From positions 1,390-65,389 of the forward strand of contig CAZFMJ010000006.1 of assembly GCA_964520045.1 (NCBI GenBank): 64,000 nucleotides of DNA. The letters run 5' to 3'. Below the pieces are notes generated by a model, which saw nothing but the letters and a program-made list of their open reading frames with translations, did not search any database and was not told the origin of the DNA. Below are positions 1 through 64,000 of the stretch, one piece after another. Both the position numbers and the translations under genes were made by a program. The stretch comes from an uncultured Elusimicrobiales bacterium. GTDB taxonomy: Bacteria; Elusimicrobiota; Elusimicrobia; Elusimicrobiales; CAZFMJ01. Every line of letters begins with the position of its first letter. Within the stretch, counting starts at the first letter, position 1.

Positions 1-40
1 AGAAGGGAGACGGTAAACGGTAGATGGTAGACGGTAAAAT
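1..40. repeat. degenerate heptamer 'stutter' repeat (GGTAGAC/GGTAAAC/GGTAGAT words)
   Basis: gacggtaaacggtagatggtagacggt has GG roughly every 7 nt. The word GGTAGACGG recurs near 8240 and as reverse complement near 7650 and 8305; a variant GGCTAGACGG is near 4100. Confidence 0.6.
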
Positions 41-161
41 AAAAACAGCTGCAAAATTTGCCACAAAAAGCACAGAAAGCACATAAACAATGGAACCACT
101 TTTTTTGTGCCTTATGTGCATTATTGTGGCTGAACTTTCTTCTTTCTTGCCTCTTTTGTTT

Positions 162-1958
162 TTAGTCTCCGCTTTCCATCTTCTTTACTCTGTCGAAAAG
201 TTTTTTTGATTCGTCATTCATGCCCATTTTGTCGAAGTTGTCCGCAAGTTCCGTAAGCCCTTGGGGATCATTGGTAAGGTCATATACGAATATGGAATAT
301 CCCGCGGTAAATACGGGCTTTCTGCTTTTAAGCCAGTCAAAAAATTTCTTGTCGGGGTAATAAGTCGCCTGCAGGTTGGTCGCCGACACCGCCAGAAGCA
401 TCCTATCCCATTTTGACGAATCTTCCGTTATCGCCATCTGCACTACGGCGCTTGTAATGGGAGCGAGCGGGATAGTCTTAATCCCGTAATAGGCAGGGTC
501 CGCCGTTCCGAAATAAGACAGATACAGCGGGGGATTCCCTTCCTTTTTTATGAATTCTCCCAGCTGTTTTAAGGCCTGTCCCCAGTCCAGATTTGAATCC
601 ACCAGCATTTTATAGCCGTTTTCAGCTCCGCCCGCGAATTCATTGAAATAGGCAAGATAAAAGGGATGTGTTTTAACCGTTGAAAAAATTATCCACAAAG
701 AAAGAGCGGCCGGAATAAGCTTGAACCCCATGTTTTTCCGGAAAAGGCAGTATGCGCCCGAGCCGGCCAGCATTACAAGGAACGGGAAAACGGGAAGAAT
801 GTGGCGGTAGCCAATCTGGAGTTTTGCGGTAAGAGCCATAAGAAAATACAAAAGGGGCGGAAGTATTATCCAGAGATATCCCTGCTTTATCCGCGGTTTA
901 AGACATAAAAGTCCCGCCGCGGCCAGCGCGAAAAGTCCCGCCGGAGTTTTTACGGCCAGAGCGAAAGGGAAATACCACCATATGCCGGCAAGCGAATATC
1001 TGCCTAATATGAAGGAAGACCTGCCCTGATCAAGCCTTTTGAATGTTTCCTGCAATCCGTCAAAATATAAATGGAATTGGCCCAGCCTGTATACCATGGC
1101 TATTGTAAAAAATACGCATACGGCGTAAACGGCAAAAAGCCCGAAAAGTCTGTCCCATTTGAATTTTTTCAGGGAAAGATTTTCAATGACCGCCATTCCC
1201 ATTATCATGGCCGGAAGCACCGCCATGTTGAACTTGCAGGACATCGCAAGGCCGGTGGCTATCGCGCAGAGTATGAAAACAAGCAGAGGTGATTGCGATA
1301 AGTCTCTTAATTTAAAAACAGCTGTCTGCTGCTGCAAAACCTGCCTGCGCATTTTTTTATCTTTCGGGGTAGGCTGTGTGTTCTGCGGGACGGCGGCGCC
1401 GGTTTGCGTAATGGGGTGGAACACAAGATAAGCTATGAAAAGGCTTATGACGAAAAAAACCATTCCTCCGGCGTCCGTAGTCACAAGGGCGTTGTTTGTG
1501 ATGAAGGCCGGCATAAACGCCCAGAAAACAAGCGTCCATAGCGCGGCGGAGCTGTTTTCAAGAAGGAGCATCCACAGACCAAGGGTTCCGGCTAAAAGGA
1601 CGCTCCAGAATAAAAGCGAAAACAGCCGTGCCGTATTGAGTATTTTCTCGGCTCCGGAATCGTTGTTATAAAGGAAAAGATTGCTGTAGCTGTACAAAAG
1701 GCCCGAAGCCAGATAGGGATGCCCCAAAAAAATCCTGAGCTTCATTAATGAGACGGGGATGGCCGAGATCATTTCCGCAAGCGGGGGGTGGTCCATTATG
1801 TTCAGGGTGTATCGGCCCGTGGCGATATAGAGATTTCCGCTTGCAAGGTGCACGGATTCGTCGTAAGTGGCGGCGGAGGATTTGATGAAAGACCAGCCCA
1901 GATAAATGTGTATGCAGAACAATAAGCCCGCTGTTATAATTGAAAGTTTTTTTGTCAT
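162..1958 (-). CDS. GT-C fold membrane glycosyltransferase, family 39 / ArnT-PMT-like
   Basis: About 600 aa with many hydrophobic segments. An early periplasmic-loop YDE...H motif (SSAATYDESVHLASGN) is typical of ArnT/PMT_2 enzymes. Start chosen at MTKK (1958); MGV at 1967 or the ORF start at 2012 are also possible. Confidence 0.7.
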   Translation of the reverse strand: MTKKLSIITAGLLFCIHIYLGWSFIKSSAATYDESVHLASGNLYIATGRYTLNIMDHPPLAEMISAIPVSLMKLRIFLGHPYLASGLLYSYSNLFLYNNDSGAEKILNTARLFSLLFWSVLLAGTLGLWMLLLENSSAALWTLVFWAFMPAFITNNALVTTDAGGMVFFVISLFIAYLVFHPITQTGAAVPQNTQPTPKDKKMRRQVLQQQTAVFKLRDLSQSPLLVFILCAIATGLAMSCKFNMAVLPAMIMGMAVIENLSLKKFKWDRLFGLFAVYAVCVFFTIAMVYRLGQFHLYFDGLQETFKRLDQGRSSFILGRYSLAGIWWYFPFALAVKTPAGLFALAAAGLLCLKPRIKQGYLWIILPPLLYFLMALTAKLQIGYRHILPVFPFLVMLAGSGAYCLFRKNMGFKLIPAALSLWIIFSTVKTHPFYLAYFNEFAGGAENGYKMLVDSNLDWGQALKQLGEFIKKEGNPPLYLSYFGTADPAYYGIKTIPLAPITSAVVQMAITEDSSKWDRMLLAVSATNLQATYYPDKKFFDWLKSRKPVFTAGYSIFVYDLTNDPQGLTELADNFDKMGMNDESKKLFDRVKKMESGD

Positions 1959-2135
1959 GACCCCCATAATTATACAAAAACAATCCGCCTCTTCCGGTGT
2001 CGGCGCGGGCAATCGGCGTTCACCATGGAGATTATGATAACGAATCCCGCTACTTTGGGGTATTATATACTGCTAACCTGAAAGTTGCAGTTGAAACATG
2101 TTTATCGTATCAAAAAGCTGAATTTTTTTATGCAT

Positions 2136-2183
2136 CCCCCTCTCCTCTCCCTCTCCCTCGGGGAGAGGATAAAAGGTGAGGGC
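2136..2183. repeat. GC-rich hairpin repeat (REP-like), diverged member of the family at 37113, 37171 and 41447
   Basis: ccctctccctcggggagagg forms a 7-bp stem and is followed by ataaaaggtgaggg. The reverse complement has the same layout as tccccccaccttattcctcccccgcaaggggggagg. Confidence 0.55.
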
Positions 2184-2206
2184 GTAATTGCATTTTTCAG
2201 GTCAAT

Positions 2207-2845
2207 TCAACGCTTTTTATAAAACGGGGGAAGGTCAAACAAAGTCTTGGGATGAGTTAGCCGTTGCATTCGGATTTGGCAGGGGTTTTGGTTTACGTTA
2301 AAATCACACATCAGGGTTCTGATTACATTATTTGTTATGTGCGCTTGCTGTTCGATAGTGATTGGGCTGCAAACTTTCTCAATATTGGTGAAATTATTTC
2401 GAAGTTCAATCATTCTTTCTTTAAATTTATCCTCGGGCATGAGCAGTATGCCGGCCAGTTCTTTCGCCTGTTTGTCTAATCGGCTATATTGTTCGTCGGT
2501 TAATTTATTCCATTGCGCGACCCAAGCCTCAGGGGTATCTATGTTTTTAAAAATATCTTTATGTAGGATCGAGTGCGCGAATTCTTCCGCGAGAGTAAAT
2601 CTATAGCGCCGTTCCATCCAATCTTTGTCCGCCAGGTCTATGTCAATATATAGAATTTTCGCGCTCATGGATATCCAGGCATTGATACCCGTATCTGCCA
2701 GCGGAATCGTGTCTATCTTAATCCCATCTTTTTCAAGCATGAGCTCAATATCCACTTCATATTGTCTACCCATGACAGAAATTCGCGGAATCTCGCTGCC
2801 GATATGCTGTAATTCTGTTAATGTTTTTTCAAATCCCTTAAACAT
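2207..2845 (-). CDS. ImmA/IrrE-like (DUF955) protein with degenerate metal-binding motif
   Basis: RYRFTLAEEFAHSILH aligns with the ImmA/IrrE RFTLAHELGHxxLH block, but the first His is Glu. It lies 5 nt downstream of an XRE-family HTH gene, the usual ImmA/XRE pairing. Confidence 0.6.
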   Translation of the reverse strand: MFKGFEKTLTELQHIGSEIPRISVMGRQYEVDIELMLEKDGIKIDTIPLADTGINAWISMSAKILYIDIDLADKDWMERRYRFTLAEEFAHSILHKDIFKNIDTPEAWVAQWNKLTDEQYSRLDKQAKELAGILLMPEDKFKERMIELRNNFTNIEKVCSPITIEQQAHITNNVIRTLMCDFNVNQNPCQIRMQRLTHPKTLFDLPPFYKKR

Positions 2846-2850
2846 GGGTA

Positions 2851-3240
2851 TTATTGACCAGGGCGGAATGATTTGATTCGCTCTATTAATTGCTTTAATT
2901 CCGTAGCTGTAAGCTTTTGGTTTGCCACCGTTCTAAGCAGGATGGGCAAATAGTCTTGCATGTCGCGGTTATGCGCTATGTCGGCGGGCAGCCGCTCGTT
3001 TCTCCCGGCTACGGCGAGATCGAAAAAATCTCCCCATTCCTGAGAGTCTTTGCTGATGCCAAGAACTTTGGCCATCCTGAAAAGTATGGCCTCATCCTGA
3101 GGGGGCGAAACTCTGCCGTTTTCAATAAAGCTAAGATTGGAAGGCTGCATTCCGATTTCTTTCGCATAGGCGCGAAGGCTTAAATTCCGGCCAATTCGGA
3201 GATTCCGAAGTAAATCCCCAAAAGATTTTTTTTTCTTCAT
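2851..3240 (-). CDS. XRE-family helix-turn-helix transcriptional regulator
   Basis: FGDLLRNLRIGRNLSLRAYAKEIGMQPSNLSFIENGR is a classic HTH_3 pattern. Start moved to MKKKK (cat at 3238-3240). Confidence 0.8.
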   Translation of the reverse strand: MKKKKSFGDLLRNLRIGRNLSLRAYAKEIGMQPSNLSFIENGRVSPPQDEAILFRMAKVLGISKDSQEWGDFFDLAVAGRNERLPADIAHNRDMQDYLPILLRTVANQKLTATELKQLIERIKSFRPGQ

Positions 3241-3692
3241 AATAACCCCTAGTCGTATAGATGTATTGGGTGTTGAATGCTTTCTAAGTGTTATAGTAAT
3301 AGTATAACACCCCAATATAAATTGTCAAGGGCTACGCTCTCCCAAAAATCTGCTATACTTGTTTCGGGTATTAAAAGTCCTGCCCGGCAAGTTCGGACGG
3401 CGGCGTTCCTGCTCCGGGAGAATATGGATTTATTCTTGGGTCCATTTATAGCCACCTTATTAACCTTATCTCAAAAAGATAATATCACATAAACTTCTTA
3501 TAATTTCATTCCCTTGTGGACATCAAGAAATCATTGTAAAATTATAAAGCAGGTGAATAGGCTGAAGCTGTTTAGACTGAAGGTACAAAAAACCAGGTCT
3601 TAACGGCCGATTAGGCAAAACAGGCTTCGAAGCAATTCCTTAAATGCAGTTGCTAAGAGACTTCAGCCTTCAGGCTAAACAACCTGAGTTAG

Positions 3693-3765
3693 GCGCCCAT
3701 AGCTCAATGGATAGAGTACCAGCCTGCGGAGCTGGGTATCTAGGTTCGATTCCTAGTGGGCGCAA
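3693..3765 (+). tRNA. tRNA-Arg (anticodon GCG)
   Basis: GCGCCCA/TGGGCGC acceptor stem, AGCTCAATGGATAGAGT D-arm, CCAGC-CTGCGGA-GCTGG anticodon arm, GGTTCGATTCC T-arm, discriminator A. No encoded CCA. Confidence 0.85.
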
Positions 3766-3792
3766 TTAATTTTATTATGCGGGGTGTTGAAT

Positions 3793-4077
3793 ATGGCCGG
3801 AAAAAAATCCAATAAAAATATCTCAAAGACTTCATCAACGGAAACGTGCGAGTGCCGGAAAACGGCGGTAAAAAAGGAATCAATAACAGGCAAATATATT
3901 TTTGACAAGAAACTTAACAAGGTCGTTAAAGTGTCCGACAACATACCTTCGATTAAGAAAACCGGCGGGGGCGATTTCGATTCGCCCTGTTCCTCGGGCG
4001 AATGCGGAATGGATCCCGGCGCCTGCATGCCCGGCGGATGCGGCGGAGGATGCGGGGGTTTCGGGGAGGATATGTAA
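3793..4077 (+). CDS. small Lys-rich protein with Cys/Gly-rich C-terminus, unknown function
   Basis: The ORF ends in CSSGECGMDPGACMPGGCGGGCGGFGEDM. No recognisable family. Start could be GTG 3784 or ATG 3793. Confidence 0.4.
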   Translation: MAGKKSNKNISKTSSTETCECRKTAVKKESITGKYIFDKKLNKVVKVSDNIPSIKKTGGGDFDSPCSSGECGMDPGACMPGGCGGGCGGFGEDM

Positions 4078-4090
4078 GATGGGGGAATAG

Positions 4091-4206
4091 CGGGACGGCT
4101 AGACGGCGTGACAGCCGGGTAGCTGGGCGGCTGGGAAACTGGGAAACCAGGATTTAGTGTTTAGAATTTGGGATTTTGGATTTATCTATCTTATCGCTTA
4201 CCTACA
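4091..4206. repeat. composite stutter repeat plus conserved module GATTTATCTATCTTAYCGCTTA
   Basis: gacggctagacggcgtgac, gctgggcggctgggaaactgggaaacc, then tttgggattttggatttatctatcttatcgcttacc. This last module is repeated at 7691-7735. Confidence 0.6.
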
Positions 4207-4216
4207 AGGAAACAAA

Positions 4217-5770
4217 ATGGAAAATAAATACAAGCTTCTTAAGGAAAAACTCGGCGAGATAGCGGATATAAATTCCGCCAATAATCTTTTGCAGTGGGAC
4301 CAGCAGACCTATATGCCCAAAGGCGGAGCTTCCGCCAGGGCGGAATCAATATCCGTTTTAAGCAGAATAGCGCATGAGAAATTTACGGCTCAGGAGACGG
4401 GCAGGCTTATAAACGAATCGCGTTCATGGGCTGAAAATAAGGGATTTGACTCCGACGAAGCGGCTCTTCTGAGGGTCGTAGTCAGGGATTATGAAAAGGC
4501 AGTGAAGATTCCAGCGGATTTTGTGGCTGAATTATCAAAAGAAGTGTCCGTGGCCATGGAAGCGTGGCAGAATGCCAAAGCAAAATCTGATTTTTCCCTG
4601 TTTAAAGACCATCTGAAAAAGATAGTGGAGCTTAACAAGAGAAAAGCCGAGATACTGGGGTATAAAGAAAGTCTTTACGACGCTCTGCTGGATGAATTCG
4701 AGCCTGACATGACAAAAGCTCAGGTGAAAAAGGCTTTCAAGGAACTTCGCGACGGGCTTGTGTCCATAGTGCAGAAAATAGCCAAAAAGCAGGATAGAAT
4801 TTCAAACAGCATTTTCAATCAGGATATAGACGAAAAAAAACAGTTTAAATTTACGCGGGGAATAGTGGAAGCTTTGGGCTATGATTTTAACCGCGGACGG
4901 CAGGATCTCTCCTCGCACCCTTTTAGCGTGGACCTTTCCCTTAATGACGTAAGAATAACCACTCGGGTGCAGAAGAACTGGTTTCCGGGAGCGCTGTATG
5001 CTTCGATACATGAATGCGGACACGCGCTGTATGCGCAGGGAGTCAATCAGGCGTATGAGAGGACTCCTCTTTCCGGAGGGGCGTCTTTCGGTATACATGA
5101 ATCCCAGTCAAGGATGTGGGAAAATATAGTGGCGAGAAGCATGCAGTTCTGCGGATGGATTCTGCCGAAACTTACGAAAGAATTTCCCGAGCAATTCGGT
5201 AAAGTCTCTGTGGAACAGCTTTACGGAGCGGCGAATAAAGCGGGTCCTTCGCTTGTGCGGGTGGAGGCTGACGAGGTGACATATAATCTACACATACTGC
5301 TTAGGTTTGAAATTGAGACCGACTTGCTGGAGGGCAGGCTTAAAGTTGAGGATGTCCCCGTGGTATGGAACGAAAAAATGGAAAAATATCTGGGCATCCG
5401 TCCGGAAAAAGACGCGGACGGAGTTCTGCAGGACATACACTGGTCTCTGGGAAGCATGGGATATTTCCCGACATATACTCTCGGCAATATAATAGCCGTT
5501 CAGCTTTTCAATAAGGCGCTTTCCGACATTCCCGGTCTTTACTCCACTTTTGAAAGGGGGGAGTTTAAGCCCCTGCTTGCATGGCTGAGGGATAATATAC
5601 ACGTCCATGGCAGAAAATATACGCCCAATGAGCTTCTTAAGAGGGTGCTTAACGACACCCTGCAGGTCGCTCCCTTTTTGCGCTATATTGAGGAAAAATA
5701 TTCCATGATATACGGCTTTGAGATGAAGCAGAGAGAGCCGATGCAAAAAACAGCGGAAATCGCAAAGTAA
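4217..5770 (+). CDS. M32 family (Taq-type) metallocarboxypeptidase
   Basis: HECGHALY (HEXXH), HPF, IHESQSRMWEN and GYFPTYTLGN motifs. Start at MENKYK, preceded by aagga. Confidence 0.9.
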   Translation: MENKYKLLKEKLGEIADINSANNLLQWDQQTYMPKGGASARAESISVLSRIAHEKFTAQETGRLINESRSWAENKGFDSDEAALLRVVVRDYEKAVKIPADFVAELSKEVSVAMEAWQNAKAKSDFSLFKDHLKKIVELNKRKAEILGYKESLYDALLDEFEPDMTKAQVKKAFKELRDGLVSIVQKIAKKQDRISNSIFNQDIDEKKQFKFTRGIVEALGYDFNRGRQDLSSHPFSVDLSLNDVRITTRVQKNWFPGALYASIHECGHALYAQGVNQAYERTPLSGGASFGIHESQSRMWENIVARSMQFCGWILPKLTKEFPEQFGKVSVEQLYGAANKAGPSLVRVEADEVTYNLHILLRFEIETDLLEGRLKVEDVPVVWNEKMEKYLGIRPEKDADGVLQDIHWSLGSMGYFPTYTLGNIIAVQLFNKALSDIPGLYSTFERGEFKPLLAWLRDNIHVHGRKYTPNELLKRVLNDTLQVAPFLRYIEEKYSMIYGFEMKQREPMQKTAEIAK

Positions 5771-5898
5771 AAAAGGCGGTTCCCAATTTTTCCGCAGGTA
5801 AATTTATTATGAGAGACAGGGGGGCAATCCTGTGACTGCCCCATACCAATACTAAACTCTGAAGATCCGTGAAAGTAAAAATAAGGAGAACGGAATAT

Positions 5899-7527
5899 AT
5901 GAATTCACGATTTTATGTGCCCAAGCCGGTAAACGAGACTATTCTGTCTTACGGTCCTGGAAGTCCCGAAAAAAAGGCGCTTAAGGCCAAGATGTTTGAG
6001 CTCTGCTCGCAGGAGATAGAAATTCCGCTTCACATAGGAGGAAAAGAAATTAAAACCGGAAAACTTGCCGACTGCCGGTGCCCGCATGCGCACAAGCATC
6101 TGCTTGGCAGATATCACAAGGCCGGTTCAAAAGAGGTAGGGCTTGCCATAGCTTCGGCGCGGAAAGCAAGAAAAGACTGGGCCGCCATGCCATGGCATGC
6201 GAGAGCCGCCATATTCCTGAAAGCGGGCGAGCTTCTTGCCGGACCGTGGAGGAGCGCTCTTAATGCGGCGACAATGCTGTGCCAGTCCAAGAATGCGTAT
6301 CAGGCGGAAATAGACTCAGCCTGCGAGCTTGTGGATTTTTACCGGTTCAATGTTTATTTTGCGGAAAAAATATACGAAGAACAGCCCTTTTCTCCGAGGG
6401 GCAATTGGAACATGCTGGAGCAGAGGCCTTTGGAGGGGTTTGTGTTCGCCGTGACCCCCTTTAATTTTACTTCTATAGCGGGAAATCTGCCGACGGCCCC
6501 CGCTTTAATGGGAAATACGGTGCTATGGAAGCCGGCTTCTTCAGCGGTGTATACGGCGCATTTCCTTATGCGGTTGTGGAAAGCGGCGGGGCTTCCCGAC
6601 GGGGTGATAAACCTTGTGGCCGGCTCCGGGGGGGAAGTGGGAAATCCGGTGTTAAACAGCCCCGAGCTTGCGGGCATACATTTTACCGGAAGCACCGATG
6701 TTTTTCAGAATATGTGGACGACTATCGGATCGAATATAAGGAAATACAAGGGATATCCCAGAATAGTGGGAGAAACCGGAGGCAAGGATTTCATAGTGGT
6801 TCATCCCAGCGCTTCGGCGGAGGAAGCCGCGACCGCGATGTCGCGGGGGGCGTTTGAATATCAGGGGCAGAAATGCTCGGCGGCAAGCCGAGCCTATGTT
6901 CCGAAATCATTGTGGCCGAAAATAAAAGAAAAACTTGCCGAACAGCTGAAATCCATGAAAATGGGAGGACCGGAGGATTTCACTAATTTCATAAACGCGG
7001 TCATTGACAGGGGCGCTTATGAAACCATAAAGGGGTATATAGACTTTGCAAAAACAGCCAAACGCTGTAAGATAATTTTCGGCGGTAAATGCGACGACGC
7101 CAAAGGGTATTTTATCGAGCCTACCGTGATAGAGACCACGGATCCGCATTTTAAGACCATGGAGGAGGAGATATTTGGTCCTGTTCTTACGGTTTATGTT
7201 TATCAGGATTCAAAATTCGACTCGGCGCTCAAGCTCTGCGACCAGACTTCTCCCTATGCCTTGACAGGCGCGATATTCGCCTCGGACAGAAAAGCCGTGC
7301 TTAAGGCCATGAGGGTTCTTGAAAATGCGGCGGGCAATTTTTATATAAACGACAAACCCACCGGCGCCGTTGTGGGCCAGCAGCCTTTCGGGGGAGCGAG
7401 AGCCTCGGGCACGAACGACAAAGCGGGCAGTATCCTCAACCTTATAAGGTGGGTGTCCCCCAGAACAATAAAGGAAAATTTTGTCCCGCCGACAGATTAT
7501 AAATATCCCTTCATGTCGGAGAAGTAG
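5899..7527 (+). CDS. pruA: L-glutamate gamma-semialdehyde (1-pyrroline-5-carboxylate) dehydrogenase, aldehyde dehydrogenase superfamily
   Basis: About 540 aa ALDH with ETGGKDF and GQKCSAASR catalytic blocks. The N-terminus FYVPKPVNE is typical of the long P5CDH type. RBS aaggaga precedes ATG 5899. Confidence 0.8.
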   Translation: MNSRFYVPKPVNETILSYGPGSPEKKALKAKMFELCSQEIEIPLHIGGKEIKTGKLADCRCPHAHKHLLGRYHKAGSKEVGLAIASARKARKDWAAMPWHARAAIFLKAGELLAGPWRSALNAATMLCQSKNAYQAEIDSACELVDFYRFNVYFAEKIYEEQPFSPRGNWNMLEQRPLEGFVFAVTPFNFTSIAGNLPTAPALMGNTVLWKPASSAVYTAHFLMRLWKAAGLPDGVINLVAGSGGEVGNPVLNSPELAGIHFTGSTDVFQNMWTTIGSNIRKYKGYPRIVGETGGKDFIVVHPSASAEEAATAMSRGAFEYQGQKCSAASRAYVPKSLWPKIKEKLAEQLKSMKMGGPEDFTNFINAVIDRGAYETIKGYIDFAKTAKRCKIIFGGKCDDAKGYFIEPTVIETTDPHFKTMEEEIFGPVLTVYVYQDSKFDSALKLCDQTSPYALTGAIFASDRKAVLKAMRVLENAAGNFYINDKPTGAVVGQQPFGGARASGTNDKAGSILNLIRWVSPRTIKENFVPPTDYKYPFMSEK

Positions 7528-7530
7528 GAA

Positions 7531-7750
7531 GAGGATAGGCTGAAGGCGTTTAGGCTGAGGGCTGCCCGCCAAACATTACGGCGGGTCCGACGATGCCGTA
7601 GTGGCGGAAAGGAAGAGAGAAGAAGGGGAATGAAGATTTAACTGCTGTCTACCGTCTACGTTCTGCTATCTGTTTTCCGGTGTTTTGAGTTTGGGATTTA
7701 GTATTTTGAATTTATCTATCTTACCGCTTATCACTTACAGCTTATAACTT
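7531..7750. repeat. composite intergenic repeat region (stutter words plus conserved modules)
   Basis: ggctgaaggcgtttaggctgagggctg, ctgtctaccgtctacgttctgctatctg, gaatttatctatcttaccgcttatcacttacagcttat. The 17-mer TATCACTTACAGCTTAT also occurs at about 49892. Confidence 0.6.
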
Positions 7751-7753
7751 TTT

Positions 7754-8197
7754 TCAGGAGCAGATTACCTGCCATTGGGCGTTTAGAACGTCGGTCTGCT
7801 GAACGTAGATGGGATAGGCTTTGTTCCATGGAATCGCAAGCTTAAATTTTTCTCCCTGATATAACACCCACTTTCCGGAAACGCCTATTATTCGCGGTTC
7901 GCCCGACTGAGCCAGCGCGCCTTTGAGCACAAGCGTGTGGGTTTCCGTTTTAAGCGCTCCGTTGTCCACATAAGCGTACTGCGTGGCGGAAATAGAAAAA
8001 GCTTCGGTTCTGCATGCGCTTTTGCCGTCGCATACCTGTAATTCGCCGGCGCAGTCTTTGTTCATACTGCCGGATTCGGCTCCAACAAAGGCTGATTCCA
8101 TTCCGCTTTGAGGCTGAGCCTCAGCCGTCATATTTAAAATTGAATAAACGGCGATAACCGCCGGAATTAAAATAACCCAAATTTTTTTTATTTTCAT
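7754..8197 (-). CDS. hypothetical secreted protein
   Basis: N-terminal signal-like MKIKKIWVILIPAVIAVYSILNMTAEA. No recognisable domain. Flanked on both sides by stutter repeats. Confidence 0.5.
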   Translation of the reverse strand: MKIKKIWVILIPAVIAVYSILNMTAEAQPQSGMESAFVGAESGSMNKDCAGELQVCDGKSACRTEAFSISATQYAYVDNGALKTETHTLVLKGALAQSGEPRIIGVSGKWVLYQGEKFKLAIPWNKAYPIYVQQTDVLNAQWQVICS

Positions 8198-8222
8198 ATT
8201 AATGTGTATCCTTTTTTTGATC

Positions 8223-8317
8223 GGGAGAAGGTAGATGGAAGACGGTAGACGGCAAAACAAAAACATCTTTTTATCTACTATTTCCCTTCTTCCATCTCCC
8301 GTCTACCTTCTTACTTC
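8223..8317. repeat. stutter repeat pair in opposite orientations
   Basis: gggagaaggtagatggaagacggtagacgg ... cccttcttccatctcccgtctaccttct. The same word vocabulary appears on opposite strands. Confidence 0.6.
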
Positions 8318-8467
8318 TTTATAATAGGATACACCTATTTACCGCAATAAAGCAGGTCCTAATGGGTAATATCGCGGATGTTATTTGGCCTATACAAGCG
8401 GGGGTCTTTCTGCCTAAAGACAAGTAGGACTTAATTTCAGCCGTAATATGTAGAACGCAGATGACGC

Positions 8468-8540
8468 AGACCCATTCCTTCCTTAAAAGCCTTGAGAATG
8501 GGTCAGTCCAAACTCACTGCTTGTAAAGGATAGTTTGGGG
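8468..8540. repeat. ~70-nt double-hairpin element, homologous copy inside purS at 40192-40261
   Basis: GACCCATTC...GAATGGGTC and CCAAACT...AGTTTGG stems. The reverse complement aligns with 40192-40261 with about 10 mismatches (manual alignment). Confidence 0.7.
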
Positions 8541-8581
8541 CAGCGGTATCAGTGTTCCATGTTTAATACAGGGCGGGTATC

Positions 8582-8965
8582 TTAATTTCCGGAAAGTTTG
8601 TTTTTGATCTCCTGCGGTATGGTTTTCGGTTCTATGTTTTTGTCTACGCAGACAAGGCTTGTTTTTGCTTTGGAGACAAGCCGTCCTTTCTGGTTTTTTA
8701 TTTCATATTCAAAGATTATCCTGACTTCCGAAATTTCGCTCACCCATGTGCGTATTTCCATGACATCGCCGTAAAACAGGGGGTGTTTATAATCTATCTC
8801 CTGCCTGTGCACCACGAACATTACGCCCTGGTCCATCAGGTCTTTTATAAAAACTCCGCGTTCTTCCATGTGCTGTGTTCTGGCTTCTTCAAGGAATTTC
8901 ATGTAATTGCCGTAATACACGACTCCGCCGCAGTCCGTGTCATGATAAAAAACCCGTTTTTGCAT
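8582..8965 (-). CDS. YbgC/4HBT-family acyl-CoA thioesterase
   Basis: The N-terminal block VFYHDTDCGGVVYYGNYMKFLEEART is typical of YbgC/FadM hotdog thioesterases. Confidence 0.8.
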   Translation of the reverse strand: MQKRVFYHDTDCGGVVYYGNYMKFLEEARTQHMEERGVFIKDLMDQGVMFVVHRQEIDYKHPLFYGDVMEIRTWVSEISEVRIIFEYEIKNQKGRLVSKAKTSLVCVDKNIEPKTIPQEIKNKLSGN

Positions 8966-8969
8966 AAAG

Positions 8970-9386
8970 TCACTCCCCTATGATTTTGACTAAAACACGT
9001 TTTTTTCTCTGTCCGTCGAATTCACCGTAAAAGATCTGCTCCCACGGTCCGAAATCAAGCCCGCCTTTTGTTATGGCGGTAACGACTTCCCTTCCCATTA
9101 TCGTTCTTTTAAGATGGGCGTCCGCATTGTCTTCGCCGGTAAGATTGTGCCTGTATTTATTCACTCCGTAAGGGGCGAGTTTTTCAAGCCAGCTGAGGAA
9201 ATCCTCATGCAGGCCGGACTCATTGTCGTTTATAAAAACGCTGGATGTGATATGCATGGCGTTTACAAGGCATAGGCCTTCTTTTACCGCGCTTTTGCGC
9301 ACCGCTTCTTCAACTTGCGGGGTTATATTTACTATTCCGTATCTCTCTGGAGTGTTCATCCAGATATAGTCCGTATGCGATTTCAT
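8970..9386 (-). CDS. YjbQ/UPF0047 family protein (secondary thiamine-phosphate synthase-like)
   Basis: [21 protein letters not shown]...[21 protein letters not shown]...[15 protein letters not shown]. Start at MKSH; the start overlaps the upstream stop by 1 nt (TAATG). Confidence 0.85.
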
Positions 9387-10006
9387 TATTCCTCCCGCGC
9401 GAGTATTACGGTTTTGCATTTGCAGAGTTTTTTGAATTTCTCCGCGTCCTGAACGGAGCCCGCGATCGAGCCGTAATGCATGGGGACGGCTATTGCGGGG
9501 TTTATTAAGTCCGCCGCCTGAGCGGCTTCTTCGGCTGTCATTGTATAAGTCCCGCCTATCGGAAGAAGAGCGATGTCGGCTTTAATTGATTTCATTTCAG
9601 GTATAAAGTCGGTGTCTCCGGCGTGATATATTCTTTTTCCTCCGGTCGTTATGATAAATCCGAGATAGCCGTTCGCTTTCGGGTGAAAGTTTTTTGCCGG
9701 ATTATAAGCCGGAACGGTTTCAATGATTATCCCTTTGACCGCGGTTTTTTCACCGGGACTCAGCGCCGTAACGGGATGGGGCAGTTTGTCCGCTATGCAG
9801 GACGGCCCGATTATGACGGTATCTTTTGACGCGATTTTATCTATGTCTTCCGGGGAGCAGTGGTCAAAATGGTCGTGCGTGACGAGAATAATATCAGCTT
9901 GTGGAAGTCCGCTCCCGAGTTTGAACGGGTCTATGTATATTTTTACGCCTTCATCCGCGTCTATCCTGAAAGAGGCGTGTCCCAGCCAGTGTATGTTTTC
10001 AATCAT
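9386..10006 (-). CDS. MBL-fold metal-dependent hydrolase (UPF0173-like)
   Basis: WLGHASFRI...[11 protein letters not shown] metallo-beta-lactamase His motif; about 200 aa. Confidence 0.85.
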
Positions 10007-10073
10007 AAGAACAGTTTATAAAAACAAGCAGGAAATGTGAATTGTCTTTTTTGCCGTAAAAATGTAATAGAAT

Positions 10074-11072
10074 ATGTTCATGACAAATAAAAATAGAACT
10101 TTAGGCGCTTTATTCGGAGTGTGCGTGGGCGACGCTCTCGGCCTTCCCGTGCAGTTTTTAAGCAGGAAGGAGATTGACAGCAACCCCGTTGAGGAAATGA
10201 AAAAAATAGGCAAAATGCCGGCCGGAACATGGTCGGACGACAGCTCCCTTACCTTCTGTCTTGCCGACAGCTTATGCAAAGGATTTAACCCCGAGGATAT
10301 CGCTGATAAATTCCGCAGATGGCTTGACGAGGGATTATGGACCCCTGGCGGGCGGGCGTTTGACGTAGGCAAAACCACAAGGCTGGCGATAGAATGCATA
10401 AAAAAGGGAGTGCCGGCGCTTGAATCCGGCGGAATCGACGAGTCCAACAACGGCAACGGCTCGCTTATGCGCATTATTCCGATGGCCTGCCGCTTTGCCG
10501 GCGCGGAGCAAAAGGAAAGGATTGAAAAAACGCATAAGGCTTCGCGCATAACGCACGGACATCCGCGTTCCCAGATGGCATGCGGTTTTTATGTGGAACT
10601 GGCCGTAAAGCTTATAAAAGGAATGGATTTGCGCAAGGCGTATGAAGAGACAAAGCAGGAGGCGGTTGAAATTTACAGGGAGCATCCCTATAAAGGCGAA
10701 TTGCCTAAATTTTCAAGAATAATGGAGCAGGATATAGCTGGTTTAAGCAGGGGGGAAATAAAATCAACCGGCTATGTGATAGACACGCTTGAGGCTGCGC
10801 TCTGGTGCATGCTGACCACAGGGTCTTATAAGGATGCGGTTCTTGCCGCGGTGAATCTGGGCAATGATTCCGATACTACGGGCGCGGTAACCGGCGGGCT
10901 GGCGGGGATATATTACGGGTTTGAGTCCATTCCAAGGGGCTGGATCGAAAAAATAGCCCTTAAGGACAAGATAAATGATCTGGCCGCGCGTTTAGAAAAG
11001 GCAAATGCCCCGGCTGATGCTGTCTCTTCCGCTTCAGGAAAAACAGGAACGGTAAGCAGGAGGAAAAAATGA
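10074..11072 (+). CDS. ADP-ribosylglycohydrolase family protein
   Basis: GALFGVCVGDALGLPVQF near the N-terminus and GNDSDTTGAVTGGLAGIYYG near the C-terminus. Confidence 0.85.
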   Translation: MFMTNKNRTLGALFGVCVGDALGLPVQFLSRKEIDSNPVEEMKKIGKMPAGTWSDDSSLTFCLADSLCKGFNPEDIADKFRRWLDEGLWTPGGRAFDVGKTTRLAIECIKKGVPALESGGIDESNNGNGSLMRIIPMACRFAGAEQKERIEKTHKASRITHGHPRSQMACGFYVELAVKLIKGMDLRKAYEETKQEAVEIYREHPYKGELPKFSRIMEQDIAGLSRGEIKSTGYVIDTLEAALWCMLTTGSYKDAVLAAVNLGNDSDTTGAVTGGLAGIYYGFESIPRGWIEKIALKDKINDLAARLEKANAPADAVSSASGKTGTVSRRKK

Positions 11073-12061
11073 ATAAAAAATTCTGGCTTAAGAAGATTAA
11101 AGATTTGGTTTTTTTGATAATCGTCGCCTTTGTTTTCATAAAATTCACCACTTACGGGTCCAAGTTCTGGGCCACGCAGACGCCGGTGGTTCTTGAGACG
11201 GACAATTCGTCTGCGCGGACAATTAAAAAACGCGTGCATTTCCTGTCCGAAGAAGTGGGAGACCGCAGTGTTTTTAACCATAAAAACCTTGAGAAAGCCA
11301 AAGATTACATAGCCAAAGAATTTAAAACCTCCGGCTACAGCGTTGAGTTTCAGACGTATAAAGCGGCGGCAAAAGACGCGTCCAATATAATCGCCGTTAA
11401 AAAAGGCCGTCTTGCGCCGGACGAGGTTGTTATAATCGGGGCGCATTACGACACCGAAGGCACGAAAGGGGCCGATGACAATGCCAGCGGAACGGCCTGC
11501 CTGCTTGAACTCGCGGACAGATTTTCAAAATCCCAGCCGGCAAAAACGCTTAAATTTATAGCTTTTGTTAATGAAGAGCCGCCGTTTTTTACAAATGACC
11601 TGATGGGAAGCATGGTTTATGCCGGGCGCGCTAAAAAGGACGGAGAAAATATAAAGGCCGCCATCGTTCTGGAAATGCTGGGGTTTTATTCCCAGAAACC
11701 CTTTTCCCAGCGATATCCGCCGTTCATAGGCCCCTTTTATCCCAACAGGGGAAATTTTGTCGCTATAGTCGGAAACCTCAACTCGCGGGATATCGTCAGT
11801 TCGGCGGGGAATTCATTCAGAAGCAAAAGCACGTTTCCGGTTGAAACCGCGGTTCTTCCTTTCTGGATCCCGGGAGTGGCTTTTTCAGATCATTATTCAT
11901 TCTGGAAAAACGGCTATAAGGCGGTGATGGTTACGGATACCGCGTTTTTCCGCAACAGCAATTACCATAAGGCTTCGGACACTGCGGACACTTTAAACTA
12001 CGACTACATGTCGGAAATAGTAAACGGCCTTGAGTCCGTCATAAAAAACCTCGCGGAGTAG
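11069..12061 (+). CDS. M28 family aminopeptidase, membrane-anchored
   Basis: VIIGAHYDT...GADDNASGTACLLELA...FVNEEPPF zinc-ligand blocks and an N-terminal TM helix. ATGA overlap with the upstream gene. Confidence 0.85.
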   Translation: MNKKFWLKKIKDLVFLIIVAFVFIKFTTYGSKFWATQTPVVLETDNSSARTIKKRVHFLSEEVGDRSVFNHKNLEKAKDYIAKEFKTSGYSVEFQTYKAAAKDASNIIAVKKGRLAPDEVVIIGAHYDTEGTKGADDNASGTACLLELADRFSKSQPAKTLKFIAFVNEEPPFFTNDLMGSMVYAGRAKKDGENIKAAIVLEMLGFYSQKPFSQRYPPFIGPFYPNRGNFVAIVGNLNSRDIVSSAGNSFRSKSTFPVETAVLPFWIPGVAFSDHYSFWKNGYKAVMVTDTAFFRNSNYHKASDTADTLNYDYMSEIVNGLESVIKNLAE

Positions 12062-12091
12062 GTTAACCCCGATACTCCGCAGCGCTTCCTT

Positions 12092-12244
12092 ATGGATGAA
12101 AGAAAAAAATATTACGCGCACTCCGCAAATGCCAAAGGCAAATGGCAGCTGCTGAAAGACCATCTGCTAAACACCGCCATCCCGGCCCGCATCCCCCCGA
12201 TGTTCTTGAAAAATGTTCTGTTGACTGCTATAATTACAGTGTAA
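12092..12244 (+). pseudogene. duplicated 5' fragment of cas3 (first ~33 codons), then unrelated sequence to a stop
   Basis: MDERKKYYAHSANAKGKWQLLKDHLLNTAIPAR versus the cas3 N-terminus MDGIKKYYAHSANAKGEWQLLKDHLQNTAVLAR. About 98 nt align with about 10 mismatches (manual). Confidence 0.85.
12206..12234 (+). promoter_or_regulatory. sigma70-like promoter of the TA cassette (TTGAAA-N17-TATAAT), followed by direct repeats AGTGTAATGG/AGTGTAATTG
   Basis: TTGAAA at 12206-12211 and TATAAT at 12229-12234. The tandem decamers at about 12239-12258 lie between the -10 box and the RBS gggagg and are a candidate RHH operator. Confidence 0.5.
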
Positions 12245-12274
12245 TGGAGTGTAATTGAATGGGAGGCGTATTTT

Positions 12275-12517
12275 ATGTCCAGAATAAGCGTTCAGTGGAC
12301 GGTCAGCCTTCCGCCCGAGCTCTCCAGGAAGGCGTTGTTCCTGGCTAAATGCGAAATTCGTTCCAGGTCTGAGCTTGTGCGCGAGGCCTTGCGGGAGTAT
12401 ATCTCCAGGCAGACAAGGTTTTTTGGACTCAGAAAGAAACTTGCGTCTAATATGAACAGGCGCCGCATAAAGACGCTTAAAGACATTGAGAATATTATAG
12501 ATGACGGCCGCATATAA
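12275..12517 (+). CDS. ribbon-helix-helix (CopG/Arc-type) antitoxin
   Basis: VSLPPELSRKALFLAKCEIRSRSELVREALREYI fits the beta-strand plus two helices of RHH. Overlaps the downstream PIN gene by 17 nt. Confidence 0.75.
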   Translation: MSRISVQWTVSLPPELSRKALFLAKCEIRSRSELVREALREYISRQTRFFGLRKKLASNMNRRRIKTLKDIENIIDDGRI

Positions 12518-12935
12518 AAAACTCAGGGTTGTTTTGGACACTAATGTCCTCATCTCTGCTCTGGGTTTTCTTGGCAGGGAGACCGGCAAAATATGGGATT
12601 TGGCCGAGGAAAGCGGGTATGAGCTGTTTCTGTCCGAGTTTATTCTTGATGAGCTTTTGCGTAATTTAGCTGGAAAAGCGGGATTGTCTGAAAATGACGC
12701 CGCGGAAGTAATTGAACGTGTAAGAGATTTTTCCGTCATTGCAGTTCCAAAATCAAAAGTGTCGGTCATCCGTCAAAAAGACGCAGATAACCGCATCCTT
12801 GAATGCGCTGTCGCCGCTAACGCCGATGTGATAGTGACCGGCAATATGCGCCATATCAGGCCGCTTGGCAGTTTTCGGGGCATCGCGATACTAACTCCGC
12901 GCGAGTTTTTGGACAAGCATTTCCCGGGCATTTAG
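12501..12935 (+). CDS. PIN-domain toxin (putative RNase, TA-system toxin component)
   Basis: LRVVLDTNVLISAL, SEFILDEL, DADNRILECAVAANADVIVTGN: the acidic PIN residues in the usual order. Confidence 0.8.
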   Translation: MTAAYKKLRVVLDTNVLISALGFLGRETGKIWDLAEESGYELFLSEFILDELLRNLAGKAGLSENDAAEVIERVRDFSVIAVPKSKVSVIRQKDADNRILECAVAANADVIVTGNMRHIRPLGSFRGIAILTPREFLDKHFPGI

Positions 12936-12958
12936 CCTGCTTCCCTGGCCGCTCTCCT

Positions 12959-15163
12959 ATGGATGGAATAAAAAAATATTATGCGCACTCTGCAAATGCC
13001 AAAGGCGAATGGCAGCTGCTGAAGGATCATCTGCAAAACACCGCCGTCCTGGCCCGTCAGTTTGCCGAGTCCGCCCGCCCTGGTGATAAGGAATTTTCAG
13101 ATGCCGCTCATGCCGCCGGCCTGCTTCATGATTTAGGAAAATATTCAATCAGATTTCAGCAAAGGCTGAAAGATACTCGTGTTTGTGGTATTGAACATTG
13201 GTTGCCTGGTTCGATGACTTTGTTCGAAAATAACATGCCGTATTCCGCGTTTAGTTCATTTGCCCACCATGTGGGGCTCCTGAATATACGTGATATTAAA
13301 AATGCCATATCAGTCCCCAGTGAATCAATTCCTGAAACCACAGAAGAATTGCTTGAGCGGTTTTTGGCAGAATGCCCTCAGCCGCGTTTAAGTGTTAAAC
13401 TTGGAGTTAATTATAATCCAACACAAAACACCATCCTGACAAGAATTATTTTCAGTTGCCTGGTAGACGCTGATTTCTTGGACACGGAAAGGCATTTTGA
13501 ACCAGAAGAGTCGAAATGCCGTTTGAAAAACAAGGGAACGTTTAAGCCAAAGGATTGGCAGGCATGTTTGGATAAAAAGATAAAAACTATTTCCAAGTTG
13601 GCAAGTTCCACAAATAAAGCGAGGAGTATTGTCTTGGAAGCATGCCTTGGAGCGGCGAATAGGAAATCAGGAGTATTCTCTTTGACAGCTCCGACGGGCA
13701 GTGGTAAAACTTTGTCTAGTTTGGCATTTGCGCTTAAGCATTCGCAATTAAATCCTGCTTTTAGGAGAATAATTGTTGTCTTGCCGTATACAACGATAAT
13801 TGAGCAAACTGCGGCAGAATATCGGCAAATAGTAGGAGATCGAAACCTGCTTGAGCATCACTCCGCCAAAGATTTGGAAAAAGATTCAGAGGATGAGTTG
13901 CGTTATCGGTTCGCATCCGAGAATTGGGATGCGCCAGTTATTATTACCACACAGGTGCAGTTTTTTGAAAGTCTATTTTCCAATAAACCTTCTTCCTGCA
14001 GAAAGCTTCATCAGATTGCTAATAGCGTGATAATTTTCGACGAAATCCAGACGCTTACTGGCTATCTCCTGCGGCCGCTTTTAAATATGGTTAATGAGTT
14101 GTGCTGTGTCATGGGCTGCACTGCGGTTTTGTCTTCCGCAACGCCTAACTGTATCGGTTTGACGGCGAAAAAGCTTGGGATTAAGGACTGGGATCCTAAA
14201 GAAATAATAAATAATCCATCGGCATTGGCAAAAGCTATGCGGCGCGTTAATGTTTTAATGCCGGAGGATTACTCAGCTGCCTCTCCTTTGTCTGATATCG
14301 CCGAAGGGATGGGAAAATATAAACAGGCATTGTGTATTGTAAATCGCAAAGATGACGCGGAGGATATATTTAGGCTCCTTCCTCAGGAAGGAAGATATCA
14401 TCTTTCGACAAGAATGTGCCCTGCCCATCGTGTGAATACCCTTGATAAAATTAAGTCGGCGCTAATTTCCAATAAAACATGCCGGTTGTCCGCCACTCAG
14501 TGTGTTGAGGCGGGGGTAGACATGGATTTCCCGGCTGTGTGGCGCGCCCTTGGTCCGTTGGATTCAATTTTACAAGCGGCAGGGCGTTGCAATCGGGAGG
14601 GGAAAATAGCGCTTTCCAAATCTAATGTAAGAGTATTTATTTCTGAACGTCAACCGCCGCAAGGTTATTATAATATAGCGTCGCAGGTAACGCCTATTTT
14701 TCAGCAGTTTTGCCGTGGCGAGGATATTTTAGACCCCGAGACCATTTCTAAATACTTTACCCTGTTGTTGGATAGGATGCCTATTGATAAGGTTTTTCTT
14801 GACGATGGCAGGGAGGCTAGGGTTGCTGATTTGGAGAGGGACGGTGAATTTGCCGCCATTGCGCGTGCGGTTAGGTTGATAAAAGATGATACTGTTCAGG
14901 TAGTTGTGCCTTATGAGAGAAAAGGCCGCGCGGCGAAGAAATACCTGGAAAATTTTAGTAAAAAGTTTGGTGCGCGGCCGTTGCCGCATAATATACGCAA
15001 AAAACTCGGTCGGATTTCCGTGCAATTCCACAAAAATCAAGTGTCATATTATTGTGCCCATGGCGTTATGAAGGAATTTAAAAATCAAACTTATGTGTGG
15101 ATTGGCCATTATGATAAAGATCTTGGTTGTGTCATTCCAAAACCGGAGGATAGTATCGTATGA
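12959..15163 (+). CDS. cas3: CRISPR-associated helicase/nuclease Cas3 (HD plus SF2 helicase)
   Basis: N-terminal HD domain (YAHS...LHDLGK), Walker A APTGSGKT, DEAD-like box FDEIQ. First gene of the I-C operon. Confidence 0.95.
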   Translation: MDGIKKYYAHSANAKGEWQLLKDHLQNTAVLARQFAESARPGDKEFSDAAHAAGLLHDLGKYSIRFQQRLKDTRVCGIEHWLPGSMTLFENNMPYSAFSSFAHHVGLLNIRDIKNAISVPSESIPETTEELLERFLAECPQPRLSVKLGVNYNPTQNTILTRIIFSCLVDADFLDTERHFEPEESKCRLKNKGTFKPKDWQACLDKKIKTISKLASSTNKARSIVLEACLGAANRKSGVFSLTAPTGSGKTLSSLAFALKHSQLNPAFRRIIVVLPYTTIIEQTAAEYRQIVGDRNLLEHHSAKDLEKDSEDELRYRFASENWDAPVIITTQVQFFESLFSNKPSSCRKLHQIANSVIIFDEIQTLTGYLLRPLLNMVNELCCVMGCTAVLSSATPNCIGLTAKKLGIKDWDPKEIINNPSALAKAMRRVNVLMPEDYSAASPLSDIAEGMGKYKQALCIVNRKDDAEDIFRLLPQEGRYHLSTRMCPAHRVNTLDKIKSALISNKTCRLSATQCVEAGVDMDFPAVWRALGPLDSILQAAGRCNREGKIALSKSNVRVFISERQPPQGYYNIASQVTPIFQQFCRGEDILDPETISKYFTLLLDRMPIDKVFLDDGREARVADLERDGEFAAIARAVRLIKDDTVQVVVPYERKGRAAKKYLENFSKKFGARPLPHNIRKKLGRISVQFHKNQVSYYCAHGVMKEFKNQTYVWIGHYDKDLGCVIPKPEDSIV

Positions 15164-15900
15164 ATGAAAACAACTCAGTTTTTCTCAAAGTCTGGGGTGA
15201 GTATGCTTGTTTTACGAGGCCTGAACTCAAAGTTGAGCGTGTCAGCTATGCAGTTCCAACGCCGTCCGCCGCTCGTGGATTTCTGGAAGCTATACTATTT
15301 AAACCGGAATTTCGCTGGCGGATTGAGGAAATAAGTGTGTTGAAAGAAATTCAATTTATAAATCTCCGGCGTAACGAGGTTCAAGGGGTTATCTCAAGCA
15401 GGAATGTAGAATCCGCCATGCGCGGCACAAAGGAATTGTCCCCGCTTATGGCTGATGACACGGATAATGAGGGAGAAGGCCGGACACAACGCCAAACCAT
15501 AGCTTTGCGGGATGTGTCGTATATTATCAAAGCAAGTCCCCGACCTTTTACCGCTTCAGGCACAGTAGATTTAGTTAGGAAATTTAAAGAGCAATTTGAG
15601 CGACGTGTCCAGAAAGGGCAGTGCTTCCAGCAGCCATATTTCGGTTGCAGGGAGTTTGTGGCTAATTTTTTGCTCCCTACCGGTAATGAAAAACCTATTG
15701 CTGTTTCAAGAGAACTTGGCTGGATGCTTTATGATATTTTTGACTTAAACGCACAGCCGGTCCCGATTTCTAACGCAGACGTACTTGAAAAACATAGACA
15801 GCTTTCGCTTTTTGAGGCTAAACTTGAAAACGGCGTAGTTAAGGTGCCGGATTGGAATTCAGACACGGTCAGACATGCCGCTGTTCAGGAGGCAAAATGA
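15160..15900 (+). CDS. cas5: Cas5d (type I-C pre-crRNA endoribonuclease subunit)
   Basis: VFLKVWGEYACFTRPELKVERVSYAVPTPSAARGFLEAILFKPEFRW is the Cas5d signature. ATGA overlaps on both sides. Confidence 0.95.
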   Translation: MNENNSVFLKVWGEYACFTRPELKVERVSYAVPTPSAARGFLEAILFKPEFRWRIEEISVLKEIQFINLRRNEVQGVISSRNVESAMRGTKELSPLMADDTDNEGEGRTQRQTIALRDVSYIIKASPRPFTASGTVDLVRKFKEQFERRVQKGQCFQQPYFGCREFVANFLLPTGNEKPIAVSRELGWMLYDIFDLNAQPVPISNADVLEKHRQLSLFEAKLENGVVKVPDWNSDTVRHAAVQEAK

Positions 15901-17657
15901 TACTTCAAAGACTGGTAGAATACGCGGAGAGGAATAAGCTTGGTGTGGACCAGACCTATTCCGATAAAAAAGTTTACTGGCAAGTGGAACTTGACTCCGT
16001 AGGTAATTTTGTCGGAGTAGTGCCGAGAGGTATAGAGGAAAGGATTATTGGGGGGCAGAGTAGAACGAAACATGTGGGCGAAGATATTTGTGCGCCATAC
16101 ACACCCTCTAATCTCATGAATGGTGGTAAAATAGCCCATTTTATTATTGATTCTGCAGAAAGGATACTATTTTGGCATGAACAGAATATTGATGGGAAAA
16201 AAATTAAAAAATTAAAAATTCAACATCAATATTACTGGATGCTGATAGAAGAATGTTGGAAAACCGCGATTGAGAATAAAAGACAATTTAATGCGCTTGT
16301 TTCTGCGCAGAAAATTATCGCTGACTTAATTGACGCTCTTAAACAACGAGGGGCCAAACCCAGCCAAAATATTGTTTTCGCGATAGATGGAATCCTGCTG
16401 GCGGAATTGCCTGAAGCAAAAAAGTATTGGGGTGAGCATTTCCGTAAATTTACGTGTTCTGGAAAAGCGGGTGCTTCTTATCTGGATTTATCTTCTGGGA
16501 AGGTAATCGTAAATCCAAAAAATAGTCATGGAAAAATCAAACGTGTGCCTGGAGGTAATCAATCCGGGACATCATTTATTGCCAATGATAAAAATGCGTT
16601 TAAGTCTTTCGGACTGGAGGATGCCTTAAATGCTCCGGTTTCTTCTGAGAATGAGGCAAAATATCGAGAAGCCCTCAATGCTTTGATCCAAAAAGGAGAA
16701 AGGATTCCACCTGAAGCGGTAGCCTGTTTCTGGACGAGAAAAGATACGCAATGCGATCCGTGGTCAACAATAAAAGAACCGAATGAGGAGGATGTGCGGT
16801 CACTGCTGGCCTCTCCTTTGTCTGGTGATAGACATGCCGCTGATATCCAAGAGGATGAATTCTATTCTCTTATTTTAAGCGGCGTCGGCGGCCGGATTAT
16901 GGTGCGAGACTGGATGGAAAGCACTGTGGGGAAAACAAAGGAATCCCTTAAAAAATGGTTTGCGGACATAACAATCATACAGCCGGATGGTTTGGCCGTA
17001 AAATCAAATCATAAGCTTTTCGCTCTGCTTGGCGCGTTGATTAGGGAAAAATTTGATGAATTACCGCCCCAACTTCCGGTGCAGTTGATTCAAGCAGCGT
17101 TAAATAGTAGGCCGCTGCCTATTATACTACTCAGCCTTGCCATAAAAAAGGTGATGATGTCTGTTTACATATCTAAAGATGATGATGTTGATAAATTTGG
17201 AAAGGAAATGCGTCGGACGGCGATTATACGTTTATGTCTTCTCCGTTCGCAATCAAATCAGGAGGTGAATGGTAAAATGCAGGAAAAACTTGACAATGAA
17301 CAAAAAGACCCGGCATATTTGTGCGGGCGGCTGTTGGCAATGCTGGATAGAGTGCAGTATCTTGCGCTTGGCGATGTTGGAGCTGGTGTTATTGAGCGAA
17401 TGTATGGTGCAGCAAGCACTACACCAGCACTTGTCTACGGACGTATTTTTAGAAATGCTCAAGCGCACTTGAGTAAACTGTCAAAAGAAAAGCCCGGCGC
17501 GGCCGTGAATATGGAGAAAGACTTGGAGGAAGTTACAGGCCATCTTAAAGTATGGCCGAAAACCTTAGACCTTGAGGGCCAGGCACGCTTTGCTCTAGGG
17601 TTTTATCATCAGAAAGCTGCGTATAGGGCTAGAAGTATTGAAAATAGGACGAGATAA
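15897..17657 (+). CDS. cas8c: Cas8c/Csd1 large subunit (type I-C)
   Basis: Csd1-like N-terminus MILQRLVEYAERN, about 586 aa, positioned between cas5d and cas7. Start at ATG 15897, overlapping the cas5 stop. Confidence 0.9.
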   Translation: MILQRLVEYAERNKLGVDQTYSDKKVYWQVELDSVGNFVGVVPRGIEERIIGGQSRTKHVGEDICAPYTPSNLMNGGKIAHFIIDSAERILFWHEQNIDGKKIKKLKIQHQYYWMLIEECWKTAIENKRQFNALVSAQKIIADLIDALKQRGAKPSQNIVFAIDGILLAELPEAKKYWGEHFRKFTCSGKAGASYLDLSSGKVIVNPKNSHGKIKRVPGGNQSGTSFIANDKNAFKSFGLEDALNAPVSSENEAKYREALNALIQKGERIPPEAVACFWTRKDTQCDPWSTIKEPNEEDVRSLLASPLSGDRHAADIQEDEFYSLILSGVGGRIMVRDWMESTVGKTKESLKKWFADITIIQPDGLAVKSNHKLFALLGALIREKFDELPPQLPVQLIQAALNSRPLPIILLSLAIKKVMMSVYISKDDDVDKFGKEMRRTAIIRLCLLRSQSNQEVNGKMQEKLDNEQKDPAYLCGRLLAMLDRVQYLALGDVGAGVIERMYGAASTTPALVYGRIFRNAQAHLSKLSKEKPGAAVNMEKDLEEVTGHLKVWPKTLDLEGQARFALGFYHQKAAYRARSIENRTR

Positions 17658-17668
17658 AGGAGAATAAA

Positions 17669-18544
17669 ATGACCGTTATAAAAAATCGTTACGACTTTGT
17701 TTATCTGTTTGATTGCCTTGACGGCAATCCCAACGGAGATCCTGATGCCGCAAATGCTCCACGTCTTGACCCCCAAACCTTACAGGGGATAGTTTCCGAT
17801 GTTTGCATTAAGCGCAAAGTGCGTAATTATGTGCAAATGCGCGGCCAGCCCATTTTTATACAGCACCACGGCATATTAAACAGCGAGATAGATAAAGCTG
17901 AACCAAGAAATGCGGAGCGAAATCGTGAAGAACGTAATCAGGCGGCGAAGTGGATGTGCGGAAATTTTTATGATGTCCGGGCATTCGGGGCGGTGATGAG
18001 CACTGGTTCAAATGCGGGACAGGTCAGAGGACCTATTCAGTTTACCTTTTCCCGCTCCATTGATCCGGTTGTGGCGTTGGACTTATCAATAACACGGGTC
18101 GCAATAACAAAAGTGGAGGATAAGGATAAAAAGGAAACGGAAATGGGCCGCAAAAACCTTATCCCTTACGGTCTTTACCGTTGCCATGGTTTTATAAATG
18201 CGAACTTGGCTCAGGAGCCTAATGGTACAGGATTTTCGGAAGAAGACCTTTCTCTTTTTTGGGAATCCTTGAAAATGATGTTTGATCATGATAGATCTGC
18301 TTCAAGAGGGACAATGTCGCCTCAAATGCTTACGGTGTTTAAACATATAGGAACTGATACTGATGAAAAACAGCGGTCTACCCAGGCAAAACTTGGGTGT
18401 GCCCCTGCACATAAACTGTTTGAGCTTATTAAAATTGAAAAAAACAAGGAAATCCCTCGCAAATACTTGGATTATAATGTCACCATGCCGGAAGCTGGAG
18501 TATTGACGGATTTTCCTGGTGTTGAAGTTATGCGCTTGATATAA
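17669..18544 (+). CDS. cas7: Cas7/Csd2 backbone subunit (type I-C)
   Basis: NRYDFVYLFDCLDGNPNGDPDAANAPR is the Csd2 signature. Confidence 0.95.
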   Translation: MTVIKNRYDFVYLFDCLDGNPNGDPDAANAPRLDPQTLQGIVSDVCIKRKVRNYVQMRGQPIFIQHHGILNSEIDKAEPRNAERNREERNQAAKWMCGNFYDVRAFGAVMSTGSNAGQVRGPIQFTFSRSIDPVVALDLSITRVAITKVEDKDKKETEMGRKNLIPYGLYRCHGFINANLAQEPNGTGFSEEDLSLFWESLKMMFDHDRSASRGTMSPQMLTVFKHIGTDTDEKQRSTQAKLGCAPAHKLFELIKIEKNKEIPRKYLDYNVTMPEAGVLTDFPGVEVMRLI

Positions 18545-18556
18545 ACGGGGTATCGA

Positions 18557-19177
18557 TTGGAACAAATTCTTCTTTCTGCTGTTAACCAGTATCTTTTTTG
18601 CCCAAGGAGATGCGGGTTGATTCACGTGGACGGCGTGTTTGCGGATAACGCCTACACGCTGGAGGGGAGTTTTTTGCATGGCAGGGCGGATACGCCAGGA
18701 GTGGAGAACAGGCCCGGCGTGAGAATTGTCCGGGCTCTGCCTCTTTATTCCAGAAAACTGGGGTTGAGCGGCAAGGCTGACATTGTGGAGTTTCATAAAC
18801 AGCAGGGCCATGCAGAAACGCCTCTGCCGGTTGATTACAAACGCGGGCCGCGCAGGAAATGGGAGAACGACGATGCCCAGCTCTGCGCGCAAGCCCTGTG
18901 CCTTGAGGAAATGCTGAATGCGGAGGTGCCGAAGGGGGCAATATTCCACGCCGCATCAAAACGGCGGAGAGAGGTGATATTTGACGTGGCGTTGCGTGAA
19001 ACCACGCTGAAAGCGATAGGCGATGTGCGTTCCATGCTTAAAACCGGCAAAGTTCCGCCGCCGATTCCAAGTCCACGTTGTGAAGGATGTTCGCTTAAAA
19101 AAATCTGCATACCCGAAATAGTTTCCGCGCCGGAAAAAGTTGCAAATTATAATAACAGTGTTTTTGACGGAGGATAG
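18557..19177 (+). CDS. cas4: Cas4 (RecB-like PD-(D/E)xK nuclease with Fe-S Cys cluster)
   Basis: N-terminal YLFCPRRC plus C-terminal CEGCSLKKIC cysteines; GKADIVEF nuclease core. TTG start. Confidence 0.9.
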   Translation: MEQILLSAVNQYLFCPRRCGLIHVDGVFADNAYTLEGSFLHGRADTPGVENRPGVRIVRALPLYSRKLGLSGKADIVEFHKQQGHAETPLPVDYKRGPRRKWENDDAQLCAQALCLEEMLNAEVPKGAIFHAASKRRREVIFDVALRETTLKAIGDVRSMLKTGKVPPPIPSPRCEGCSLKKICIPEIVSAPEKVANYNNSVFDGG

Positions 19178-19178
19178 C

Positions 19179-19922
19179 ATGAATTTCCAAAACCTGGTTA
19201 ATGTTATAACCGAAACGCAGAAAAATCTGCAGGGGCGGGCTTTGCGCAGTGTCGACCATTTTTTGACCGTCCGCAACTGGCTGATAGGTTGTTACATTGT
19301 GGAATATGAGCAAAAGGGAAACGACCGCGCGCAATATGGAGAGCATCTGCTTGAAAAACTGTCTGCCGCGCTTTGCGGGGAAAAAATGCGGGGGATGTCT
19401 TTCAGAAGTCTTAAGCTTTTTAGACAGTTTTACTGCGTGTATCCTCATATTGGGCAATCAGTGATTGCCCAATTCAAGGCAGCGGATATCAGCCTTCCGG
19501 CGCCAATTGGGCAATCGCTGTCTGCCCAATTGAGTGCCAATCTCCTGTCGGGCGGAAGAAATCTTGTCCGGTTAAGACAACCGTCGGGGGACTGTGGCAC
19601 AAAACCCGAATTATTGCTGTGCCGCCTAAGATTTACTCATTTTGCCAGATTGCTGGCTATAGACGAACCGGTTCAACGTTCATTTTATGAAGTGGAAACT
19701 ATCAAAGGCAATTGGAGTGTGCGTCAATTGAAGCGTCAGATAGAAAGCCTTCTTTATGAGCGGACCGGCCTTTCAAAAAACAAGACGTCCCTTCTTGCCA
19801 AAGTTCATAATCAAAAAGACGTTCCCATGCCGGAGGATATCATTAAAGACCCTTATGTTCTGGAATTTACCGGCTTGCAGGAACGTTCTGAATATAGCGA
19901 AAATGATTTAGAAACTGCTTGA
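19179..19922 (+). CDS. YhcG/DUF1016 N-terminal-domain protein lacking the C-terminal PDDEXK nuclease domain
   Basis: NWLIGCYIVEYEQKG..RAQYGEHLLEKLS, FTHFARLL, SFYEVETIKGNWSVRQLKRQI, KDPYVLEFTGL...SENDLETA then a stop, at the point where full-length YhcG proteins begin the nuclease core. RBS ggagga. Confidence 0.7.
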   Translation: MNFQNLVNVITETQKNLQGRALRSVDHFLTVRNWLIGCYIVEYEQKGNDRAQYGEHLLEKLSAALCGEKMRGMSFRSLKLFRQFYCVYPHIGQSVIAQFKAADISLPAPIGQSLSAQLSANLLSGGRNLVRLRQPSGDCGTKPELLLCRLRFTHFARLLAIDEPVQRSFYEVETIKGNWSVRQLKRQIESLLYERTGLSKNKTSLLAKVHNQKDVPMPEDIIKDPYVLEFTGLQERSEYSENDLETA

Positions 19923-19944
19923 TGCCTAACGATATAAAATAAAT

Positions 19945-20979
19945 ATGGACGCCGTAAGACAAAATACCCTATATGTAATGACGCAGGGCGCATACCTGCA
20001 CCGCGACCACTTGACGGTCAAGGTCGAAATTGAAAAAGAGACCCGGCTAAGCGTGCCCATTCACCATCTGGAATCTGTTTCTATTTTCGGGAATGTTATG
20101 GTGTCTCCCGGCGTTATGCGGTTATGCGCTGAAAACGGCGCGGCAATTACTTTTATGAGCGAGACAGGCAGGCTTATTGCCAGAGTTGACGCTCCGCAGT
20201 CAGGCAACGTTTTGTTAAGGCGCGAGCAATTCCGCAAAGCTGATAAGCCGGAAGAGGCGTTAAAAATTTCCATCCGTATAATAGCCGGAAAACTGCAAAA
20301 TACCCGTTGTGTGCTTATGCGGACGGCGCGGCAGGTGGAAGACAGCGTGGATATATCGGTTTTAGATAAATCTGCCGGAGATATCGGCCATATAATCAAA
20401 AGACTTGAATCCGCGAAATCTATTGATGAAGCGCGTGGATACGAAGGCGAAGGCGCGCAGATTTATTTCGGAGTTTTCAATAATCTTATGAAACAGCAGA
20501 GGGATGATTTCAGAATAACAAACAGAAACCGCCGGCCTCCGCTGGATCCCGCCAACGCCCTTCTTTCTTTTTCCTATGCCTTGCTTCTGCATGACTGCGT
20601 TTCAGCGCTTACAGCGGCCGGGTTGGATCCGAATGTGGGATTTCTGCATGCGGACAGGCCGGGGCGTCCGTCGCTGGCGCTGGATTTAATGGAGGAGTTC
20701 CGGCCTATTATCGCCGACAGGCATGTGCTGTCTATGATAAACAGGAAGGAAGTCGATAAAGATTGTTTTGCTAAACGCGAAGGCGGAGCTGTGGAAATGA
20801 GCGATGCCGCCCGAAAAAAGGTGGTTTCCGCATATCAACAGCGCAAACAGGAGGAAGTCACGCATCCATTGCTTGAACAGAAAATGACGGTAGGAATACT
20901 GCCTTTCTGCCAGGCGCGGTTATTGGCCCGCTATATCAGGGGAGACATAGCTGAATATCCGCCGTGCGTGCTGAAATGA
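19945..20979 (+). CDS. cas1: Cas1 integrase (type I-C)
   Basis: About 344 aa with GYEGEGAQIYF, NALLSFSYALL and FLHADRPGRPSLALDLMEEFRP blocks. Confidence 0.95.
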   Translation: MDAVRQNTLYVMTQGAYLHRDHLTVKVEIEKETRLSVPIHHLESVSIFGNVMVSPGVMRLCAENGAAITFMSETGRLIARVDAPQSGNVLLRREQFRKADKPEEALKISIRIIAGKLQNTRCVLMRTARQVEDSVDISVLDKSAGDIGHIIKRLESAKSIDEARGYEGEGAQIYFGVFNNLMKQQRDDFRITNRNRRPPLDPANALLSFSYALLLHDCVSALTAAGLDPNVGFLHADRPGRPSLALDLMEEFRPIIADRHVLSMINRKEVDKDCFAKREGGAVEMSDAARKKVVSAYQQRKQEEVTHPLLEQKMTVGILPFCQARLLARYIRGDIAEYPPCVLK

Positions 20980-21266
20980 TTATTGTTGTAGGATACGATG
21001 TGAATACTGAAACGGCAAAAGGCAGACGCAGACTGCGGCGCGTGGCTCTTGCCTGTAAAGATTACGGCCAGCGGGTGCAGAAGTCTGTTTTTGAGTGCAG
21101 GGTGGGCGGCAATGAATGGGTAAAATTCAAAACCCGGCTTCTTGCTGAAATAGAGGAAAAAGAAGACAGCCTGCGCTTTTATTTTATAGATGAAGCCGCG
21201 CAAAGGCGCACTGAGCATTACGGTCTTGGCAGGCCGGTGGATTTGGACGGCCCATTGATTGCGTGA
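20976..21266 (+). CDS. cas2: Cas2
   Basis: MIIVVGYDVNTETAKGRRRLRRVALACKDYGQRVQKSVFEC...SLRFY. ATGA overlap with cas1. Confidence 0.9.
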   Translation: MIIVVGYDVNTETAKGRRRLRRVALACKDYGQRVQKSVFECRVGGNEWVKFKTRLLAEIEEKEDSLRFYFIDEAAQRRTEHYGLGRPVDLDGPLIA

Positions 21267-21454
21267 TAAAGCCTCCGCCAACCGGAAGCGGGCGCGGTTT
21301 GTGCTGGATTTGGCGGAACTTAAAAAAGACATGAAAAACAAAGATATTTATGGAATGTGTATGGGCGAATGGCTAAGGGTATTTGATTATTTCTATTGCG
21401 TTGGCGATTTTGGGTCAAATTTGTTTTATAGTAGCAAGATATTTTGAGTATGCT

Positions 21455-22204
21455 GTTTCTCCTCTCCGAAAGGGGAGGAGTGGATTGAAACTTATGATGG
21501 TTTAGACTATCTTAAGCCTCGGTTGAGTTTCTCCTCTCCGAAAGGGGAGGAGTGGATTGAAACGTTGAACCATACAAAAGTAAACGACTGAACAAAGGTT
21601 TCTCCTCTCCGAAAGGGGAGGAGTGGATTGAAACAATTAATTCCTGTTCCATAAAGAAATCATACAAAGTTTCTCCTCTCCGAAAGGGGAGGAGTGGATT
21701 GAAACCTCAATCTTCCTGTTCAGTGTGCTACTGGCGTATGTTTCTCCTCTCCGAAAGGGGAGGAGTGGATTGAAACTAAACAATCAATATTTGTATAAAC
21801 TTTACGACCGTTTCTCCTCTCCGAAAGGGGAGGAGTGGATTGAAACATATCGACAGAATACTTGTGTCGCAGGCGGCCGGAACGTTTCTCCTCTCCGAAA
21901 GGGGAGGAGTGGATTGAAACATATACGGAGCCGAAGATAATGCGACGTTTATGAGTTTCTCCTCTCCGAAAGGGGAGGAGTGGATTGAAACATATTGTTT
22001 CATCCTGAAGTGCTTTCGTTGATTTTGTTTCTCCTCTCCGAAAGGGGAGGAGTGGATTGAAACCGCAGACTTTCCTATAAGCTGGGAGTTGTTGAGGTTT
22101 CTCCTCTCCGAAAGGGGAGGAGTGGATTGAAACTGTGAAATTGCGTAGTCGGTATCTGGTATTAATTGTTTCTCCTCTCCGAGAGGGGGGGAGTGGATTG
22201 AAAC
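21455..22204 (+). CRISPR. CRISPR array, 11 repeats of 37 nt and 10 spacers of 33-37 nt; leader on the cas2 side
   Basis: Repeat GTTTCTCCTCTCCGAAAGGGGAGGAGTGGATTGAAAC starts at 21455, 21527, 21598, 21669, 21740, 21810, 21884, 21955, 22027, 22097 and 22168. The last repeat is degenerate (gagaggggggg). The GTGGATTGAAAC 3' end is I-C-like. Confidence 0.97.
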
Positions 22205-22219
22205 AGAAAAAAACAAATT

Positions 22220-22822
22220 ATGAATGAATTAAATTATTGGAAAAATAAATGGTCCGATAATCCGATTGAGCCATCGAATAGTTTTGCTATGCGGGCATAT
22301 ATTTTAATAAAAGCCAAGTTGTTAAAATCTCTGCTTGATTTAGGGTGTGGCGATGGCAGAGATTCAATTTATTTTTCTAACAAAGGCTTATCAGTTACGG
22401 CTGTCGATTTTTCCGAAAGCGGAATCGCTAAATTAAAAGCACAAAGGCAAAAAATAAAATGTATTGCCGAAGATATTAGAAATATAAATTTTCCAGAAAA
22501 TTCTTTCGATGTTATTTATGCTCATTTGAGCTTACATTACTTTGATGACAAAACTACAAGCAAAATTTTTGATAATTTATTCCGGATTTTAAAGAAAGGC
22601 GGATTAATCTTTGTAAAATGCAAGTCAGTCGATGATGCATTGTTTGGGAAGGGAGAAAAAGTTGGCGGGAATATGTACAAGAAAGGCCATATCAGGCACT
22701 TTTTTACAAAAGATTACATGACAGAAAAGTTGAAAAGTTTTATGATTATAAAAGTACGAAAAACGTCGTCGGTTTATCATGATTATAAGTCAGCTTTTGT
22801 TGTGGCAGTAGCGACAAAATAA
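22220..22822 (+). CDS. class I SAM-dependent methyltransferase
   Basis: Motif I LLDLGCGDGRDSIYF and post-I VTAVDFS, then ILKKGGLIF. Visibly AT-rich compared with its neighbours. Confidence 0.8.
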   Translation: MNELNYWKNKWSDNPIEPSNSFAMRAYILIKAKLLKSLLDLGCGDGRDSIYFSNKGLSVTAVDFSESGIAKLKAQRQKIKCIAEDIRNINFPENSFDVIYAHLSLHYFDDKTTSKIFDNLFRILKKGGLIFVKCKSVDDALFGKGEKVGGNMYKKGHIRHFFTKDYMTEKLKSFMIIKVRKTSSVYHDYKSAFVVAVATK

Positions 22823-22898
22823 ATAAGAACTTGCCGACAAACCGAGTGGAGATCGGGGGTGGTGTGTGGTTTTTTTCTATCCGGCGATTTCTTAATAG

Positions 22899-22962
22899 CC
22901 ATCTGGCAGTCCAACTGTTCAGCCGCCTAGCGGTCCAGCTGCCTAGCCGTCAAGCCGGTGAC
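22899..22962. repeat. stutter repeat (GTCCAGC/CTAGCCG words), homologous to the in-frame insert in purL
   Basis: gcggtccagctgcctagccgtcaagcc resembles the reverse complement of 38351-38429 (gcggtccagctgtctagctgcctcgccgtccagcc). Confidence 0.6.
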
Positions 22963-22965
22963 TTC

Positions 22966-25140
22966 TCAATGTCTGAAGTGGCGCACGCCTGTAAAGACCA
23001 TTGCGATATTATGTTCGTCCGCCGCCGCTATAACTTCCTTGTCTTTTATTGATCCGCCCGGCTCTATAACGGCCGTTGCGCCTATTTTCGCCGCTTCGTC
23101 GATCCCGTCCCTGAACGGAAAGAAAGCGTCCGAGGCGAGAGCTAAAACTCCGGCGGGTTTATTGTCTTTCATATACGCCTGATATTTTCTGCCGGCCATG
23201 TGGACGGAGTCGACCCGCGACATCTGGCCGGCGCCTATTCCCACCGTGTTATGCCTGTCCGCAAGAACTATCGCGTTTGATTTCACATGCTTGCAGACCG
23301 TCCACGCGAATTTAAGGGCTTGTTCCTCTTCTTTGGAGGGTTTGCGTTTTGTGACCGCATTCCACTCTTTGCCTAAAACTATCGAGTCGCGCTCCGTGAC
23401 AAGGGTTTCGTCGCCGGTCGAGCGCAGTATCCATTTGTTTCCGATCGGGGTTTTCCTTTCAAGCAGGCGGATGTTCTGCTTTTGGGATAAAATCTTTACC
23501 GCTTCGGGGTCGTATTCCGGAGCGGAGATAACTTCAACGAACCTTTTGGCGAGTATTTCCGCTATTTCCTTTGTGAATTTCCGGTTTACGGCTATAACTC
23601 CCCCGAAGGCCGACAAACCGTCGCAGTTCCACGCCCTGTTGAAAGCGTCAAGAAGGTTTTCGCCTTCCGCTATTCCGCACGGCGTAACGTGCTTAAAAAT
23701 AACCACGGCCGGTTTTTCAAGTTCGCAGACCGCCTCCCATGTTCCGTTCGCGTCAAGGATGTTGTTGAAAGAAAGTTCCTTGCCGTGAAGCTGGCTGAAG
23801 GAGGGGGAGCCTGAATCGGAATAAAGAGCCGCTTTCTGGTGGGGGTTTTCGCCGTATCTTAAATCCTGTATTTTTATCAGAGCGGGCTGGAACGTTTTGG
23901 GAAAAACTCCGTTATTTGAACTTTTACTAAACGCGTTGTGAATCATTGTGTCGTATTCCGCCGTATGGCCGAATGCTTCCACCGCCAGTTTTTTTCTGGT
24001 TTCTCCGCTTAGGCATCCTCCGGAAGACTCCATTTCCTTAATCACATTTTTGTATTCCGCGGGATTTGATATGACGGCCACGTCTTCAAAATTTTTTGCC
24101 GCGGCGCGCAGAAGGGCAACTCCGCCGATGTCTATTTCCTCTATGACTTTCTGCTCGAACGGCGATGCGGCGTTGGCCGCGGTTTTGGCGAACGGATATA
24201 AATTAACGGCAACAAGATCTATGGGCTCAAGTCCGAACCGCTCCGCTTCGGTCCGTTGGCGGCTGTCCTGCCTTCTGAAAAGTATGGCGCCGTGCACCAT
24301 AGGATGAAGCGTTTTGACCCGGCCCGAAAGTATTTCCGGAAATCCCGTCATGGATTCCAGCGGTCTTACGTTTATTCCGGCTTCTTTGAGCATTTTTGCC
24401 GTGCCGGAAGTGGAGACTATTTCCACGCCGAGAGCTGAAAGGCTTTTTGCAAATTCCGCCAAGCCGGTTTTGTCGGACACCGAAATAAGGGCGCGCTTTA
24501 CGGCGTTTTGCCGTTTCCCGCCGTGAGCCGTGATTTTTACCCTGCGGTTTTCCAGCTTCAGCCTGTCTTCGCAGAAAAGGCTTACGGCTCTTGGGTATAA
24601 AAGATGCTCCTGGGCATGCACTCTTTTTGCAAGGGTTTCCGGAGTGTCGCCTTCCAGCACAGGAACGCCGGCCTGAAGTATTATCGGGCCTGTATCGTAA
24701 TCCTTGTCTATAAAATGAACGGTGGCTCCGCTAAGGCGCGCCCCGGAAGCCAGCGCCGCCTCATGAACTTTCATGCCGTACATGCCTTTTCCTCCGAATG
24801 ACGGAAGGAGCGCCGGATGAATGTTCATTATATGAGGAAAACGGCTGAGCATTTGGTTTCCGAGTTTCAGCATGAATCCGGCGAGGCATATTAAATCAAT
24901 ATGTTTTTCAGAGCATAACTGCGTAAGTCTTTTGTCTAAATCTTCAGGGGAGGAATAATCCGCCGGAGTCAGGCAGACTGCCGGTATCCCCGCTTTTTCA
25001 GCCCGTTTAAGGGCTCCCGCGTCTCTGCGGCTGGAGACGACAAGCGCTATATTGCCGTTTATCCGTCCGCTTTGCGCGGAGTCTATCAAAGATTGAAGAT
25101 TAGTGCCTTCTCCGGAAGCAAATACCGCAATATTTTTCAT
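22966..25140 (-). CDS. purH: fused PurN-PurH: GAR formyltransferase (aa 1-~205) joined to AICAR formyltransferase/IMP cyclohydrolase
   Basis: N-terminus: IAVFASGEGTNLQSLID, NIHPALLP, HFIDKDYDTGPIILQ (PurN). From about aa 215: RALISVSDKTGLAEFAKSL...VKTLHP...FTGVRHFRH (PurH). One uninterrupted 724-aa ORF. Confidence 0.9.
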   Translation of the reverse strand: MKNIAVFASGEGTNLQSLIDSAQSGRINGNIALVVSSRRDAGALKRAEKAGIPAVCLTPADYSSPEDLDKRLTQLCSEKHIDLICLAGFMLKLGNQMLSRFPHIMNIHPALLPSFGGKGMYGMKVHEAALASGARLSGATVHFIDKDYDTGPIILQAGVPVLEGDTPETLAKRVHAQEHLLYPRAVSLFCEDRLKLENRRVKITAHGGKRQNAVKRALISVSDKTGLAEFAKSLSALGVEIVSTSGTAKMLKEAGINVRPLESMTGFPEILSGRVKTLHPMVHGAILFRRQDSRQRTEAERFGLEPIDLVAVNLYPFAKTAANAASPFEQKVIEEIDIGGVALLRAAAKNFEDVAVISNPAEYKNVIKEMESSGGCLSGETRKKLAVEAFGHTAEYDTMIHNAFSKSSNNGVFPKTFQPALIKIQDLRYGENPHQKAALYSDSGSPSFSQLHGKELSFNNILDANGTWEAVCELEKPAVVIFKHVTPCGIAEGENLLDAFNRAWNCDGLSAFGGVIAVNRKFTKEIAEILAKRFVEVISAPEYDPEAVKILSQKQNIRLLERKTPIGNKWILRSTGDETLVTERDSIVLGKEWNAVTKRKPSKEEEQALKFAWTVCKHVKSNAIVLADRHNTVGIGAGQMSRVDSVHMAGRKYQAYMKDNKPAGVLALASDAFFPFRDGIDEAAKIGATAVIEPGGSIKDKEVIAAADEHNIAMVFTGVRHFRH

Positions 25141-26108
25141 ATATTTTCGAGACGGACCTCAGGGGTGCCTTTTTTTATATGTCCGATTATTTTTGCCTGA
25201 GGCAGGAGCTTGAGAGATATAGCCGCGCTTTCGGGCCTGACCGCAATGACCATTCCTATGCCCATATTAAAGGTGCGCCACATTTCTTTTTCAGGGATAT
25301 TTCCTTTCTCCCGCAGTGTCAGCATGATGTCCGGTATTTTCCATGAAGAGGCGTCCAGCGCGGCGCAGCAGTTTTTAGGCAGGAATCTCGGCACATTTTC
25401 CACCAATCCTCCGCCCGTTATATGCGCCATGCCCAAAACATCGCGCCCCGCTTTTTTAAGCCCTTCGCGCAGTTTTTTTACGGCTGACACATAAATTATA
25501 GTGGGCGTGAGCAGTTCGCGCGCATATTTTTTAAGAAGGCTTCCTTTAAAGACTTTACGCACAAGCGAGTAGCCGTTGGAATGAAATCCCGAGGATGCCA
25601 GTCCCAGCAGAACATCGCCGGGCTTTATTTTTGTTCCGTCTATCGTTTCCGAATTTTTGACTATTCCCACGGAAAAACCCGCCAGATCATATTCGCTTTT
25701 TGCGTAAAAACCCGGCATCTCCGCGGTTTCGCCTCCCAGAAGCATGGAGTCGGCCTGTCCGCATCCCTCAAGGATTCCGTCCATTATCCGGCGGGAAGTT
25801 TTCATGTCCAATTTGCCGGAGGCGTAGTAATCAAGGAAAAAAAGCGGTTTTGCTCCGCAGGTTATAAGGTCATTAGCGCACATGGCCACCAAATCAATGC
25901 CTATGGTATCGTGCTTATCAAGCAAAAAGGCCAGTTTAAGTTTTGTTCCAACTCCATCCGTGCAAGCGGCAAGGCTGTATCCCCGCGCTTTGTCGCCGAG
26001 CGGAAAAAGTCCGGCAAAACCGCCTATGACCGGACATTTTTTCTGCAGGTAATCAACAAGGCTGTCTCCCGCTTTTGTGTCAACTCCCGAGTCTTTATAT
26101 GTCGGCAT
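25137..26108 (-). CDS. purM: phosphoribosylformylglycinamidine cyclo-ligase (AIR synthetase)
   Basis: [28 protein letters not shown] blocks. Confidence 0.95.
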
Positions 26109-26583
26109 TTTTTTTCGCTTTCTCCCTTATTGATTTTTCAGCGGTCCTGCGTTTTTCCGTCAAAACTTTTTCAAGATGTTTGTCGCTCAAGGCGAGCATC
26201 TGGGCCGCAAGAAGGGCCGCGTTTACCGCTCCGTCTATGGCGACGGTAGCCACGGGCACTCCGGAAGGCATTTGCATGGTGGAAAGAAGCGAATCAAGGC
26301 CCGAAAGCTTTGAGAAAAGAGGAACCCCTATTACCGGTTTTACGGTTTTTCCGGCTATTGTTCCGGCAAGGTGGGCGGCTCCTCCCGCTCCCGCGATATA
26401 AATTTTTACGCCTTTTGATTCGCACTCCGCCAGCAATTCGGCAAGCCAGCCGGGGCTTCTGTGAGCCGAGGATACCGTGCAAATATGCTCTATCCCAAGT
26501 TCAGTCAGCGTTTCCGACGCCTTTTCCATTACCGGCATGTCGGATTCGCTTCCCATAATTACCGCGACTAAAGGTTTTTTCAT
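26095..26583 (-). CDS. purE: PurE, class I-like N5-CAIR mutase
   Basis: [25 protein letters not shown]. No purK in the window. Confidence 0.9.
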
Positions 26584-27830
26584 AAGATATCCTTTCTATA
26601 CTGCATTCCTTCAAAATGCACCAAAGACACGGCTTTGTATGCTTTGTCCCGCGCCTCTGAATGATTTTTGCCCCGGGCTGTTATTCCCAAAACCCTTCCT
26701 CCCGCCGTTACCCAATCGGCTCCTGATTTTTTTGTCCCGGCATGAAAGACCAGAGCATCACCGTTTTTAATATTTTCAAGGCCGCTTATAACCCTGCCGG
26801 TCAGGGGCTTTTCAGGATAGCCTTCGGACGCCAGCGCTATGCAGGCGCAGGACTGCTCATGGGTTTCTATTTTTATTTCGCCAAGCCGGCCTTCCGCGCA
26901 GAGTTTCATTATTTCAATAATATCCGTTTTTAGGAGCGGAAGCACCGCCTGCGTTTCAGGGTCGCCGAACCTGCAGTTAAATTCAAGCGTTCTCGGTCCG
27001 TCTTCTGAAATCATAACGCCCGCGTAAATTATTCCGCAGTAGTTCAGTCCGTCTTTTTTTATGCCCGCTATGAACCTGTCGAAAATTTCTGTTCTGATTC
27101 TTTCAAGGAGGACGGAGTCTATGTCCGGCACCGGCGAATAAGCGCCCATTCCGCCGGTGTTCGGGCCCAGATCGTTGTCAAGAAGACGCTTATGGTCCCG
27201 GCTTGCCGGAAGAAGCGCGTATGTTTTGCCGTCGCAGAATGCCATTATTGAGGCTTCCCTTCCGGTTAAAAATTCCTCGCAGACTATCGCTTCGCCGGAA
27301 TTTCCCAAAGTATGCGCCGTCATAAAATCATTTACCGTCCGCTCCGCTTCTTCTTTGTCCGTACATATTCTTACGCCTTTTCCGGCGGCAAGTCCGTCCG
27401 CTTTCAATACCGCGGGGAATTTCATGCGCTTTATTTGTCTAAACGCCTGTTCGGGGGACCGCCATACCGCCGACTGCGCGGCAGGGATGCGGTGCCTGTT
27501 CATGAAGTCTTTTGCAAAAGATTTGGAAGATTCCAGCCTTGCGGACGTTGATTCCGGACCGAAAACAGGTATGCCGTCTTTTTTCAGATAGTCGGCTATT
27601 CCTCCCGCAAGCGGAGCTTCGGGGCCGACCGCAGCGAGGTCTATTTTATTTGAACGGCAGAACGCTGATATCGCGGAAAAATCTTCGGGTTTTACGGGAA
27701 CGGATTCGGCAAGAGAGGAAATGGCGTCCGAACCCGGAGCGCAGTAAAATTTTTTAAGATTCGGGCTTTGCGATATTTTCCATGCCAGAGCGTGTTCCCG
27801 CCCGCCCGAACCGATCAAGAGTATGTTCAT
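26580..27830 (-). CDS. purD: phosphoribosylamine-glycine ligase
   Basis: MNILLIGSGGREHALAWK and ATP-grasp blocks; about 416 aa. Confidence 0.95.
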   Translation of the reverse strand: MNILLIGSGGREHALAWKISQSPNLKKFYCAPGSDAISSLAESVPVKPEDFSAISAFCRSNKIDLAAVGPEAPLAGGIADYLKKDGIPVFGPESTSARLESSKSFAKDFMNRHRIPAAQSAVWRSPEQAFRQIKRMKFPAVLKADGLAAGKGVRICTDKEEAERTVNDFMTAHTLGNSGEAIVCEEFLTGREASIMAFCDGKTYALLPASRDHKRLLDNDLGPNTGGMGAYSPVPDIDSVLLERIRTEIFDRFIAGIKKDGLNYCGIIYAGVMISEDGPRTLEFNCRFGDPETQAVLPLLKTDIIEIMKLCAEGRLGEIKIETHEQSCACIALASEGYPEKPLTGRVISGLENIKNGDALVFHAGTKKSGADWVTAGGRVLGITARGKNHSEARDKAYKAVSLVHFEGMQYRKDIL

Positions 27831-29182
27831 TTCTTAATGTCCGGCAGAGGGGTCGGGTATTTGCCGGTAAAGCACGCGGTGCAGAAACGGCGCTGCCGGC
27901 CTCCCGCGGCCTTGAGCATATTTTCAAGGCTTAAATAATGAAGCTCATCGGCTCCGAGGAAACGGCGCACTTTTTCAAGGCTTAATCTGCTCGCTATAAG
28001 CTCGTTCCTGCTGGGGGTGTCTATCCCGTAGTAGCAGGGCGATATGATGGGCGGGGAAGATATCGCCATTATAACCCTGCGCGCTCCTATTTTTTTCAGG
28101 CTTTTTATGATTTTTCTGGAAGTCGTTCCGCGCACTATGGAATCGTCTATGAGAACGATGTTCCTGCCCTGTATGACGTCTCTTATCGGCGCAAGTTTAA
28201 GTTCCGCGGTCAGTTCCCGCAGTTCCTGCGTGGGTTTTATAAACGACCTGCCTATGTAATGGTTGCGCATGAATCCCATGCCGAAAGGTATGCCTGAGAC
28301 TTTGGCAAATCCCATGGCGGCCGCAAGGCCCGAGTCGGGAACCGGAACCACGATATCGGCTTTCACGGGCTGCATTTCCTTCGCGAGCAGGCGTCCCATG
28401 TCGTAGCGGCTGGCCTGAACGCTTCGGCCGTTGACTATGGAATCCGGCCTTGAAAAATACACCTGCTCAAATACGCAAACCGCTTTTTTACCGGATGAGC
28501 GGAAGGGTTTGATGCTTTTTATTTTATCTTTTGTGATTACAACCACCTCTCCCGGCTCTATTTCCCTGACAACTTCGCCTTTTACAAGGTCTATGGCGGG
28601 AGTTTCCGAGGCAAGTATAAAAGATTTTCCGAGTTTTCCGAGGACAAGAGGCCTGAATCCAAGCGGGTCGCGGCAGGCTATAATTTTTCCGGGAGCCATG
28701 AATATAAAGGAATATGCTCCGCAGATATTTTTGAGACTTTTTATGATCGCGTTTTCCAGAGGCCCTTTTGAGCGCGCCATGAGGTGGACTATTACCTCGC
28801 TGTCCGTAGAAGACTGAAAAATAGCTCCCTGTTTTTCAAGGCGCCGGCGCAGGCTTTGCGCGTTGACAAGATTGCCGTTATGCGCGATGGCCACGGGTCC
28901 GTGTATATGCTCAAACGCCAGCGGCTGGGCATTTTTAAGATGCGAAACGCCGGCGGTAGAATAGCGCACATGGCCTATGGCGCTTCTTCCCGAAAGCGAA
29001 TTAAGCGCGTCTTCAGTAAATATCTCTGAGACAAGGCCCATGCCAGTGTATGCCAGCAGGGTTTCGCCGGTGTCCGTCACTATTCCGGCTGATTCCTGTC
29101 CTCTGTGCTGGAGCGCGAAAAGCCCCAAGTTGGCAAGCCTTGCGGCATTATGGTGATTTGATACGGCAAATATTCCGCACAT
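27827..29182 (-). CDS. purF: amidophosphoribosyltransferase
   Basis: MCGIFAV Ntn-amidotransferase start; PRTase loop VLIDDSIVRGTT. Confidence 0.95.
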   Translation of the reverse strand: MCGIFAVSNHHNAARLANLGLFALQHRGQESAGIVTDTGETLLAYTGMGLVSEIFTEDALNSLSGRSAIGHVRYSTAGVSHLKNAQPLAFEHIHGPVAIAHNGNLVNAQSLRRRLEKQGAIFQSSTDSEVIVHLMARSKGPLENAIIKSLKNICGAYSFIFMAPGKIIACRDPLGFRPLVLGKLGKSFILASETPAIDLVKGEVVREIEPGEVVVITKDKIKSIKPFRSSGKKAVCVFEQVYFSRPDSIVNGRSVQASRYDMGRLLAKEMQPVKADIVVPVPDSGLAAAMGFAKVSGIPFGMGFMRNHYIGRSFIKPTQELRELTAELKLAPIRDVIQGRNIVLIDDSIVRGTTSRKIIKSLKKIGARRVIMAISSPPIISPCYYGIDTPSRNELIASRLSLEKVRRFLGADELHYLSLENMLKAAGGRQRRFCTACFTGKYPTPLPDIKK

Positions 29183-29285
29183 ATATAAAAAATTCTAGCA
29201 ACTAAAATGCAAATAGACAAATCAGAACTACGCGGACAAATAATAACCTATTTTATTTTGAATAGATTTTCCAACGGAGAGAAGA

Positions 29286-30524
29286 TTATTTGGGAGTATA
29301 CAATCGGACCATGCTTTGGAAGCTTAGATTCCTGACAGCTTTAAAAGCGTCTATAATACCGGCGCCTTGTAAATTTCGTTCTAGTTTTGGTAATGGCGCA
29401 GCTGCATTTACCAATGCTTGACGCACTGCGGACGGCTCGTATATGCCTGCAGCTATTACCATGGCCGCGATCCCTGCTACATGCGGAGCGGCAAAAGATG
29501 TTCCATTACCCAGATCATACCAGTCACCGACCGCTGTGGAAATTATTCTATTTCCGGGAGCTATAAGAGCTATTTGCGGCCCCGACCGTCCGGTAAAAAA
29601 TTCGCCGGCTTCTGATGAATCCATAGCATTAACCGCAATTGTTTCACCATATCCTGCGGGATAAGCAACAGCTTTGGTCCCGTTGCCGTTGCCTGGCGCG
29701 CATATCATCGTGATGCCTGCTTTGTAGGCTGTTTTTACAGCAAGTTCCATGACTTCGATGGGTTGTTCTGAACCGAAGCTCATGTTAATTACCTGTATTT
29801 TTTGCTTAATACACCAATCTATTGCGGCAGCAAAATCAGCGTCGGCAAAGTCGCCTGTTTTATCTACGGCTTTTACAATATAAAGTTTTATTTTCGGAGC
29901 AACTCCGACAACACCTTTCCCGTCCTGTATGGCGGCAATAACGCCTGCTACTTTGGTCCCATGGCCATTATCATCTAAAGGCGGTTGATCCGGATGTATG
30001 GCATTATACGTGCCTGCAATATTTGGCGATAACTCGCGATGCGTAATGTCAGCGCCCGTATCGATTACGGCGACCTTAATATCATTACCCCGTGTTACAG
30101 TCCACGCCTGGCGGACATTCAATCTGTCGATGCCCCACATTTTTTCGCCGAGCCTCGCGGCATATTCCTCTCGCGTTAAAGGTGCGCTTGCGGCTGAATG
30201 CGAATTTTGTTCCGCAAATAATCCTTGCCTTTGTTTATTAGGGTATATTCTGCCTATTTCGCGTAAGGATGATTTTGGAGTTTTTATGTCTTCAGATTGC
30301 GCGAACAACACATTGATATCTGAAACGGGGAATTCCACTACCACGGCTGTTATGTAGTCAAACTTACGAATGATTCGCCCGCCTTGTTTTTCAATGTTGT
30401 TGTATACGGTTTCTCTTGGAGTGGTTTCGTCAAATATGATTATCTGCTGTATCGCATAGGCTTTAGTAAAACCGGTAAAAATGATCACATGTAACATCAG
30501 CAGCCAAAATATAATCTTTTTCAT
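29286..30524 (-). CDS. secreted S8 subtilisin-family serine protease with propeptide
   Basis: Signal peptide, then catalytic D (VAVIDTGAD), H (HGTKVAGVIAA) and S (GTSFAAPHVAGIAA). Confidence 0.9.
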   Translation of the reverse strand: MKKIIFWLLMLHVIIFTGFTKAYAIQQIIIFDETTPRETVYNNIEKQGGRIIRKFDYITAVVVEFPVSDINVLFAQSEDIKTPKSSLREIGRIYPNKQRQGLFAEQNSHSAASAPLTREEYAARLGEKMWGIDRLNVRQAWTVTRGNDIKVAVIDTGADITHRELSPNIAGTYNAIHPDQPPLDDNGHGTKVAGVIAAIQDGKGVVGVAPKIKLYIVKAVDKTGDFADADFAAAIDWCIKQKIQVINMSFGSEQPIEVMELAVKTAYKAGITMICAPGNGNGTKAVAYPAGYGETIAVNAMDSSEAGEFFTGRSGPQIALIAPGNRIISTAVGDWYDLGNGTSFAAPHVAGIAAMVIAAGIYEPSAVRQALVNAAAPLPKLERNLQGAGIIDAFKAVRNLSFQSMVRLYTPK

Positions 30525-30527
30525 TTT

Positions 30528-31004
30528 TTAAAGTTGAATTTCCGCTTTTGCAACATATATAAATTCCAGGCGACTAATTCTTGGTTCACCCAAAGACTTA
30601 TATATGCTTTTTTTGACATCTATCAATGCTCCGCCGGTCCCGTTTATTTTTTGGCGTATTGTTAATGTATAAGCATCGGCTTCTTCCTCCGTCATAGCTT
30701 CGGCATAGGGAAACTCTTTGGTGGAAATAGTCAGCCACTTGAAATCCTCAGGAGCGCGAATAGTCAATTCCACCCAGCAGACTCCTTCCTCCGGCAATGC
30801 TCCGGCGTCGCATTTTATAGTTCGGGATTGAGCTCTAATCTTGGCGCACAGTTCCTTGCCTATGATTTCAATCGATTCGGGAGAGGAGTCTAACCCGAAA
30901 GGTATGTAGGTGAATGTTTTTGATAAAGTGTTGCCTATTGATTGGGCGGCGGCATTGGACACGCTCATCGCTAGTAACAAGGTAAACATAATTGGTAATT
31001 TCAT
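30528..31004 (-). CDS. hypothetical secreted protein, 3 nt upstream of the S8 protease gene
   Basis: Signal peptide MKLPIMFTLLLAMSVSNAAA. No known domain recognised. Confidence 0.5.
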   Translation of the reverse strand: MKLPIMFTLLLAMSVSNAAAQSIGNTLSKTFTYIPFGLDSSPESIEIIGKELCAKIRAQSRTIKCDAGALPEEGVCWVELTIRAPEDFKWLTISTKEFPYAEAMTEEEADAYTLTIRQKINGTGGALIDVKKSIYKSLGEPRISRLEFIYVAKAEIQL

Positions 31005-31061
31005 CGTATTTCCCCCAGTCTATTATTTGGTTTTAATAGCTTTACAATCGCTATATTTTTA

Positions 31062-31505
31062 TCAACGGGCGCACATAAATATGGCTTCTATCCTTTCAAA
31101 GCCCTGATCGCGAGCCTTGCGGTAGCAGTCCACGGGCTTTGTGCCTCTGGCTCTGCGGCATAAATCGATTGCTTCATCTCTATCCAGCTGATATGTAACC
31201 ATATTGCGCGCAGCCTTGTAGCAAACCACAGGCCCTGTTCCGCGGGCGCCCCGGCATAAATCCATTGCCTGTTCCCGATCCAACTGGTAGGTAATCATGT
31301 CGCGCGCTGCTTTGTAACAAGCCATTGCGTCACTGCCGTCATTTTCCGAGCGCATAGCTTCTATACATGGGCTGGGAACAGGTTCGGCGGGAACTTCCTG
31401 AGCCGGAAACATTGAGGCAGATAGTGAAAACTCAGGTAATCCTGAGGCATCCGCTCTAATAGCCATTGCGGCTAGAATTCCAAACAGCGATATTGTTTTT
31501 CTCAT
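31062..31505 (-). CDS. small secreted protein with tandem ~34-aa Cys-containing repeats
   Basis: CYKAARDMITYQLDREQAMDLCRGARGTGPV / CYKAARNMVTYQLDRDEAIDLCRRARGTKPV / CYRKARDQGFERIEAIFMCAR after a signal peptide. Confidence 0.6.
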   Translation of the reverse strand: MRKTISLFGILAAMAIRADASGLPEFSLSASMFPAQEVPAEPVPSPCIEAMRSENDGSDAMACYKAARDMITYQLDREQAMDLCRGARGTGPVVCYKAARNMVTYQLDRDEAIDLCRRARGTKPVDCYRKARDQGFERIEAIFMCAR

Positions 31506-31712
31506 TTTATTCTCCTAATTTATAGACCTACAACCTATCGCCATAAATCATATCACGAAACCCGTTTTCCCGCATGGGCATTCGGGGTAGATTTTTCCGG
31601 GCATTCGGCCTAGGGGAAATCCGGGCTTTAGGCCCATATTTTTTATAGGACTTAAGGCACTGTCCGGATGCCGAACCACCTGTTAAACTATTAGTGCAAG
31701 GGGCGGGGTGAT

Positions 31713-32771
31713 ATGAACTCAAAACTAATTACGTTATCATTGGTCATAACAGCCTTTCTTACTTTCCCGGCTAATTCCGGTGCCGATGACCGATTAACAA
31801 ATATTGCTTCGCAATTGGGAGCCGATCCTTCCATAACCGGCAGTATCCCGGAACCGGCTGCCGTTCCTGCCGATATACAGCGCGGTGAAACCGGCGGAAA
31901 ACGCATGTCGGCCGAGACTATCAGCGCTGAATTCGGCGTTACCTTAAAAGACGGCGCGAGCGATTGGCAAACCTCGGAGCTTGAAGCTGTTTACGGGCTT
32001 TTCAAAAGTCTGCGCCTGTCCAAGGATTTTTTGCGGAAACTGGAGCTGAAATATATAGTCAGGCAGACTTTCAAGCCGGGCGTAATAATGGCCGCGTTGT
32101 ATGTGAATGATAAGCCCGGGGATAAATATCTGGAAGTCTTCGACTTCCTCTATAAAGGCAATTTTGCCGATTTCCCGCCGGCAAGCCGGCCCGGCAGGCG
32201 GCTGCAGGAGGCGCTGGCGCACGAGATAGGGCACGCATGGCAGGAACACTTCACCGATTATAATGCCGACGGCGATTACCGCTTTGCCGGGCAGTCCGTC
32301 ATAAACCGCAGATTATCGGAAGATGCGGAATTTAAAAAAGTGTACGGCCTTATTTATGCCAGGAATAAAATCCGGCTTGAAGACGTTCCCGAAAACCAGA
32401 AAATTGATTTGATAAATTCCGTTCTGCAGGACGCGTCTCCGCGGGAAAAAACCGCTCTGCTTAAGGGACTGCTTTCGGAACGCAATCTTGAATCCTGCGG
32501 GAAAATAAATGATTTTGCGCGGATATCCGGCTGGAAGGGAGTCAATAAGCTGACCGGAGAAACGGCTGATTTTAACAAAGATAGTCTTGACGGATTGTTT
32601 TTTCAGAACGCAAAACCCTCCGCGCAGATGCTTTCGTCTGAAGCGGAACGCGCTCCCACCGAGGATTTTGCCGAAAGTGTAAGATATTATGTCTTTTATC
32701 CTGAACAGCTCCGCATGCACAGCCTTGAAAAATACAATTACATCAAACAGCGCGTATTTAACGGGCGCTAA
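31713..32771 (+). CDS. secreted putative zinc metallopeptidase (HEXXH)
   Basis: Signal peptide plus EALAHEIGHAWQEH. Family not recognised. Confidence 0.55.
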   Translation: MNSKLITLSLVITAFLTFPANSGADDRLTNIASQLGADPSITGSIPEPAAVPADIQRGETGGKRMSAETISAEFGVTLKDGASDWQTSELEAVYGLFKSLRLSKDFLRKLELKYIVRQTFKPGVIMAALYVNDKPGDKYLEVFDFLYKGNFADFPPASRPGRRLQEALAHEIGHAWQEHFTDYNADGDYRFAGQSVINRRLSEDAEFKKVYGLIYARNKIRLEDVPENQKIDLINSVLQDASPREKTALLKGLLSERNLESCGKINDFARISGWKGVNKLTGETADFNKDSLDGLFFQNAKPSAQMLSSEAERAPTEDFAESVRYYVFYPEQLRMHSLEKYNYIKQRVFNGR

Positions 32772-32940
32772 GTCTTAGGAAGGCTTTGTTTAACTGCGCG
32801 CCTGAAGGCAGACCTTTCCGGACATTTGACCTGCTTGAAATTAAGAAAAAAACCCCATACTGTCGTAATAGGCCGAATAGTCCGGAAATATTACCCTTAA
32901 TGCCCATGCGGAAAAAGTAAAACTGCTCTATAATATTGTT

Positions 32941-34221
32941 ATGAAAAGGCGTAAAATCATTCGTTTTACGGCAGTGGCCGCGCTTTGCGTCTGCAGCGCA
33001 TTCTGCGTTCCTCGGGCGCATGCCGACAGCGGGTCTTTGCCTAATCTAAACGTTTCATCAGAGATCAAAGACTGGACCATAATGATATTTATGAACGGAA
33101 AATCCAGCGATTTGCAGGGATACGCGCTGAAAGATATCAACGAAATGGAGGCGATAGGCCCTGCTAAGCGGATGAACGTGGTTGTGCAGGTCAGCCGCAT
33201 AGCGCAGCTGCCTAACCCGATGAATCCGGCCCCTGTTGACCGGTTTTATGAAAATTGGTCCGGAACGAGGCGGTATGAGATACAAAAAGATGAAATGTCT
33301 TATCGGGTAACTTCGCCGCTCAGGCAGGACATGGGCAGGAATGTCGATATGGGCAATTGGACAAATCTGGCTGATTTCGGCAGCTGGGCTAAGGCAAATT
33401 ATCCGGCCAAAAGATACATGCTTATCGTATGGAACCATGGCGACGGGTGGCGCAATGAAAAACCCCAAAAATCTAAATTTGAAAAAAGCAAGGCTATTTC
33501 AGAAGATCCGGAAAGCGGGAACTACATCTCAACCAATGAGCTTGCCTCGGCTCTCGGGCAAATGGGCGGAGTAGATGTATATGCAAGCGATGCATGCCTG
33601 ATGCAGACTATTGAAGTCGCATACGGCTTGAAAAATTACGCCTCGGTTATAACCGGCTCCGAAGCTAATGAGCCCGGAGACGGCTATGCTTATGATGTTT
33701 TTTTCCGCGCGCTTAAAACCCATTCCAAACCGTCTCCGGAAGCGATGGCCTACTACGCCGTTATGAGCTACAGAAAATTTTATTCCGGAACACATGCGAC
33801 ACAATCAGCCGTGCGGGGCGGCCGGGCAATGGAAGAGTTTAGGGGCATATTGGATGACTGGGCCGATGAAGCTATAAAAAGCGGTGAAGCCAAAATATTA
33901 AAGGAAATAAAAGCCCGTACCAAAAGTTTCGATGATTTTGAAATGAAGGACGTCATACACTTCCTTGAATTGGTAAAAGATATTCCTTATAATCCCGCGC
34001 TTGAACCGCTTAAAGCCAAGAGCCGCGATGCCGTCAACTATTTCTACGGGAACGTGCTTATTTTAAACGGCGTTCCGCCAGGACAAATTCCCGATGCGCA
34101 CGGCATGACAATTTATCTGCCTGAAAATGAAAACACGTTTGACCCCAATTATAAGCGTCTTGCCTGGGCGCAAGAAAGCAAATGGGATGAATTTATTGAA
34201 TGGCTCCTGAAAAAAAGATAA
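32941..34221 (+). CDS. secreted clostripain-like cysteine peptidase (C11 family)
   Basis: Signal peptide; LIVWNHGDGW (catalytic His-Gly) and YASDACLMQ (catalytic Cys) at the C11 spacing. Confidence 0.8.
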   Translation: MKRRKIIRFTAVAALCVCSAFCVPRAHADSGSLPNLNVSSEIKDWTIMIFMNGKSSDLQGYALKDINEMEAIGPAKRMNVVVQVSRIAQLPNPMNPAPVDRFYENWSGTRRYEIQKDEMSYRVTSPLRQDMGRNVDMGNWTNLADFGSWAKANYPAKRYMLIVWNHGDGWRNEKPQKSKFEKSKAISEDPESGNYISTNELASALGQMGGVDVYASDACLMQTIEVAYGLKNYASVITGSEANEPGDGYAYDVFFRALKTHSKPSPEAMAYYAVMSYRKFYSGTHATQSAVRGGRAMEEFRGILDDWADEAIKSGEAKILKEIKARTKSFDDFEMKDVIHFLELVKDIPYNPALEPLKAKSRDAVNYFYGNVLILNGVPPGQIPDAHGMTIYLPENENTFDPNYKRLAWAQESKWDEFIEWLLKKR

Positions 34222-34264
34222 TGTTGTAAAATATGCGGAAATAAAGACTGGGGATGAACCGGAA

Positions 34265-35212
34265 ATGAAAACTATAATAATCTGCGTGTTTTTTGGAATA
34301 AGCGTTTTATCCGGAAGTTTAAATGCCGCGGAGACGGCGGCGGACGCCGATTTACTGAGACAGCTTGCGGTCATAGAGCTTAACGAGGAGGCATTCCAGA
34401 CACAGCCTGCTGTTTCACGGCTACCGCCCGGAGTGGGGCTTCTGGACGGAAAAATCGTTTATGAAAAGGTCTCGCAGATTTTAAAAAGCTCTGGAGTTCC
34501 GCAGGGCTATGTTGATTCGATTTTTAAGGACTCCCGTCTGGCTGTGATAGAAAAAACTTTGGAAGCGATACACAAGCCCGCCGAATCCCTGCCGTATGAG
34601 GAATACAGGAAAAGGCTTATAACCGAAAAGCGGATAAACGACGGGGTTCAGTTTTACAATATCAATAAACAGGTGCTGTTCGGGGCCGCGCAAAGCAAAG
34701 GCATTGATCCTTTGATACTGCTGAGCATAACGGGCATAGAAAGCAGTTTCGGCCAGAACAGGGGCGCGTATATAGTCACGAACGCTCTTTATACCTTAAG
34801 CAGAATGACGTCCGAGAGCCGGCCTGATCTGGCAAAAAAATGGCAGGAGCGCGGCCCCAGAGATTTGGCGGCGTTTATCAAATATGCGCATAAAATGGGA
34901 TTTGATCCGTTCGGCATTACCGGTTCCTATGCCGGAGCCTTCGGCTTTTGCCAGTTTATGCCTTTAAGCGTGGAAGTTTATGCCGTGGATTTTAACAATG
35001 ACGGAATAATAGATCTATATAATTGGGCTGATGTTTTCGGCAGTATCGCGAATTATCTGGCCAAAAGCGGTTATAAGCCCGACAGCGCTGATTATTCTCC
35101 CGGCGGAGACATCTGGAAAGCCATATATGCTTACAACCACTACGAAAATTATGTAAAGGTTATTCTGGATTTAAGGCTTGAAATTAAAAAGAAAGTGGAA
35201 GCAGCGCCATAA
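34265..35212 (+). CDS. lytic murein transglycosylase (MltB/SLT_2-like)
   Basis: Signal peptide; ITGIESSFGQ catalytic Glu block; GSYAGAFGFCQFMP. Confidence 0.8.
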   Translation: MKTIIICVFFGISVLSGSLNAAETAADADLLRQLAVIELNEEAFQTQPAVSRLPPGVGLLDGKIVYEKVSQILKSSGVPQGYVDSIFKDSRLAVIEKTLEAIHKPAESLPYEEYRKRLITEKRINDGVQFYNINKQVLFGAAQSKGIDPLILLSITGIESSFGQNRGAYIVTNALYTLSRMTSESRPDLAKKWQERGPRDLAAFIKYAHKMGFDPFGITGSYAGAFGFCQFMPLSVEVYAVDFNNDGIIDLYNWADVFGSIANYLAKSGYKPDSADYSPGGDIWKAIYAYNHYENYVKVILDLRLEIKKKVEAAP

Positions 35213-35220
35213 AATCGGGC

Positions 35221-36315
35221 ATGATAAATAAAATGTCAGGCAAAAATTGGATATTGGCAGGATGCGTGATTATTGCCGGTATAATAGCCGGCGGCAGATA
35301 TGTTTTAACCAGTTATCACAATAATGATATCAAGGACGCGCTGAATGACACTGAATGGGCAAAACCAATAACCAAAATATCTGATAATACTGATGTTCCG
35401 CCGGTTCCCGCTCCCAGCCCGAGTCCAAACACGAAAGAGCCTGATACAAGTGAGCTTCTTCGTTCTTTACTTGAACCGCAGATTATCGCCAGGCCTCCGT
35501 GCATACAAGAACCAGAACACATAGATTTACAATGTCAATTTCCGACAGAATCAACTGACCAGCACGATGTGGGTTCGTGTCATGCCTTTGCCGCCATAGC
35601 TCTTATGGAGGCCGCATACTTCAGGCAATACGGCGAACATGTAAAATTTTCAGAAGCGGATTTGTTGGTGAGAAATACCATATTAACACCGCTGTATTAT
35701 CATAAATATAACATTCAATCGGACGTTGAAGTATTTGAAGGCAATCGTATTTTCGGCGATATTGGAGGTATGCTTAAAAACGGCGTATCACGGCAAAAAA
35801 CTTATGAAGAATTTATGATTCATTACCCCAAATACCGCAACGATGAAATAGCAATGTTGTCTTGGCTGAAAAGCCAGCCTGCTATTATGCGTTGGTTTGT
35901 CAATCCTGCCAAGGCAATGGAATACACCAAAAATGACAGGCAGATGCAGTTATTAGGCAAAAAATTTGATTATGAGCGGCACGAATTTAAAGAAAAAATA
36001 AAAAATTTTGAAATAAAAATTACAACTTATGCTGCTTATTCGCTGGATAACCTAACTCGCGAACAATGTAAAGCGGCAGGCATTAAACAAAAAAACTTTA
36101 TTATTTCTGAATTAAAAGCCGGCAGACCTGTGGTAATTGGCTATGTCGCATTAGAGGGGGAGCATGGGGTAGTTATAGATGGCATGAGGAAAGTTGCTAA
36201 CTTAACGTACTTCACTTTGCGAAACTCAAATAAGGTAGATAAATATCTCCAAGATACTGAATTTTGCACAATATGTGAAATTACTTCTCTTATCACACCG
36301 TCGGATAAAAAATAG
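35221..36315 (+). CDS. membrane-anchored papain-like (C1-like) cysteine peptidase
   Basis: N-terminal TM helix; QHDVGSCHAFAAIALMEAAYF matches the Q...GSCWAF nucleophile block; a later EGEHGVVIDG is the candidate His. Confidence 0.6.
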   Translation: MINKMSGKNWILAGCVIIAGIIAGGRYVLTSYHNNDIKDALNDTEWAKPITKISDNTDVPPVPAPSPSPNTKEPDTSELLRSLLEPQIIARPPCIQEPEHIDLQCQFPTESTDQHDVGSCHAFAAIALMEAAYFRQYGEHVKFSEADLLVRNTILTPLYYHKYNIQSDVEVFEGNRIFGDIGGMLKNGVSRQKTYEEFMIHYPKYRNDEIAMLSWLKSQPAIMRWFVNPAKAMEYTKNDRQMQLLGKKFDYERHEFKEKIKNFEIKITTYAAYSLDNLTREQCKAAGIKQKNFIISELKAGRPVVIGYVALEGEHGVVIDGMRKVANLTYFTLRNSNKVDKYLQDTEFCTICEITSLITPSDKK

Positions 36316-37059
36316 TTATTTGCAGTATTTCACGGTATTTCTGAAAAATTCCAAACCTATTGCGGAGGAATCCGAATCCTTCCTTGTCCAGGAAGGATGA
36401 TGGTATTTTGAGGCGTTTCTTTCAGGATGGGGCATGAGTCCGAAGCAGTTCCCCGTCTCATTGCATATTCCGGCTATGTCGCATACGGAGCCGTTGGGAT
36501 TGTCCGTATATTGAAGTGCTATTCCTCCCGCCCGCGTTATTTTTTGAAGAGTCCGCTTTGAATCCGTTATGAATTTTCCTTCTCCGTGCGCGATGGGCAG
36601 TTCTATGAATTCAGGCAGGCCTTTTGTAAACAGGCAGGGACTGTTTTTGTTTACCTTAAGTTTCACCCATTTTGCCAGAAAATGTCCGCAGTCGTTAAAG
36701 GCAAGGCTTGCGCTCTGTTTGAAATCATCGGCATAAGGAAGCATTCCTGTTTTTACCAAAACCTGAAAGCCGTTGCATATCCCTATCACGGGCCTGCCGC
36801 TTTTTATGAATTCCGGCAAATCTTTAAGATGGCGCGTCACCTGATTGGCGAGAATTTTCCCCGCGGCGATGTCGTCTCCGTAGGAGAATCCTCCCGGAAA
36901 CGCGAGTATGGAATAATCAAGAAGTTTTACATCTCCTGAAATCAGGGATTTTATATGAATACGCTCGGGCGCTCCGCCCGCAGTTTTGAATGCGTTTTCC
37001 GTTTCAATGTCGCAGTTCGTGCCCGCCGTTCGGATTATTAAAACCTTAGGTTTTTTCAT
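36316..37059 (-). CDS. purQ: FGAM synthase glutaminase subunit
   Basis: GICNGFQVL nucleophile elbow and MPHPER; about 247 aa. Confidence 0.9.
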   Translation of the reverse strand: MKKPKVLIIRTAGTNCDIETENAFKTAGGAPERIHIKSLISGDVKLLDYSILAFPGGFSYGDDIAAGKILANQVTRHLKDLPEFIKSGRPVIGICNGFQVLVKTGMLPYADDFKQSASLAFNDCGHFLAKWVKLKVNKNSPCLFTKGLPEFIELPIAHGEGKFITDSKRTLQKITRAGGIALQYTDNPNGSVCDIAGICNETGNCFGLMPHPERNASKYHHPSWTRKDSDSSAIGLEFFRNTVKYCK

Positions 37060-37112
37060 AACTATGGTGCTATCATCTCATGGTATAGAACTATGGGTAA
37101 AATGAGTTAAAG

Positions 37113-37210
37113 TTTCCTCCCCCCTTGCGGGGGAGGAATAAGGTGGGGGGAGGTTTTCCATTCCACACTGTCCCCCCATCCCAACCTTCCCCCGCAAGGG
37201 GGGAAGGAAT
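37113..37210. repeat. inverted pair of GC-rich GNRA-loop hairpin repeats (REP-like)
   Basis: ttcctccccccttgcgggggaggaa and ccttcccccgcaaggggggaagg (GCAA loop), each with a flanking CCCCCCAYC box, in opposite orientations. Confidence 0.7.
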
Positions 37211-37239
37211 CTATATGTATTTTTTCACGACAAACTCTG

Positions 37240-39828
37240 TTATTTGAAAAATGTACATAGCGGACGCTTCCAGCGATCTTTCAAATTTTCAAGGGATTCT
37301 TCAATAACTGTCTTATTGTTAAGCCCCGTTATTTTCAATGTCTTTTCTTCTGTTGTCCGGCCTAGTTCGGCGCAGACCGCTCCGGCCATGCATTTTAGAA
37401 ATTTTAATTTGTTTTCAGGATGAATTTCCATAAGTATTCTGCTTTGCGATTCCGAAAACAGCAGTATTGAATCAGAAACGGATTTTCCCGCAAAAGGCAT
37501 ATTTTTAAGTTTTATATCTGCCCCGCAGTCCCCGGAGAAAGCCATTTCAGCGATGCACGCCCCAAGCCCGCCCTGCGAAAGGTCATGGGCTGAAAGTATC
37601 AGTTCTTTATTTATGGCAGAAAGCAGGGATTTGTAGGTTTTGAATGCTTTCTTAGGATTTGTTTTCGGAACATTAAAATCGCTTACGCCTGTTATTTCGG
37701 AGTAGATAGAGCCTCCGGTCTCGGCGAAGGTTTCGCCTATTATATAAAGCAGGTTTCCCGCGCTCTTTATATCCATTGTAAGCGCTTTTCTTATGTCGTT
37801 TACCGGAGCGGAGGCCGAAATTAAAATCGTGGAAGGTATATCAAGATTTTTGCCGTCTGCGTCTTTTGACCGGTTGTAAAAGCTGTCTTTTCCCGAAATA
37901 AAAGGGGCCTCGTATGCTTTTGAGGCTTCATAGCATCCTTTGGCGCAGCGCACAAGCTCTCCCAGCAATTCAGGATCTTCCGGACTGCCCCAGCAGAAAT
38001 TATCCAGAAAAGCGCATTTGGTTATGTCGGCTCCCGCGCACAGAAGATTTCGGACGGCTTCGTCCGCGCATGAAAGCGCCATCCAGTACGGGTCTAATTT
38101 TCCGAATGCGGGATTGATGCCGTGGCTTACCGCAAATCCGGAGAAATCGGACATGTCGCCGGTGGCTGAGCGCGGCCATATTACGCAGGCATCGCCGGGT
38201 CCGTCGGCATATTTACCCTGAAGCGGTTTTATAACAGTTCCGCCCTGCACTTCATGGTCGTACTGCTGTATCACCGGTTCCCTGCTGCAGACATTAAGGT
38301 GGGAAAGCGCCGCTTTAAGTATTTCTCCGTAATTTTCCTGTCCAATGTGCCGCTGGACGGCTGGATGGCTGGACGGCGAGGCAGCTAGACAGCTGGACCG
38401 CCAGACTGCTGGACCGCTGGACTGGTGACATGGGTTTACTGATGACTGGGTGCCTTTTTCTGGGGGGATAACTGTAATTTTTCGGTTAATCCGCAATTTT
38501 TCGGTTTTGATCTTCTCCTGCGGTTTCCATACAGCGGAACGTTTTATTTTAGGCAGTCCGCTGTGCAGGAAGTCCATTCCTATATCAATGATTGTTTCTT
38601 CATGGAATGTCACAACAAGCCTGCCTGTGCCGGTAAATGTTCCCAAGACCGCATGCTCGCAGTTTTCCGCGTCAAAGATTTCTTCCAGTTTCCTCAGGTT
38701 TTCCGGAGGAACCGCGAATATCATTCTTTCCTGCGATTCGGATACCCATATTTCCCACGGCAGTATGTTTGAATCTTTTAGTTTTGCTTTTTCCAGATGA
38801 ACTTTTGCCCCGCATTCTGAGCCTAGTTCTCCTATGGCCGAGGAAAATCCGCCGGCCCCGCAGTCCGTAACCGCCCTGTAAAGTTTTTTGTCGCGCGCTT
38901 TTAAGAGGCAGTCCAGCGCCTTTTTTTCATTTATGGCATGGCCTATCTGAACTGCTGATGCGGATGCGTTTTCAAGCGAAGCCGAGGAAAAGGTGGCTCC
39001 GTGCAGGCCGTCCCTGCCCGTTCTGCCTCCCGCGGCAAATATTATGTCGCCGGGATTTACCTTTTTTGATACTGCCCAAACCGGCATTATTCCCACTGTT
39101 CCGACGAACACAAGAGGGTTGAGCATGTAGCCTTCGTCAAAATGTATCGCTCCCGCGGCGGTGGGAATGCCCATGCGGTTTCCGTAATCGCGCACTCCCG
39201 CCACTACGCCTTTGAATATGCGCTCCGGAGACAAGGCTGATTTCGGGAGATTTTTTTTGTAGCCGGGGGGGGCGAAGCAGAAAATATCGGTATTAAGCAC
39301 CGGTTTTGCTCCGAGACCTACTCCAAGCACGTCGCGCACCACCCCGCCCACTCCGGTTTCCGCTCCGCCGTAGGGCTCTATGGCGCAGGGGTGGTTATGC
39401 GTTTCGGCTTTAAAAGCCAATGCCCATTTGCCGGATTTCCCGAATTTAACGACCCCGGCGTTGTCTTTGAATACCGAAAGGCACCATGGCTTTGAAAGTT
39501 CAATGGTCGCTTTTTGTATGTATTTTTTAAAAAGCCCCTCGGGAATAAATTGTGTTTTTCCGTTTTCTTTATATAAAATCGGGCCTGTGAATGTTTTGTG
39601 TTTGCAGTGTTCCGACCATGTCTGGGCTATTGTTTCAATTTCACCCAGAGACGGCTGTCTGCCCGTTTTTTTGAAATGGGTCTGGATATATTGAAGCTCC
39701 TGTATGTTCAGCGACCATCCAGCGGAATTATTAAGGAATTCCAGTTGTTTATTGTTAAGGCCGTTGAATGATCCAAGCAGGTTCTCGGGATTTAACATTT
39801 TCCGCGTTCTTGTTTTTAACATAGTCAC
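37240..39828 (-). CDS. purL: FGAM synthase II (PurL) with ~35-40-aa in-frame low-complexity insert
   Basis: SEHCKHKTF, ETHNHP, AIEPYGGAETGVGG and QYDHEVQGGT blocks. 862 aa, longer than I expect for small-type PurL. The insert is encoded by 38351-38429. Confidence 0.9.
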   Translation of the reverse strand: MTMLKTRTRKMLNPENLLGSFNGLNNKQLEFLNNSAGWSLNIQELQYIQTHFKKTGRQPSLGEIETIAQTWSEHCKHKTFTGPILYKENGKTQFIPEGLFKKYIQKATIELSKPWCLSVFKDNAGVVKFGKSGKWALAFKAETHNHPCAIEPYGGAETGVGGVVRDVLGVGLGAKPVLNTDIFCFAPPGYKKNLPKSALSPERIFKGVVAGVRDYGNRMGIPTAAGAIHFDEGYMLNPLVFVGTVGIMPVWAVSKKVNPGDIIFAAGGRTGRDGLHGATFSSASLENASASAVQIGHAINEKKALDCLLKARDKKLYRAVTDCGAGGFSSAIGELGSECGAKVHLEKAKLKDSNILPWEIWVSESQERMIFAVPPENLRKLEEIFDAENCEHAVLGTFTGTGRLVVTFHEETIIDIGMDFLHSGLPKIKRSAVWKPQEKIKTEKLRINRKITVIPPEKGTQSSVNPCHQSSGPAVWRSSCLAASPSSHPAVQRHIGQENYGEILKAALSHLNVCSREPVIQQYDHEVQGGTVIKPLQGKYADGPGDACVIWPRSATGDMSDFSGFAVSHGINPAFGKLDPYWMALSCADEAVRNLLCAGADITKCAFLDNFCWGSPEDPELLGELVRCAKGCYEASKAYEAPFISGKDSFYNRSKDADGKNLDIPSTILISASAPVNDIRKALTMDIKSAGNLLYIIGETFAETGGSIYSEITGVSDFNVPKTNPKKAFKTYKSLLSAINKELILSAHDLSQGGLGACIAEMAFSGDCGADIKLKNMPFAGKSVSDSILLFSESQSRILMEIHPENKLKFLKCMAGAVCAELGRTTEEKTLKITGLNNKTVIEESLENLKDRWKRPLCTFFK
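38351..38429. repeat. stutter repeat (GCTGGAC words) lying in-frame inside purL
   Basis: cgctggacggctggatggctggacggcgaggcagctagacagctggaccgccagactgctggaccgctggactggtgac. Confidence 0.75.
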
Positions 39829-39936
39829 GATAGTTCCATTCTACACATATTTTTGGAGGTATCAAGCCCAAATTGCTATGCAATTTGGAATGCCTAAATC
39901 CATTTTGCTATGTAATTTGGGGTTAGGGTTTCCAGA

Positions 39937-40581
39937 TTACATAATCGAAAAAGTGTTCACGATCGGGTTTACGAAAGTTTTTTTAACGGCATTTTCAATT
40001 TGTCTGCCGGAAGCCGGCGTTTTTAGCAGATAAGCCGTTCCGCAGCGGACGGACTCAGGCTCTTTAAGGCCTAAATCGGCGATCGCTTTTTTAACGCTTT
40101 CCCCCGGCACATCGGTTACCGAGTCTTTAAGCCATACTTCCACCCTGCGCCAGCCCTTCAAGGGGAAGGTGGAGTGCGAGACGGCTGGACTGTCCAAACA
40201 ATCCTTAAAAGCAGTGAGTTTGGACTGATCCATTCTCAAAGCCATTGAGGAAGGAATGGGACAGCTGGACAGTTGGGCCGCCGGAAACTGGTGATTTTTT
40301 TCTCTCTGGTGACCTTTTCCGCTGGAAACTGGTGACTTTTTCTGGAGAGGCAATTGCGGGAGTTGTATTGCATCGCAGGTTTCAGTTACCCTGTCGCATA
40401 AAAGTTCGTTCATTATCAGGTTTATTTCATCCTGCCGGAAATCGCCGGTTATTTTGTAAAGGCGGGAAACAGATGCCGAATGGGCCGAATCAAAGCCGCT
40501 TGTTTTAAGCGTTGATATGACATGCGCTTCTTCCGATTTGGCAAATTCCGGTTTTGTGCTGATTTCTATAACAAAATTCAT
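39937..40581 (-). CDS. purS: PurS-like protein with two PurS-type domains joined by repeat-derived linker (or purS plus an upstream in-frame ORF)
   Basis: C-terminus VEVWLKDSVTDVPGESVKKAIADLGL...VRCGTAYLL...FVNPIVNTFSI is a canonical PurS. The N-terminal 70 aa are PurS-like (RLYKITG...LLCDRVTE). An alternative GTG start lies at 40143. Confidence 0.75.
   Translation of the reverse strand: MNFVIEISTKPEFAKSEEAHVISTLKTSGFDSAHSASVSRLYKITGDFRQDEINLIMNELLCDRVTETCDAIQLPQLPLQKKSPVSSGKGHQREKNHQFPAAQLSSCPIPSSMALRMDQSKLTAFKDCLDSPAVSHSTFPLKGWRRVEVWLKDSVTDVPGESVKKAIADLGLKEPESVRCGTAYLLKTPASGRQIENAVKKTFVNPIVNTFSIM
40192..40345. repeat. double-hairpin element (40192-40261) plus stutter repeat (40262-40345), in-frame inside the purS ORF
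   Basis: Homology to 8468-8540 (reverse complement), and ggaaactggtgac occurs twice. Confidence 0.7.
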
Positions 40582-41441
40582 GAAAGCACTCTTTCCAACG
40601 CTTCTTTGTAGCGTTCGGCGGTTCCGGTTATGACTTCTTCCGGAAGGGCGGGGGGGGCGGATTTTTTATCCCAGCCCGAGTTTTCCAGATAATCTCTCAC
40701 AAACTGCTTATCAAAACTTTCGGGTGATTTGCCATCTGAGTATTGCGCCGAATCCCAGAATCTTGAGGAATCAGGAGTGACCAGCTCGTCTATGACAATT
40801 AATTCCCCGTCAAGAAATCCGAATTCAAATTTGGTGTCCGCAAGCAGTATCCCCCGCTTCTCAAGATAACCTCGGGCGTAATCATAAATTTTAAGGCTCA
40901 TTTGTTTGAGTTTTTCCGCCGTTTCCTTTCCGGCCAGACTGCGGAGCTTTTCAAAAGAAATGTTTTCATCGTGGCCCGTGTCGGCTTTTACGGCGGGAGT
41001 AAAAATAGGCTCGGGCAGTTTTTGGGCTTCTTTAAGTCCTGACGGAAGGCTGTGTCCGCAGGCCGAGCCGGTGTTTTTATATTCTTTCCATGCCGAACCA
41101 GCGATATAGCCGCGCACCACGCACTCAAAGTCTACGCGCTTTGCCTTTTTTACAAGCATTGTCCGGTTTTTGTAATAGGAAACGTCAAATTCCATTCCTG
41201 CGGGAAGGGATTCGCTGATTTCGGAAATCTCCGTAGCCAGCATATGATTGTCCGCTATATGTTTCGTCTTTTCAAACCAGAAGGAGCTTATTTTCGTGAG
41301 CGTTTCGCCTTTTCCGGGGATCAGGGCGGGGAGCACATAATCAAAAGCGGACAACCGGTCCGAAGAAACCAGCAGAAGCTTGTCTCCGAGGTCGTAAACG
41401 TCGCGCACCTTGCCCCTGCGCAGAAGCGGAAGGTTTAACAA
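40578..41441 (-). CDS. purC: SAICAR synthase
   Basis: GKVRDVYDL...LLVSSDRLSAFD. I place the start at TTG 41441 because the upstream 30 codons are the REP-like repeat. Confidence 0.85.
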   Translation of the reverse strand: MLNLPLLRRGKVRDVYDLGDKLLLVSSDRLSAFDYVLPALIPGKGETLTKISSFWFEKTKHIADNHMLATEISEISESLPAGMEFDVSYYKNRTMLVKKAKRVDFECVVRGYIAGSAWKEYKNTGSACGHSLPSGLKEAQKLPEPIFTPAVKADTGHDENISFEKLRSLAGKETAEKLKQMSLKIYDYARGYLEKRGILLADTKFEFGFLDGELIVIDELVTPDSSRFWDSAQYSDGKSPESFDKQFVRDYLENSGWDKKSAPPALPEEVITGTAERYKEALERVLS

Positions 41442-41446
41442 TTTAT

Positions 41447-41487
41447 TCCCCCCATCCCAGCCTTCCCCCGCAAGGGGGGAAGGAACC
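41447..41487. repeat. GC-rich GNRA hairpin repeat (REP-like)
   Basis: tccccccatcccagccttcccccgcaaggggggaaggaa is near-identical to 37171-37210. Confidence 0.7.
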
Positions 41488-41521
41488 TGCCAATACTTTT
41501 TTCTGCCATGAGCCAAATGTG

Positions 41522-43054
41522 TCACTCCCATTCGATCGTGGACGGCGGTTTTGAAGTGATGTCATATACCACGCGGTTTATTCCCCGCACCTCGCTTACT
41601 ATCCTGCCGGATATTTTCTGGAGTATTTCATGGGGAAGTTTTGACCAGTCCGCTGTCATTCCGTCGATGCTTTCCACCAGACGCACCGCCGCGGCGTTTT
41701 CATAGGTGCGCTCGTCTCCCATGACTCCCACGGATTTTACCGGAAGAAGCACGGCAAAGGCCTGCCATATTTTTTTATCCCATCCGCCCGCGGAGATCTC
41801 CTCGCGCACTATCAGATCGGCTTTGCGCAGTATCTCAAGCCTGCCGGCGGTTACGGCGCCGATTATCCTTATGGCAAGTCCGGGGCCGGGGAAAGGATGC
41901 GCCGACAGTATTTCCTCGTTCATGCCCATCTCCCGTCCCAACTTGCGCACCTCGTCCTTAAAAAGGAATTTCAGTGGTTCGATAAGCTTGAGCTTCATTC
42001 GCTTGGGCAGTCCGCCCACATTGTGGTGGCTTTTGATCACGGCGGAGGGTCCTGATACGGACACCGATTCTATCACATCGGGGTAAAGCGTGCCTTGCGC
42101 AAGGAAGTCGATCCCCTTTATGCGTTTTGCTTCTTTGTTGAAAACTTCAATAAAAGTTCTGCCTATGATTTTTCGTTTGCGCTCCGGGTCCGCCACTCCC
42201 TCAAGCCTTTTGAGGAAAAGTTTTGAGGCATCCGTCATTTTAAGATTAAGGCGCATCTTTCCGGCAAAAAGCCGTTTTACCCTTTCGCTGTCGCCGGAGC
42301 GCAGGAGGCCGGTGTCCACAAAAATGCAGTAGAGCCGTTTTCCTATGGCGCGGTGTATTATCGCGGCTGCCACCGAGGAGTCCACTCCTCCGGAAAGCGC
42401 GCAGACAACGGAGCCGTTTCCCGTCTGCCTCCTGATATTTTCAATAGATTCCTTTAATACGCACGCGGGAGTCCAGCGTTCGGAATAGCCGCATATCCGC
42501 CGGGCGAAGTTTTCAAGTATTTTATTCCCGCAGGAGGTATGCGCGACTTCCGGATGGAACTGGACCCCGTAAAAATTTCTGCGCTCATCGGCTATCGCGG
42601 CAAACAGGGCGGATCCGGTAACAGCGGCGGTTTTAAAATCGCCGCCGGTTTTTTTTACTCCGTCGCCGTGGCTCATCCATGCCTGAAAATGCTCGGGAAT
42701 ATTATGAAAAAGAGGGGAGCGCGCCGTCACTTTTACTTTTGCAAAGCCGTATTCGCGTTTTTTTGCTTTGTCCACTCTGCCCCCGCTTACGGCGGCAAGA
42801 AGCTGCATGCCGTAGCATATGCCGAGCGCCGGTATCCCCATTTTAAGGATTCGCAGGTCCGGTCTGGGTGATTTCGCCGCATGCACGCTTGCCGGTCCGC
42901 CTGAAAGTATGATCCCCAGAGGATTGTGTTTTTGTATTTCTTCAAAAGGCGCGGAAAAGGGAAGGATTTCTGCGTAGACGCCCTTTTCCCTGAGCCGTCT
43001 GGCTATGAGCTGGGTGTACTGGCTTCCGAAGTCCAATACAAGTATCCGCCTCAT
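41522..43054 (-). CDS. guaA: GMP synthase (glutamine-hydrolysing)
   Basis: ILVLDFGSQYTQLIARRLRE, SGGVDSSV PP-loop, C-terminal PPSTIEWE. Confidence 0.95.
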   Translation of the reverse strand: MRRILVLDFGSQYTQLIARRLREKGVYAEILPFSAPFEEIQKHNPLGIILSGGPASVHAAKSPRPDLRILKMGIPALGICYGMQLLAAVSGGRVDKAKKREYGFAKVKVTARSPLFHNIPEHFQAWMSHGDGVKKTGGDFKTAAVTGSALFAAIADERRNFYGVQFHPEVAHTSCGNKILENFARRICGYSERWTPACVLKESIENIRRQTGNGSVVCALSGGVDSSVAAAIIHRAIGKRLYCIFVDTGLLRSGDSERVKRLFAGKMRLNLKMTDASKLFLKRLEGVADPERKRKIIGRTFIEVFNKEAKRIKGIDFLAQGTLYPDVIESVSVSGPSAVIKSHHNVGGLPKRMKLKLIEPLKFLFKDEVRKLGREMGMNEEILSAHPFPGPGLAIRIIGAVTAGRLEILRKADLIVREEISAGGWDKKIWQAFAVLLPVKSVGVMGDERTYENAAAVRLVESIDGMTADWSKLPHEILQKISGRIVSEVRGINRVVYDITSKPPSTIEWE

Positions 43055-44211
43055 TTTCCCATGCCTATTTTCTGAGCTTTCTGGAAAAGTTTTCCTTCGG
43101 TCTTTATGGAAGGAGCTATGATTATTTCGGCCAGCTGGAGTTCTTTTATCGTGGCGGCGCCCAGCGTTCCCATGCAGGTCTTGAGCGCTCCAACAAGGTT
43201 CTGGCTTCCGTCGTCAAGCTTTGACGGGCCGCAGAGAATTTCCTCAAGCGAGCCGGTGACGCCCACGTATATTCTGGTTCCGCGCGGAAGATTGTGATGC
43301 GGGGTGGCCATGCCCCAGTGGTATCCGAATCCGGGCGCTTCCTTGCTTTTTGCAAACGCCGAGCCCACCATCACTCCGTCTGAACCGCAGGCTATCGCCT
43401 TGCAGATGTCTCCGCCGGTGGACATTCCGCCGTCCGTTATTATCGGGACATAGCGGTTCGTCTTTTTGAAGTAAAAATCTCTCGCCGAAGAGCAGTCTAT
43501 GGTGGCTGTTACCTGCGGCACGCCGATTCCGAGAACGCCCCGCGTGGTGCAGGCGGCGCCCGGGCCGACTCCCACAAGCAGTCCGGCTATGCCTGTTTCC
43601 ATGAGCTCGAGGGCCGTTTTGAAGGTGACGCAGTTGCCGGCGATTACCGGCATTTTCATTTCTTTGCAGAATTTTGCGATGTCTAAAGATTCGTGTTTTG
43701 AGGATTTATGTTTTACGGTTATGACGGTAGACTGCACTACGAATATGTCGCATCCCGCCTCTTTGGCTATGCGTCCGTAATCTTCTGCGTTCTGGGGTAT
43801 TGTGGATACGGCGCAGGGCACCTTGGCTTTTTTTATTTCCTCCACCCGCTTTCCTATCAGATGCTTTTTGACCGGTTCCTTATACATGTCCTGAACAAGT
43901 TTGGTGGCCGTTTCGGGGTCGGCCTTGGAAATATTTTTCGTTATTTCGCGCGGGTTTTCATACCTTGTGTTTATGCCGTCGAGATTTAAGACCGCAAGCC
44001 CGCCGAGCCTGCCCATTTCTACGGCAAAAGGAACGTCCACGACCCCGTCCATGGCGGAGGCAAGAAAAGGTATCTGAAGCTTTATATCTCCTATGGCCAG
44101 CGTTGTGTTCGTATCTTCGGGGTCGATCGTGCAGTTTCCCGGAATAAGCGCTATCTCGTCAAATCCGTAAGCCCTTCTGGCTTCGCGGTCCCTGCCTATG
44201 AAAAATGCCAT
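43051..44211 (-). CDS. IMP dehydrogenase-family protein without CBS insert (GuaB3-like)
   Basis: FDEIALIP, FLASAMDGV and GAACTTR (IMPDH Cys loop), but only 386 aa. Confidence 0.75.
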   Translation of the reverse strand: MAFFIGRDREARRAYGFDEIALIPGNCTIDPEDTNTTLAIGDIKLQIPFLASAMDGVVDVPFAVEMGRLGGLAVLNLDGINTRYENPREITKNISKADPETATKLVQDMYKEPVKKHLIGKRVEEIKKAKVPCAVSTIPQNAEDYGRIAKEAGCDIFVVQSTVITVKHKSSKHESLDIAKFCKEMKMPVIAGNCVTFKTALELMETGIAGLLVGVGPGAACTTRGVLGIGVPQVTATIDCSSARDFYFKKTNRYVPIITDGGMSTGGDICKAIACGSDGVMVGSAFAKSKEAPGFGYHWGMATPHHNLPRGTRIYVGVTGSLEEILCGPSKLDDGSQNLVGALKTCMGTLGAATIKELQLAEIIIAPSIKTEGKLFQKAQKIGMGK

Positions 44212-44480
44212 AAGATCTCCTTTGGGCTGAAGACTGAAGGCTATCAGTTCTGATTTGTACCTTCAGGCTAACAGCCGTCAGACTATCCACCTGAGCCGTT
44301 ACCTTATATTATCCAATCTCTCACATGAAAGGCAAATTTGAGAAGAAACGGTGAGAGAGAAAACGCGGATGGGATTTTTTCTCCGTCCAGCAAGTTGAGT
44401 AATACCGCAAAAAATGATATTTTTACATTATAAGGCATTATCCGGAATCTAGTGCCTATGTTTTATTCAAGGAGCTTATC

Positions 44481-45827
44481 ATGACGAACACTATTTCAAA
44501 AGCGCGTTCAGCAATGAAGAAAACACTTCCGGGGCCTAAGGCAAAAGCCCTGCTGGCAAAAGACGGAAAATATATATCGCCGTCATATACCCGTTCTTAT
44601 CCGGCCGTGGTATGCCGGGGCCGGGGAGCCAATATATGGGACGTGGACGGCAATTTGTTTCTGGATTTCAACGCGGGCGTCGCGGTATGCAGCACGGGCC
44701 ACTGCCATCCTGAGGTTGTTAAGGCCATACAGAAGCAGGCCGCCGAGCTCATACATATGTCGGGCACAGATTTTTATTATCCGTCCCAGATAAATCTGGC
44801 GGAAAAAATAGCTTCTATATTCCCTTCGGGGCCTTCCGCGAAATCTTTTTTTGCCAATTCCGGAGCAGAGGCCGTAGAGGCCGCCATGAAGCTGTCGCGC
44901 TATTATACCGGACGCCAGAAATTTATTTCTTTCTACGGCGCGTTTCACGGAAGGACGTTCGGAGCGCTTTCTCTTACTGCTTCCAAATATACGCAGAAAA
45001 AGGGTTTCGGAACCCTTCTGGCCGGAGTGGAGCATGCGCACTATGCCTATTGCTACCGCTGTCCGTTTAACCTTAAGTATCCGGGCTGCAGTCTTGCCTG
45101 CGCGGATTATATTGAAAACATACTTTTAAAGAAAACCATGCCTCCCGAGGAAGTCGCGGCGATAGTGGTTGAGCCTTTTCAGGGCGAAGGGGGCTATGTG
45201 GTTCCGCCGGCGGATTGGCTTCCCAGAATACATAAAATAGCGCAGAAATACGGAATGCTTCTGGTCTGCGATGAGATACAGGCAGGCATGGGACGCACCG
45301 GAAAAATGTTCGCATGCGAGCATTTCGGAGTCAAGCCGGATATAATAACGATAGCCAAGGGCGTGGCATCCGGTCTTCCGCTGGGCATAATGGTCGCCAA
45401 ATCATCCATTATGATATGGAAACCGGGAGCGCACGCTTCCACCTTCGGGGGCAATCCTGTCGCCTGCGAGTCGGCGCTTGCCACGCTGAAGCTGATTCAA
45501 AACGGGCTTATGGAAAATGCGCGGGTTCAGGGGGAGTATTTTAAGCAGCAGCTTCTGGAACTGCAGAAAGAATTTGAAGTCATAGGCGATGTGCGCGGAA
45601 AGGGGCTTATGCTGGCCATAGAGCTTGTTGAGGACAGGCATAGCAAAAAACCGGCCTGCGAATTAAGAAACAAAATAGTAGACGACGAGTGCTTTAAGCG
45701 CGGGCTTCTGCTTTTGGGCTGCGGGGCAAGCACGATACGGTTCTGCCCGCCTCTTGTAGTTACAAGAAAGGAAATAGATTCCGCCCTGGATATTTTAAGG
45801 GAAGCAATGCGCAGCTGTGTTAAGTAA
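44481..45827 (+). CDS. class III PLP-dependent aminotransferase (GabT/ArgD-like)
   Basis: ANSGAEAVEAAMKL, DEIQAGMGRTGKMFA, TIAKG (PLP Lys). Confidence 0.8.
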   Translation: MTNTISKARSAMKKTLPGPKAKALLAKDGKYISPSYTRSYPAVVCRGRGANIWDVDGNLFLDFNAGVAVCSTGHCHPEVVKAIQKQAAELIHMSGTDFYYPSQINLAEKIASIFPSGPSAKSFFANSGAEAVEAAMKLSRYYTGRQKFISFYGAFHGRTFGALSLTASKYTQKKGFGTLLAGVEHAHYAYCYRCPFNLKYPGCSLACADYIENILLKKTMPPEEVAAIVVEPFQGEGGYVVPPADWLPRIHKIAQKYGMLLVCDEIQAGMGRTGKMFACEHFGVKPDIITIAKGVASGLPLGIMVAKSSIMIWKPGAHASTFGGNPVACESALATLKLIQNGLMENARVQGEYFKQQLLELQKEFEVIGDVRGKGLMLAIELVEDRHSKKPACELRNKIVDDECFKRGLLLLGCGASTIRFCPPLVVTRKEIDSALDILREAMRSCVK

Positions 45828-45923
45828 AGCGGAAGATGCCGGCAAGCTGGCGGAAGTTTATTTTTTAGGCATTCTGATTACTGAATACTGTCTACTTTAG
45901 GGCTATAGATAAATTGAGTCTAT

Positions 45924-47303
45924 ATGGTAAAAAAAGATTTTGGAATTCTTGTGCTTGCCGCAGGGCTCGGCACCCGCATGAAATCGGGTCTGCCCAAGAT
46001 GCTTCACCCCGTGGCCGGTATGCCGATGATAGGCAGGATATTAAAGACCATACAGCCCCTTAAATCTTCCGGCATATGCCTTGTCGTGGGCCATGAAGCA
46101 GGCAGGGTCAGGCAGGAAATTCTGTCAAAGCTGGATGACTGGGGTATCAAAGCCAAGCCGGTTTTTGTGGAGCAGAAGTTTCTTAAAGGAAGCGGCAGGG
46201 CCGTGCAGGAAGCGGCGGGGTTTGTCAAAAAGCACAAAACCCTGCTGGTTATGTGCGGAGACAGTCCGCTTATTACCGCCGGCGCTCTTTCCGGAATGCT
46301 TGAAACGTTTTTTAAGGGCGATTGCCGGGCCGTGGTTCTTACTGCTAAACTCGCGGATCCTTACGGCTACGGCAGGGTAATGCGTTCCATAGCGGGAGTA
46401 TCCGCCATAGTGGAAGAATCGGAACTGGACGGGGAAAATGCCGGTGTAAACGAGGTTAATTCCGGAATTTATGTTTTTGACTCAGCGGCGCTGGCTCAAG
46501 CCCTGAAAGAACTTAAACCCAAAGGGCCCAAAAAAGAATTTTATCTCACCGATGTCATAGAATCGATTGCGTCAAAAGGCGGGAAAATTTTGCCGTTTGT
46601 CGTTAAGGACCCGGATGAGATTTTAGGCGTTAATTCCAGAAAACAGCTTGCTTATGCCTCGTCCGTCATTAATAAGCGGACGCTTGACCGGCTTATGGCT
46701 GAAGGCGTTACGATAGCCGACCCTGATTCCACATATGTTGATGAGACAGTAAAAATAGGCAGGGACAGCGTAATCTATGCGGGAACGCACATAACAGGCA
46801 AAACTGAAATAGGCGAAAATTCCAGTATAGGGCCGTATGTTCTGCTGGAAAACAGCAGGCTGGGCAGGGAAGTGAAGGTAAAATTTTTCTGCTGCGTATA
46901 TAACAGCAGGATTCTTGACAATACCGTGGTAGGCCCCTTTTCTCATATACGGCCGGGCTGCGTCATAGGTCCTTCGGCTAAAATAGGCAATTTTACGGAA
47001 GTCAAAGCGTCTACCGTGGGCCGCGGCTCAAAAGTGCCGCATTTAAGCTATATAGGCGACACTGAAATGGCGGACGGCATAAATATCGGCGCGGGCACGA
47101 TAACCTGCAACTATGACGGCGTTGAAAAACATAAGACCATCATAGGCGCGGGCGCGTTTATAGGCTCTAATGTAAATCTTGTGGCTCCCGTTAAAATAGG
47201 CAGGCGCAGTAAGATAGGCGCAGGCTCCACTATAACGGATGACGTTCCGGCGGAAACTTTGGCGATAGCAAGGGCAAGACAGATAGTATTAAAAAAGAGG
47301 TGA
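45924..47303 (+). CDS. glmU: bifunctional UDP-GlcNAc pyrophosphorylase / GlcN-1-P acetyltransferase
   Basis: LAAGLGTRMKSGLPKMLHP plus C-terminal hexapeptide repeats. Confidence 0.9.
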   Translation: MVKKDFGILVLAAGLGTRMKSGLPKMLHPVAGMPMIGRILKTIQPLKSSGICLVVGHEAGRVRQEILSKLDDWGIKAKPVFVEQKFLKGSGRAVQEAAGFVKKHKTLLVMCGDSPLITAGALSGMLETFFKGDCRAVVLTAKLADPYGYGRVMRSIAGVSAIVEESELDGENAGVNEVNSGIYVFDSAALAQALKELKPKGPKKEFYLTDVIESIASKGGKILPFVVKDPDEILGVNSRKQLAYASSVINKRTLDRLMAEGVTIADPDSTYVDETVKIGRDSVIYAGTHITGKTEIGENSSIGPYVLLENSRLGREVKVKFFCCVYNSRILDNTVVGPFSHIRPGCVIGPSAKIGNFTEVKASTVGRGSKVPHLSYIGDTEMADGINIGAGTITCNYDGVEKHKTIIGAGAFIGSNVNLVAPVKIGRRSKIGAGSTITDDVPAETLAIARARQIVLKKR

Positions 47304-47304
47304 A

Positions 47305-48261
47305 ATGATGTCCGATAGGTGTTCCCTTAAGGGAGAACTTAAGATATTTTCCGGCAATGCCAATAAGGCTCTTGCGGAAGAAATCTGCAGGATTTTAAAA
47401 GTATCGCTGGGGAAATCCATGTCAGACAGGTTCGCTGACGGCGAAATAAACGCCCATATCATGGAAAATGTCCGAGGCTGCGACTGCTATCTTATTCAGC
47501 CTACATGCCCTCCGGTAAACGAAAATGTTATGGAGCTTCTGATTATGATGGATGCCCTGAGGCGGGCAAGCGCAGGCAGGGTTTCCGCTGTAATGCCTTA
47601 TTACGGATACGGCAGGGCTGACAGGAAAACTTCTCCCCGGGTGCCTATCACGGCTAAGCTTGTGGCCAATCTCATAACTTCAGCCGGAGCCAATAGGGTT
47701 ATAACAATAGACCTGCATGCGTCCCAGATTCAGGGATTTTTTGATATCCCGGTGGACCATCTTTATGCGTCTCCCGTTTTTCTGGATTACATAAAAAAAA
47801 GGAAATATCCCGATATGGTGGTCGTCTCTCCCGATGTGGGAGGAGTGGAAAGAGCAAGGGCTTTTGCGAAACATCTCAACGCCGGTCTGGTTATAATAGA
47901 CAAAAGGCGTCCCCGCCCCAATGAAGCTTCGGTTTATAATGTGATAGGCGCGGTGCGCGGAGCCACGGCGATAATATTTGACGATATGGTTGACACGGCC
48001 GGCACTCTGATAAAAGTGGCCGCCGCTCTTAAGGAAAGCGGGGCTAAAACCATTGTGGCGGCTGCAACTCACGGAGTATTTTCAGGAGAAGCGGTAAATC
48101 GTATTAAAAATTCTCCGCTCAAGGAGATGCTTGTCACAAACACCATCCCTGTGTCAAAAAATCTGCAGTCCAAGATAAAGGTTTTATCTGTGGCTTCCAT
48201 ACTTGCGGAAGCTATACGCAGAAATCATATGGGCATGTCTATAAGCGAAATGTTTAATTAA
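47305..48261 (+). CDS. prs: ribose-phosphate pyrophosphokinase
   Basis: KIFSGNAN, DLHASQIQGFF, IFDDMVDTAGT. Confidence 0.95.
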   Translation: MMSDRCSLKGELKIFSGNANKALAEEICRILKVSLGKSMSDRFADGEINAHIMENVRGCDCYLIQPTCPPVNENVMELLIMMDALRRASAGRVSAVMPYYGYGRADRKTSPRVPITAKLVANLITSAGANRVITIDLHASQIQGFFDIPVDHLYASPVFLDYIKKRKYPDMVVVSPDVGGVERARAFAKHLNAGLVIIDKRRPRPNEASVYNVIGAVRGATAIIFDDMVDTAGTLIKVAAALKESGAKTIVAAATHGVFSGEAVNRIKNSPLKEMLVTNTIPVSKNLQSKIKVLSVASILAEAIRRNHMGMSISEMFN

Positions 48262-48293
48262 GGGGGCATTCCGCCCCTAATTAAGGAGATATT

Positions 48294-49013
48294 ATGGAAG
48301 AAATTCAATTGAAGGCGCAGTTAAGGGAAAAAACCGGCGGGAAGGGCGTGCTTGCGGCTTTGCGCAAAAAAAGCGGTATCCCGGCCGTAGTTTACGGAGG
48401 AAAAAAACCTCCTGTTTCGGTTGAGATCCCCGAGAAAGACTTTTTAAAGCTTATTAAACGCGGTTCTAACGCGATAATAAAAATCGAATATCCCGGCAGT
48501 TCAGACACTGTAATCGTAAAAAAACTGCAGTATCATGTGGTTACGGACAGGCTGATCCATGTGGATTTTCACAGAATTTCGCTGACCGAAAAGATAGAGG
48601 TTGAGGTGCATATCCGGCTTAACGGCGAGGCGCCCGGAGTAAAACTCCACGGCGGAATCTTAGAGCATCCCACGCGCGAGATTAAAGTCCGCTGTCTGCC
48701 GACCGCCATACCCAAGGAAATACCGGTGGATATATCTTTGCTGGATATGGGCGGAAGCATTCTGGTCAAGGACATAACCGTTCCCGAAGGCGTTGAAATT
48801 CTGGAGGATATGTCCAATATAATAGCCAGCATAGTGACGGCCAAAGAAGAAGAAGTCGCCGTTCCCGCCGCTGACGCCGCAGCAGCCGCGGCCGAACCCG
48901 AGGTCGTCGCAGCCAAAGGCAAGAAAGACGAGGAGACAGCCGAAGGCGAAAAGAAAGAGGCGCCTGCCGCGGATAAAAAACCTGCGGAAAAGAAACCTGC
49001 GGAGAAGAAATAA
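48294..49013 (+). CDS. rplY: ribosomal protein L25/Ctc-form with Ala/Lys/Glu-rich tail
   Basis: GKGVLAALRKKSGIPAVVYG N-terminus, beta-barrel domain, low-complexity C-terminal tail. Confidence 0.85.
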   Translation: MEEIQLKAQLREKTGGKGVLAALRKKSGIPAVVYGGKKPPVSVEIPEKDFLKLIKRGSNAIIKIEYPGSSDTVIVKKLQYHVVTDRLIHVDFHRISLTEKIEVEVHIRLNGEAPGVKLHGGILEHPTREIKVRCLPTAIPKEIPVDISLLDMGGSILVKDITVPEGVEILEDMSNIIASIVTAKEEEVAVPAADAAAAAAEPEVVAAKGKKDEETAEGEKKEAPAADKKPAEKKPAEKK

Positions 49014-49607
49014 TTGGTTTCACATATTGAAATCGTGGCCGGGCTCGGCAATCCGGGCCCGGAATACGCCCGCACCAGACACAACGCGGGGTTTATGCTT
49101 GCCGACCTGATCAGGCAGTCAGGCGAATCTTCCGCGTGGAAATCATGGCGGGGTACGGGGGAATACTGCAGTCAGAGCCTGCCCTCGGGCAGAAGTTTTT
49201 TCCTGATACGGCCCATGACTTTCATGAATGATTCGGGAAGAATGACCGCGGATTTCGCCAGATTTCACAAAGTGCATCCTGAAGCGGTGCTTGTCTGCTT
49301 TGACGACATCTCTCTTGAGCTGGGCCGCATAAGAATACGGCAGGAAGGCTCTGCCGGAGGCCACCGCGGGATGGAGTCGGTTATAAGCGCGTTTTCTTCC
49401 CAAAATATACCGCGGCTGAGAATAGGGATAGGGCCGAGGCCTGTAAAAGCGGACTGCAAGGATTTTGTGCTTTCCGCTTTTTCCGGCGCAGAAACAACAA
49501 TTCTGCGGGATGTGCTTGAAAATGCGCGCGCGGCGGTTTCGGATATAATTGAAAAAGGCTTTTCTTATTCAATGGACCGGTATAACAACACATGTTTTCG
49601 TTCATAA
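49014..49607 (+). CDS. pth: peptidyl-tRNA hydrolase
   Basis: VAGLGNPGPEYARTRHNAGF; TTG start directly after the rplY stop. Confidence 0.9.
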   Translation: MVSHIEIVAGLGNPGPEYARTRHNAGFMLADLIRQSGESSAWKSWRGTGEYCSQSLPSGRSFFLIRPMTFMNDSGRMTADFARFHKVHPEAVLVCFDDISLELGRIRIRQEGSAGGHRGMESVISAFSSQNIPRLRIGIGPRPVKADCKDFVLSAFSGAETTILRDVLENARAAVSDIIEKGFSYSMDRYNNTCFRS

Positions 49608-49798
49608 AAATACCGCTGGGAATATTTTTCTGCTTTATCGGATTCTGCTATCTTTTCAGGCCGGCCATTCTTGAAAGGATCAAGGTTTTTATAAGGGATA
49701 CCCTTCTTAATGATTCCTATATCGCTCTCGAAAGAAAAAAATGGGGAACATTTTTTCTACTCATAGGATTCCTGCTTTTATACATGGGGATGGATTGA
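49592..49798 (+). CDS. small two-TM membrane protein, hypothetical
   Basis: Two hydrophobic stretches (GIFFCFIGFCYLF, FFLLIGFLLLY). No family recognised. Confidence 0.35.
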   Translation: MFSFIKIPLGIFFCFIGFCYLFRPAILERIKVFIRDTLLNDSYIALERKKWGTFFLLIGFLLLYMGMD

Positions 49799-49803
49799 GA
49801 AAA

Positions 49804-49915
49804 CAGTATACAGCAGATAGTATGCAGTAGACAGGAAAAAAACATACCGCTTGTCGTTTCTGCAATTTATTCTTCAGCTTCATTTTTTGACATATCACTT
49901 ACAGCTTATCTGGAT
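49804..49915. repeat. stutter repeat plus shared 17-mer module
   Basis: cagtatacagcagatagtatgcagtagacagg; TATCACTTACAGCTTAT is shared with 7729-7746. Confidence 0.55.
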
Positions 49916-50176
49916 TCCACAATCGGGGGGAATCCAGATAAAATCTTTTTTCAGTGAGCCCTATTTAGGGCACGGCGGGGTTGTGCCGGTCAACGGGGTG
50001 CAGACGCCTGTTTTGCTGAAACTATATCCCCAGCCGTTAAAAACAGATTCGTCGTATTTCCGGACAGAACATGCGGCGGCATTTGGAACCAAAGCGCAGC
50101 ATGACTCGCCATTGTTATCGTCGCAAGCAGAAACATGATAATTTAAGGCATTCCATGCGGCGCTGAGCGGAATATA

Positions 50177-51079
50177 CTAAAATTTAAGCGCTACTGATAA
50201 TCTGTGGACATTTCCGAGGTCATTGCACGGTACGAAGGCATAGTCGACTCCGAATTCCTTCTGCTTAAAGCCCGCGCCTATGCTGTAGCTGTTGGCGTCC
50301 GTCTGGACCTTGTATCCCCCGCGCACAAAGAACATGCCCGACAGGGAATATTCCATGCCTACGGAGCCGCCCATATCCGCGTCTTCTCCTATCCGCGCCA
50401 GGTCCGCTTCTACAAGGAAGCCGTTTTTGCCCAGTTTGTTCGAATAGGAAGCCCCTGCCCGTATTATCTGCGGGAGTTTTTCCTCTTCTTCGATATATTT
50501 TATCCCCTGTCCTATATTCTGCACCGCGGCGCCCAATTTTATGTTTTTGCTCGCCCTGAAAGTTCCCCCGAAATCAACCATCATCGACGAAGCCTTGAAC
50601 TCCTCGAGCATGGTGGTGCTCAGGTATTTCAAATTGGCTCCTAAGTTGAATTTCCCGAGCTTCACCCCCGGAGAAACAACCGCGAGCATATCTGATAAGC
50701 CGTTTACCGAGCTTTCGTTGCCCAAAGTGTCTATAAGCTCCACGGCTCCGGCTGTGTAATACAGGGCGGAGACGGCTATGCGGAATTTATTGGAGAGCGG
50801 TATACTTGCTCCCAGTCCGCCGAAGATGTCGCCCGCAATGCCGGTCTGGTAGAGCATTCCAGCCTGTCTTGTTGCTATGGAGGCTCCGGGGTTATAAAAT
50901 ATGCCGAATACGTCGCCGGCGGAGCAGACGTAGGCGTCCGCCATGCCGTTGGCCCTGCCGCCTACCGGCTGCATTAGTATGGCGCCCGAGGCTGTGCCGG
51001 CTCCGCTGTATGCGCAGTCCGGCAGTATAAGTCCCAAGAGTCCGAATAGAACCATTAAAACCGATTTGAGATGTTTCAT
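50177..51079 (-). CDS. outer-membrane beta-barrel protein (PorV/PorQ-like; family uncertain)
   Basis: Signal peptide, GGRANGMADAY...FYNPG N-terminal block, alternating beta-strand pattern, C-terminal aromatic ...SVALKF. Confidence 0.6.
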   Translation of the reverse strand: MKHLKSVLMVLFGLLGLILPDCAYSGAGTASGAILMQPVGGRANGMADAYVCSAGDVFGIFYNPGASIATRQAGMLYQTGIAGDIFGGLGASIPLSNKFRIAVSALYYTAGAVELIDTLGNESSVNGLSDMLAVVSPGVKLGKFNLGANLKYLSTTMLEEFKASSMMVDFGGTFRASKNIKLGAAVQNIGQGIKYIEEEEKLPQIIRAGASYSNKLGKNGFLVEADLARIGEDADMGGSVGMEYSLSGMFFVRGGYKVQTDANSYSIGAGFKQKEFGVDYAFVPCNDLGNVHRLSVALKF

Positions 51080-51625
51080 TTTAGCCTCCTTACTCCCTTA
51101 TACTAGAGATGTAGCAGGAATCTGGGGAGAAGTCCAGTAAAGATTTATTCAAGAAAAAAGTGATGGAAAATTAAGGATAATTGGGGGGTAAAAGGGGGGT
51201 CTTGAATTTTTCTTGAAAGACAAAACGACAAATAACAGAGTTCCGGGGATAGGCCGTTTAACTGCCGGTAACAGCGCGCCTTAAGTCCCGAAAACTAACT
51301 GAACGAGGCGGTCTACCGTGCGCTTCCCTGCAAAGCCGTCAAATCGAAAGACCCGAACGCCCCGAGGATGAATTTTTTGCGAAAAGCCATACAAGCTTGT
51401 CTGTGGATTTTACCATGTCCAGCCATTGGCCTTCCAGAACGCAGGGCATCGTTTTCCACGCAAGGCGCGAATTCTTTTCCATGTCATAGCTTTCCGAGAG
51501 AGTTTTCCATTTCATAGTATTTTACCGCCGTTCATAGTCTAGCCCCGCGGAAGCCGGAAATAAAGTGCCTAATGGCCTATGGCCGTACAGGTCTTAAGGC
51601 CTATGGAAAAATTTTGAGTGGTATT

Positions 51626-52441
51626 TTATATCGGCTGCGGCTGGTTATTCGCAATTTCTATTCTGCCGTATCCCGCGATCATTCCGTTCGGCATGCATGT
51701 GCCCAGAACTCCGTATCTTTTGCCTGCGGCATGAACGACGTCCGTGCATCCGCCTGATTCGGGGCCGGTGTATATTCCCACATGCCCTACTGATTTTCCT
51801 CTGTAAAAAAATACTATGTCGCCCCTTTGCGGAGCCGCCTTTTTGGGTAGAAATTTCAGCCTGTATTCTTTGCCGTTTACGTACAGCGAATGGCCTTTTT
51901 TGGCCGCATTATACTGCCCGCCCGCGCTGCGGGGAAAATTTCCGGCGTCAAAGCCGGCAGATTCCAGCGCCCGTATCACAAGCATGGAGCAGTCGATCCC
52001 GGTATTCCCGTTTCCTCCCATGACATACGGCATTCCAAAATAAGCCATTGCTCCCGATACTATTTTTTCAGACAAAGCGGCCTCATTCAAATTTTGTTTT
52101 ACTCCGGCTGCCGGTTGAATTCCATGCCGGCCTGCGCGGTATTGAAACTCCTCGGGCGAATAGCTGTTTTCTTTAATTATCATGTCAAAGGCATCTTCGG
52201 AAGGTTCTTCTGCGGACGGTTGCTTAAAAATTCCGGCAGAGGACGCGGGTTTTACGCCTGCCGCGGATTTTTGCGGCAAAACAGCGGTTGGTTTGGGATC
52301 AGGCAGAGATAATTGCGCATCCGCATCTCCGAAATAACTTTCAATAATTTCTTTTTCGCCGCTTAAAGCCCCTCCGCATAAGCAGGAAGCGGTTATAAAA
52401 TTAACAGCGATAAGCAGTAACTGCGGTTTCGGATATTCCAT
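51626..52441 (-). CDS. NlpC/P60 (C40) peptidoglycan endopeptidase lipoprotein
   Basis: Lipobox ITASC; YVMGGNGNTGIDCSMLV (catalytic Cys) and GDIVFF...GHVGIYTG (His). Confidence 0.85.
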   Translation of the reverse strand: MEYPKPQLLLIAVNFITASCLCGGALSGEKEIIESYFGDADAQLSLPDPKPTAVLPQKSAAGVKPASSAGIFKQPSAEEPSEDAFDMIIKENSYSPEEFQYRAGRHGIQPAAGVKQNLNEAALSEKIVSGAMAYFGMPYVMGGNGNTGIDCSMLVIRALESAGFDAGNFPRSAGGQYNAAKKGHSLYVNGKEYRLKFLPKKAAPQRGDIVFFYRGKSVGHVGIYTGPESGGCTDVVHAAGKRYGVLGTCMPNGMIAGYGRIEIANNQPQPI

Positions 52442-52498
52442 ACTACTGTTTTATACCCTAAGGCTTGACAAGTCAAGGGCCAAAGGACCTAGGGAAAA

Positions 52499-52999
52499 TC
52501 ATTTTGACGGAGGGAATATCCTTCTGCCTCTTGATTGGCTTATCGCCTGAGATTTTACGGAGGGAGGCGGCGCGTCTTCGATCTCGCGGTCTATCATTAT
52601 GGAAAGCCCCGAAGCCAGTATATACGCCGTGTTTTTGCAGTATCCGAGCATGTCTCCGCGGTTGAGCTGTCCCACCTGCCCGTGCCTGTTTATGTGCGCC
52701 TGCACCCTTAATTTTTCCTGCCAGGGGGGCGGGTCGGGCAGTATGAGATTATCCGAAGTGATATGGAAATGAAAAGGGAATACGGGATTGACGACGCGTT
52801 TGACCGCCACGGGTATTCCCGCCGAGTTTTCAACGGTAAGAAAAAGCAGAGTGTTGGGATAGGACGCTTTTCTTATCAGGGAAGGGGGCAGATAAACGTT
52901 GCCGGATATGTTGAACGCCCTCCGCAGAAAAAACGGATACGCGAGATATACGAAAACGGCCAGAACGCTTATCAGCAGGATCGCGAGAATTTTTTTCAT
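52499..52999 (-). CDS. hypothetical membrane-anchored protein
   Basis: N-terminal TM helix MKKILAILLISVLAVFVYLAY. No domain recognised. Confidence 0.45.
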   Translation of the reverse strand: MKKILAILLISVLAVFVYLAYPFFLRRAFNISGNVYLPPSLIRKASYPNTLLFLTVENSAGIPVAVKRVVNPVFPFHFHITSDNLILPDPPPWQEKLRVQAHINRHGQVGQLNRGDMLGYCKNTAYILASGLSIMIDREIEDAPPPSVKSQAISQSRGRRIFPPSK

Positions 53000-53013
53000 T
53001 ATAGGCCTACAAA

Positions 53014-53532
53014 CTAACAAACGGCTTTTTCCGCCATCAGAAACAGTAAATCAGATAAACGGTTTAAATAAACCGCCGCCGGACGCGCATTGCGCGTCCT
53101 CCAGACCGAGATCTCCGCCGATCGGCAGAAAGAGCGGCTTAAATGCAGAGAGGCCTCGACGGGGTTTCGCCCCGGCACGGCGAATTTCCGCATAGGCTTT
53201 AGTTCTTTCGACAGCTCAAGTATTCTGCGTTCCGTTGAAAGCACGGCTTCCTTAAGCCGGTCCGAGCGGTCCGTTCCGGCGATCAGTGCGGAGGCGGATG
53301 TCAGATGGTTTTGTATCTCTTCTATTTCCGGCGCAAGAAAACGGACGCCCCCGCGCCGGCAGGATCTTATCCGCGCTTTGCACGCGCCCAGTATGCAGAT
53401 CAGTTCGTCTATGGAAGCGCAGGCTCTGATGCGGGCATCGCCCTTTTTAATTTTTGAGCCGTCCGCAAGGGTCGTGTTTCCCCTGTCTCCCGAGCCTCCG
53501 CGCGGTTTAAACCAATTCATTTTTTCGGACAT
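53014..53532 (-). CDS. PduO-type ATP:cob(I)alamin adenosyltransferase
   Basis: GDRGNTTLADGSKIKKGDARIRACASIDEL matches the PduO/MMAB N-terminal block. Confidence 0.8.
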   Translation of the reverse strand: MSEKMNWFKPRGGSGDRGNTTLADGSKIKKGDARIRACASIDELICILGACKARIRSCRRGGVRFLAPEIEEIQNHLTSASALIAGTDRSDRLKEAVLSTERRILELSKELKPMRKFAVPGRNPVEASLHLSRSFCRSAEISVWRTRNARPAAVYLNRLSDLLFLMAEKAVC

Positions 53533-53662
53533 ATAAATTGCAGGGTCCTTTTCGTCATAGTAGATTATATGAATTTATTCCGCGTCAAAAAAATGCGGGC
53601 GCGGCGAAATCAAATTTTATATGATGGAATTATAATTCCGTAAGATGGAAAAGGAGTCTGGA

Positions 53663-53887
53663 ATGAAAGAAAAAGTTGAAAAAGCCATTGAGAAAATACG
53701 CCCCATGCTTCAGGCCGACGGCGGAGATATCGCCCTGGTGGGCGTAGACGAGGCCACCGGCACGGTGAAGGTTTCCCTCAAAGGCGCCTGCGCCTGTTGT
53801 CCCGGAGCTCAGATGACGCTGAAAATGGGAGTTGAAAGGGCATTGAAGCAGGAAATACCGGAAGTGAAACAGGTTATAGCTGTGTAA
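53663..53887 (+). CDS. NifU C-terminal-domain-like Fe-S cluster protein
   Basis: IRPMLQADGGDIALVGVD...VKVSLKGACACCPGAQMTLK. RBS aaggag lies 6 nt upstream of ATG 53663. Confidence 0.8.
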   Translation: MKEKVEKAIEKIRPMLQADGGDIALVGVDEATGTVKVSLKGACACCPGAQMTLKMGVERALKQEIPEVKQVIAV

Positions 53888-53894
53888 GCGATTC

Positions 53895-54707
53895 ATGCGG
53901 CTGGTTGATCTTCATACACACTCCATTTATTCGGACGGCACCTCCAAACCCGAGTCTGTCGCGCGGTCGGCCGCGGCAAGGAAGGTGGAACTTTTTGCTC
54001 TTGCCGACCATGATACTTTGGAGGGCTGCGGACCGGCGATGAAAGAATCCGCAGGTTTGGGCATGCCGTCATGCAGAGCCGTGGAGGTTTCCACGTGCAT
54101 CCATGACAATCTTCATATACTCGGGTACAGGGTTCCTGTAGACAATAAAAAATTTTTAGGCTGTCTTGAAGATTACCGCGCGAGGCGCGTAAACCGCATA
54201 AAGCGGATCATAGATATCCTTGCTTCGCAGGGATTAAGCGTATCCTTCAGCGATATTAACGCGGGCCCCGGCCATAGTATCGGAAGGCCTCATATAGCGG
54301 ATATGCTAAAACGCAGAGGATATGCTCGGACAAGGCACGAGGCATTTCAGAAATACCTTGTTCCGGGCAGGCCCGCTTATATCCCTTCCGCGGGGCCGTT
54401 GGTGGAGGAGGCTGTCTGCGCCATACGCGAAGCGGGGGGGATACCCGTGCTGGCGCATCCCGGCGTAATTATGAAGATAGCCGATATCCCGCGCTGGCGG
54501 GACTGCGGACTTGAAGGTCTTGAGGTTTTTTATCCGGCGCATACCATGAGCATGACACGAAAGCTTCTGGAAATTGCGGAAAGATATTCTTTGATAGCCA
54601 CTGCAGGGACGGATTATCACGGCCCCGGCAGCGGAAGGGATGATGCTATGGGTATGGAAATACCGGATGAAAATTTCAGGCAGATGCGGGAACGTTTGTT
54701 TGAATAA
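53895..54707 (+). CDS. PHP-domain phosphoesterase (TrpH/YciV-like)
   Basis: LVDLHTHSIYSDG, ALADHD, LAHP, GTDYHG. Confidence 0.8.
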   Translation: MRLVDLHTHSIYSDGTSKPESVARSAAARKVELFALADHDTLEGCGPAMKESAGLGMPSCRAVEVSTCIHDNLHILGYRVPVDNKKFLGCLEDYRARRVNRIKRIIDILASQGLSVSFSDINAGPGHSIGRPHIADMLKRRGYARTRHEAFQKYLVPGRPAYIPSAGPLVEEAVCAIREAGGIPVLAHPGVIMKIADIPRWRDCGLEGLEVFYPAHTMSMTRKLLEIAERYSLIATAGTDYHGPGSGRDDAMGMEIPDENFRQMRERLFE

Positions 54708-54718
54708 TTTTTAACGAT

Positions 54719-55459
54719 ATGGAATATATAGCTCACAGGGGCGCTTCCGGCTATGCGCCGGAAAACACCATGGCGGCTTTCAGGCTGGCCCGCGACATGG
54801 GATTGCGCAGTTTTGAGTTTGACGTGCATCTTTCAAAAGACGGCGTGCCTGTCGTTCACCATGATTATGACCTCGCGCGCACCGCGGGTATAAAGCCGCA
54901 GATAGCGGAACTTTCTTATGCCCGGCTTGCCCGTGTAAATGCGGCGCGCAATTTTTCTCCGTGGTATCCGTTTCAGCAGGTTCCCGCTTTTGAGCAGGTT
55001 ATGGAATTTCTTTCCGCGTTCGCATCCGCAATAAATATAGAAATAAAAAACGATGGCGGAATATACGAGGGAATAGAAAAAATAGTCCTTGATAAAATCT
55101 GTTTGAGCAAAAGCCGGCTTGAAAAAAGCATAATATCCAGCTTTGACTATCCGACTCTCCTGCGGCTGAGGGCGCTGCACTCCGGAGTAAGGCTGGGGCT
55201 TCTTACAAGAGACCTTTCCGTCTCCCGGATTATATACGCGGCGCGCGCGATTAAAGCTGAAACCGTGAATTTAAGCAGCAGGCGGGTCAGTGAAAGAAAA
55301 GTGAAGCTCCTGCATAAGGCCGGATTTAAGGTTTTTGTATACACAGTGAACACTTTTGAGGAGGCGGAGAATTTTAAGAAGATGGGAGCGGACGCGGTTT
55401 TTACAAATTATCCCTACGTGTCTCAGCGCGGCTGGGAAAATATAGGCGGGACTTTATGA
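54719..55459 (+). CDS. glycerophosphodiester phosphodiesterase
   Basis: IAHRGASGYAPENT, FEFDVHLSKDGVPVVHHD. Confidence 0.85.
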   Translation: MEYIAHRGASGYAPENTMAAFRLARDMGLRSFEFDVHLSKDGVPVVHHDYDLARTAGIKPQIAELSYARLARVNAARNFSPWYPFQQVPAFEQVMEFLSAFASAINIEIKNDGGIYEGIEKIVLDKICLSKSRLEKSIISSFDYPTLLRLRALHSGVRLGLLTRDLSVSRIIYAARAIKAETVNLSSRRVSERKVKLLHKAGFKVFVYTVNTFEEAENFKKMGADAVFTNYPYVSQRGWENIGGTL

Positions 55460-56478
55460 CGGAATTTTCCGGAGGAGAGATTCAATCGGAAATACGGCGT
55501 CTTGCCGGCAGAGGCATAAGGACTTTGTGCGGGGAGCAGGACTTGAAATCCGCCGCAGTTCTCACATTGGAAATAAACCGGCTGAAGAAAGAAAAGAATG
55601 CTGTTATCCCGGGCCATGTTTACCAGAGGCCCGAGATACTTCAGGGAATAGCTGATTTTACCGGGGACTCCTATAAACTGGCAAAACTCTGCTCCCAAGC
55701 CGAGGCTTCAACTATAATTTTCTGCGGAGTGAGGTTTATGGCTGAAACGGCCAAAATACTCAATTCCGAAAAGAAAGTTTATCTCCCCGCGCCGGAGGCG
55801 GGATGCACTCTCGCCGAAAGCATAACCGCGCAGAATGTGCGCGATCTCAGGGCCGGCCATCCCGGAGCTCCGGTGGTTTCGTATATAAACACGACCGCTG
55901 AGGTGAAGGCTGAAAGCGACTGCATAGTCACAAGCGCGAACGCGGAAAAGATAGTAAGGCGGTTTTACGAAAAACATAAAAAAATAATTTTCCTTCCGGA
56001 CAAGCTTATGGGCGCAAATCTTGCCAAGACTCTCGGTAAGACCATAGGAAAGGATATTATTTTATGGAACGGCACGTGCGTGGTGCATGAGCATTTTGAT
56101 CCTGAAGCTGTAGTTTTTTACCGGAAGGCTTATCCGGGAATAAAGGTTTTGGCTCATGCCGAGTGCGAGCCGAGGCTTATTGAGTCCGTGGATTTTATGG
56201 GGGGGACGGGAACCATGATGGATTATGTCAGGGACACTCCCGCCCCCGCGTATCTCCTTATCACGGAATGCGGATTCGGCGAGCTTGCGCGCATAAATTT
56301 TCCGGATAAAAACTTCATAGCCATGTGCAGACTCTGTCCGTACATGAAATACACCTCTCTTGAAACGGTGCTCAAAACGCTTCGAAACCCCGATAATTCC
56401 CAAAAAATAGAAGTTCCCGCCGAGACCGCGTCCAAAGCCGAACGCGCCATAAAAAAAATGTTTAAACTTGCGGAATAG
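55456..56478 (+). CDS. nadA: quinolinate synthase
   Basis: GHVYQRPEIL..IADFTGDS, GVRFMAETAKIL, YINT, HAEC blocks. Confidence 0.9.
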   Translation: MTEFSGGEIQSEIRRLAGRGIRTLCGEQDLKSAAVLTLEINRLKKEKNAVIPGHVYQRPEILQGIADFTGDSYKLAKLCSQAEASTIIFCGVRFMAETAKILNSEKKVYLPAPEAGCTLAESITAQNVRDLRAGHPGAPVVSYINTTAEVKAESDCIVTSANAEKIVRRFYEKHKKIIFLPDKLMGANLAKTLGKTIGKDIILWNGTCVVHEHFDPEAVVFYRKAYPGIKVLAHAECEPRLIESVDFMGGTGTMMDYVRDTPAPAYLLITECGFGELARINFPDKNFIAMCRLCPYMKYTSLETVLKTLRNPDNSQKIEVPAETASKAERAIKKMFKLAE

Positions 56479-56835
56479 CTATTTTCTCCTTCTTTTCCCA
56501 AAAGCTTTTGAGGCCGCCTTAACCATTGCTATAAATGCGTCGACTTCTTCAGGGTTCTTGTCCCGGACAAGCTGGATGAATTTGCGGCTGCCAGCATAAA
56601 TAAAATTTTTTTCGGGTTCAGATGCATCCCTGAATAAATCCGCTACCGAAATGCGCAGGGCATGCGCCAGTTTGTGTATTGTTTCCAGGCTCGCCTTTCT
56701 GCCTTTTGTTTCAATATATGCCAGAAAACTCGGGCTTATGCCGGCGGATTCTGATAGTTGTTCAATGGTCAGCCCTGCTTTTTTCCGTTCTTCCCTCACC
56801 CGTTCACCAACAAGTGTATAGATATCTTTTACCAT
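56479..56835 (-). CDS. XRE-family HTH transcriptional regulator
   Basis: VGERVREERKKAGLTIEQLSESAGISPSFLAYIETKGRKASL. Confidence 0.8.
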   Translation of the reverse strand: MVKDIYTLVGERVREERKKAGLTIEQLSESAGISPSFLAYIETKGRKASLETIHKLAHALRISVADLFRDASEPEKNFIYAGSRKFIQLVRDKNPEEVDAFIAMVKAASKAFGKRRRK

Positions 56836-56904
56836 TGATACCTCCAGACTTAATTATACAGGCAGGAGTAGTGAATTTACATAATATACTAGAGGAATAA
56901 CATA

Positions 56905-56932
56905 TTGACTTGTAGTGGGTATTTTTTATAAT
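56905..56932 (+). promoter_or_regulatory. near-consensus sigma70 promoter TTGACT-N16-TATAAT upstream of the response regulator gene
   Basis: TTGACT at 56905-56910 and TATAAT at 56927-56932, about 87 nt upstream of ATG 57019. Confidence 0.5.
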
Positions 56933-57018
56933 TTAAGATAAGACTTTAACCGGTGCGCTATGGAACGACAGGGCATGGTTTTGTGGCATATGCCTCTGCA
57001 CATTGGAAGCCAAGTTTA

Positions 57019-57414
57019 ATGAAAATACTTATTGCGGATGATGACGGCGCTGTGAGGAAAATGATTTTGAAAATTTTGGTATCCGCAGGATATCAAGGGG
57101 ATGAAGCTTCTGATGCAGAAAAACTCCTTCAATTATGGAAAGAACATCGCCATATGCTTATTATAAGCGACATTGAAATGCCTGGAAAAAACGGAATACA
57201 AGTTTGTCTGGAAATTAAAAAATCCGCGCCGGACATGCGCTTTATCCTGATGAGCGGGTCTCCTGAACTTTTGGACAAAGCCATGGCCGCTGGTTTTATA
57301 CATTTGCTTGGCAAACCATTTACCATTTCCGAATTTATGGAAAAGCTGGATGAAGCGGCAGTCGGTTTCCGTGAGAAACGGAACTTTTCCAGCGCGGATA
57401 ATAGAAGTCTATAA
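57019..57414 (+). CDS. single-domain CheY-like response regulator
   Basis: MKILIADDDGAVRKMI, LIISDIEMPGKNG (phospho-Asp), ILMSG, GKPF. Confidence 0.85.
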   Translation: MKILIADDDGAVRKMILKILVSAGYQGDEASDAEKLLQLWKEHRHMLIISDIEMPGKNGIQVCLEIKKSAPDMRFILMSGSPELLDKAMAAGFIHLLGKPFTISEFMEKLDEAAVGFREKRNFSSADNRSL

Positions 57415-57616
57415 TCGGAAATCCACTACCTTTTTACTGTGACAGCGCGAGAGATTGAGGTGAGGGATGCCGCCGTTGTAAGCTTGCCCCTGCCCGGACG
57501 TATGGCAGGAGGGCTCCGATGTCGTAGCAGTCAGTTGGATGCTTATCTTGAGGATATACGGCTTCTGTATGCTGCCCACGAAGATAAAAGGAAGGGCAGG
57601 GCAAATCTGTGCGGTT

Positions 57617-58294
57617 TTAAAAGAAATTCTGATCTATTCTGCAGACGACTCCGCTTTCTTTAACTCCGTCCGCGCGCGTATAAGTCCCGTTCCCGCAGAA
57701 AATCTCTATTGATCTGTTGTCCGCCTTGTCCCGCGCTATGGCGCCGGTTATCCGCAGTTTTCCTCCGGGGGGCAGAATGCTTAAAAATTTCCCCGCTTCT
57801 TTTCCATAGAATTCGATCGTCCGGAAGACATTTGTATGAGGCGCAAAGTCAATTTTGGATATTACCGGATCGGTCAGCCTTGTCTTGGGCTCCCATGGAA
57901 AAAGATCGCCGGTGCCGGGGTTTCCGGGCTCGTAGTTTTTGCGGACTGCGATCGCGCAGAGCGGGTCGAATTCTATCCACTTTTTTTGCTGAACATTATA
58001 TGTAGCGTCTATACACTGCATGCCTATGTTGTAATCCCGGCTGACTATCAAAAGCATGCGGTCGTGCTGTCCGGCTTCAGGCAAGCCGGGTCTTTTTATG
58101 GAAGGAAGCGTTTCCATAAAGGGTCTGAGCGTTTTGCCTTCGAAATACGTTTCCTGTGTGTCGGCGGCCGTCACGGGATTTATTCCGGACACTTCTATGG
58201 CTGCTCTCCCTGTGCCAGCGGCATATGTGACGTCTGCTCCGGATGCAAGGACGGTTATAACCAATACAGTGCCTGCTGTTTTAGCGAGTTTCAT
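57617..58294 (-). CDS. hypothetical secreted protein
   Basis: Signal peptide MKLAKTAGTVLVITVLASGADVTYA. No domain recognised. Confidence 0.5.
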   Translation of the reverse strand: MKLAKTAGTVLVITVLASGADVTYAAGTGRAAIEVSGINPVTAADTQETYFEGKTLRPFMETLPSIKRPGLPEAGQHDRMLLIVSRDYNIGMQCIDATYNVQQKKWIEFDPLCAIAVRKNYEPGNPGTGDLFPWEPKTRLTDPVISKIDFAPHTNVFRTIEFYGKEAGKFLSILPPGGKLRITGAIARDKADNRSIEIFCGNGTYTRADGVKESGVVCRIDQNFF

Positions 58295-58320
58295 TTTGTT
58301 TCCTAGGGCTAATAAAAGAA

Positions 58321-58548
58321 ATGGGCAGTATAAGATTTGCCAGCGAACGCGGGTCCCAGCGGCCGTGTGCTGGGAAACCTATGACCTATAAAAGAAATGG
58401 GCAGTATAGGATTTGCCAGCGAATGCGGGTCCCCGCTGCCGTGTGCTGGGAAACCTATGACCTATAAAAGAAATGGGCAGTATAGGATTTGCCAGCGAAT
58501 GCGGGTCCCCGCTGCCGTGTGCTGGGAAACCTATGACCTATAAAAGAA
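58321..58548 (-). repeat. three tandem 76-bp units derived from the tRNA-Val 3' part (T-arm plus acceptor 3' strand), each with a 36-nt insert in the T-loop
   Basis: Period 76 (atgggcag at 58321, 58397, 58473, and 58549 in the tRNA itself). Units 2 and 3 look identical; unit 1 has 4 substitutions. Confidence 0.9.
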
Positions 58549-58549
58549 A

Positions 58550-58621
58550 TGGGCAGTATAGGATTTGAACCTATGACCCTTCGCGTGTGAGGCGAATGCT
58601 CTTCCGCTGAGCTAACTGCCC
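58550..58621 (-). tRNA. tRNA-Val (anticodon CAC)
   Basis: Reverse complement reads GGGCAGT TAGCTCAGCGGAAGAGC ATTCGC-CTCACAC-GCGAA GGGTC ATAGGTTCAAATCCTAT ACTGCCC A, a full cloverleaf. Confidence 0.85.
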
Positions 58622-58642
58622 CTTCTACCGTCCTAGATTCTA

Positions 58643-58915
58643 TCATATTTGAGCCGGCGTATGCGCAGGTGGTGCAATCAGTGGTGCAATTCCGGCATTA
58701 TCCGGGCCAAGGGAACCCGACATTGCTTCTGCCAGCGCTTCCATTTTTTCAGCCAGATGTTTATCGCTTAAATGAGAGTATCTCAAAGTCATCTGCAGGC
58801 TTGCGTGACCGGTATGTGGTGAGTTTTTCTCCCTATGTGTCCTCTCGTCGGTGGTTTCCAACTCTTGCAGAGCCTTTTCATGGCACTCGTCACATAATAA
58901 AACATCTCGACACAT
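58643..58915 (-). pseudogene. remnant ORF carrying only the extreme C-terminal motif of a tyrosine recombinase
   Basis: GHASLQMTLRYSHL (the LGHxSxxxTxxYxH block with catalytic Tyr), but no upstream R/HxxR boxes. About 90 codons. Confidence 0.6.
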
Positions 58916-58968
58916 AACAGTTCGACGAGCTTTCCATTCCCCACGGCAGCTTCCCGGCAGTTTCCCGT

Positions 58969-59991
58969 CTACAACTCCTGCAGCCAGTCCAGGATTTCCT
59001 TGGAAGACTCCGGCTTCTGCGGCTGCAAGGAACTCTCCACATAACTTGGCGGCCCGAACTGCTCCATGATGCGGCGCTTGTGGTTCAAATCGGTGTCGAG
59101 GTAGCGACTTGTGGAACTGATTGACGCGTGGCCCAGCCATGATTTTATAACGTTGGGGTCCACGCGCGATTCGAACAGATGAACTGCCGTGGTATGGCGC
59201 AAACTGTGAGTGGAAAGGCGTTTACCGACGAGGCTTGGGCATACGCGGGTGGCGAGCCGGAGGTATCTTTTAACAATGGTGCGTATCCCGAAGCGGGTGA
59301 AGGCGCCGCCGCGCTGGTTGACGAAGAATCGGCCGGAGGTGGCGAGTACGCCTTTACGGCGGTGGTCGTCGCGGTAGAGCTTGAGCAGTCTGACCGTAGA
59401 AGGCCACAGCGGCGTGAGCCTCTGTCGTTGCCCCTTGCCTATAATAGAAACGGTTCTATTGGCGAAATCGAACCAGCCGTCACGCGCATCAGCGGCCTCA
59501 TGGGCGCGCGCGCCGGTGTTGTAGAGAAAAGTCAGGATGGCCAGATCACGCATTCCGTCCGCCCTGGTTGTTTGCGGCTGTGCGAGCAATGCTTCCAGTT
59601 CCTTGCGGTCGAGCGACCCCGCCGCTTTGGGATGGACACGTTTGGCCGGAATGGCGAAGATGCGCTGGGCCTGCCGCTCGATGGCCGGGACATGGAGGGA
59701 GAGATACTTGAAGAAGCACTGGATTGCGGCCAGGCGCAGATTCCGGCTCTGTGCGCAGTTGCCCCGGCCGCCGACAGGGTCCTCCAGGTGGCGCAGGAAG
59801 GCGAGAATGGTCTTTGCGTCGAGATCTTGTACGGACAAGGGCTTCGCGCTTCGTCTTTTGGAGCCGAGATAGGCGAGCAGGAGCTTGAATGTGTCGCGGT
59901 AGCTCTTGATCGTATTTGGGCTGACCGACCTCTGGTCCCGAAGATAAACGTGGAAGAAGTCCCGTAACCGATGGTCGAGATGGGTGTTCAT
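58969..59991 (-). CDS. tyrosine recombinase (phage-integrase family)
   Basis: TGARAHEAA (Arg), HSLRHTTAVHL (HxxR), LGHASISSTSRYL (Tyr). The N-terminal SAM-like domain includes SPNTIKSYRDTF. Confidence 0.9.
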   Translation of the reverse strand: MNTHLDHRLRDFFHVYLRDQRSVSPNTIKSYRDTFKLLLAYLGSKRRSAKPLSVQDLDAKTILAFLRHLEDPVGGRGNCAQSRNLRLAAIQCFFKYLSLHVPAIERQAQRIFAIPAKRVHPKAAGSLDRKELEALLAQPQTTRADGMRDLAILTFLYNTGARAHEAADARDGWFDFANRTVSIIGKGQRQRLTPLWPSTVRLLKLYRDDHRRKGVLATSGRFFVNQRGGAFTRFGIRTIVKRYLRLATRVCPSLVGKRLSTHSLRHTTAVHLFESRVDPNVIKSWLGHASISSTSRYLDTDLNHKRRIMEQFGPPSYVESSLQPQKPESSKEILDWLQEL

Positions 59992-60788
59992 GGTTTACTG
60001 ATGGCGCGTTTAAGCGCCTTATCAGCGACAGCCTCAAAGCCGCTCTGGAAGCGCCGATCTCCTTCCCGTAGCAAGGCCTGTGTGATGGTGAGGTAGACCT
60101 GTGTGTTTTCGATATTGACATGGCCCATGTAGGTGGACAGGAGCGGAAGCTTGTTGAGAATGTCGTGGCCCTCCTGGTACCACTTATAGAGCCGGTGGAC
60201 GGCGAAGGTATGGCGCAGGTCGTGCAGTCGCGGCCTGCCGCGACCAGACTTAGCCATGCCGCAGTGCGCCAGAAGGAGTTGAAAGCGTTGGTAGATGCCG
60301 GACTTGCTGTATTTTCCTCCGGGATTGCGGAAGAAAGGTTCCTGCGGCTTAGCGGATGAATAGGATTTCTTGCGACGCGATAGATATGCGCGTAGTTTTT
60401 GCGCGATAGCGGGCGAGAACGGGACCAAACGCTCCTTATGGAATTTTGTCCGCCAAAGCGAGAGGGTCCCCTGCTCGAAATCTACGTCCTCTATTTTGAG
60501 ATTGATAGCTTCGCTGAGCCTGAGACTGCAGGCATAGAGGAGCAAAACGAGAGTTTCCATTGTCCAGCCCGTGAGGCGGTTGGGGTAGCGACGCTGGAGA
60601 GCGTGGGACGCCTCGATTATCCGATGGATCTCCTGGAGCGTGTAGATGTGAGGTTTGTAGGTCTTCTGCCGCAGGTACGGGATGCGCTGGGCCGGGTTGT
60701 CTGGAAGCTCGCCCATGCGCACAAGATAGTTGAGGAAGCCTCTGGCGAAACGGAGATTGGCGTTCTTAGTCTGCCGGAACGCCCGCAC
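59988..60788 (-). CDS. tyrosine recombinase (phage-integrase family), N-terminus possibly frameshifted
   Basis: LRLSEAINL, HDLRHTFAVH, MGHVNIENTQVYL. ATGA overlap with the downstream recombinase. An out-of-frame MSIDKQIRKYLA start at 60868 could be the original N-terminus. Confidence 0.8.
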   Translation of the reverse strand: MRAFRQTKNANLRFARGFLNYLVRMGELPDNPAQRIPYLRQKTYKPHIYTLQEIHRIIEASHALQRRYPNRLTGWTMETLVLLLYACSLRLSEAINLKIEDVDFEQGTLSLWRTKFHKERLVPFSPAIAQKLRAYLSRRKKSYSSAKPQEPFFRNPGGKYSKSGIYQRFQLLLAHCGMAKSGRGRPRLHDLRHTFAVHRLYKWYQEGHDILNKLPLLSTYMGHVNIENTQVYLTITQALLREGDRRFQSGFEAVADKALKRAISKP

Positions 60789-61004
60789 AATTGGCAGCAG
60801 GCAGGCTTTAGGAGGCGGCTATCCTGCGCGCAAGCGAGGTATTTGCGTATCTGTTTGTCTATGGACATGGATAGCAATCACCATTTGAGCCAGAGTTCGC
60901 TGCTTCGTTATCATGTCCTTTGGGACAGACTTGGCCTTCCAGTGCTGAACGCTGAAGTTTTTATCCTCTTCCGCTTCAGAACTTTAGTATAACAGCCATC
61001 GGCT

Positions 61005-62069
61005 TCATTTCCAGCCGGCAGTTCCGCATTTATTATCAAGAATCTTCTGCACGTTTTTACTGGTGGTCTCGGTTTCTTCAAACACTTCTTCCACAATTTC
61101 CTTAAGTCGCAGTGGGTCCTTTACGCCTCGGCGAAGCAAAAGCTTCACTTTTTCAATCCCAAATTTTTCATACCAGTATCGCATCACGATCTGAGCCAGA
61201 CCGTACACATTTTCTTCTCTAAGATGCGCCTGAAAAAAATTACTTCCGTTCAGATAGTAGGGGATCCCAGTCTTAAGCAGAACTCTAATCTTTTCGCACT
61301 TTTCACCGTCTGGAACAAGATCACTGGAACCAAAAGCAGTGGCGAGGCCCTCGTCTATAAAAGGCCCGACGTAGCCAATTTCAAGGGCGAATACATGCGC
61401 AAGTTCATGAGTATGTTCCAGACAATTAACGGCTTTTATCATCCGATAGCGGGCGTTCCCGGCACCCTTGTCTGTTTCACCTATCACGCGTGCTGCAATC
61501 TCAGCATTGTCCGGGGACGAGTAATAATCCAGCTCCGGCATGGAATAACCGAATATTTTTTCAAGCTCGTTGGATTTTTCCACGAGCACCGATGCTTTCC
61601 GCATCTCTTCTGCGGTTAAAGGCACGGTGGTGTGAAAGCGTATGTTCCCAATCTTTTCCGACACCCATCCGGCCGTTAATTTTTCCAGAACCCGCCTCTC
61701 GTCCAAAGTCAGTCTCCACCTGCCGGAGGCCTCGTCTTTTTTTACCGCCAGCCATGGTCTGAATCTCCCGAGAGAGAAAACTATCCTACCCAGGTCTTTT
61801 ACAAACAACTCCACCCTTTCCACCTTAAAATCGTTCACCACGCCGGAACCTGGCGGCACGGTATTGAGGAAAAAAGCATAATATCTTTCCTCAACCATGC
61901 TCTTCAACCCTTCCGTTCCGGAAGTTTTGTACTCTTCCCAGAATCCCGCTATCTCAGATTCACGATGTTTATCCATAGATACACATCCTCCCAAAAAGCA
62001 CAACCCTGCAACAGCAAGGACGGAGGCAATTTGACCTTTTAGAGTTTGTGCCATTTTCGCTAAATGCAT
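61005..62069 (-). CDS. lipoprotein with HEXXH motif (putative metallopeptidase)
   Basis: Lipobox CFLGGC; THELAHVF. Confidence 0.5.
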   Translation of the reverse strand: MHLAKMAQTLKGQIASVLAVAGLCFLGGCVSMDKHRESEIAGFWEEYKTSGTEGLKSMVEERYYAFFLNTVPPGSGVVNDFKVERVELFVKDLGRIVFSLGRFRPWLAVKKDEASGRWRLTLDERRVLEKLTAGWVSEKIGNIRFHTTVPLTAEEMRKASVLVEKSNELEKIFGYSMPELDYYSSPDNAEIAARVIGETDKGAGNARYRMIKAVNCLEHTHELAHVFALEIGYVGPFIDEGLATAFGSSDLVPDGEKCEKIRVLLKTGIPYYLNGSNFFQAHLREENVYGLAQIVMRYWYEKFGIEKVKLLLRRGVKDPLRLKEIVEEVFEETETTSKNVQKILDNKCGTAGWK

Positions 62070-62155
62070 TTTCGAGCCTTTCTTAGTTTACAATTTTTAT
62101 GCGCGAAAAGGAGATGTGTCTAAAAAAATTGCCCGACGGTATGAAGACGTAATTT

Positions 62156-62644
62156 TTAAAAGAGAGAAGAATTTTCGGCGCGTGGGTGAGCGCTTCGGTA
62201 GACCTTAATGATGTGCTGGGGACTCACATGTAGGTAAATGGCTGTCGTCGAGAGGTGGCGATGGCCAAGCATTTCTTGCAGGGATCGCAGGTCCGCCCCA
62301 TGTTGAAGCATGTGGCTGGCGAAGCAATGCCGAAGAAGATGCGGGTGGACGGACTTATTCAGGCCGGCGCTCTTTGCGTAAAGCTTTACGCGATGCCAAA
62401 AGGAACTCCGATTTAAGGGACGACCCTGGCGGGTCAGAAACAGAACCCGCTCCGTCCCATTAGGAAACCTCTTGACCCTTTCCTCCATGTAGCGGACAAT
62501 GGCTTCCTGCGCTTTCTGGCCGATGGGTACAAGCCTTGTCCGGCCTCCCTTGCCGTGGATGCGGGCATATCCTTCCGCAAAATGGATTTGGTTTTCCTGA
62601 AGATTAAGAATGGGAAGGGGGACGTAGCTTTGATTCTTGAATAT
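62156..62644 (-). pseudogene. 5'-truncated XerD-like tyrosine recombinase (catalytic domain only)
   Basis: The stop-free frame reads ...HGKGGRTRLVPIGQKAQEAIVRYMEER...HPHLLRHCFASHML..GADLRSLQEMLGHRHLSTTAIYLHV. The roughly 130 N-terminal residues I would expect are absent, with a stop at 62645-62647. Confidence 0.75.
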
Positions 62645-62649
62645 TTAAA

Positions 62650-62841
62650 ACTGCCTTCAGCGGATTAAAAGATTTTAGCAGGCCAAGGAAAACAACTAAA
62701 AATAAGCTGCCACGTGGTTTCTTTGCCGACCGTTGCATAACGCTGAAACCAATTCGATGAATGGAACCCGGTAAGCCGTGTGCGGGAAAACCGCCTGCAC
62801 GGTTTGACGAGGGGAGGAGGCTTAGCCTTCTTCTACTCTAC
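62650..62841 (+). mobile_element. orphan 3' end of a group II intron (domain V 62773-62805, domain VI with bulged A at 62835, 3' end ..CTAC at 62841)
   Basis: AAGCCGTGTGCGGGAAAACCGCCTGCACGGTTT folds like consensus DV: AGC triad, 9-bp lower helix, 2-nt bulge, 4-bp upper helix. The following hairpin has a bulged A 6 nt before an AC terminus. No RT ORF or 5' domains are present. Confidence 0.65.
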
Positions 62842-62856
62842 TAGTTCAGGGTAGAT

Positions 62857-64000
62857 TTATCGTATTCCCAAGACCACAGGCAGGTTGACTATAAATTCCT
62901 CAAACGGCCGGACCTCAATGCCGTTATGATACTCCTTGCTGTCCACTCCGCATGCCAGAAAACATTTTGCCTGCGGATAGTCCGCCTTAAACAATTTTAA
63001 GCCGGTCATTAGATCATTTTTTACGCGATGAGACCGCTTAACTTCAATGGCGATAAAAGTGTTTTTTCCGTAAATCACAAAATCCACCTCAGCGCCTAAA
63101 GATGTTTTCCAGTAATAAATGGTCAGATCCAGGCCGAAGTAATCGTTGAGCGCGGTAATTTCCTGTAAAAGCAGCGTTTCAAGCGCGGCGTCGTTTATTT
63201 CCTCAGGTGTGTCCAGCGGTCCCACCGGGCGCAGTGTGCGGTATATGCCGGCGTCAAAAAAGAAAAACTTATCTCCGGTTACAAGCCGTCTTTTGGCGCG
63301 CCGCGTAAAAGGCGGAATTCTGGCGCCGACCAAAAGATCTTCGGTGATCTGAAAATATCCCTCAACGGTCTTTCTGTCGATCCCAACTTCGCGGGCAATT
63401 TCCGTTGAGTTGACCGCGCCCGCCTGTGAAAAGCTGGCGACTTCCAAAAATCTTGAAAACGAAGCGATTGACCGCGTAATTCCTTCCTGCAAAACTTCTT
63501 CCCGCAGATAGGTTTTAATATAGGACGACAGATAGGCGTCTTTGTCTTTGGCCTTAAATATATAAGGTAGGTGCCCGAATTTCAGCGATTGTTTTAAGTT
63601 GAAGTCTCTTCCAAGCTCCATCACGGTAAGCGGGTGAAAATGATAGGTTAATGCTCTTCCCGCAAGCAGATTAACGCCTTTTCTTCTTAGCGTGCGCGCG
63701 CTTGAGCCTGTAAGCACGAAAGAAATACCCTTTTCTTCAATAAGCCTGTGAACTTCGTTAAGCAGGGCGGGAATGCGCTGGATTTCATCAATAACAACTC
63801 TGCCGGTATGATCGGGAGGAATAAAGCTTTCAAGCCGCTCGGGCGCGGCCAATAATTTTGTGTATGACTGTGACTTAAGCAGGTCGATAAAAACGGCTTT
63901 AGGGAACACTGTTTTAAGCCATGTGGTTTTGCCTGTGGCGCGCGGGCCGAAAAGAAAAAAACTCTGTTGGGAGTCCAGATATCGCTTTACAATTCGAGTA
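62857..64000 (-). CDS. AAA-family ATPase with DUF4143-like C-terminal domain (5' end runs off the window)
   Basis: Walker A FGPRATGKTT is encoded at about 63925-63955, upstream of the ORF-track start. VIDEIQRIP Walker B-like block. No start codon within the window. Confidence 0.75.
   Translation of the reverse strand, partial: TRIVKRYLDSQQSFFLFGPRATGKTTWLKTVFPKAVFIDLLKSQSYTKLLAAPERLESFIPPDHTGRVVIDEIQRIPALLNEVHRLIEEKGISFVLTGSSARTLRRKGVNLLAGRALTYHFHPLTVMELGRDFNLKQSLKFGHLPYIFKAKDKDAYLSSYIKTYLREEVLQEGITRSIASFSRFLEVASFSQAGAVNSTEIAREVGIDRKTVEGYFQITEDLLVGARIPPFTRRAKRRLVTGDKFFFFDAGIYRTLRPVGPLDTPEEINDAALETLLLQEITALNDYFGLDLTIYYWKTSLGAEVDFVIYGKNTFIAIEVKRSHRVKNDLMTGLKLFKADYPQAKCFLACGVDSKEYHNGIEVRPFEEFIVNLPVVLGIR

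What the first reader, a model, noticed from the sequence alone, without database searches (positions are those of the whole stretch)
12062..13063. RHH/PIN toxin-antitoxin cassette sits between two diverged copies of the cas3 5' end and abuts cas3
Seen in sequence:
- The ~98 nt starting at ATG 12092 align with the real cas3 start at 12959, with about 10 mismatches by manual alignment. The peptides are MDERKKYYAHSANAKGKWQLLKDHLLNTAIPAR and MDGIKKYYAHSANAKGEWQLLKDHLQNTAVLAR.
- Between the two copies lie a good promoter (TTGAAA-N17-TATAAT), tandem AGTGTAATKG decamers, an RHH antitoxin gene and a PIN toxin gene.
- Only 23 nt without an obvious promoter or SD separate the PIN stop from the cas3 ATG.

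Inference:
- The TA module entered or recombined at the cas3 start, leaving a ~0.87 kb direct duplication.
- cas3, and possibly the whole I-C operon, may now be read from the autoregulated TA promoter.
- This would couple interference-nuclease expression to TA state and/or make the cas locus addictive, in the same spirit as TA-type safeguards reported for other CRISPR loci.
- The ~10% divergence of the two copies argues against a recent simple target-site duplication and for recombination between two cas3 alleles.
Basis: partly seen in the sequence, partly recalled or inferred. Interest (0 to 1): 0.72.

Follow-up and report, generated by a model that had tools for sequence, protein, structure and literature searches.

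The report
Toxin-antitoxin cassette inserted at cas3 start
A small, self-contained toxin-antitoxin gene pair has been inserted at the very start of the cas3 gene of a CRISPR immune system, leaving a decayed second copy of the cas3 start; this probably puts cas3 behind the cassette's promoter, and related CRISPR loci carry similar scars with other guest genes.

Summary
Positions 12083-12189 and 12950-13056 form a 107-nt direct repeat (88% identity, blastn E 2e-34) covering -9 to +98 of a type I-C cas3. Between the copies lies an intact RHH/PIN (VapBC-like, PIN_3) cassette with an 11/12 sigma-70 promoter and a palindrome/tandem operator. Seven independent metagenome contigs are 100% identical, so it is not an assembly artefact. 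The closest related cassette (L028, PIN 73% identical) sits after purA, away from any cas gene, and shares the -10 box and operator. The TA is therefore a portable promoter-to-stop module that landed in cas3. The left copy is a decaying fragment (orf50). The closest cas3 relatives carry no TA. A relative (L029) has two stacked cas3 5' fragments, each followed by a different guest gene, one an ORF6N gene (PADLOC PDC-S05). The closest relative (L022) keeps an ORF6N remnant directly upstream of cas3. The cas3 5' end thus looks like a recurrent landing site for defence-associated guest genes. Read-through from the TA promoter into cas3 is plausible: no terminator, no better promoter, gaps of 23 nt or less through cas2. 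It is untested. TA modules next to CRISPR-Cas are already known, so this is a new variant of a known kind.

The parts
11069..12061 (+). M28 peptidase gene, left neighbour of the cas locus. It overlaps the ADP-ribosylglycohydrolase gene (10074-11072) by 4 nt.
   Evidence: PF04389 E 2e-27; PF03747 E 2e-81
12053..12081 (+). Stem-loop GCGGAGTA-N13-TACTCCGC between the M28 stop and the left cas3 copy. No T-run follows it.
   Evidence: RNA fold of 12040-12100: -16.9 kcal/mol, z -2.25; sequence
12083..12189 (+). Left copy of the 107-nt direct repeat: cas3 -9 to +98, a decaying 5' fragment.
   Evidence: the repeat finder D1, 88% identity; blastn E 2e-34; alignment A1
12092..12244 (+). orf50: 33 Cas3-like codons fused to 17 unrelated codons. 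Its stop codon lies inside the TA operator. It is probably a pseudogene remnant.
   Evidence: ORF list; no Pfam or NCBIfam hit; it ends before the HD motif (alignment A4); L31P at a position where relatives have L
12190..12949 (+). Unique inserted segment of 760 nt: the RHH-PIN cassette from promoter to stop, plus 14 nt.
   Evidence: Similarity to the L028 cassette is visible from about 12197 (a short shared CCGAYG just upstream of the -35 box) and ends at the PIN stop (alignment A2)
12206..12234 (+). TA promoter: TTGAAA-N17-TATAAT with a TG extension.
   Evidence: 11/12 matches, the best + strand site between 9800 and 21500; L028 has TTGAAG-N17-TATAAT at the same place
12233..12257 (+). Predicted operator: palindrome ATTACAGTGTAAT overlapping the -10 box, within the tandem decamers AGTGTAATGG and AGTGTAATTG.
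   Evidence: Read; conserved in L028 as ATTACAGTGTAATTGAATGTAATG
12275..12517 (+). RHH (CopG/VapB-like) antitoxin gene, 80 aa, with its own GGGAGG SD.
   Evidence: PF01402 at 23.8 bits (cut-off 20.5) and VapB_antitoxin; weak PDB matches to RHH antitoxins and CopG regulators
12501..12935 (+). PIN_3 toxin gene, 144 aa, overlapping the RHH gene by 17 nt.
   Evidence: PF13470 E 1.5e-17 and TIGR00305; AF2 model at pLDDT 87; Foldseek VapC matches at TM 0.6-0.65; D13, E51 and D96 conserved in 98-100% of 120 homologues
12865..12892 (+). Weak promoter-like site inside the PIN 3' end: TTGGCA-16-GATACT. It is the only candidate for a cas3-specific promoter.
   Evidence: 9/12 matches
12936..12958 (+). 23-nt spacer between the PIN stop and the cas3 ATG, with no terminator-like site.
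   Evidence: fold no more stable than shuffles
12950..13056 (+). Right copy of the 107-nt repeat: the 5' end of the intact cas3.
12959..15163 (+). Intact type I-C cas3 (HD plus helicase), 734 aa.
   Evidence: cas3_core, cas3_HD, Cas3-like_C_2; full-length homologues at 75-40% identity
15160..21266 (+). Rest of the I-C operon: cas5c, cas8c, cas7, cas4, a truncated DUF1016 guest gene (19140-19922), cas1, cas2. No intergenic gap exceeds 23 nt.
21455..22204 (+). CRISPR array: 11 repeats of 37 nt and 10 spacers.
   Evidence: weak CRISPR-DR9 matches

Best explanation
An autonomous type II RHH/PIN (VapBC-like, PIN_3/TIGR00305) toxin-antitoxin cassette was inserted at the 5' end of the type I-C cas3 gene of an Elusimicrobia bacterium. 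The cassette is about 760 nt and carries its own promoter and operator.

How it arose (inferred). The result has the anatomy of a one-sided, homology-anchored recombination, either a Campbell-type single crossover or homology-facilitated illegitimate recombination with cas3 as the anchor. The segment from -9 to +98 of cas3 is present twice. The left copy is a dead 33-codon fragment (orf50). The right copy heads the intact gene.

Wider pattern (shown for a few loci). In this I-C clade the position at or just upstream of the cas3 start is a recurrent slot for small defence-associated guest genes. It holds the TA here and ORF6N/PDC-S05 in relatives. In some loci cas3 5' fragments are left behind as scars.

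Consequence (inferred, not shown). The TA promoter is now the strongest recognisable promoter in front of cas3, 725 nt upstream, with no terminator in between. cas3 and probably the tightly packed cas5-cas2 string are therefore likely co-transcribed with RHH-PIN. They would then fall under the antitoxin's autoregulation. The TA itself most likely acts as a selfish stabiliser of the locus and/or an abortive-infection back-up.
For: Repeat and anatomy.

Not an artefact: seven contigs from five ENA and two JGI assemblies are 100% identical in nucleotides across the M28, orf50, TA and cas3 junctions.

Cassette autonomy: in L028 the closest homologue (PIN 73% identical) follows purA. It has the same -35/-10 spacing and the same operator, and nothing cas3-like lies in the 134 nt downstream. 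Similarity to the window cassette is visible from about 7 nt inside the window junction and stops at the PIN stop.

Intact TA:
- PIN fold: pLDDT 87, Foldseek VapC hits.
- D13, E51 and D96 conserved in 98-100% of 120 homologues.
- RHH domain present; the two genes overlap by 17 nt.

Relatives lack the TA: L022, L023-25, L030, L031.

Recurrent slot:
- L029 has two tandem cas3 5' fragments of different alleles (105 nt of them 88% identical). Each has the same leader and each ends in an ATGA overlap with a different cargo gene. One cargo is ORF6N, which matches PADLOC PDC-S05 at E 5e-45.
- L022 keeps a truncated ORF6N remnant directly upstream of cas3.
- The P0242 contig reads ORF6N, 44-aa cas3 fragment, ORF6N.
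- Cas3 N-termini are mosaic. P0011 is 42% identical overall but 77% in residues 1-35. P0002 is 75% overall but 52% in residues 1-35.

Operon reading:
- No terminator between PIN and cas3.
- The TA promoter is the best + strand site between 9800 and 21500.
- All gaps from RHH to cas2 are 23 nt or less.
Against: - No relative with an 'empty' M28-cas3 junction was found. Synteny upstream of cas3 is not conserved in any relative, so the insertion is inferred from anatomy and not from a before/after pair.
- No transcription data exist. Sigma-70 consensus scanning is only a guide in Elusimicrobia. A weak promoter-like site lies in the PIN 3' end (12865-12892). Read-through from the M28 operon is also possible.
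- The 12% divergence of the copies is equally compatible with an old in-situ duplication and with two alleles, so the recombination route is not established.
- Junction positions differ between loci (about codons 33, 44, 48 and 59), so there is no fixed attachment site.
- The fourth PIN acidic position is Asn (N115; N in 84% of homologues, D in 15%), and toxicity is untested.
- The 'recurrent slot' rests on four loci. Many short Cas3 N-terminal ORFs in databases could be frameshifts or decayed loci.
Confidence: 0.6

Rival explanations
1. Old in-situ event. The cassette inserted once, with a local duplication created by break repair or template switching, and the left copy has since decayed as a pseudogene. 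No second cas3 allele was involved.
For: - The left copy shares lineage-specific states with the window's own cas3 (QLLKDHL, NTA, GGCCCG) and is closer to it (88%) than to the other alleles aligned.
- By my reading of alignment A3, the left copy carries more derived changes (K17, I30, P31, GAC), as expected of a relaxed copy.
- No better-matching allele exists among 5.8 billion proteins.
Against: - Five synonymous differences in 33 codons imply a long time, yet all seven population contigs are identical and no related genome shares the insertion.
- The TA, its promoter and its operator are perfectly intact.
- The mosaic N-termini of Cas3 in the clade show that allele exchange at this end does happen.
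Confidence: 0.4
2. cas3 keeps its own expression, and the TA is merely a neighbour: a selfish or defence-island passenger with no regulatory coupling.
For: - A weak promoter-like site lies 67 nt upstream of the cas3 ATG (12865-12892, 9/12).
- Before the insertion cas3 sat 30 nt behind M28, also with no visible promoter, so this organism may use signals the scan cannot see.
- The same cassette lives happily away from cas genes (L028).
Against: There is no terminator after PIN. The gap is 23 nt. The TA promoter is far stronger by consensus than any other + strand site between 9800 and 21500. Some read-through is therefore hard to avoid.
Confidence: 0.3
3. The cas3 5' fragment is a functional leader or upstream ORF that drives or tunes expression of the guest genes, rather than a dead scar.
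For: In L029 both cas3-fragment ORFs keep the cas3 leader and end in an ATGA stop/start overlap with the cargo gene. That is the layout of translational coupling, and it occurs twice with different cargo.
Against: - In the window, orf50 stops 31 nt before the RHH start.
- RHH has its own promoter and GGGAGG SD.
- The orf50 tail reads through the promoter.
- Non-synonymous and synonymous changes are 6:5, and L31P hits a conserved Leu.
Confidence: 0.1
4. Assembly chimera of two strains, one with and one without the cassette or with different cas3 alleles.
For: The source is a metagenome-assembled genome. Contig L005 has 125 unmatched nt at one end.
Against: Seven contigs from different samples and assemblers span the junctions with 100% identity: M28/orf50 (L001, L002, L004, L005, L026, L027), orf50/TA (L001, L002, L004, L005, L027) and PIN/cas3 (L001-L005).
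Confidence: 0.02

Closest known systems
VapBC-type type II toxin-antitoxin modules (RHH or AbrB antitoxin plus PIN RNase), e.g. M. tuberculosis VapBC, Rickettsia felis VapBC2, Shigella VapC
   Same: Antitoxin-first bicistron with overlapping genes. RHH DNA-binding antitoxin. PIN fold with a conserved D/E/D triad. Promoter overlapped by palindromic and tandem repeats, as in autoregulated TA operons.
   Different: It belongs to the PIN_3/TIGR00305 branch, which has no sequence-detectable solved structure. The fourth acidic position is mostly Asn. Toxicity, target and autoregulation are untested.
TA modules embedded in or next to CRISPR-Cas loci (defence-island association; the HicAB-Cas13a 'CCTA' system, PMC13448076; coupling of immunity and suicide, PMC3506569)
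   Same: A type II TA lies directly upstream of, and co-oriented with, the effector nuclease gene. The literature already states that TAs are frequently adjacent to cas loci and that the interplay of type II TAs with Cas is poorly understood.
   Different: Here the system is type I-C and RHH/PIN rather than Cas13a and HicAB. There is no evidence of protein-protein or crRNA interplay. The insertion left a duplicated cas3 5' end and places cas3 behind the TA promoter.
CreTA / CreR (CRISPR-repeat-like RNAs that make cells addicted to Cascade or autoregulate cas promoters; PMC10097628, PMC12737573)
   Same: The idea that a toxin module inside a cas locus could safeguard it, and that cas expression is wired to a small regulator.
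   Different: No CRISPR-repeat-like element lies near cas3. The best match is 21/37, inside the ADP-ribosylglycohydrolase gene, and is at background level. The toxin and antitoxin here are proteins, and the same cassette works outside cas loci (L028).
Defence genes embedded in other defence operons (PADLOC 'PDC' candidates such as PDC-S05 ORF6N/RhuM-like and PDC-S02 DUF1016)
   Same: Relatives carry ORF6N/PDC-S05 in the slot upstream of cas3. The window carries DUF1016/PDC-S02 between cas4 and cas1. One PDC-S05 representative conferred phage resistance experimentally (PMC12881386).
   Different: The RHH and PIN proteins match no PADLOC model. Embedding in I-C cas operons with duplicated cas3 5' ends did not turn up in the four literature searches run here, none of which targeted that point.
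Campbell-type (single-crossover) integration and homology-facilitated illegitimate recombination
   Same: The outcome is the same: a truncated 5' copy, the insert, then a full-length copy of the target gene, with the copies differing if donor and recipient alleles differ.
   Different: No circular intermediate, integrase or donor allele was identified. Junction positions vary between loci.

Membership tests
Type II TA, VapBC-like (RHH antitoxin / PIN toxin) | Two small adjacent co-oriented genes, antitoxin first, overlapping or nearly so | tested here: met
   RHH 12275-12517 and PIN 12501-12935 overlap by 17 nt
Type II TA, VapBC-like (RHH antitoxin / PIN toxin) | Toxin has a PIN fold with conserved acidic active-site residues | tested here: met
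   PF13470 E 1.5e-17. AF2 model at pLDDT 87 and Foldseek VapC hits at TM 0.6-0.65. D13, E51 and D96 conserved in 98-100% of 120 homologues. The fourth position is N115 (N 84%, D 15% of homologues).
Type II TA, VapBC-like (RHH antitoxin / PIN toxin) | Antitoxin has a DNA-binding domain (RHH) | tested here: met
   PF01402 at 23.8 bits against a 20.5-bit cut-off; VapB_antitoxin below its cut-off; weak PDB hits to RHH antitoxins and CopG regulators
Type II TA, VapBC-like (RHH antitoxin / PIN toxin) | Own promoter overlapped by repeat operators (autoregulation) | tested here: inconclusive
   The promoter scores 11/12, and the palindrome plus tandem repeats at 12233-12257 are conserved in L028. Binding and repression were not testable.
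Type II TA, VapBC-like (RHH antitoxin / PIN toxin) | Toxin is growth-inhibiting and neutralised by the antitoxin | not testable with these tools
   Needs expression assays
Type I-C CRISPR-Cas | cas3, cas5c, cas8c (Csd1), cas7, cas4, cas1, cas2 plus an array | tested here: met
   Pfam and NCBIfam hits including cas1_DVULG at E 1e-143; array of 11 repeats
CreTA / CreR (CRISPR-regulated RNA modules) | Degenerate CRISPR repeats flanking a spacer-like guide near the cas promoter | tested here: not met
   The best repeat-like match in 9000-13200 is 21/37, equal to the window background. No spacer matches the window.
Transposon / IS insertion with target-site duplication | Short identical TSD, terminal inverted repeats, transposase | tested here: not met
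   The repeat is 107 nt and 12% diverged. No inverted repeats sit at 12190 or 12949. The insert encodes only RHH and PIN.
Integron gene cassette | attC recombination site after the cargo ORF | tested here: not met
   Only 14 nt lie between the PIN stop and the repeat. That region does not fold better than shuffles.
Pro-CRISPR PIN-like accessory factor (PcrIIC1) | PIN-like protein encoded in a cas operon that binds and boosts the effector | not testable with these tools
   The top Foldseek hit is 8wmm_G at TM 0.62, no better than VapC toxins. The family also occurs without cas genes (L028).
PADLOC defence-embedded candidates (PDC) | Match to a PDC model | tested here: not met
   RHH and PIN have no PADLOC hit. 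The guest genes do match: ORF6N of L029 to PDC-S05 (E 5e-45) and window 19140-19922 to PDC-S02 (E 2e-63).

The most novel reading that the evidence does not exclude
The 5' end of cas3 in this type I-C clade serves as a homology 'landing pad'. Units of [cas3 leader and 5' fragment plus one guest gene] would move between I-C loci by recombination with the resident cas3 start. They would stack upstream of cas3, as in L029, and be expressed from duplicated cas3 leaders or from their own promoter. This would be a recombinase-free cassette system that loads accessory defence genes (TA, ORF6N/PDC-S05) onto CRISPR-Cas operons and rewires cas3 expression.
Probability: 0.2. Interest if true: 0.7.

Novelty: new variant of a known kind. 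Interest (0 to 1): 0.45.

Why it matters
TA modules next to CRISPR-Cas loci are well known as an association, but how they get there and whether they are wired into cas expression is mostly unknown.

This locus gives an unusually clean anatomy. A portable promoter-to-stop TA cassette has been dropped onto the cas3 start. A diverged cas3 5' duplicate records the recombination route. The interference nuclease is left 23 nt behind the toxin gene with no other obvious promoter.

Together with the stacked cas3 fragments and ORF6N guest genes in relatives, it suggests a testable general route by which defence operons acquire embedded accessory genes. It also offers a simple system for asking whether TA autoregulation gates CRISPR interference.

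Tried and rejected
- CreTA/CreR-like element: no CRISPR-repeat-like sequence near cas3 above background, and no self-targeting spacer.
- Known RNA families: Rfam found only the CRISPR repeats between 9500 and 23000.
- Transposon TSD or integron cassette: no terminal inverted repeats, transposase or attC.
- Empty-site relatives: scans of genome contigs and metagenome contigs with Cas3 found only 33-39% relatives. Closer relatives from the protein search (75-52%) sit in different genomic neighbourhoods. Exact look-ups of M28 and PIN gave only identical contigs.
- A donor allele for the left copy: the search with orf50 found none closer than the window's own cas3. It did reveal the fragments P0242 and P0243.
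- Phage or plasmid carriage of cas3 5' fragments: no hits in INPHARED, PLSDB or IMG/VR.
- 'No SD before cas3' as evidence: rejected, because most genes here lack an SD.
- The PcrIIC1 top fold hit as evidence for a pro-CRISPR role: rejected as a generic PIN-fold similarity.
- Counting short Cas3 N-terminal ORFs in the 1.84-billion representative library: 101 of the best 150 hits are 150 aa or shorter, and 69 of those have 10 aa or more of non-Cas3 tail. This is suggestive only.

Full report
**Observation**

The window carries a complete type I-C CRISPR-Cas locus on the + strand:
- cas3 12959-15163
- cas5c 15160-15900
- cas8c 15852-17657
- cas7 17669-18544
- cas4 18557-19177
- cas1 19945-20979
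- cas2 20964-21266
- an array of 11 repeats of 37 nt at 21455-22204

Directly upstream, the repeat finder reports one long direct repeat: 12083-12189 versus 12950-13056, 107 nt, 88% identical, spaced 867 nt. blastn gives E 2e-34, and there is no further copy in the 64 kb. The repeat runs from 9 nt upstream of the cas3 ATG to codon 33.

The left copy opens a 50-codon ORF (12092-12244). It has 33 Cas3-like codons followed by 17 unrelated ones. The 33 codons differ from cas3 at 11 positions, 6 non-synonymous and 5 synonymous.

Between the copies lie:
- a sigma-70-like promoter, TTGAAA-N17-TATAAT at 12206-12234, 11/12 matches with a TG extension
- the palindrome ATTACAGTGTAAT (12233-12245), inside the tandem decamers AGTGTAATGG and AGTGTAATTG (12238-12257)
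- an 80-aa RHH gene (12275-12517; PF01402 above its cut-off)
- a 144-aa PIN_3 gene (12501-12935; PF13470 E 1.5e-17; TIGR00305) that overlaps the RHH gene by 17 nt

The PIN stop and the cas3 ATG are 23 nt apart. The only corrections are that 107 nt are duplicated, not 0.87 kb, and that the absence of an SD is uninformative because 32 of 46 long ORFs in this window lack one.

**Not an artefact**

Exact-protein look-ups found seven contigs from five ENA and two JGI groundwater assemblies. Together they span M28/orf50, orf50/TA and PIN/cas3. All aligned parts are 100% identical to the window in nucleotides. The source is an Elusimicrobia MAG.

**What the cassette is**

- The PIN protein has about 1,600 homologues. 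In the best 120, D13, E51 and D96 are conserved in 98-100% of sequences, followed by a T-G-N/D motif.
- An AlphaFold model built on 53 homologues has pLDDT 87. It matches VapC toxins in the PDB at TM 0.6-0.65.
- The top hit, the Cas9-associated PIN-like factor PcrIIC1 (8wmm_G, TM 0.62), is no better than the VapC hits. I read it as generic PIN-fold similarity.
- The closest cassette (L028, PIN 73% identical, from the same groundwater project) lies downstream of purA in a higher-GC organism, with nothing cas3-like after it.
- The L028 alignment shows TTGAAG-N17-TATAAT followed by ATTACAGTGTAATTGAATGTAATG. That is the same promoter geometry and operator. Similarity to the window cassette is visible from about 7 nt inside the left junction (12190) and ends at the PIN stop.

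The TA is therefore a self-contained promoter-to-stop module that occurs independently of cas genes. This supports 'insertion into cas3' rather than an ancestral TA-cas3 unit.

**Relatives of cas3**

- Genome and metagenome scans gave only 33-39% relatives without PIN or RHH.
- The protein search found closer ones: P0002 75% (Elusimicrobia, L022), P0003 71% (L023-25), P0004 67%, P0005 54% (L031) and P0006 52% (L030).
- None has a TA or M28 upstream, so no 'empty site' is available.
- The two window copies share lineage-specific residues (QLLKDHL, NTA) that no relative has. P0002 and P0003 even carry a 7-residue insertion there.
- The left copy thus came from this same gene lineage, either a very close allele or the gene itself.
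- Comparison with outgroup sequences in alignment A3 suggests more derived changes in the left copy, including L31P at a conserved Leu. That fits a relaxed pseudogene. The comparison is my own reading of the alignment.
- Whether the 12% divergence reflects time or two alleles cannot be decided.

**A wider pattern**

Searching with orf50 found two other short Cas3 N-terminal ORFs.

L029 (JGI 3300005235) contains two tandem cas3 5' fragments of different alleles, a short form like the window's and a long form like P0002's.
- They share 105 nt at 88% identity and a leader that is 96-100% identical.
- Each fragment ORF ends in an ATGA overlap with a different downstream gene.
- The first cargo is an ORF6N protein (PF10543 E 8e-28; PADLOC PDC-S05 E 5e-45). 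The second is unknown.

The P0242 contig reads ORF6N, 44-aa cas3 fragment, ORF6N (no DNA was available).

In L022, the closest relative, the 120-aa ORF directly upstream of cas3 is a truncated C-terminal remnant of the same ORF6N protein.

Junctions fall at about codons 33, 44, 48 and 59, all before the HD motif. There is thus no fixed attachment site.

Cas3 N-termini are mosaic across the clade. P0011 is 42% identical overall but 77% in residues 1-35. P0002 is 75% overall but 52% there. This indicates recombination at this end of the gene.

A second slot, between cas4 and cas1, also holds variable guest genes:
- a truncated DUF1016/PDC-S02 gene in the window
- AAA_14/DUF4143 in L022
- small unknown ORFs in L030 and L031

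A profile search of 1.84 billion representatives returned mostly short ORFs among the best 150. Of these, 101 are 150 aa or shorter, and 69 of those have 10 or more residues of non-Cas3 tail. Some tails recur, one family is seen on contigs up to 41 kb, and one Smithella ORF holds two tandem copies. This is only suggestive, because frameshifts, decayed loci and clustering bias cannot be excluded.

**Mechanism**

*Shown:* the anatomy is a truncated 5' copy, an autonomous insert, then an intact gene.

*Inferred:* this is the product expected from a homology-anchored, one-sided recombination. That could be a single crossover of a circle carrying cas3 5' homology, or homology-facilitated illegitimate recombination anchored in cas3. 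It is not transposition: the repeat is 107 nt and diverged, there are no terminal inverted repeats, and there is no transposase or attC.

*Functional consequence, inferred:*
- Between 9800 and 21500 the TA promoter is the best + strand sigma-70 match.
- No terminator-like site lies between it and cas3.
- From RHH to cas2 no intergenic gap exceeds 23 nt.
- Co-transcription of cas3, and probably of the operon, with RHH-PIN under the antitoxin's autoregulation is therefore likely.
- It remains unproven. A weak site inside PIN (12865-12892, 9/12) and read-through from the M28 operon, past a T-less hairpin at 12053-12081, remain possible.

Addiction or abortive-infection roles are extrapolations from general TA biology.

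**Comparison with what is known**

- The literature already states that TAs are frequently adjacent to CRISPR-Cas loci and that the interplay of type II TAs with Cas is poorly understood. A HicAB-Cas13a integrated system was recently dissected (PMC13448076).
- CreTA and CreR are RNA-based and need CRISPR-repeat-like elements (PMC12737573). None is present here.
- One PDC-S05 representative confers phage resistance (PMC12881386).
- The present case is a new variant. It combines a VapBC-like cassette on a type I-C cas3, a preserved recombination scar, and a probable promoter take-over. Its relatives point to a recurrent guest-gene slot.

**Verdict**

The insertion and the non-TSD nature are supported. 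Promoter capture is plausible. The two-allele origin and the addiction role are unresolved.
- Interest is moderate (0.45).
- The most novel reading not excluded is a recombinase-free cassette system that uses the cas3 5' end as a landing pad. I put it at about 0.2 probability.

Noticed in passing
window 19140-19922 (+): A guest gene sits between cas4 and cas1. It has a DUF1016_N domain (PF17761 E 4e-28; PADLOC PDC-S02 E 2e-63) but only the first ~26 positions of the YhcG PDDEXK nuclease domain, so it looks C-terminally truncated. Relatives hold other genes in the same slot: AAA_14/DUF4143 in L022, and small unknown ORFs in L030 and L031.
   Followed up: partly
L029 364-431, 480-547, 1529-1596 and 1525-1760: A 68-nt motif (…GTGTCGCGGTGATGTGTTAAAATGTTTCTATCCC…) occurs three times upstream of the cas3 fragments. 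The leader of the second fragment folds into a very stable long hairpin (-97 kcal/mol, z -5.3). It could be a MITE-like insert or a structured cas3 leader.
   Followed up: partly
L005 1-125: The first 125 nt of this JGI contig match nothing in the window, and the match to the window starts at 11934 inside the M28 gene. It is either an assembly chimera or a strain variant with a rearrangement in M28.
   Followed up: partly
Cas3 proteins P0001-P0015, residues 1-75: The Cas3 N-terminus is mosaic across the clade. There is a short form and a long form with a 7-residue insertion, and their distribution does not follow overall identity (P0011: 42% overall, 77% in residues 1-35).
   Followed up: partly
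proteins P0249/P0392-P0395, P0258, P0306/P0317/P0329, P0268/P0277: Stand-alone short Cas3 N-terminal ORFs recur in public data. A 67-aa form is seen on 8 or more contigs up to 41 kb. A Smithella ORF holds two tandem N-terminal copies. Several representatives share identical non-Cas3 tails, for example GDKWIF(T/M)L(T/M)ETRVRS. Their genomic context could not be fetched.
   Followed up: partly
window 19449-19474 and 19506-19531: Two copies of a perfect-looking palindrome, ATTGGGCAATC…GATTGCCCAAT, lie 57 nt apart inside the DUF1016 guest gene.
   Followed up: no
window 58312-58567: A tandem repeat of a 76-nt unit, 3.4 copies, 97% identical (TRF score 484). Its nature is unknown.
   Followed up: no
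window 22966-25140 (-): A single 724-aa ORF combines PurN (residues 2-196) and full-length PurH (212-724), an apparent purN-purH gene fusion.
   Followed up: no
window 22168-22204: The last CRISPR repeat is degenerate (2 substitutions in the stem), which marks the trailer end. The leader is therefore on the cas2 side (21267-21454).
   Followed up: no
L023 1690-1790: Upstream of the P0003 cas3 there is a tandem ~60-nt repeat (…GCGTAAT(C/T)TGCGAATAGAGGTTTTAGCGCATTTTGCGAT…) and a 31-aa ORF that overlaps the cas3 start. No cas3 fragment or guest gene is present there.
   Followed up: no

Follow-up and report, generated by a model that had tools for sequence, protein, structure and literature searches.

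What is the additional gene that lies between cas4 and cas1 in the type I-C CRISPR operon of an uncultured Elusimicrobiales bacterium, and is it a working part of that operon or a remnant? The window, by which we mean the whole 64-kb stretch of DNA that was analysed, carries a complete type I-C set (cas3, cas5c, cas8c/Csd1, cas7, cas4, cas1 and cas2, together with an array), all of it on the + strand (Table 1), and the remainder of the I-C system in this genome is intact. An earlier note on this DNA had described an extra gene in the cas4-cas1 junction, preceded by GGAGGA and encoding the N-terminal domain of the YhcG/DUF1016 family without its PD-(D/E)xK core, with the protein ending at SENDLETA just ahead of where the nuclease would begin. 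All of these points were borne out by the profile searches and alignments described below; the ORF is real, but the span assigned to it, 19178-19944, takes in the 22-nt spacer that separates its stop codon from cas1. Only 1 nt separates the cas4 stop from the start codon, and neither a terminator-like site nor a strong promoter was found on the + strand between cas4 and cas1. Because of this spacing, the Shine-Dalgarno-like site and the lack of a nearby terminator-like site, we infer that the truncated gene is still co-transcribed with cas4-cas1-cas2 and probably translated.

Table 1 Features of the type I-C locus and of the truncated yhcG gene, in window coordinates.
Feature	Position	Strand	Details and basis
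Best promoter-like site	12206-12234		
Interference genes cas3, cas5c, cas8c (Csd1), cas7	12959..18544	+	5' of the adaptation block; Pfam
cas3	12959-15163	+	Cas3-like_C_2/DEAD/HD (Pfam)
cas5c	15160-15900	+	Cas_Cas5d (Pfam)
cas8c	15852-17657	+	Cas_Csd1, E 8e-93 (Pfam)
cas7	17669-18544	+	Cas_Cas7, E 3.5e-95 (Pfam)
cas4	18557..19177	+	206 aa, intact; PF01930 E 1.6e-19, TIGR00372 E 1.2e-40
GGAGGA Shine-Dalgarno-like hexamer	19169..19174	+	within the cas4 3' end, 4 nt 5' of the truncated-yhcG ATG; sequence reading
Truncated yhcG	19179..19922	+	247 codons + TGA (ATG at 19179, TGA at 19920-19922; 247-aa product); DUF1016_N + linker, without nuclease core; Pfam, orthologue alignment
Hypervariable mosaic N-domain insert	19446..19613	+	~aa 90-145; Pfam span, sliding-window identity, pLDDT
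Palindrome copy 1	19449..19473	.	perfect 12/1/12, ATTGGGCAATCA g TGATTGCCCAAT; encodes IGQSVIAQ
Palindrome copy 2	19504..19532	.	imperfect, CAATTGGGCA atcgctgtc TGCCCAATTG; encodes IGQSLSAQ; can pair with copy 1
Sole remaining YhcG_C piece	19836..19916	+	aa 220-246, profile positions 2-26 of 157; 5' of the catalytic residues
Deletion junction	19919..19944	+	26 nt: last base of codon 247, TGA, AT-rich 22-nt spacer; blastn against L001
cas1	19945..20979	+	344 aa, intact, type I-C; PF01867 E 1e-101, TIGR03640 E 1.4e-143
cas2	20964..21266	+	100 aa; PF09827 E 1.2e-21
CRISPR array	~21456..22205	+	11 repeats of ~37 nt (GTTTCTCCTCTCCGAAAGGGGAGGAGTGGATTGAAAC), period 70-74; final repeat degenerate

The family assignment was made by profile searches. 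Pfam DUF1016_N matched the 247-aa protein with an E-value of 3.1e-28 (99 bits, cut-off 32.8) over residues 11-195 and profile positions 3-137 of 137, 185 residues being set against 135 profile positions, and this domain is therefore complete; the YhcG_C match reaches only the first 26 of 157 positions and, at 16.5 bits, falls under its cut-off of 32.5. The protein ends in ...KDPYVLEFTGLQERSEYSENDLETA*, and in a 16-sequence alignment all 15 relatives run on past SENDLETA with LL.HIQEFLLELG.GFCFEARQKRI...DRIDLVFYH...LIDLK, an extension that is the site of the catalytic E, D and D-x-K; the residues in question (E266, D282 and D297-x-K299, in the numbering of the full-length orthologue P0002) thus lie beyond the end of the window's protein. 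Its exact sequence was a singleton in the protein search, where the close relatives were all full length, with 360-430 aa and both domains. These alignments identify the ORF as the first two-thirds, from the 5' end, of a gene of the YhcG/DUF1016 family. A second Cas4 was considered and dropped, since Pfam and TIGR profile searches of the ORF gave no Cas_Cas4 (PF01930), TIGR00372 or PDDEXK_1 match and the true cas4 is the gene at 18557-19177.

The family goes under the labels Pfam PF17761 and PF06250, COG4804 and the PADLOC phage-defence candidate PDC-S02, whose model PDLC04807 matched the 247-aa protein with an E-value of 6.7e-63 over profile positions 12-208 of 351. A 2005 study gave its architecture as ~200 aa of helical N-domain joined to a PD-(D/E)xK domain akin to NucS/DUF91 and to the Holliday-junction resolvases of archaea, and reported no conserved gene neighbourhood (PMC1189080). 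The sole published test that we found is a preprint in which a PDC-S02 representative gave no protection against T7, T5 or T4. A literature search on DUF1016/YhcG with CRISPR or Cas4 returned nothing relevant, and no paper on the cas4-cas1 junction or on a role there. The earlier note knew of no described role for this domain in CRISPR loci, and our literature search found none, but some link to such loci is already on record: a profile in PADLOC-DB named 'PD_DExK, CAS-associated' (PDLC01464) does match both the window ORF (E 1.8e-21) and a full-length orthologue (E 3.6e-34).

We modelled a full-length orthologue with AlphaFold (pLDDT 70) and compared its C-domain with the PDB using Foldseek. 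The best matches were the NucS/EndoMS structures 2vld and 5gke, with a probability of about 1.0, though in the orthologue model this top-ranked match is weak (E 0.03, TM 0.3); it agrees with the sequence-profile link published in 2005 (PMC1189080). The N-domain was modelled as all-helical with a pLDDT of 78.7 and a pTM of 0.72, and is predicted to fold alone. It gave no significant structural match in the PDB and no detectable relation to the NucS N-domain, and a sequence search for solved structures likewise returned no real match.

How the gene came to end where it does was revealed by its syntenic orthologues. In the four closest lineages, all with type I-C loci, a full-length YhcG of 383-412 aa (identity 56-79%) occupies precisely this position in a cas4-yhcG-cas1-cas2 series: P0002 (loci L001/L002; 79% identity over all 247 aa), P0003 (loci L003-L005; 60%), P0006 (loci L009/L010; 57%) and P0007 (loci L006-L008, from an Elusimicrobia MAG; 56%), with gaps to the neighbouring genes that range from a 23-nt overlap up to 17 nt. 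In blastn comparisons, window positions 18558-19918 align with 6219-7625 of L001 at 76.6% nucleotide identity over 1,407 columns (cas4 plus the N-terminal part of yhcG), and positions 19945-20969 align with 8046-9118 at 72.9% over cas1, the two blocks being separated by a clean gap. The 26-nt junction of the window has as its counterpart in L001 a stretch of 420 nt (7626-8045), made up of the nuclease domain and an 8-nt spacer. Relative to this orthologue, therefore, about 0.4 kb encoding the whole nuclease domain has evidently been deleted in this genome. Since the deleted stretch encoded the entire NucS-like PD-(D/E)xK domain with all of the catalytic residues, the predicted 247-aa product cannot be a nuclease.

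The out-of-frame nuclease remnants that the earlier note had led us to expect downstream were absent, both in a six-frame translation of 19896-19965 and in a tblastn search of the whole 64-kb window with two nuclease domains, of which the best E-value was only 0.65; the deletion extends almost to cas1, which accounts for this absence. We do not claim that the deletion removed the Shine-Dalgarno site of cas1, as the GAGGG of the relatives lies ~13 nt 5' of the start, too far for certainty. L099, a short groundwater contig, shares both the slot and the N-terminal allele with the window but has a different lesion: residues 1-147 are joined out of frame to residues ~284-381, followed by cas1, and residues 148-283 are lost. 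Of six I-C lineages with yhcG in the cas4|cas1 slot, four are thus intact and two (the window and L099) bear independent deletions. L099 was considered as the closest relative of the window and dropped after a dN comparison, and no relative closer than those compared was found. As to the decayed insertion that the earlier note had offered as one of its two readings, decay is supported by the clean loss relative to a syntenic orthologue, and L099 has a lesion of its own, but a casual insertion is contradicted by the finding that full-length YhcG is a conserved resident of the slot in at least four other I-C lineages.

The N-domain itself varies far more than its neighbours. The Cas1 proteins of L001, L003 and L006 are 96% identical, with a dS of about 0.5, against YhcG N-domains only 60-65% identical, with a dS of at least 1.5. 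The variation is concentrated in an insert (Table 1) in which sliding-window identity drops to 40-60% between loci whose cas4 and cas1 are ~90% identical; residues 112-137 of the N-domain have a pLDDT below 50. Three N-domain alleles could be distinguished, that of the window and L001 (with L099), that of L003 and L009, and that of L006, sharing 40-60% nucleotide identity at gene positions ~150-450, whereas the C-domains group L001 with L003 and L006 with L009. These differing groupings, together with the local drops in identity, indicate that N-domain alleles have been shuffled by recombination, as happens in specificity determinants.

Beyond this clade the family is found mostly outside CRISPR loci, with repeated appearances in cas operons of type I-C and of verrucomicrobial type I-G. 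The relatives next in line (49-56% identity) are located in a defence island, beside toxin-antitoxin genes or inside housekeeping operons, and a DNA search with the clade signature YATTGLDNKL recovered only the 10 known loci, with just three metagenome contigs. Among 79 species-representative genomes we found no cas4|cas1 arrangement, while yhcG lay in a cas operon at 5 of the 79 loci, well above what we would expect of a random gene in loci otherwise unselected. The ORFs flanking yhcG in this set were co-directional in 80% of cases, and in 48% also within 100 nt; the upstream neighbours, scanned for 76 genes, included 11 tyrosine integrases and 6 N6-methylases. YhcG homologues also occur on 507 PLSDB plasmids. 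In another I-C locus (L101), a frameshifted yhcG ends 3 nt before cas4. A clade of the PVC group (Planctomycetota-Verrucomicrobiota-Chlamydiota) sits in type I-G operons beside cas3 or cas8u, in Prosthecobacter (L024), Verrucomicrobiales (L053), Akkermansia muciniphila (L054), Opitutaceae (L049, with an in-frame stop) and at L038, where yhcG adjoins a Cas3 fragment; we count these loci as four or five, and their Cas3 proteins are only 39-44% identical. The conserved slot and the type I-G association argue that the full-length gene gains from, or benefits, cas operons.

The window ORF also contains two DNA palindromes, which encode both of its 'IGQS..AQ' motifs. Folded as single-stranded DNA, positions 19440-19540 gave -32.1 kcal/mol (z -7.6), and no Rfam match was found in 19000-20100. 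A survey of 91 distinct yhcG genes from the loci collected here showed a perfect palindrome of 25-39 bp within the coding sequence of nearly all of them, E. coli yhcG included. At least 12 of 13 Watson-Crick pairs were formed at the same gene position in 64/91 genes, as compared to 0-1 in 20 synonymous-codon shuffles, and at least 10 of 13 in 88/91, as compared to 5-20 in ten such shuffles; a protein-level origin of the palindrome was rejected on the former comparison. There are 73 perfect instances, with arms mostly of 11-14 nt and 64 distinct sequences, and only 3 comparable palindromes in the remaining 71 kb of the same genes. The symmetry of the palindrome accounts for variation in the encoded peptide (IGQTLSAQ versus IRQTLSDE, for example). 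Distant members have it too, including a Paraburkholderia plasmid copy (15-nt arms), a Legionella plasmid copy (9-nt arms) and an enterobacterial-type copy, and the chromosomal E. coli yhcG, between gltD and nanQ, carries perfect 18-nt arms around a 3-nt centre.

Across an 87-sequence alignment, 94.3% of palindrome cells were paired, as compared to 70.9% in shuffled sequences, a percentage inflated by choosing the best centre per gene, which the synonymous-codon shuffle controls address. Double-sided changes were seen at 12 of the 13 pairs, with 238 compensatory cells where 67 were expected, and the covariation score of 0.588 (0.156 in shuffles) was reached by 0/500 shuffles. The internal pairs show almost only double Watson-Crick changes, with G:U intermediates nearly absent, which is the pattern of a DNA helix and not of an RNA one, as judged from covariation; an RNA hairpin is further disfavoured by sense-strand G:T (46) not being enriched over A:C (80). 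Candidate roles for the palindrome are a binding site co-evolving with a dimeric N-domain, a cruciform or hairpin on which the nuclease acts, a site of the recombination that shuffles the alleles, or self-perpetuation by template-switch correction.

Taken together, this analysis suggests that the window ORF is probably a decayed, nuclease-dead relic of a YhcG nuclease gene that lodges in operons. The pairwise dN/dS of the truncated gene against L001 is 0.12 over 245 codons (dS about 1.0), close to the 0.13 of cas4 in the same comparison; of 63 columns conserved to at least 90%, 3 are broken in the remnant, the same number as in intact P0002, and with L099 as outgroup residues 1-147 hold 7 private amino-acid changes in the window copy and 7 in intact L001. 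(Taking L003, L006 and L009 as outgroups, a relative-rate test was discarded for cas4 and cas1, whose tree is not that of yhcG.) Such values fit a recent deletion and continued constraint on the N-domain alike, and they count for the view that the N-domain protein is kept as a working one. It could be a DNA-binding or dimerising adaptor for Cas4/Cas1, a nuclease-less adaptor next to Cas4 being the other reading in the earlier note, or else an antitoxin-like inhibitor with a dominant-negative effect on full-length YhcG paralogues elsewhere in the genome. The ORF is fully open and intact, has a Shine-Dalgarno-like site and is tightly coupled to cas4, shows no excess of broken columns or lineage-specific changes, and is predicted by the model to fold alone; by analogy, a short product might act as the short isoform does in restraining Rpn nucleases. 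We nevertheless consider a kept N-domain improbable: the exact sequence is a singleton with no second N-only lineage in the slot, all four intact syntenic lineages retain the nuclease, and the L099 deletion takes residues 148-283, half the N-domain, which shows that preservation does not centre on the N-domain itself. Elsewhere in the family, N-only members are simply the outcome of frameshifts or deletions, with differing break points (residues 228, 252 and 257), and tblastn found no full-length yhcG paralogue in the 64-kb window. The adaptor reading was thus left unsupported, and the singleton status, the sister lesion and these other broken members all lie on the side of decay. That the truncation is an artefact of a metagenome-assembled genome, the organism really having the full-length gene, is very improbable. 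The truncated version does appear to be on a single NCBI contig, seen once, but its junction is 26 nt of unique AT-rich sequence and not a repeat collapse, the break is not bridged by any repeat, both flanks give clean alignments with orthologues, and the independent contig L099 shows that deletions in yhcG do occur.

For the ancestral gene, the evidence has to be weighed against a genuine accessory role in CRISPR, as a nuclease that serves Cas4-bearing type I systems, perhaps as a second enzyme trimming prespacers or by resolving branched DNA at integration, and that was lost here. The cas4|cas1 slot with yhcG is kept across Cas1 divergence down to 76% identity, and the cas4-yhcG-cas1-cas2 block is inherited as a unit beside very different effector modules (Cas7 38-52% and Cas3 31-39% identical, with a different gene order in L006); dN/dS is 0.12-0.18 in the intact copies of these lineages, the placements by cas4 (L101) and by cas3 in the verrucomicrobial type I-G loci are independent, the share of species-representative loci in cas operons is as given above, the 'CAS-associated' profile matches, and a NucS/Hjc-like fold would suit branched or mismatched DNA. 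Against this, yhcG has no fixed position within cas loci, standing on either side of cas4, on either side of cas3, or after cas8, and ~4/11 CRISPR-embedded copies are broken beside intact cas genes. CRISPR-linked allele groups are 66-72% identical to one another and 62-65% identical to non-CRISPR relatives, with clade bootstrap support of only 0.39-0.70, and the clade is rare, most I-C and I-G systems being without the gene. We therefore favour an autonomous operon-lodging nuclease module over a dedicated adaptation factor; an accessory nuclease, although unlikely on this balance, keeps real weight. A further reading, which takes in the palindrome, is that yhcG is a self-contained nuclease with its own functional palindromic DNA site, set in the hypervariable coding stretch of the N-domain, recruited by Cas4-bearing I-C and I-G operons to work with adaptation or interference; we regard it as doubtful, and if it were true the nuclease-less N-domain of the window, with its palindromes, would be a natural separation-of-function variant.

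In a small clade of type I-C adaptation modules, then, a full-length gene occupies the cas4|cas1 slot; in this genome ~0.4 kb of it was lost, codon 247 now runs into a TGA 22 nt before cas1, and what remains is most likely a fairly recent, functionless relic. The ancestral gene was more likely an autonomous, horizontally mobile single-gene endonuclease module than a dedicated adaptation factor, combining a helical, fast-evolving N-domain that may set specificity or dimerisation with a NucS/Hjc-like nuclease domain. Such modules would lodge co-directionally in the operons of others, in restriction-modification loci, integrative elements, plasmids and cas operons, where they could use the host promoter and would be easily lost.

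For annotation, the window ORF is a truncated YhcG-family remnant and not a novel Cas protein or an additional Cas4, and is itself most likely an ordinary decayed remnant; its context, comprising the cas4-YhcG-cas1 block, the I-C/I-G link, the shuffled N-domain and the palindrome, is the more interesting part. A YhcG-type nuclease emerges as a gene product that turns up repeatedly in I-C and I-G cas operons and in some of them has long been resident, hitherto recorded only as an unexplained HMM label, and as a testable candidate accessory or lodger nuclease beside Cas4 and Cas1. The allele shuffling of its N-domain resembles that of specificity determinants, and a palindrome in so widespread a family, E. 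coli yhcG included, offers an experimental handle on family function.

Comparison with known systems places the gene as follows. Cas4 belongs to the PD-(D/E)xK superfamily that is also home to the YhcG family, and the two genes are adjacent here, but the ORF has no Cas4 match and is immediately preceded by the true, intact cas4. Among NucS/EndoMS and the archaeal Hjc resolvases, it is NucS that the full-length orthologue recalls in its nuclease domain; in the window ORF that NucS-like domain is deleted. PrrC is a stand-alone nuclease gene lodged in type I restriction-modification loci, and the Rpn PD-(D/E)xK nucleases have hypervariable regions and are restrained by a short isoform that the same gene yields through separate translation. 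By analogy, yhcG may be likened to both, as a single nuclease gene co-directional within a host defence operon, with a hypervariable, recombining region and truncated forms; it differs in having no sequence relationship to them, and in that nothing here indicates guard or toxin-antitoxin behaviour. The Cas-associated 'PD-DExK' profile (PDLC01464) matches the window ORF as well as its orthologue, and the ORF lies within a cas operon; this profile is only a label in HMM libraries, and the same name stands among the signature genes of CRISPR annotation tools. From the YhcG/DUF1016 family at large the window copy differs in being without the defining PD-(D/E)xK domain and in lying in a cas operon, most members being elsewhere, yet it can be aligned with family members over its entire 247 aa at 49-79% identity and it carries the intragenic palindrome.

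In nearly all yhcG genes examined, that of E. coli among them, the N-domain coding sequence harbours a DNA palindrome that is perfect and about 25-39 bp long. At least 10 of 13 pairs are formed in 88 of 91 yhcG genes and at least 12 of 13 in 64 of them, as compared to 0-1 of 91 after synonymous shuffling. The symmetry is preserved among these genes despite changing sequence, with covariation at 12 of the 13 pairs. We also compared window 19330-19630 (gene nt ~150-450) with type I-C loci housing a full-length yhcG (L001, L003, L006 and L009), which revealed three sharply distinct N-domain alleles of 40-60% nucleotide identity. Across these loci, which share about 90% identity in cas4, cas1 and cas2, the alleles are shuffled, and grouping the loci by C-domain gives a different result from grouping them by N-domain. 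Taken together, this pattern points towards recombination within the gene or diversifying exchange. The short groundwater contig L099 carries the sixth member of the cas4/yhcG/cas1 clade, in which an internal deletion has removed about aa 148-283 and shifted the reading frame; like the window copy, it has the derived 'ELLLC' motif.

Coordinates of palindromes, yhcG genes and the toxin-antitoxin pair
Feature	Locus	Coordinates	Remark
Palindrome in yhcG N-domain coding sequence	window	19449-19473; 19504-19532	second copy imperfect
Palindrome, matching relative position across L001-L106	L006	8270-8296	type I-C
	L105	about 3253-3283	further yhcG locus
	L106	2803-2841	further yhcG locus
PVC-clade yhcG	L024	5974-7167	type I-G
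	L053	5959-7161	type I-G
	L054	about 6001-7110	type I-G
	L049	5920-7368	type I-G
	L038	544-1662	type I-G
yhcG	L101	3977-5192	type I-C, between HATPase_c_4/HTH gene and cas4
yhcG	L099 (1062 bp, coverage 1)	1037-313	reverse strand
RHH/VapB-like gene	window	12275-12517	3' of sigma-70-like site
PIN gene	window	12501-12935	3' of sigma-70-like site

Type I-G (GSU0053/GSU0054) cas operons, including that of Akkermansia muciniphila, house a PVC-group YhcG clade adjoining cas3 or cas8u; the L049 copy contains an in-frame stop, and that of L038 adjoins a Cas3 fragment of only 99 aa. In the type I-C locus L101, yhcG belongs to a different lineage (49% identity); one frameshift where the two domains meet splits it into two ORFs, with 3 nt from the end of the second to cas4. 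Across 79 species-representative loci (L015-L093), yhcG is typically co-directional and embedded with short gaps inside unrelated operons, and its frequent upstream neighbours are tyrosine integrases (11/76), N6-methylases (6) and ORF6N proteins (4). This embedding and these neighbours suggest that yhcG is a promoter-less lodger gene borne by mobile elements.

Within the window, the listed cas8c ORF begins at a TTG and overlaps cas5c by 49 nt (15852-15900); because its Csd1 profile match starts only at residue 21, the actual start codon probably lies downstream of this TTG. Elsewhere on the stretch, a minus-strand gene (22966-25140) encodes a 724-aa PurN (Formyl_trans_N)-PurH (MGS plus AICARFT_IMPCHas) fusion and lies immediately upstream of purM (25137-26108).

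The region's best-matching sigma-70-like site (window 12206-12234; 11/12 matches plus TG) precedes the RHH/VapB-like and PIN pair, which stops 24 nt short of cas3, a gap so short that the pair may be co-transcribed with the operon. Two PIN genes are likewise present in L049, between yhcG and cas4. At the other end, the type I-C loci L003 (3578-4351), L004 and L005 encode a 67-aa ORF and a DUF6036 nucleotidyltransferase 3' of cas2, which look like a toxin-antitoxin-type pair, whereas in the window a CRISPR array lies downstream of cas2 instead.

Follow-up and report, generated by a model that had tools for sequence, protein, structure and literature searches.

The adjacent purL and purS genes of an Elusimicrobia genome fragment each carry an in-frame insert. 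Both inserts probably derive from tolerated insertion of an octamer-array element that is dispersed and specific to the lineage. The element would be a non-autonomous repeat, small and rich in GC, with at least four copies in this fragment. It would consist of an ~50-nt head containing CCAGAAAAAG and (G/A)TCACCAG motifs followed by a degenerate (GTCCAGCN)n array and a GCAC tail. Two copies would be intergenic, and two would lie in frame in the inter-domain linkers of purL and purS. The following features were identified in the window, the whole 64-kb stretch of DNA that was analyzed.

37240-39828, minus strand: open reading frame of purL (FGAM synthase subunit II), 862 aa, intact apart from the insert
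38347-38478, minus strand: in-frame purL insert of ~132 nt (~44 aa), residues 451-494 (ITVIPPEK...PAVQRH)
38347-38434, minus strand: degenerate tandem array of ~9-10 GTCCAGCN octamers plus GCAC tail, located by TRF, a period-8 scan, and a PWM
38428-38478, minus strand: non-repeat head of the purL insert, CAGTTATCCCCCCAGAAAAAGGCACCCAGTCATCAGTAAACCCATGTCACCAG, ~50-55 nt, recognized by alignment to the purS insert head
39937-40581, minus strand: purS, a fused double-PurS gene (Pfam PurS) of 214 aa as against 148-166 aa in homologues
40174-40365, minus strand: in-frame purS insert, residues 73-136 (62-64 aa), in the linker joining the two PurS halves
22893-22964, plus strand: intergenic array of the same unit family as the purL array, PWM score 37.7
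4073-4144, minus strand: intergenic array of this unit family with its halves inverted to give a hairpin, PWM score 31.2

The purL open reading frame is called at 852 aa by NCBI (P0001). The product has the Pfam domains FGAR-AT_linker, AIRS, and AIRS_C, with the FGAR-AT linker, the two AIRS/AIRS_C halves, and the family-invariant residues of PurL proteins. It shares 55-64% identity with Elusimicrobia PurL, and its best matches assign the host to the Elusimicrobiota. In an alignment with 20 orthologues more than 200 invariant columns are kept and every orthologue-invariant residue is present. The sequence matches PDB entries 3viu and 3d54, and a Foldseek comparison of the PurL model with 3viu gave a TM score of 0.74.

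The initial annotation had described an in-frame stutter repeat in an 862-aa PurL, and the sequence is as quoted there. At 38352-38422 TRF detected 8.9 copies of a period-8 repeat with 74% matches. The extent originally flagged, 38351-38429, captures the array but not the limits of the whole insert, which adds the non-repeat head. In a self-match scan of the window at period 8 a level of at least 28 of 40 positions was reached only at the purL array, the strongest period-8 signal; periods 5-7 and 9-12 gave no locus at this level. The unit PWM score of the array (38343-38430) was 39.9 as compared with a shuffle maximum of 16.5, and GTCCAGCNGTCYRGC, with up to two mismatches allowed, was matched 16 times against an expectation of 0.76. 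The repeat-derived peptide SSVNPCHQSSGPAVWRSSCLAASPSSHPAVQRHIGQ corresponds to PurL residues 462-497 (nt 38338-38445). The insert has a GC content of 60%, compared with 48% in the remainder of purL.

No residues are displaced by the purL insert. It lengthens a linker of ~20 aa that joins the first AIRS/AIRS_C half of PurL to the second and that varies in length and sequence among orthologues. The segment is missing from all 20 of the aligned Elusimicrobia PurL orthologues, and none of the best 120 PurL matches has a length near 852 aa. When the insert peptide was searched against 1.84 billion representative proteins, no homologue emerged, the only matches being three weak, unrelated repeat proteins. 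The initial annotation had proposed a repeat insertion at an inter-domain linker rather than an ancestral linker, and had named a homologous peptide in unrelated lineages as the finding that would speak against it. Neither the orthologues nor the protein representatives have such a peptide, so this proposal is supported. Residues 439-496 are modeled by AlphaFold with pLDDT values below 50 and without secondary structure, although low pLDDT by itself is weak evidence of disorder here because the conserved residues 141-246 also score low and the mean pLDDT of the model is a moderate 68.7. Closer relatives with empty purL and purS sites were sought; the nearest PurL is only 64% identical.

The in-frame purS copy was missed in the initial annotation. 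This insert is absent from all 17 homologues compared by alignment and BLASTP. In the PurS model both halves have pLDDT values above 90 and the insert has values of 34-59. The insert contains a head, three (G/A)TCACCAG motifs, and array fragments at 40255-40286 and 40167-40190. Alignment of the purL and purS insert heads gave a score of 40, as against 21.6 ± 4.1 for shuffled sequences (maximum 38; 0 of 500 reached 40), and within the window the 10-mer CCAGAAAAAG occurs only in these two heads. The homology starts 4-9 nt from insert boundaries that were drawn independently from the protein alignments. The tails are also alike, both inserts finishing GTC..GCAC. The reading frame, however, differs between the copies (PEKG in purL, QKK in purS), and thus the two inserts are copies of one DNA element and not homologous peptides. 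This DNA homology suggests that the element may be mobile, the sense in which the purL copy had been said to have landed, but a local duplication is able to mimic mobility because just 1.9 kb separates the two copies, which share a strand and lie in adjacent genes.

Scanning the window with the unit PWM identified four loci that score above every shuffle: the purL array, the purS fragment at 40255-40286, and the two intergenic arrays. The kinship originally proposed between the purL repeat and a repeat downstream of purH is borne out by this result. The purH-adjacent array (22893-22964) lies between two convergent genes and stops 1 nt short of the purNH stop codon (22966-22968). A search for a terminator-like site in it gave none, and its RNA fold is not significant. 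The array at 4073-4144 has a fold z-score of -4.0 on the plus strand and has the sub-motif CCAGTTTCC in common with the purS head. The window thus holds four copies, two intergenic and two genic, up to 36 kb apart, and the head is found in two of the four. Intergenic arrays with this unit were also found in two other Elusimicrobia MAGs, one contig (L007) having two arrays within 4.7 kb and another (L049) an inverted pair with a hairpin z-score of -5.3. The original description of the repeat as normally intergenic is supported by the arrays between genes in the window and in the two MAGs, but the copies are few and two of them are genic. No Rfam family covers the arrays, and a synthetic (VQxSSxPA)n protein query for in-frame arrays gave no matches. 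Outside the arrays the heptamer GTCCAGC occurs 7 times, against a mean of 8, and since it is not enriched elsewhere, the arrays are unlikely to have been seeded independently from a word that is frequent in the genome. The purL and purH-adjacent arrays align with equal identity at several 8-nt offsets; homology of whole arrays is therefore unproven, as the arrays lack a unique register with one another.

Two wider patterns were considered and rejected. A head-array junction pattern gave 120 matches in metagenome contigs, all of them to an unrelated conserved coding motif of high-GC genomes and none resembling the window. A scan of genome contigs for GTCYRGC octamer arrays found at least 119 loci, which among the matches listed were mostly long arrays in high-GC Streptomyces, Burkholderia, and Gemmatimonadales. 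In viral contigs two permuted control octamers gave 18 and 68 matches as against 17 for the window unit; a rotated version of the window octamer is the same unit and so is invalid as a control, leaving the two permuted controls to count. Because permuted octamers match equally often or more, octamer arrays across phyla are generic period-8 simple repeats rather than a special signal.

The commonness of such arrays in bacteria and phages, as seen in these viral controls, is in keeping with an alternative that we consider plausible but unlikely, namely that the arrays grew in situ by replication slippage in existing linkers and that the likeness of purL and purS stems from a single local event, either a segmental duplication or a gene conversion, rather than from a mobile element that disperses. 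A tandem repeat of a short unit is a typical slippage product, the equivalence of several array registers is as expected of slippage, and the proximity of the two head-bearing copies on one strand fits a local duplication. Slippage cannot, however, generate the ~50-nt non-repeat head of the inserts. Nor does it sit well with an unusual GC-rich unit at four separated loci when the heptamer is not over-represented elsewhere, with the sub-motif that links the intergenic array at 4073-4144 to the purS head, or with the related arrays in other Elusimicrobia MAGs.

Both inserts are reproduced in other assemblies. A groundwater contig of 7022 nt (L126), assembled separately from another run, spans the two inserts with 1 mismatch and 0 gaps. 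The purS insert is present in six independent contigs (L126 and five more) and the purL insert in one (L126). The initial annotation had suggested a check for polymorphism in insert length; in a comparison of assemblies rather than reads, no length variant was found among 2 purL or 7 purS assemblies from several samples, contigs L124-L129 showing no indels relative to the window. The inserts are real, since independent assemblies carry them at the same length, and they are most likely fixed in the population that was sampled. Repeats can lead assemblers astray, and the window is part of a metagenome-assembled genome, but the match of L126 across both inserts makes an assembly artefact extremely improbable. 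The same judgment applies to a purL pseudogene, given that the same gene continues in the same frame on both flanks of the insert with all orthologue-invariant residues kept.

The constancy of length also bears on the idea that the array is a phase-variation contingency locus, in which purL would be turned on and off by frameshifts as 8-nt units are gained or lost. Contingency loci, such as those of Haemophilus and Neisseria, consist of near-perfect repeats with observable length polymorphism. The purL array resembles them in being a tandem repeat, within an open reading frame, whose unit length is not divisible by three. It differs in that its units are only 74% matched, which suppresses slippage, and in its invariant length across assemblies. 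There is in addition no obvious benefit from turning off an essential biosynthetic gene, and we regard phase variation as very improbable.

A functional role for the inserts, as flexible linkers tuning PurL-PurS-PurQ assembly or as protein-binding or RNA sites regulating the purine cluster, appears improbable. Inserts are found in both subunits of one complex and are fixed across all assemblies, three of the four copies lie inside or beside pur genes, and some intergenic copies have the strong hairpins noted above. The location of three of four copies near the pur/gua cluster is, however, not significant (p ~0.12), as the cluster makes up about one-third of the window, and neither genic copy folds significantly as RNA (z = -1.6 for purL and -1.0 for purS). 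Moreover, the peptides encoded by the two inserts differ with their frames, no orthologue needs such a linker, and the insert peptide has no homologues.

We therefore return to tolerated insertion of a dispersed element as the favored explanation. Both genic copies are oriented so that the consensus encodes a Ser/Pro/Ala/Gln-rich (VQxSSxPA)n repeat, and the consensus octamer has a stop codon in none of the six frames. A gene would consequently stay open provided that the length of the copy is a multiple of three and that the degenerate units avoid an in-frame TAG. Most likely, both inserts are translated and form disordered loops on the protein surface, of no benefit to FGAM synthase but of no serious cost either; the element would have dispersed by copying. 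The inserts look like tolerated selfish or junk DNA in essential proteins rather than a new function, and they give no pointer to new biochemistry.

A repeat search of the purL insert found no inverted repeats and no terminal inverted pair. No target-site duplication, transposase partner, or RT partner was identified for the element. A direct repeat, AAAATTAC, flanks the purL insert, but its copies are spaced 145 nt apart, a distance not divisible by 3, and they lie off the homology boundaries. An element of the Rickettsia palindromic element (RPE) or MITE type is excluded because the inserts have neither terminal inverted repeats nor palindromy.

As outlined in the MITE review PMC10969869, RPEs (Ogata et al. 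2000, 2002) are short palindromic repeats found between genes and in frame in unrelated housekeeping genes, where they are translated from one frame into an additional, conserved peptide that is considered compatible with folding of the protein. The window element is likewise a non-coding repeat of ~100-200 bp that occurs both between genes and in frame in conserved genes and is missing in orthologues. It differs in not being palindromic, in having no stable hairpin in its genic copies, in being centered on an 8-nt tandem array, in the different frames in which its genic copies are read, and in its host phylum. It also has far fewer documented copies (4 in 64 kb, 2 with the head), with peptides that are not conserved. 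Intragenic MITEs, ERIC, BOX, and the Anabaena MITEs are other small non-autonomous repeats able to fuse in frame with host open reading frames (PMC10969869). The window element shares this property, but a terminal inverted repeat, a target-site duplication, and a partner transposase were not found.

The arrays themselves, scattered in the intergenic DNA of one lineage and tolerated at a structurally permissive genic site, are reminiscent of cyanobacterial STRR (short tandemly repeated repetitive) sequences. These are lineage-typical arrays of short units (7-8 nt) that are dispersed between genes and occasionally occur inside a functional gene; Vioque, in 1997, reportedly described STRR sequences inside the RNase P RNA gene of cyanobacteria. 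The STRR unit is a heptamer in a cyanobacterial host whereas the window unit is an octamer in the Elusimicrobiota, and the known intragenic STRR lies in an RNA gene whereas the window element lies in two protein-coding genes and has a non-repeat head.

Translated in-frame repeats are thus best read as a known phenomenon, of which the octamer-array form is a new variant. It is quite doubtful that the element represents a novel kind of small mobile DNA in the Elusimicrobia, with a tandem tail open in six frames and without inverted termini, that spreads by copying (for example by polymerase or reverse-transcriptase stuttering) and that routinely colonizes the linkers of proteins, its translation frame depending on where it inserts. 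Two subunits of one essential enzyme complex nevertheless give a clean example of a single DNA element read in two different frames. Inserts of this kind lengthen proteins, produce spurious low-complexity regions, and may mislead MAG annotation and orthology calls. The purine pathway in the window is ordinary in appearance.

The repeat reported in the initial annotation was found at 38351-38429 with the sequence quoted there. It lies within an open reading frame (37240-39828, minus strand) whose 862-residue product was confirmed as PurL from its Pfam domains, its sequence matches in the PDB and its best database matches. By these database matches the window belongs to an uncultured Elusimicrobiota member. 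On the minus (coding) strand the array reads GTCACCA, GTCCAGCG GTCCAGCA GTCTGGCG GTCCAGCT GTCTAGCT GCCTCGCC GTCCAGCC ATCCAGCC GTCCAGCG and then GCAC, with a period of 8, 8.9 copies and 74% matches as judged by Tandem Repeats Finder. A period-8 self-match scan picked out this locus alone in the 64 kb, and at the other periods from 5 to 12 the same threshold was reached nowhere in that stretch.

The view of this segment as an insertion was upheld when the window protein was aligned with 20 PurL orthologues from Elusimicrobia (58-64% identity): it alone has the segment. In the orthologues, AVW... and ...GxILxxxLxHLNVCSRE are joined by ~20 residues that are rich in lysine and poorly conserved; this connector has 66 residues in the window PurL, an excess of ~44 amino acids (residues 451-494, nucleotides 38347-38478). 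The longest of the 120 best PurL matches has at most 833 residues versus 852/862 for the window PurL, and the HMMER alignment to Thermus PurL (PDB 3viu) breaks exactly at the insert, where query residues 391-500 face only 62 structure residues. More than 200 columns invariant among the orthologues are kept in the window protein, ruling out a pseudogene. When AlphaFold was run on the alignment, the resulting model matched 3viu with a TM score of 0.74. Residues 439-496 of the model have pLDDT values below 50 and no secondary structure, and lie between two confident elements, a strand (430-434) and a helix (500-509). Overall the model is of moderate quality only, with conserved residues 141-246 likewise low-scoring, and it supports, but does not decide, a description of the insert as a disordered linker.

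A second insert, overlooked in the initial annotation, is present in the adjacent gene purS (39937-40581, minus strand), which encodes 214 residues versus 148-166 in homologues. This insert of 62-64 residues (residues 73-136, nucleotides 40174-40365) separates the two PurS halves and was absent from 17 of 17 homologues by BLASTP and multiple alignment. In the AlphaFold model of PurS the two halves have pLDDT values above 90, and the segment joining them has values of 34-59. The Elusimicrobia PurS proteins (that of the window and homologues P0122-P0138) are fused tandems of two PurS domains, of which the second half alone is recognised by Pfam.

Upstream of the array both inserts contain a non-repeat head, CAGTTATCCCCCCAGAAAAAGGCACCCAGT...GTCACCAG in purL and CAATTGCCTCTCCAGAAAAAGTCACCAGT...GTCACCAG in purS. 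The heads align as DNA with a score of 40; in 500 shuffles the score was 21.6 ± 4.1, at most 38, and never reached 40. The 10-mer CCAGAAAAAG is confined to them on both strands of the window. The head homology starts within 4-9 nt of boundaries derived independently from the protein alignments, and the two inserts have a common 3' end, GTCCAGCCGTC(CAGCG/TC)GCAC. The shared DNA is read as CCA GAA AAA GGC (PEKG) in purL and as C CAG AAA AAG (QKK) in purS; in the purS-type frame the purL copy contains stop codons. The kinship is therefore one of DNA sequences and not of peptides, which is at odds with a protein segment that was ancestral or acquired. Judged from sequence, each insert is a copy of a single DNA element, and such kinship in different frames is what insertion of a repeat element would predict.

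Within the window, GTCCAGCNGTCYRGC was found 16 times versus 0.76 expected when up to 2 mismatches were allowed. When 3-4 tandem units were scored with a position-weight matrix for the octamer, four loci exceeded every shuffle.

Octamer-array loci exceeding all shuffles
4073-4144, minus strand: intergenic array
22893-22964, plus strand: intergenic array whose end lies 1 nt short of the stop codon of purNH
38343-38430, minus strand: array within purL
40255-40286 and 40167-40190, minus strand: two array fragments within purS

Outside the arrays GTCCAGC shows no over-representation (7 occurrences versus a heptamer mean of 8), and the arrays are therefore not condensed from a common genomic word. 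The proposed word-family kinship with the repeat beside purH stood for the unit but was not demonstrated for whole arrays, which align equally in several registers. The intergenic copy at 4073-4144 has the sub-motif CCAGTTTCC in common with the purS head, and its inverted half-arrays form a strong hairpin (z = -4.0). A strong hairpin (z = -5.3) is likewise formed at 4183-4333 of an Elusimicrobia MAG contig, L049, where (GGCTTGAC AGCTAGAC)x5 faces (GTCCAGCY)x4. These hairpins suggest a REP-like role, or at least a REP-like structure, between genes. A contig of another Elusimicrobia MAG (L007, 43% GC) carries two arrays of the same unit in 4.7 kb, both apparently between ORFs. Three nearer relatives have no such arrays in their pur loci, and no Rfam family covers the arrays.

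Read directly, the consensus GTC CAG CNG TCC AGC NGT CCA GCN is stop-free in every frame, as is its complement, NGC TGG ACN GCT GGA CNG CTG GAC. A TAG can arise only through degenerate units such as GTCTAGCT, whose TAG in purL is out of frame. Of the three sense frames, two are open in the purL element and one in the purS element, and each gene uses an open one. The array, read in sense orientation, specifies a peptide rich in Ser, Pro, Ala and Gln, with a period of 8 residues (HQSSGPAV / WRSSCLAA / SPSSHPAV) and a linker-like composition. A functional linker or a regulatory role is unlikely. We consider it probable that a lineage-specific dispersed element, comprising head and octamer array, was inserted in-frame in structurally permissive linkers of two FGAM synthase subunits, and that the purL and purS inserts are tolerated, translated and probably near-neutral. 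The element would have spread by copying, with in-frame copies landing in these linkers. No transposase or target duplication was associated with it.

Contigs of several other assemblies encode a PurS with the identical sequence: ENA ERZ909572, ERZ909575 and ERZ909578 (groundwater project PRJNA292723), Logan SRR5855240, ENA ERZ5996431 and JGI 3300009031. All six contigs match the window at 99.9-100% identity without gaps, and one of them, L126 (7022 nt), covers both inserts with a sole mismatch at 39155, outside them. An assembly artefact is therefore unlikely. The polymorphism check proposed earlier, made here at the assembly level, revealed no length variation in the six contigs. This weighs against an array that is actively slipping or phase-variable; phase variation is unlikely. 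The main rival to insertion of a dispersed element, slippage in situ together with a local purS-purL segmental duplication, has in our estimate roughly a one-in-several chance. Two short contigs from different assemblies, L124 and L125 (ENA ERZ5996431 and JGI 3300009031), end at the same base, window position 40413, which lies 48 nt upstream of the insert in purS; a shared assembly-graph break or one dataset assembled twice may be the cause.

Cyanobacterial STRR arrays (Vioque, 1997) reportedly occur even inside the gene for RNase P RNA; their unit is a heptamer, whereas the present unit is an octamer. Of the known cases, the STRR arrays are close and the nearest is the Rickettsia palindromic element (RPE), which like the present inserts is found in-frame in housekeeping genes (PMC10969869). 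However, no inverted repeats were found in the purL insert, and the genic inserts fold no better than shuffles (z = -1.6 and -1.0). Therefore both the palindrome that defines RPEs and the terminal inverted repeats that define MITEs are absent, and neither identity was retained. The present element thus works like RPE and STRR but fails their defining structural tests.

Long GTCCGGCN, GTCTGGCG and GTCCAGCC arrays were found in many phyla among the matches listed in a genome-wide pattern scan. Permuted control octamers were as frequent or more frequent in viral contigs; arrays with this period of 8 and this composition are thus generic simple repeats, and their occurrence across phyla is given no significance. 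Several Gemmatimonadales MAGs have multiple contigs each with GTCCAGCC, GTCTAGCC or GTCCGGCC arrays (by group: L006, L019, L051 and L062 (DASUAH01); L037 and L056; L041 and L047; L024 and L078), which may be a dispersed family of that order's own.

Other features of the window
20964-21266: Cas2 gene of a CRISPR locus (20964-22200; Pfam CRISPR_Cas2, E = 1e-21)
21526-21846: CRISPR array after the Cas2 gene (Tandem Repeats Finder; 37-nt repeat GTTTCTCCTCTCCGAAAGGGGAGGAGTGGATTGAAAC)
58312-58621: 3.4 tandem copies of a 76-nt repeat, 97% identical
62771-62841, plus strand: match to a group II intron, domain V/VI (Rfam, 48 bits)

Repeat-derived peptide motifs in spurious ORFs suggest that the CRISPR array extends to ~22200. 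Upstream of the intron match, its strand has no obvious reverse-transcriptase ORF, and the intron may thus be ORF-less or degraded; no link between this match and the octamer element was found. The 76-nt repeat abuts and overlaps tRNA-Val(cac) (58550-58621, minus strand) and could represent duplicated tRNA 3' ends from integration events. The purine cluster is broken between purF (27827-29182) and purQ (36316-37059) by ~7 kb (29286-36315) encoding an S8 subtilase, a C11 clostripain-like peptidase, a C1/C10-like peptidase and an SLT transglycosylase; in a relative (L001), purQ adjoins purF.

Follow-up and report, generated by a model that had tools for sequence, protein, structure and literature searches.

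The window, by which we mean the whole 64,000-nt stretch of DNA that was analysed, carries a purine operon in which purC, purS, a small purL and purQ follow one another in this order, and the identical order was found at the related loci L001, L005 and L009. The genes of this region are as follows:

43051-44211, minus strand: guaB
41522-43054, minus strand: guaA
40578-41531, minus strand: purC (SAICAR synthetase), starting at either ATG 41531 or TTG 41441
39937-40581, minus strand: purS, an ORF of 214 aa with a tandem PurS–PurS arrangement, a putative single-chain pseudo-dimer
37240-39828, minus strand: small purL (FGAM synthase II), probable start ATG 39798
36316-37059, minus strand: purQ (GATase_5)

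Purine genes other than purS in the window are guaB, guaA, purC, purL, purQ, purF, purD, purM and purNH, and purE, called from gene order alone, is probably also present. Another fused purine enzyme of the same genome is a PurN (Formyl_trans_N)–PurH (MGS and AICARFT_IMPCHas) protein, encoded by one 724-aa ORF at 22966-25140 on the minus strand. A six-frame search of the window with the family profile detected no PurS-like ORF besides that at 39937-40581. An earlier note on this DNA had reported the 214-aa ORF, which is indeed present; the coordinates it gave, 40143-40581, cover the N-terminal domain and the linker but leave out the C-terminal domain.

The purS start codon, ATG 40581, overlaps the purC stop codon as ATGA (…CTTTCATGAATTTT…), with a GGAAAGAG motif upstream of the ATG, and the same 4-nt purC/purS overlap is found in the relatives L005 and L009. 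At its other end purS is a separate ORF, with its stop at 39937 and the purL start at 39828 or 39798, that is, 108–138 nt upstream of purL. This purS–purL gap (39829-39936) corresponds to a 4-nt overlap in the relatives. It contains a 61-nt palindrome (arms, 39864-39889 and 39899-39924) in which a perfect 9-3-9 site (CCAAATTGCTATGCAATTTGG) is embedded, and a promoter-like TTGATA-16-TAGAAT sequence on the minus strand immediately upstream of purL. This arrangement may reflect yet another insertion, or an operator combined with a promoter inside the operon.

The purS product is divided into three parts:

40363-40581, minus strand: N-terminal PurS-like domain, aa 1–73, beta-alpha-beta-alpha-beta
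40165-40362, minus strand: in-frame, stop-free interdomain insert of 66 aa (198 nt), aa 74–139, predicted to be disordered
39940-40164, minus strand: C-terminal canonical PurS domain, aa 140–214, with the conserved LKGW-RVEVW at its start

Compared with the Pfam PurS family (PF02700, cutoff 22.2 bits), the whole 214-aa protein scored 48 bits and the C-terminal domain (residues 146–213) 37.6 bits, bearing out the canonical PurS domain previously placed at aa ~147–214. The N-terminal domain alone (residues 4–69) scored 13.9 bits (E 0.06), below the cutoff, with a match covering profile positions 3–73 of 77, and matched NCBIfam PRK06423 at E 0.0016. The run of the PurS HMM on both halves that the earlier note had proposed therefore gave a C-half above the cutoff and an N-half that spans the family but stays below it, while the N-half is clear at the profile level. 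When 133 family members were aligned by HMM and separate profiles were made for the two domains, hhalign related the N-domain to the C-domain profile with a probability of 99.4% (E 1.2e-21, 67 columns), and a 40-sequence N-domain profile matched the sequences of seven solved PurS proteins, namely, 1gtd (1.2e-6), 2yx5, 2cuw, 3d54_B, 1vq3, 1t4a and 8j3n. Judged by these sequence profiles, the N-terminal domain is unambiguously assigned to PurS at the family level, as had been proposed for aa 1–70.

An AlphaFold2 model based on a 110-sequence alignment consisted of two beta-alpha-beta-alpha-beta units, with pLDDT 93–98 for both domains and pTM 0.71; a first, shallower model had a pLDDT of 69. Foldseek, run with the first model, gave large PurL proteins as the best PDB matches (6lym, 1t3t and human 9nb3, ~214 columns), with TMq ~0.5 when the 64 disordered residues are counted in and a sequence identity of only 8–10%. 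Single PurS chains superposed on one half of the same model (1twj, TMt 0.80, rmsd 2.1). The most economical reading is that the purS product would be a functional, natural single-chain PurS pseudo-dimer serving small PurL and PurQ in the FGAM synthase, in which one polypeptide with two PurS domains would stand in for the PurS dimer that works with these two proteins. A natural pseudo-dimer beside small PurL and PurQ favours two PurS units per PurL.

The nearest homologues of the window protein are proteins of 148 aa (some of 166 aa), several of them from Elusimicrobiota MAGs, which align with both halves at 39–51% identity, leaving out fragment P0001, which is 100% identical. When 1.84 billion cluster representatives were searched with a profile, 1280 matched at E<=1e-3 and 377 of these at E<=1e-10; among the 150 best of the 1280 representatives, most are 145–170 aa long with a match spanning both domains. 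The window protein aligns over all 148 profile positions of this tandem PurS family, some members of which are named 'hypothetical protein' by NCBI, and the relatives' loci have the order purC–purS–purL–purQ with a small PurL. No solved structure with a tandem PurS–PurS architecture was found, and the literature searched for tandem or fused PurS contained no paper describing a free-standing tandem protein.

Because the two-domain relatives of ~148 aa have a short linker, the fusion must be older than the repeats found in the window gene, and the repeats are secondary. The proposal that the repeats created the two-domain protein is ruled out by the same comparison, as the insert-free relatives already have the fusion; the tandem architecture would be ancestral to the lineage. 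The single-chain PurS dimer proposed in the earlier note thus stands in that both domains are PurS, the model resembles large PurL and the repeats are tolerated, but not in that the repeats made it.

Relative to the 148-aa proteins, the window PurS has 66 extra residues, 64 of which fall within the interdomain linker (profile positions 70–73), and the insert is placed between TETCDAIQ and PLKGW-RVEVW. By one consistent measure applied to 143 full-length members, the linker is 76 residues long against a family mode of 12–16; it is the longest of the 143, the next longest is 48, and most members are without any insert. The inserted residues (~75–140) were modelled at pLDDT 48–62, and below 50 in the first model, with one low-confidence helix predicted at residues 120–130. 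Only one of the six reading frames of the insert is stop-free, and this is the frame in use. From shuffled sequences, a stop-free stretch would arise by chance with a probability of 0.067 in the case of the purS insert; for an insert in purL (described below) the figure is 0.18, in both cases before a further factor of 1/3 for keeping the frame. The base composition of the insert is not distinctive.

Two elements make up most of the insert, and each has a relative elsewhere in the window:

40186-40268, no strand assigned: element B, a palindrome within the insert with a conserved core at 40194-40260, forming a long hairpin on either strand
40269-40350, no strand assigned: element A, a stutter segment with direct repeats at 40278-40300 and 40319-40341, containing GTCACCAG and GTCCAGC motifs
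8463-8546, no strand assigned: the second copy of element B, intergenic and inverted, with stops in all six frames
22907-22960, no strand assigned: an intergenic sequence related to the GTCCAGC-type repeat, bounded by a 200-aa ORF (22220-22822) and purNH

The core of element B at 8471-8538 aligns in inverted orientation with 40260-40194, with 60 of 68 columns identical (seven mismatches and one gap; blastn E 1.8e-16, nhmmer E 3e-12), and 0.00 chance matches are expected for a 30-mer of the element. This agrees with the earlier observation of a hairpin element shared, in opposite orientation, with the intergenic region at ~8468–8540. Both copies fold as a long imperfect hairpin (z −3.5 to −4.6), and the palindrome in the purS mRNA has a folding energy of −37.5 kcal/mol; the earlier description as a double hairpin holds in that two sub-palindromes exist, but the minimum-free-energy fold is one long imperfect hairpin. 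The outer stems differ in sequence between the two copies, and, in the frame used by purS, a TTG of the purS copy corresponds to TAG in the intergenic copy. GTCCAGC is present on both sides of element B in purS, yet the motif belongs to the surrounding repeat. No conserved terminal inverted repeats were found when the two window copies were compared, and no duplication was seen at the copy at 8.5 kb. The intergenic region of this second copy also contains, at 8222-8311, a tandem repeat, (CGGTAGA)n, and a self-complementary stretch of 86 nt; part of the sequence there matches window positions 5-50.

Within element A, GGAAACTGGTGA occurs exactly twice, at 40283 and 40324, as had been described, but the 13th base differs (T versus C) and the direct repeat as a whole is 23 nt long with 91% identity. 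The units of element A are terminator-like on the plus strand (40279-40334), where CGCCGGAAACTGGTG followed by a T-run appears twice; they are antisense to purS, and only that orientation would spare purS transcription from termination.

In the window, the palindrome is present twice and the GTCCAGC-type repeat about three times. The claim that the linker is made entirely of mobile repeat sequence stands to the extent that related copies elsewhere in the window account for ~165 of the 198 inserted bases, the match of the stutter segment being weak (E 0.0044). As only two palindrome copies were seen in 64 kb, we infer rather than observe mobility, and the repeats would have spread by transposition or recombination. 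Rfam contained no family for the element, the sole match being a chance hairpin match to mir-181 (19 bits against a cutoff of 45.5), and a Pfam scan of ~30 of the 66 window ORFs of at least 150 aa detected no transposase. A scan of metagenome contigs with the 25-nt palindrome core and a scan of viral contigs for the palindrome both returned 0 matches. A 19-mer gave three matches among genome contigs, in unrelated Pirellulaceae and Lachnospiraceae, which is the number expected by chance. In the scan of metagenome contigs with the N-domain protein, 266 pattern matches were obtained and 0 were confirmed.

The exact 214-aa product is encoded on ENA groundwater metagenome contigs of PRJNA292723 (SRR2177951, SRR2177954 and SRR2177956) and on the Logan assembly SRR5855240, and a purS fragment is present on ENA ERZ5996431 and JGI 3300009031. 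All recovered contigs, six besides the window, are 99.9–100% identical to it, and an assembly artefact is rejected because the sequence was independently assembled at least six times at this level of identity. Among the available copies, all at least 99.9% identical, neither an insert-free allele nor a close relative with an empty site was found, and no convincing target-site duplication was found at the insert. The two fragment-bearing contigs, L003 and L004 (ENA ERZ5996431 and JGI 3300009031), both end exactly at 40413, ~50 nt upstream of the insert. We considered this shared end as a sign of an insert-free allele, but low coverage or re-assembly of the same reads is simpler; the end could reflect the same low-coverage reads assembled again, or a branch in the assembly graph. 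An intein was also considered for the insert and rejected, since 66 aa is too short and no intein-like motifs were seen by eye; to our knowledge, every known intein is far longer than 66 aa.

Other repeats were detected in the same operon:

38341-38484, minus strand: in-frame insert of ~48 aa in PurL, in the linker between its two halves, built from (GTCCAGCN)n
37108-37215, no strand assigned: inverted pair of the CCTTCCCCCGCAAGGGGGGAAGG hairpin repeat, within the purL–purQ gap

The window PurL is 862 aa long (852 aa from ATG 39798) compared with 791–804 aa in relatives, the excess being a ~48-aa block (…RKITVIPPEKGTQSSVNPCHQSSGPAVWRSSCLAASPSSHPAVQRHIG…) in the linker that joins the two synthase-domain halves. 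This insert matches the intergenic sequence at 22907-22947, and element A of purS, in the 5' ~100 nt of its insert, matches the purL insert weakly on the same strand (nhmmer E 0.0044; shared blocks CCAGAAAAAG-CACC and …GGCGGYCCARCTGTCYAGCTG…). The DNA common to the 5' part of the purS insert and the purL insert is read in different frames, and the kinship of the two inserts is therefore at the DNA level and not at the protein level. At the purL–purQ junction, where the genes of relatives overlap, a 180-nt gap (37060-37239) is filled by the CCTTCCCCCGCAAGGGGGGAAGG-type inverted pair, and the CCTTCCCCCGCAAGGGGGGAAGG hairpin repeat is also present at the guaA–purC junction. The purC ATG 41531 overlaps the guaA stop, and a hairpin repeat at 41447-41488 is read in frame as part of the N-terminal coding sequence of this ORF (peptide VPSPLAGEGWDGG), placing 40 residues before the PurC GKVRD, compared with 9–22 in relatives. 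Either purC starts at TTG 41441, or this is the third in-frame repeat insert of the operon; the MGV/MGI likeness of this PurC to that of L005 is forced by the conserved EWE-stop codons of guaA.

We propose that ~198 nt of small non-coding repeat DNA, the 83-nt palindrome together with the stutter segment, would have entered a short linker. The insert could survive because of its position in a surface linker, a length divisible by three and the absence of stops from the frame that is read; under these conditions it would therefore be translated as a disordered 66-aa loop that disturbs neither domain. The same filter of surface linker, frame and freedom from stops would account for the in-frame repeat insert between the halves of PurL. 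Taken as a whole, the reading in which one chain carries two PurS domains of ancestral origin, with repeat DNA later inserted in the linker and translated as a disordered loop, has in our estimate a probability of about 0.85.

Inserts at the same position are not confined to the window lineage. At L009 (GCA_964566245.1), where the gene order is that of the window, PurS is 187 aa long and only 28% identical to the window PurS, and its linker contains a 114-nt palindromic insert (z −4.4) consisting of two inverted copies of a ~40-nt hairpin repeat. This repeat, which resembles the CCTTCCCCCGCAAGGGGGGAAGG hairpin repeat of the window, is also present between genes and in purL, at the same linker as the window purL insert, where it encodes SGHPLPQVGEGGGEGH. 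Palindromic linker DNA was also found in L014 (84 nt, z −5.1) and L015 (87 nt, z −8.2), while that of L016, the fourth long-linker member examined, is not strongly palindromic. The linker inserts of the different lineages are unrelated in sequence and length. The presence of different palindromes in the same PurS and PurL linkers, between PurS proteins that are 28% identical, indicates that these linkers are insertion-tolerant sites.

The recurrence of palindromic inserts at the same linker in unrelated lineages also bears on whether the insert has a function of its own, as a flexible tether, as an interaction peptide or as an mRNA structure regulating translation or stability of the operon. 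The strongly stable hairpin and the low-confidence helix at residues 120–130 would fit such a role. Since the inserts share neither sequence nor length between lineages, the DNA common to purS and purL is read in different frames and the majority of the family does without any insert, we regard a dedicated function as very unlikely; passive tolerance of the insert is the better fit.

We also weighed a reading in which two products are made, with the C-terminal domain translated by itself from GTG 40143, or set free by cleavage of the mRNA at the palindrome, and with the upstream half as a distinct or decaying gene that shares the frame by chance; the earlier note had offered the start at GTG 40143 with a decaying upstream gene as its second possibility. 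A GTG is present at the start of the C-domain strand, the N-domain alone falls below the Pfam cutoff, and the stable palindrome in the mRNA could in principle be a processing site. Against this, the homology to the N-domains of the 148-aa relatives extends over the whole N-domain of the window protein, which holds all the invariant positions of a 12-sequence alignment, in which the window protein is one of the 12. The conserved LKGW lies upstream of GTG 40143 and therefore counts against an independent start of the C-domain, before which no convincing Shine–Dalgarno sequence was read by eye. There is no stop between the halves, so ribosomes that start at 40581 would read through, and the coupled ATGA start is common to the relatives L005 and L009. 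The invariant positions of the N-domain, the upstream LKGW, the absence of a stop and the overlap of the ATG with purC speak together against the start at 40143, and we consider two separate products highly improbable. From its sequence context, the 214-aa chain would be translated in full. That purS is instead a pseudogene or inactive relic, broken by the repeats and awaiting decay, would accord with an insert far above any other linker of the family and with repeats scattered through several genes and junctions of the operon, but it is the least credible of the alternatives and can practically be set aside, because the frame is intact with the used frame alone free of stops, both domains are modelled at pLDDT 93–98, the identical sequence is present across several samples, and the window, for all its other purine genes (from guaB and guaA to purNH and the probable purE listed above), has no second purS.

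Other features were observed elsewhere in the window. A complete type I-C CRISPR-Cas locus (12959-22205) consists of cas3, cas5d, csd1/cas8c, cas7, cas4, a DUF1016 ORF and cas1, followed by a CRISPR array at 21454-22205 with a 37-nt repeat (GTTTCTCCTCTCCGAAAGGGGAGGAGTGGATTGAAAC) and a period of 71. Direct repeats of 107 nt (88%) at 12083-12189 and 12950-13056 flank a 200-aa ORF without a Pfam match; this repeat-flanked unit (12083-13056) lies immediately upstream of cas3 and overlaps the cas3 start. A 76-nt tandem repeat (3.4 copies, 97%) in the region 58312-58621 abuts tRNA-Val(CAC) at 58550-58621 (minus strand) with an 18-nt overlap, and may be the scar of an integration site. Inverted repeats of 48 nt (86%) at 31565-31612 and 32869-32916 flank a 352-aa ORF (31713-32771) without a Pfam match; this unit has the shape of a mobile element, but, when it was considered as a possible autonomous element, no transposase domain and no likeness to the purS repeats were found. 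A group II intron catalytic domain was detected at 62771-62841 on the plus strand (Rfam, 48 bits against a gathering score of 40).

Each half of the window protein has the family and fold of the PurS subunit of the PurS–smPurL–PurQ FGAM synthase (PF02700; B. subtilis 1T4A/1TWJ, T. maritima 1VQ3/3D54), and the window purS likewise lies beside a small purL and purQ; the role of the tandem PurS is presumably the same as that of the PurS dimer. Whereas canonical PurS is a single domain of 80–94 aa that dimerises, the window protein unites two diverged domains, separated by the 66-aa insert, in a single polypeptide. For the whole window model, the best PDB matches came from the large PurL N-domain (S. 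enterica 1T3T; human FGAMS 9N9W/9NB3); this domain is fused to the synthase domain, in contrast to the tandem PurS, which is a separate ORF. A survey of archaea described only free PurS and the PurL-fused 'mdPurL', in which PurL carries an N-terminal PurS-like extension of ~200 aa (PMC3261824). mdPurL is likewise an intermediate architecture, with a module the size of a double PurS replacing free PurS; the mdPurL module is archaeal and fused to PurL, whereas that of the window is bacterial and free-standing. It is plausible that the free-standing tandem PurS is a step towards the N-domain of large PurL.

As to the repeats, the Rickettsia palindromic elements (RPEs; Ogata et al. 2000, 2002) are, as summarised in PMC10969869, small palindromes found in frame in unrelated housekeeping genes and translated as an extra peptide; in the same summary, the fold of the host protein is predicted to be compatible with the insert, intergenic copies exist as well, and the element carries a conserved ORF. 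The window insert is RPE-like in being palindromic, in frame and located between conserved domains with the ORF kept, in a host fold predicted to accommodate it, and in having an intergenic copy too. It differs in that stops interrupt every frame of the intergenic copy, in that only two or three copies per repeat family were seen in the window, and in its lineage, an uncultured groundwater bacterium with its nearest proteins in Elusimicrobiota. Likened by description, the RPEs would be the closest known phenomenon. MITEs and REP-like elements (ERIC, BOX, SPRITE) are shorter than 200 nt, hairpin-forming and dispersed, mostly between genes with occasional in-frame fusions (PMC10969869). The window elements resemble these in size and hairpin formation and in being dispersed, with in-frame fusions besides intergenic copies, and the units of element A, with the look of a Rho-independent terminator on the antisense strand, recall SPRITE; unlike MITEs, however, they showed neither a target-site duplication nor conserved terminal inverted repeats, and no partner transposase was detected among the ~30 window ORFs scanned.

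For annotation, these results mean that purS should be entered as a single tandem PurS of 214 aa, neither split nor cut back to the C-terminal domain. More tentatively, and we hold it to be less likely than not, families of protein-coding palindromes may repeatedly colonise permissive linkers of essential enzymes in this lineage and its relatives (the linker between the PurS domains, that between the PurL halves and perhaps the N-terminus of PurC), and the free-standing tandem PurS may be the missing link in evolution from the PurS dimer to the large PurL N-domain. Two points merit follow-up: the tandem PurS family, which is undescribed, and the convergence of inserts on the same pair of linkers in different lineages, which would extend the RPE type of phenomenon to uncultured groundwater bacteria.
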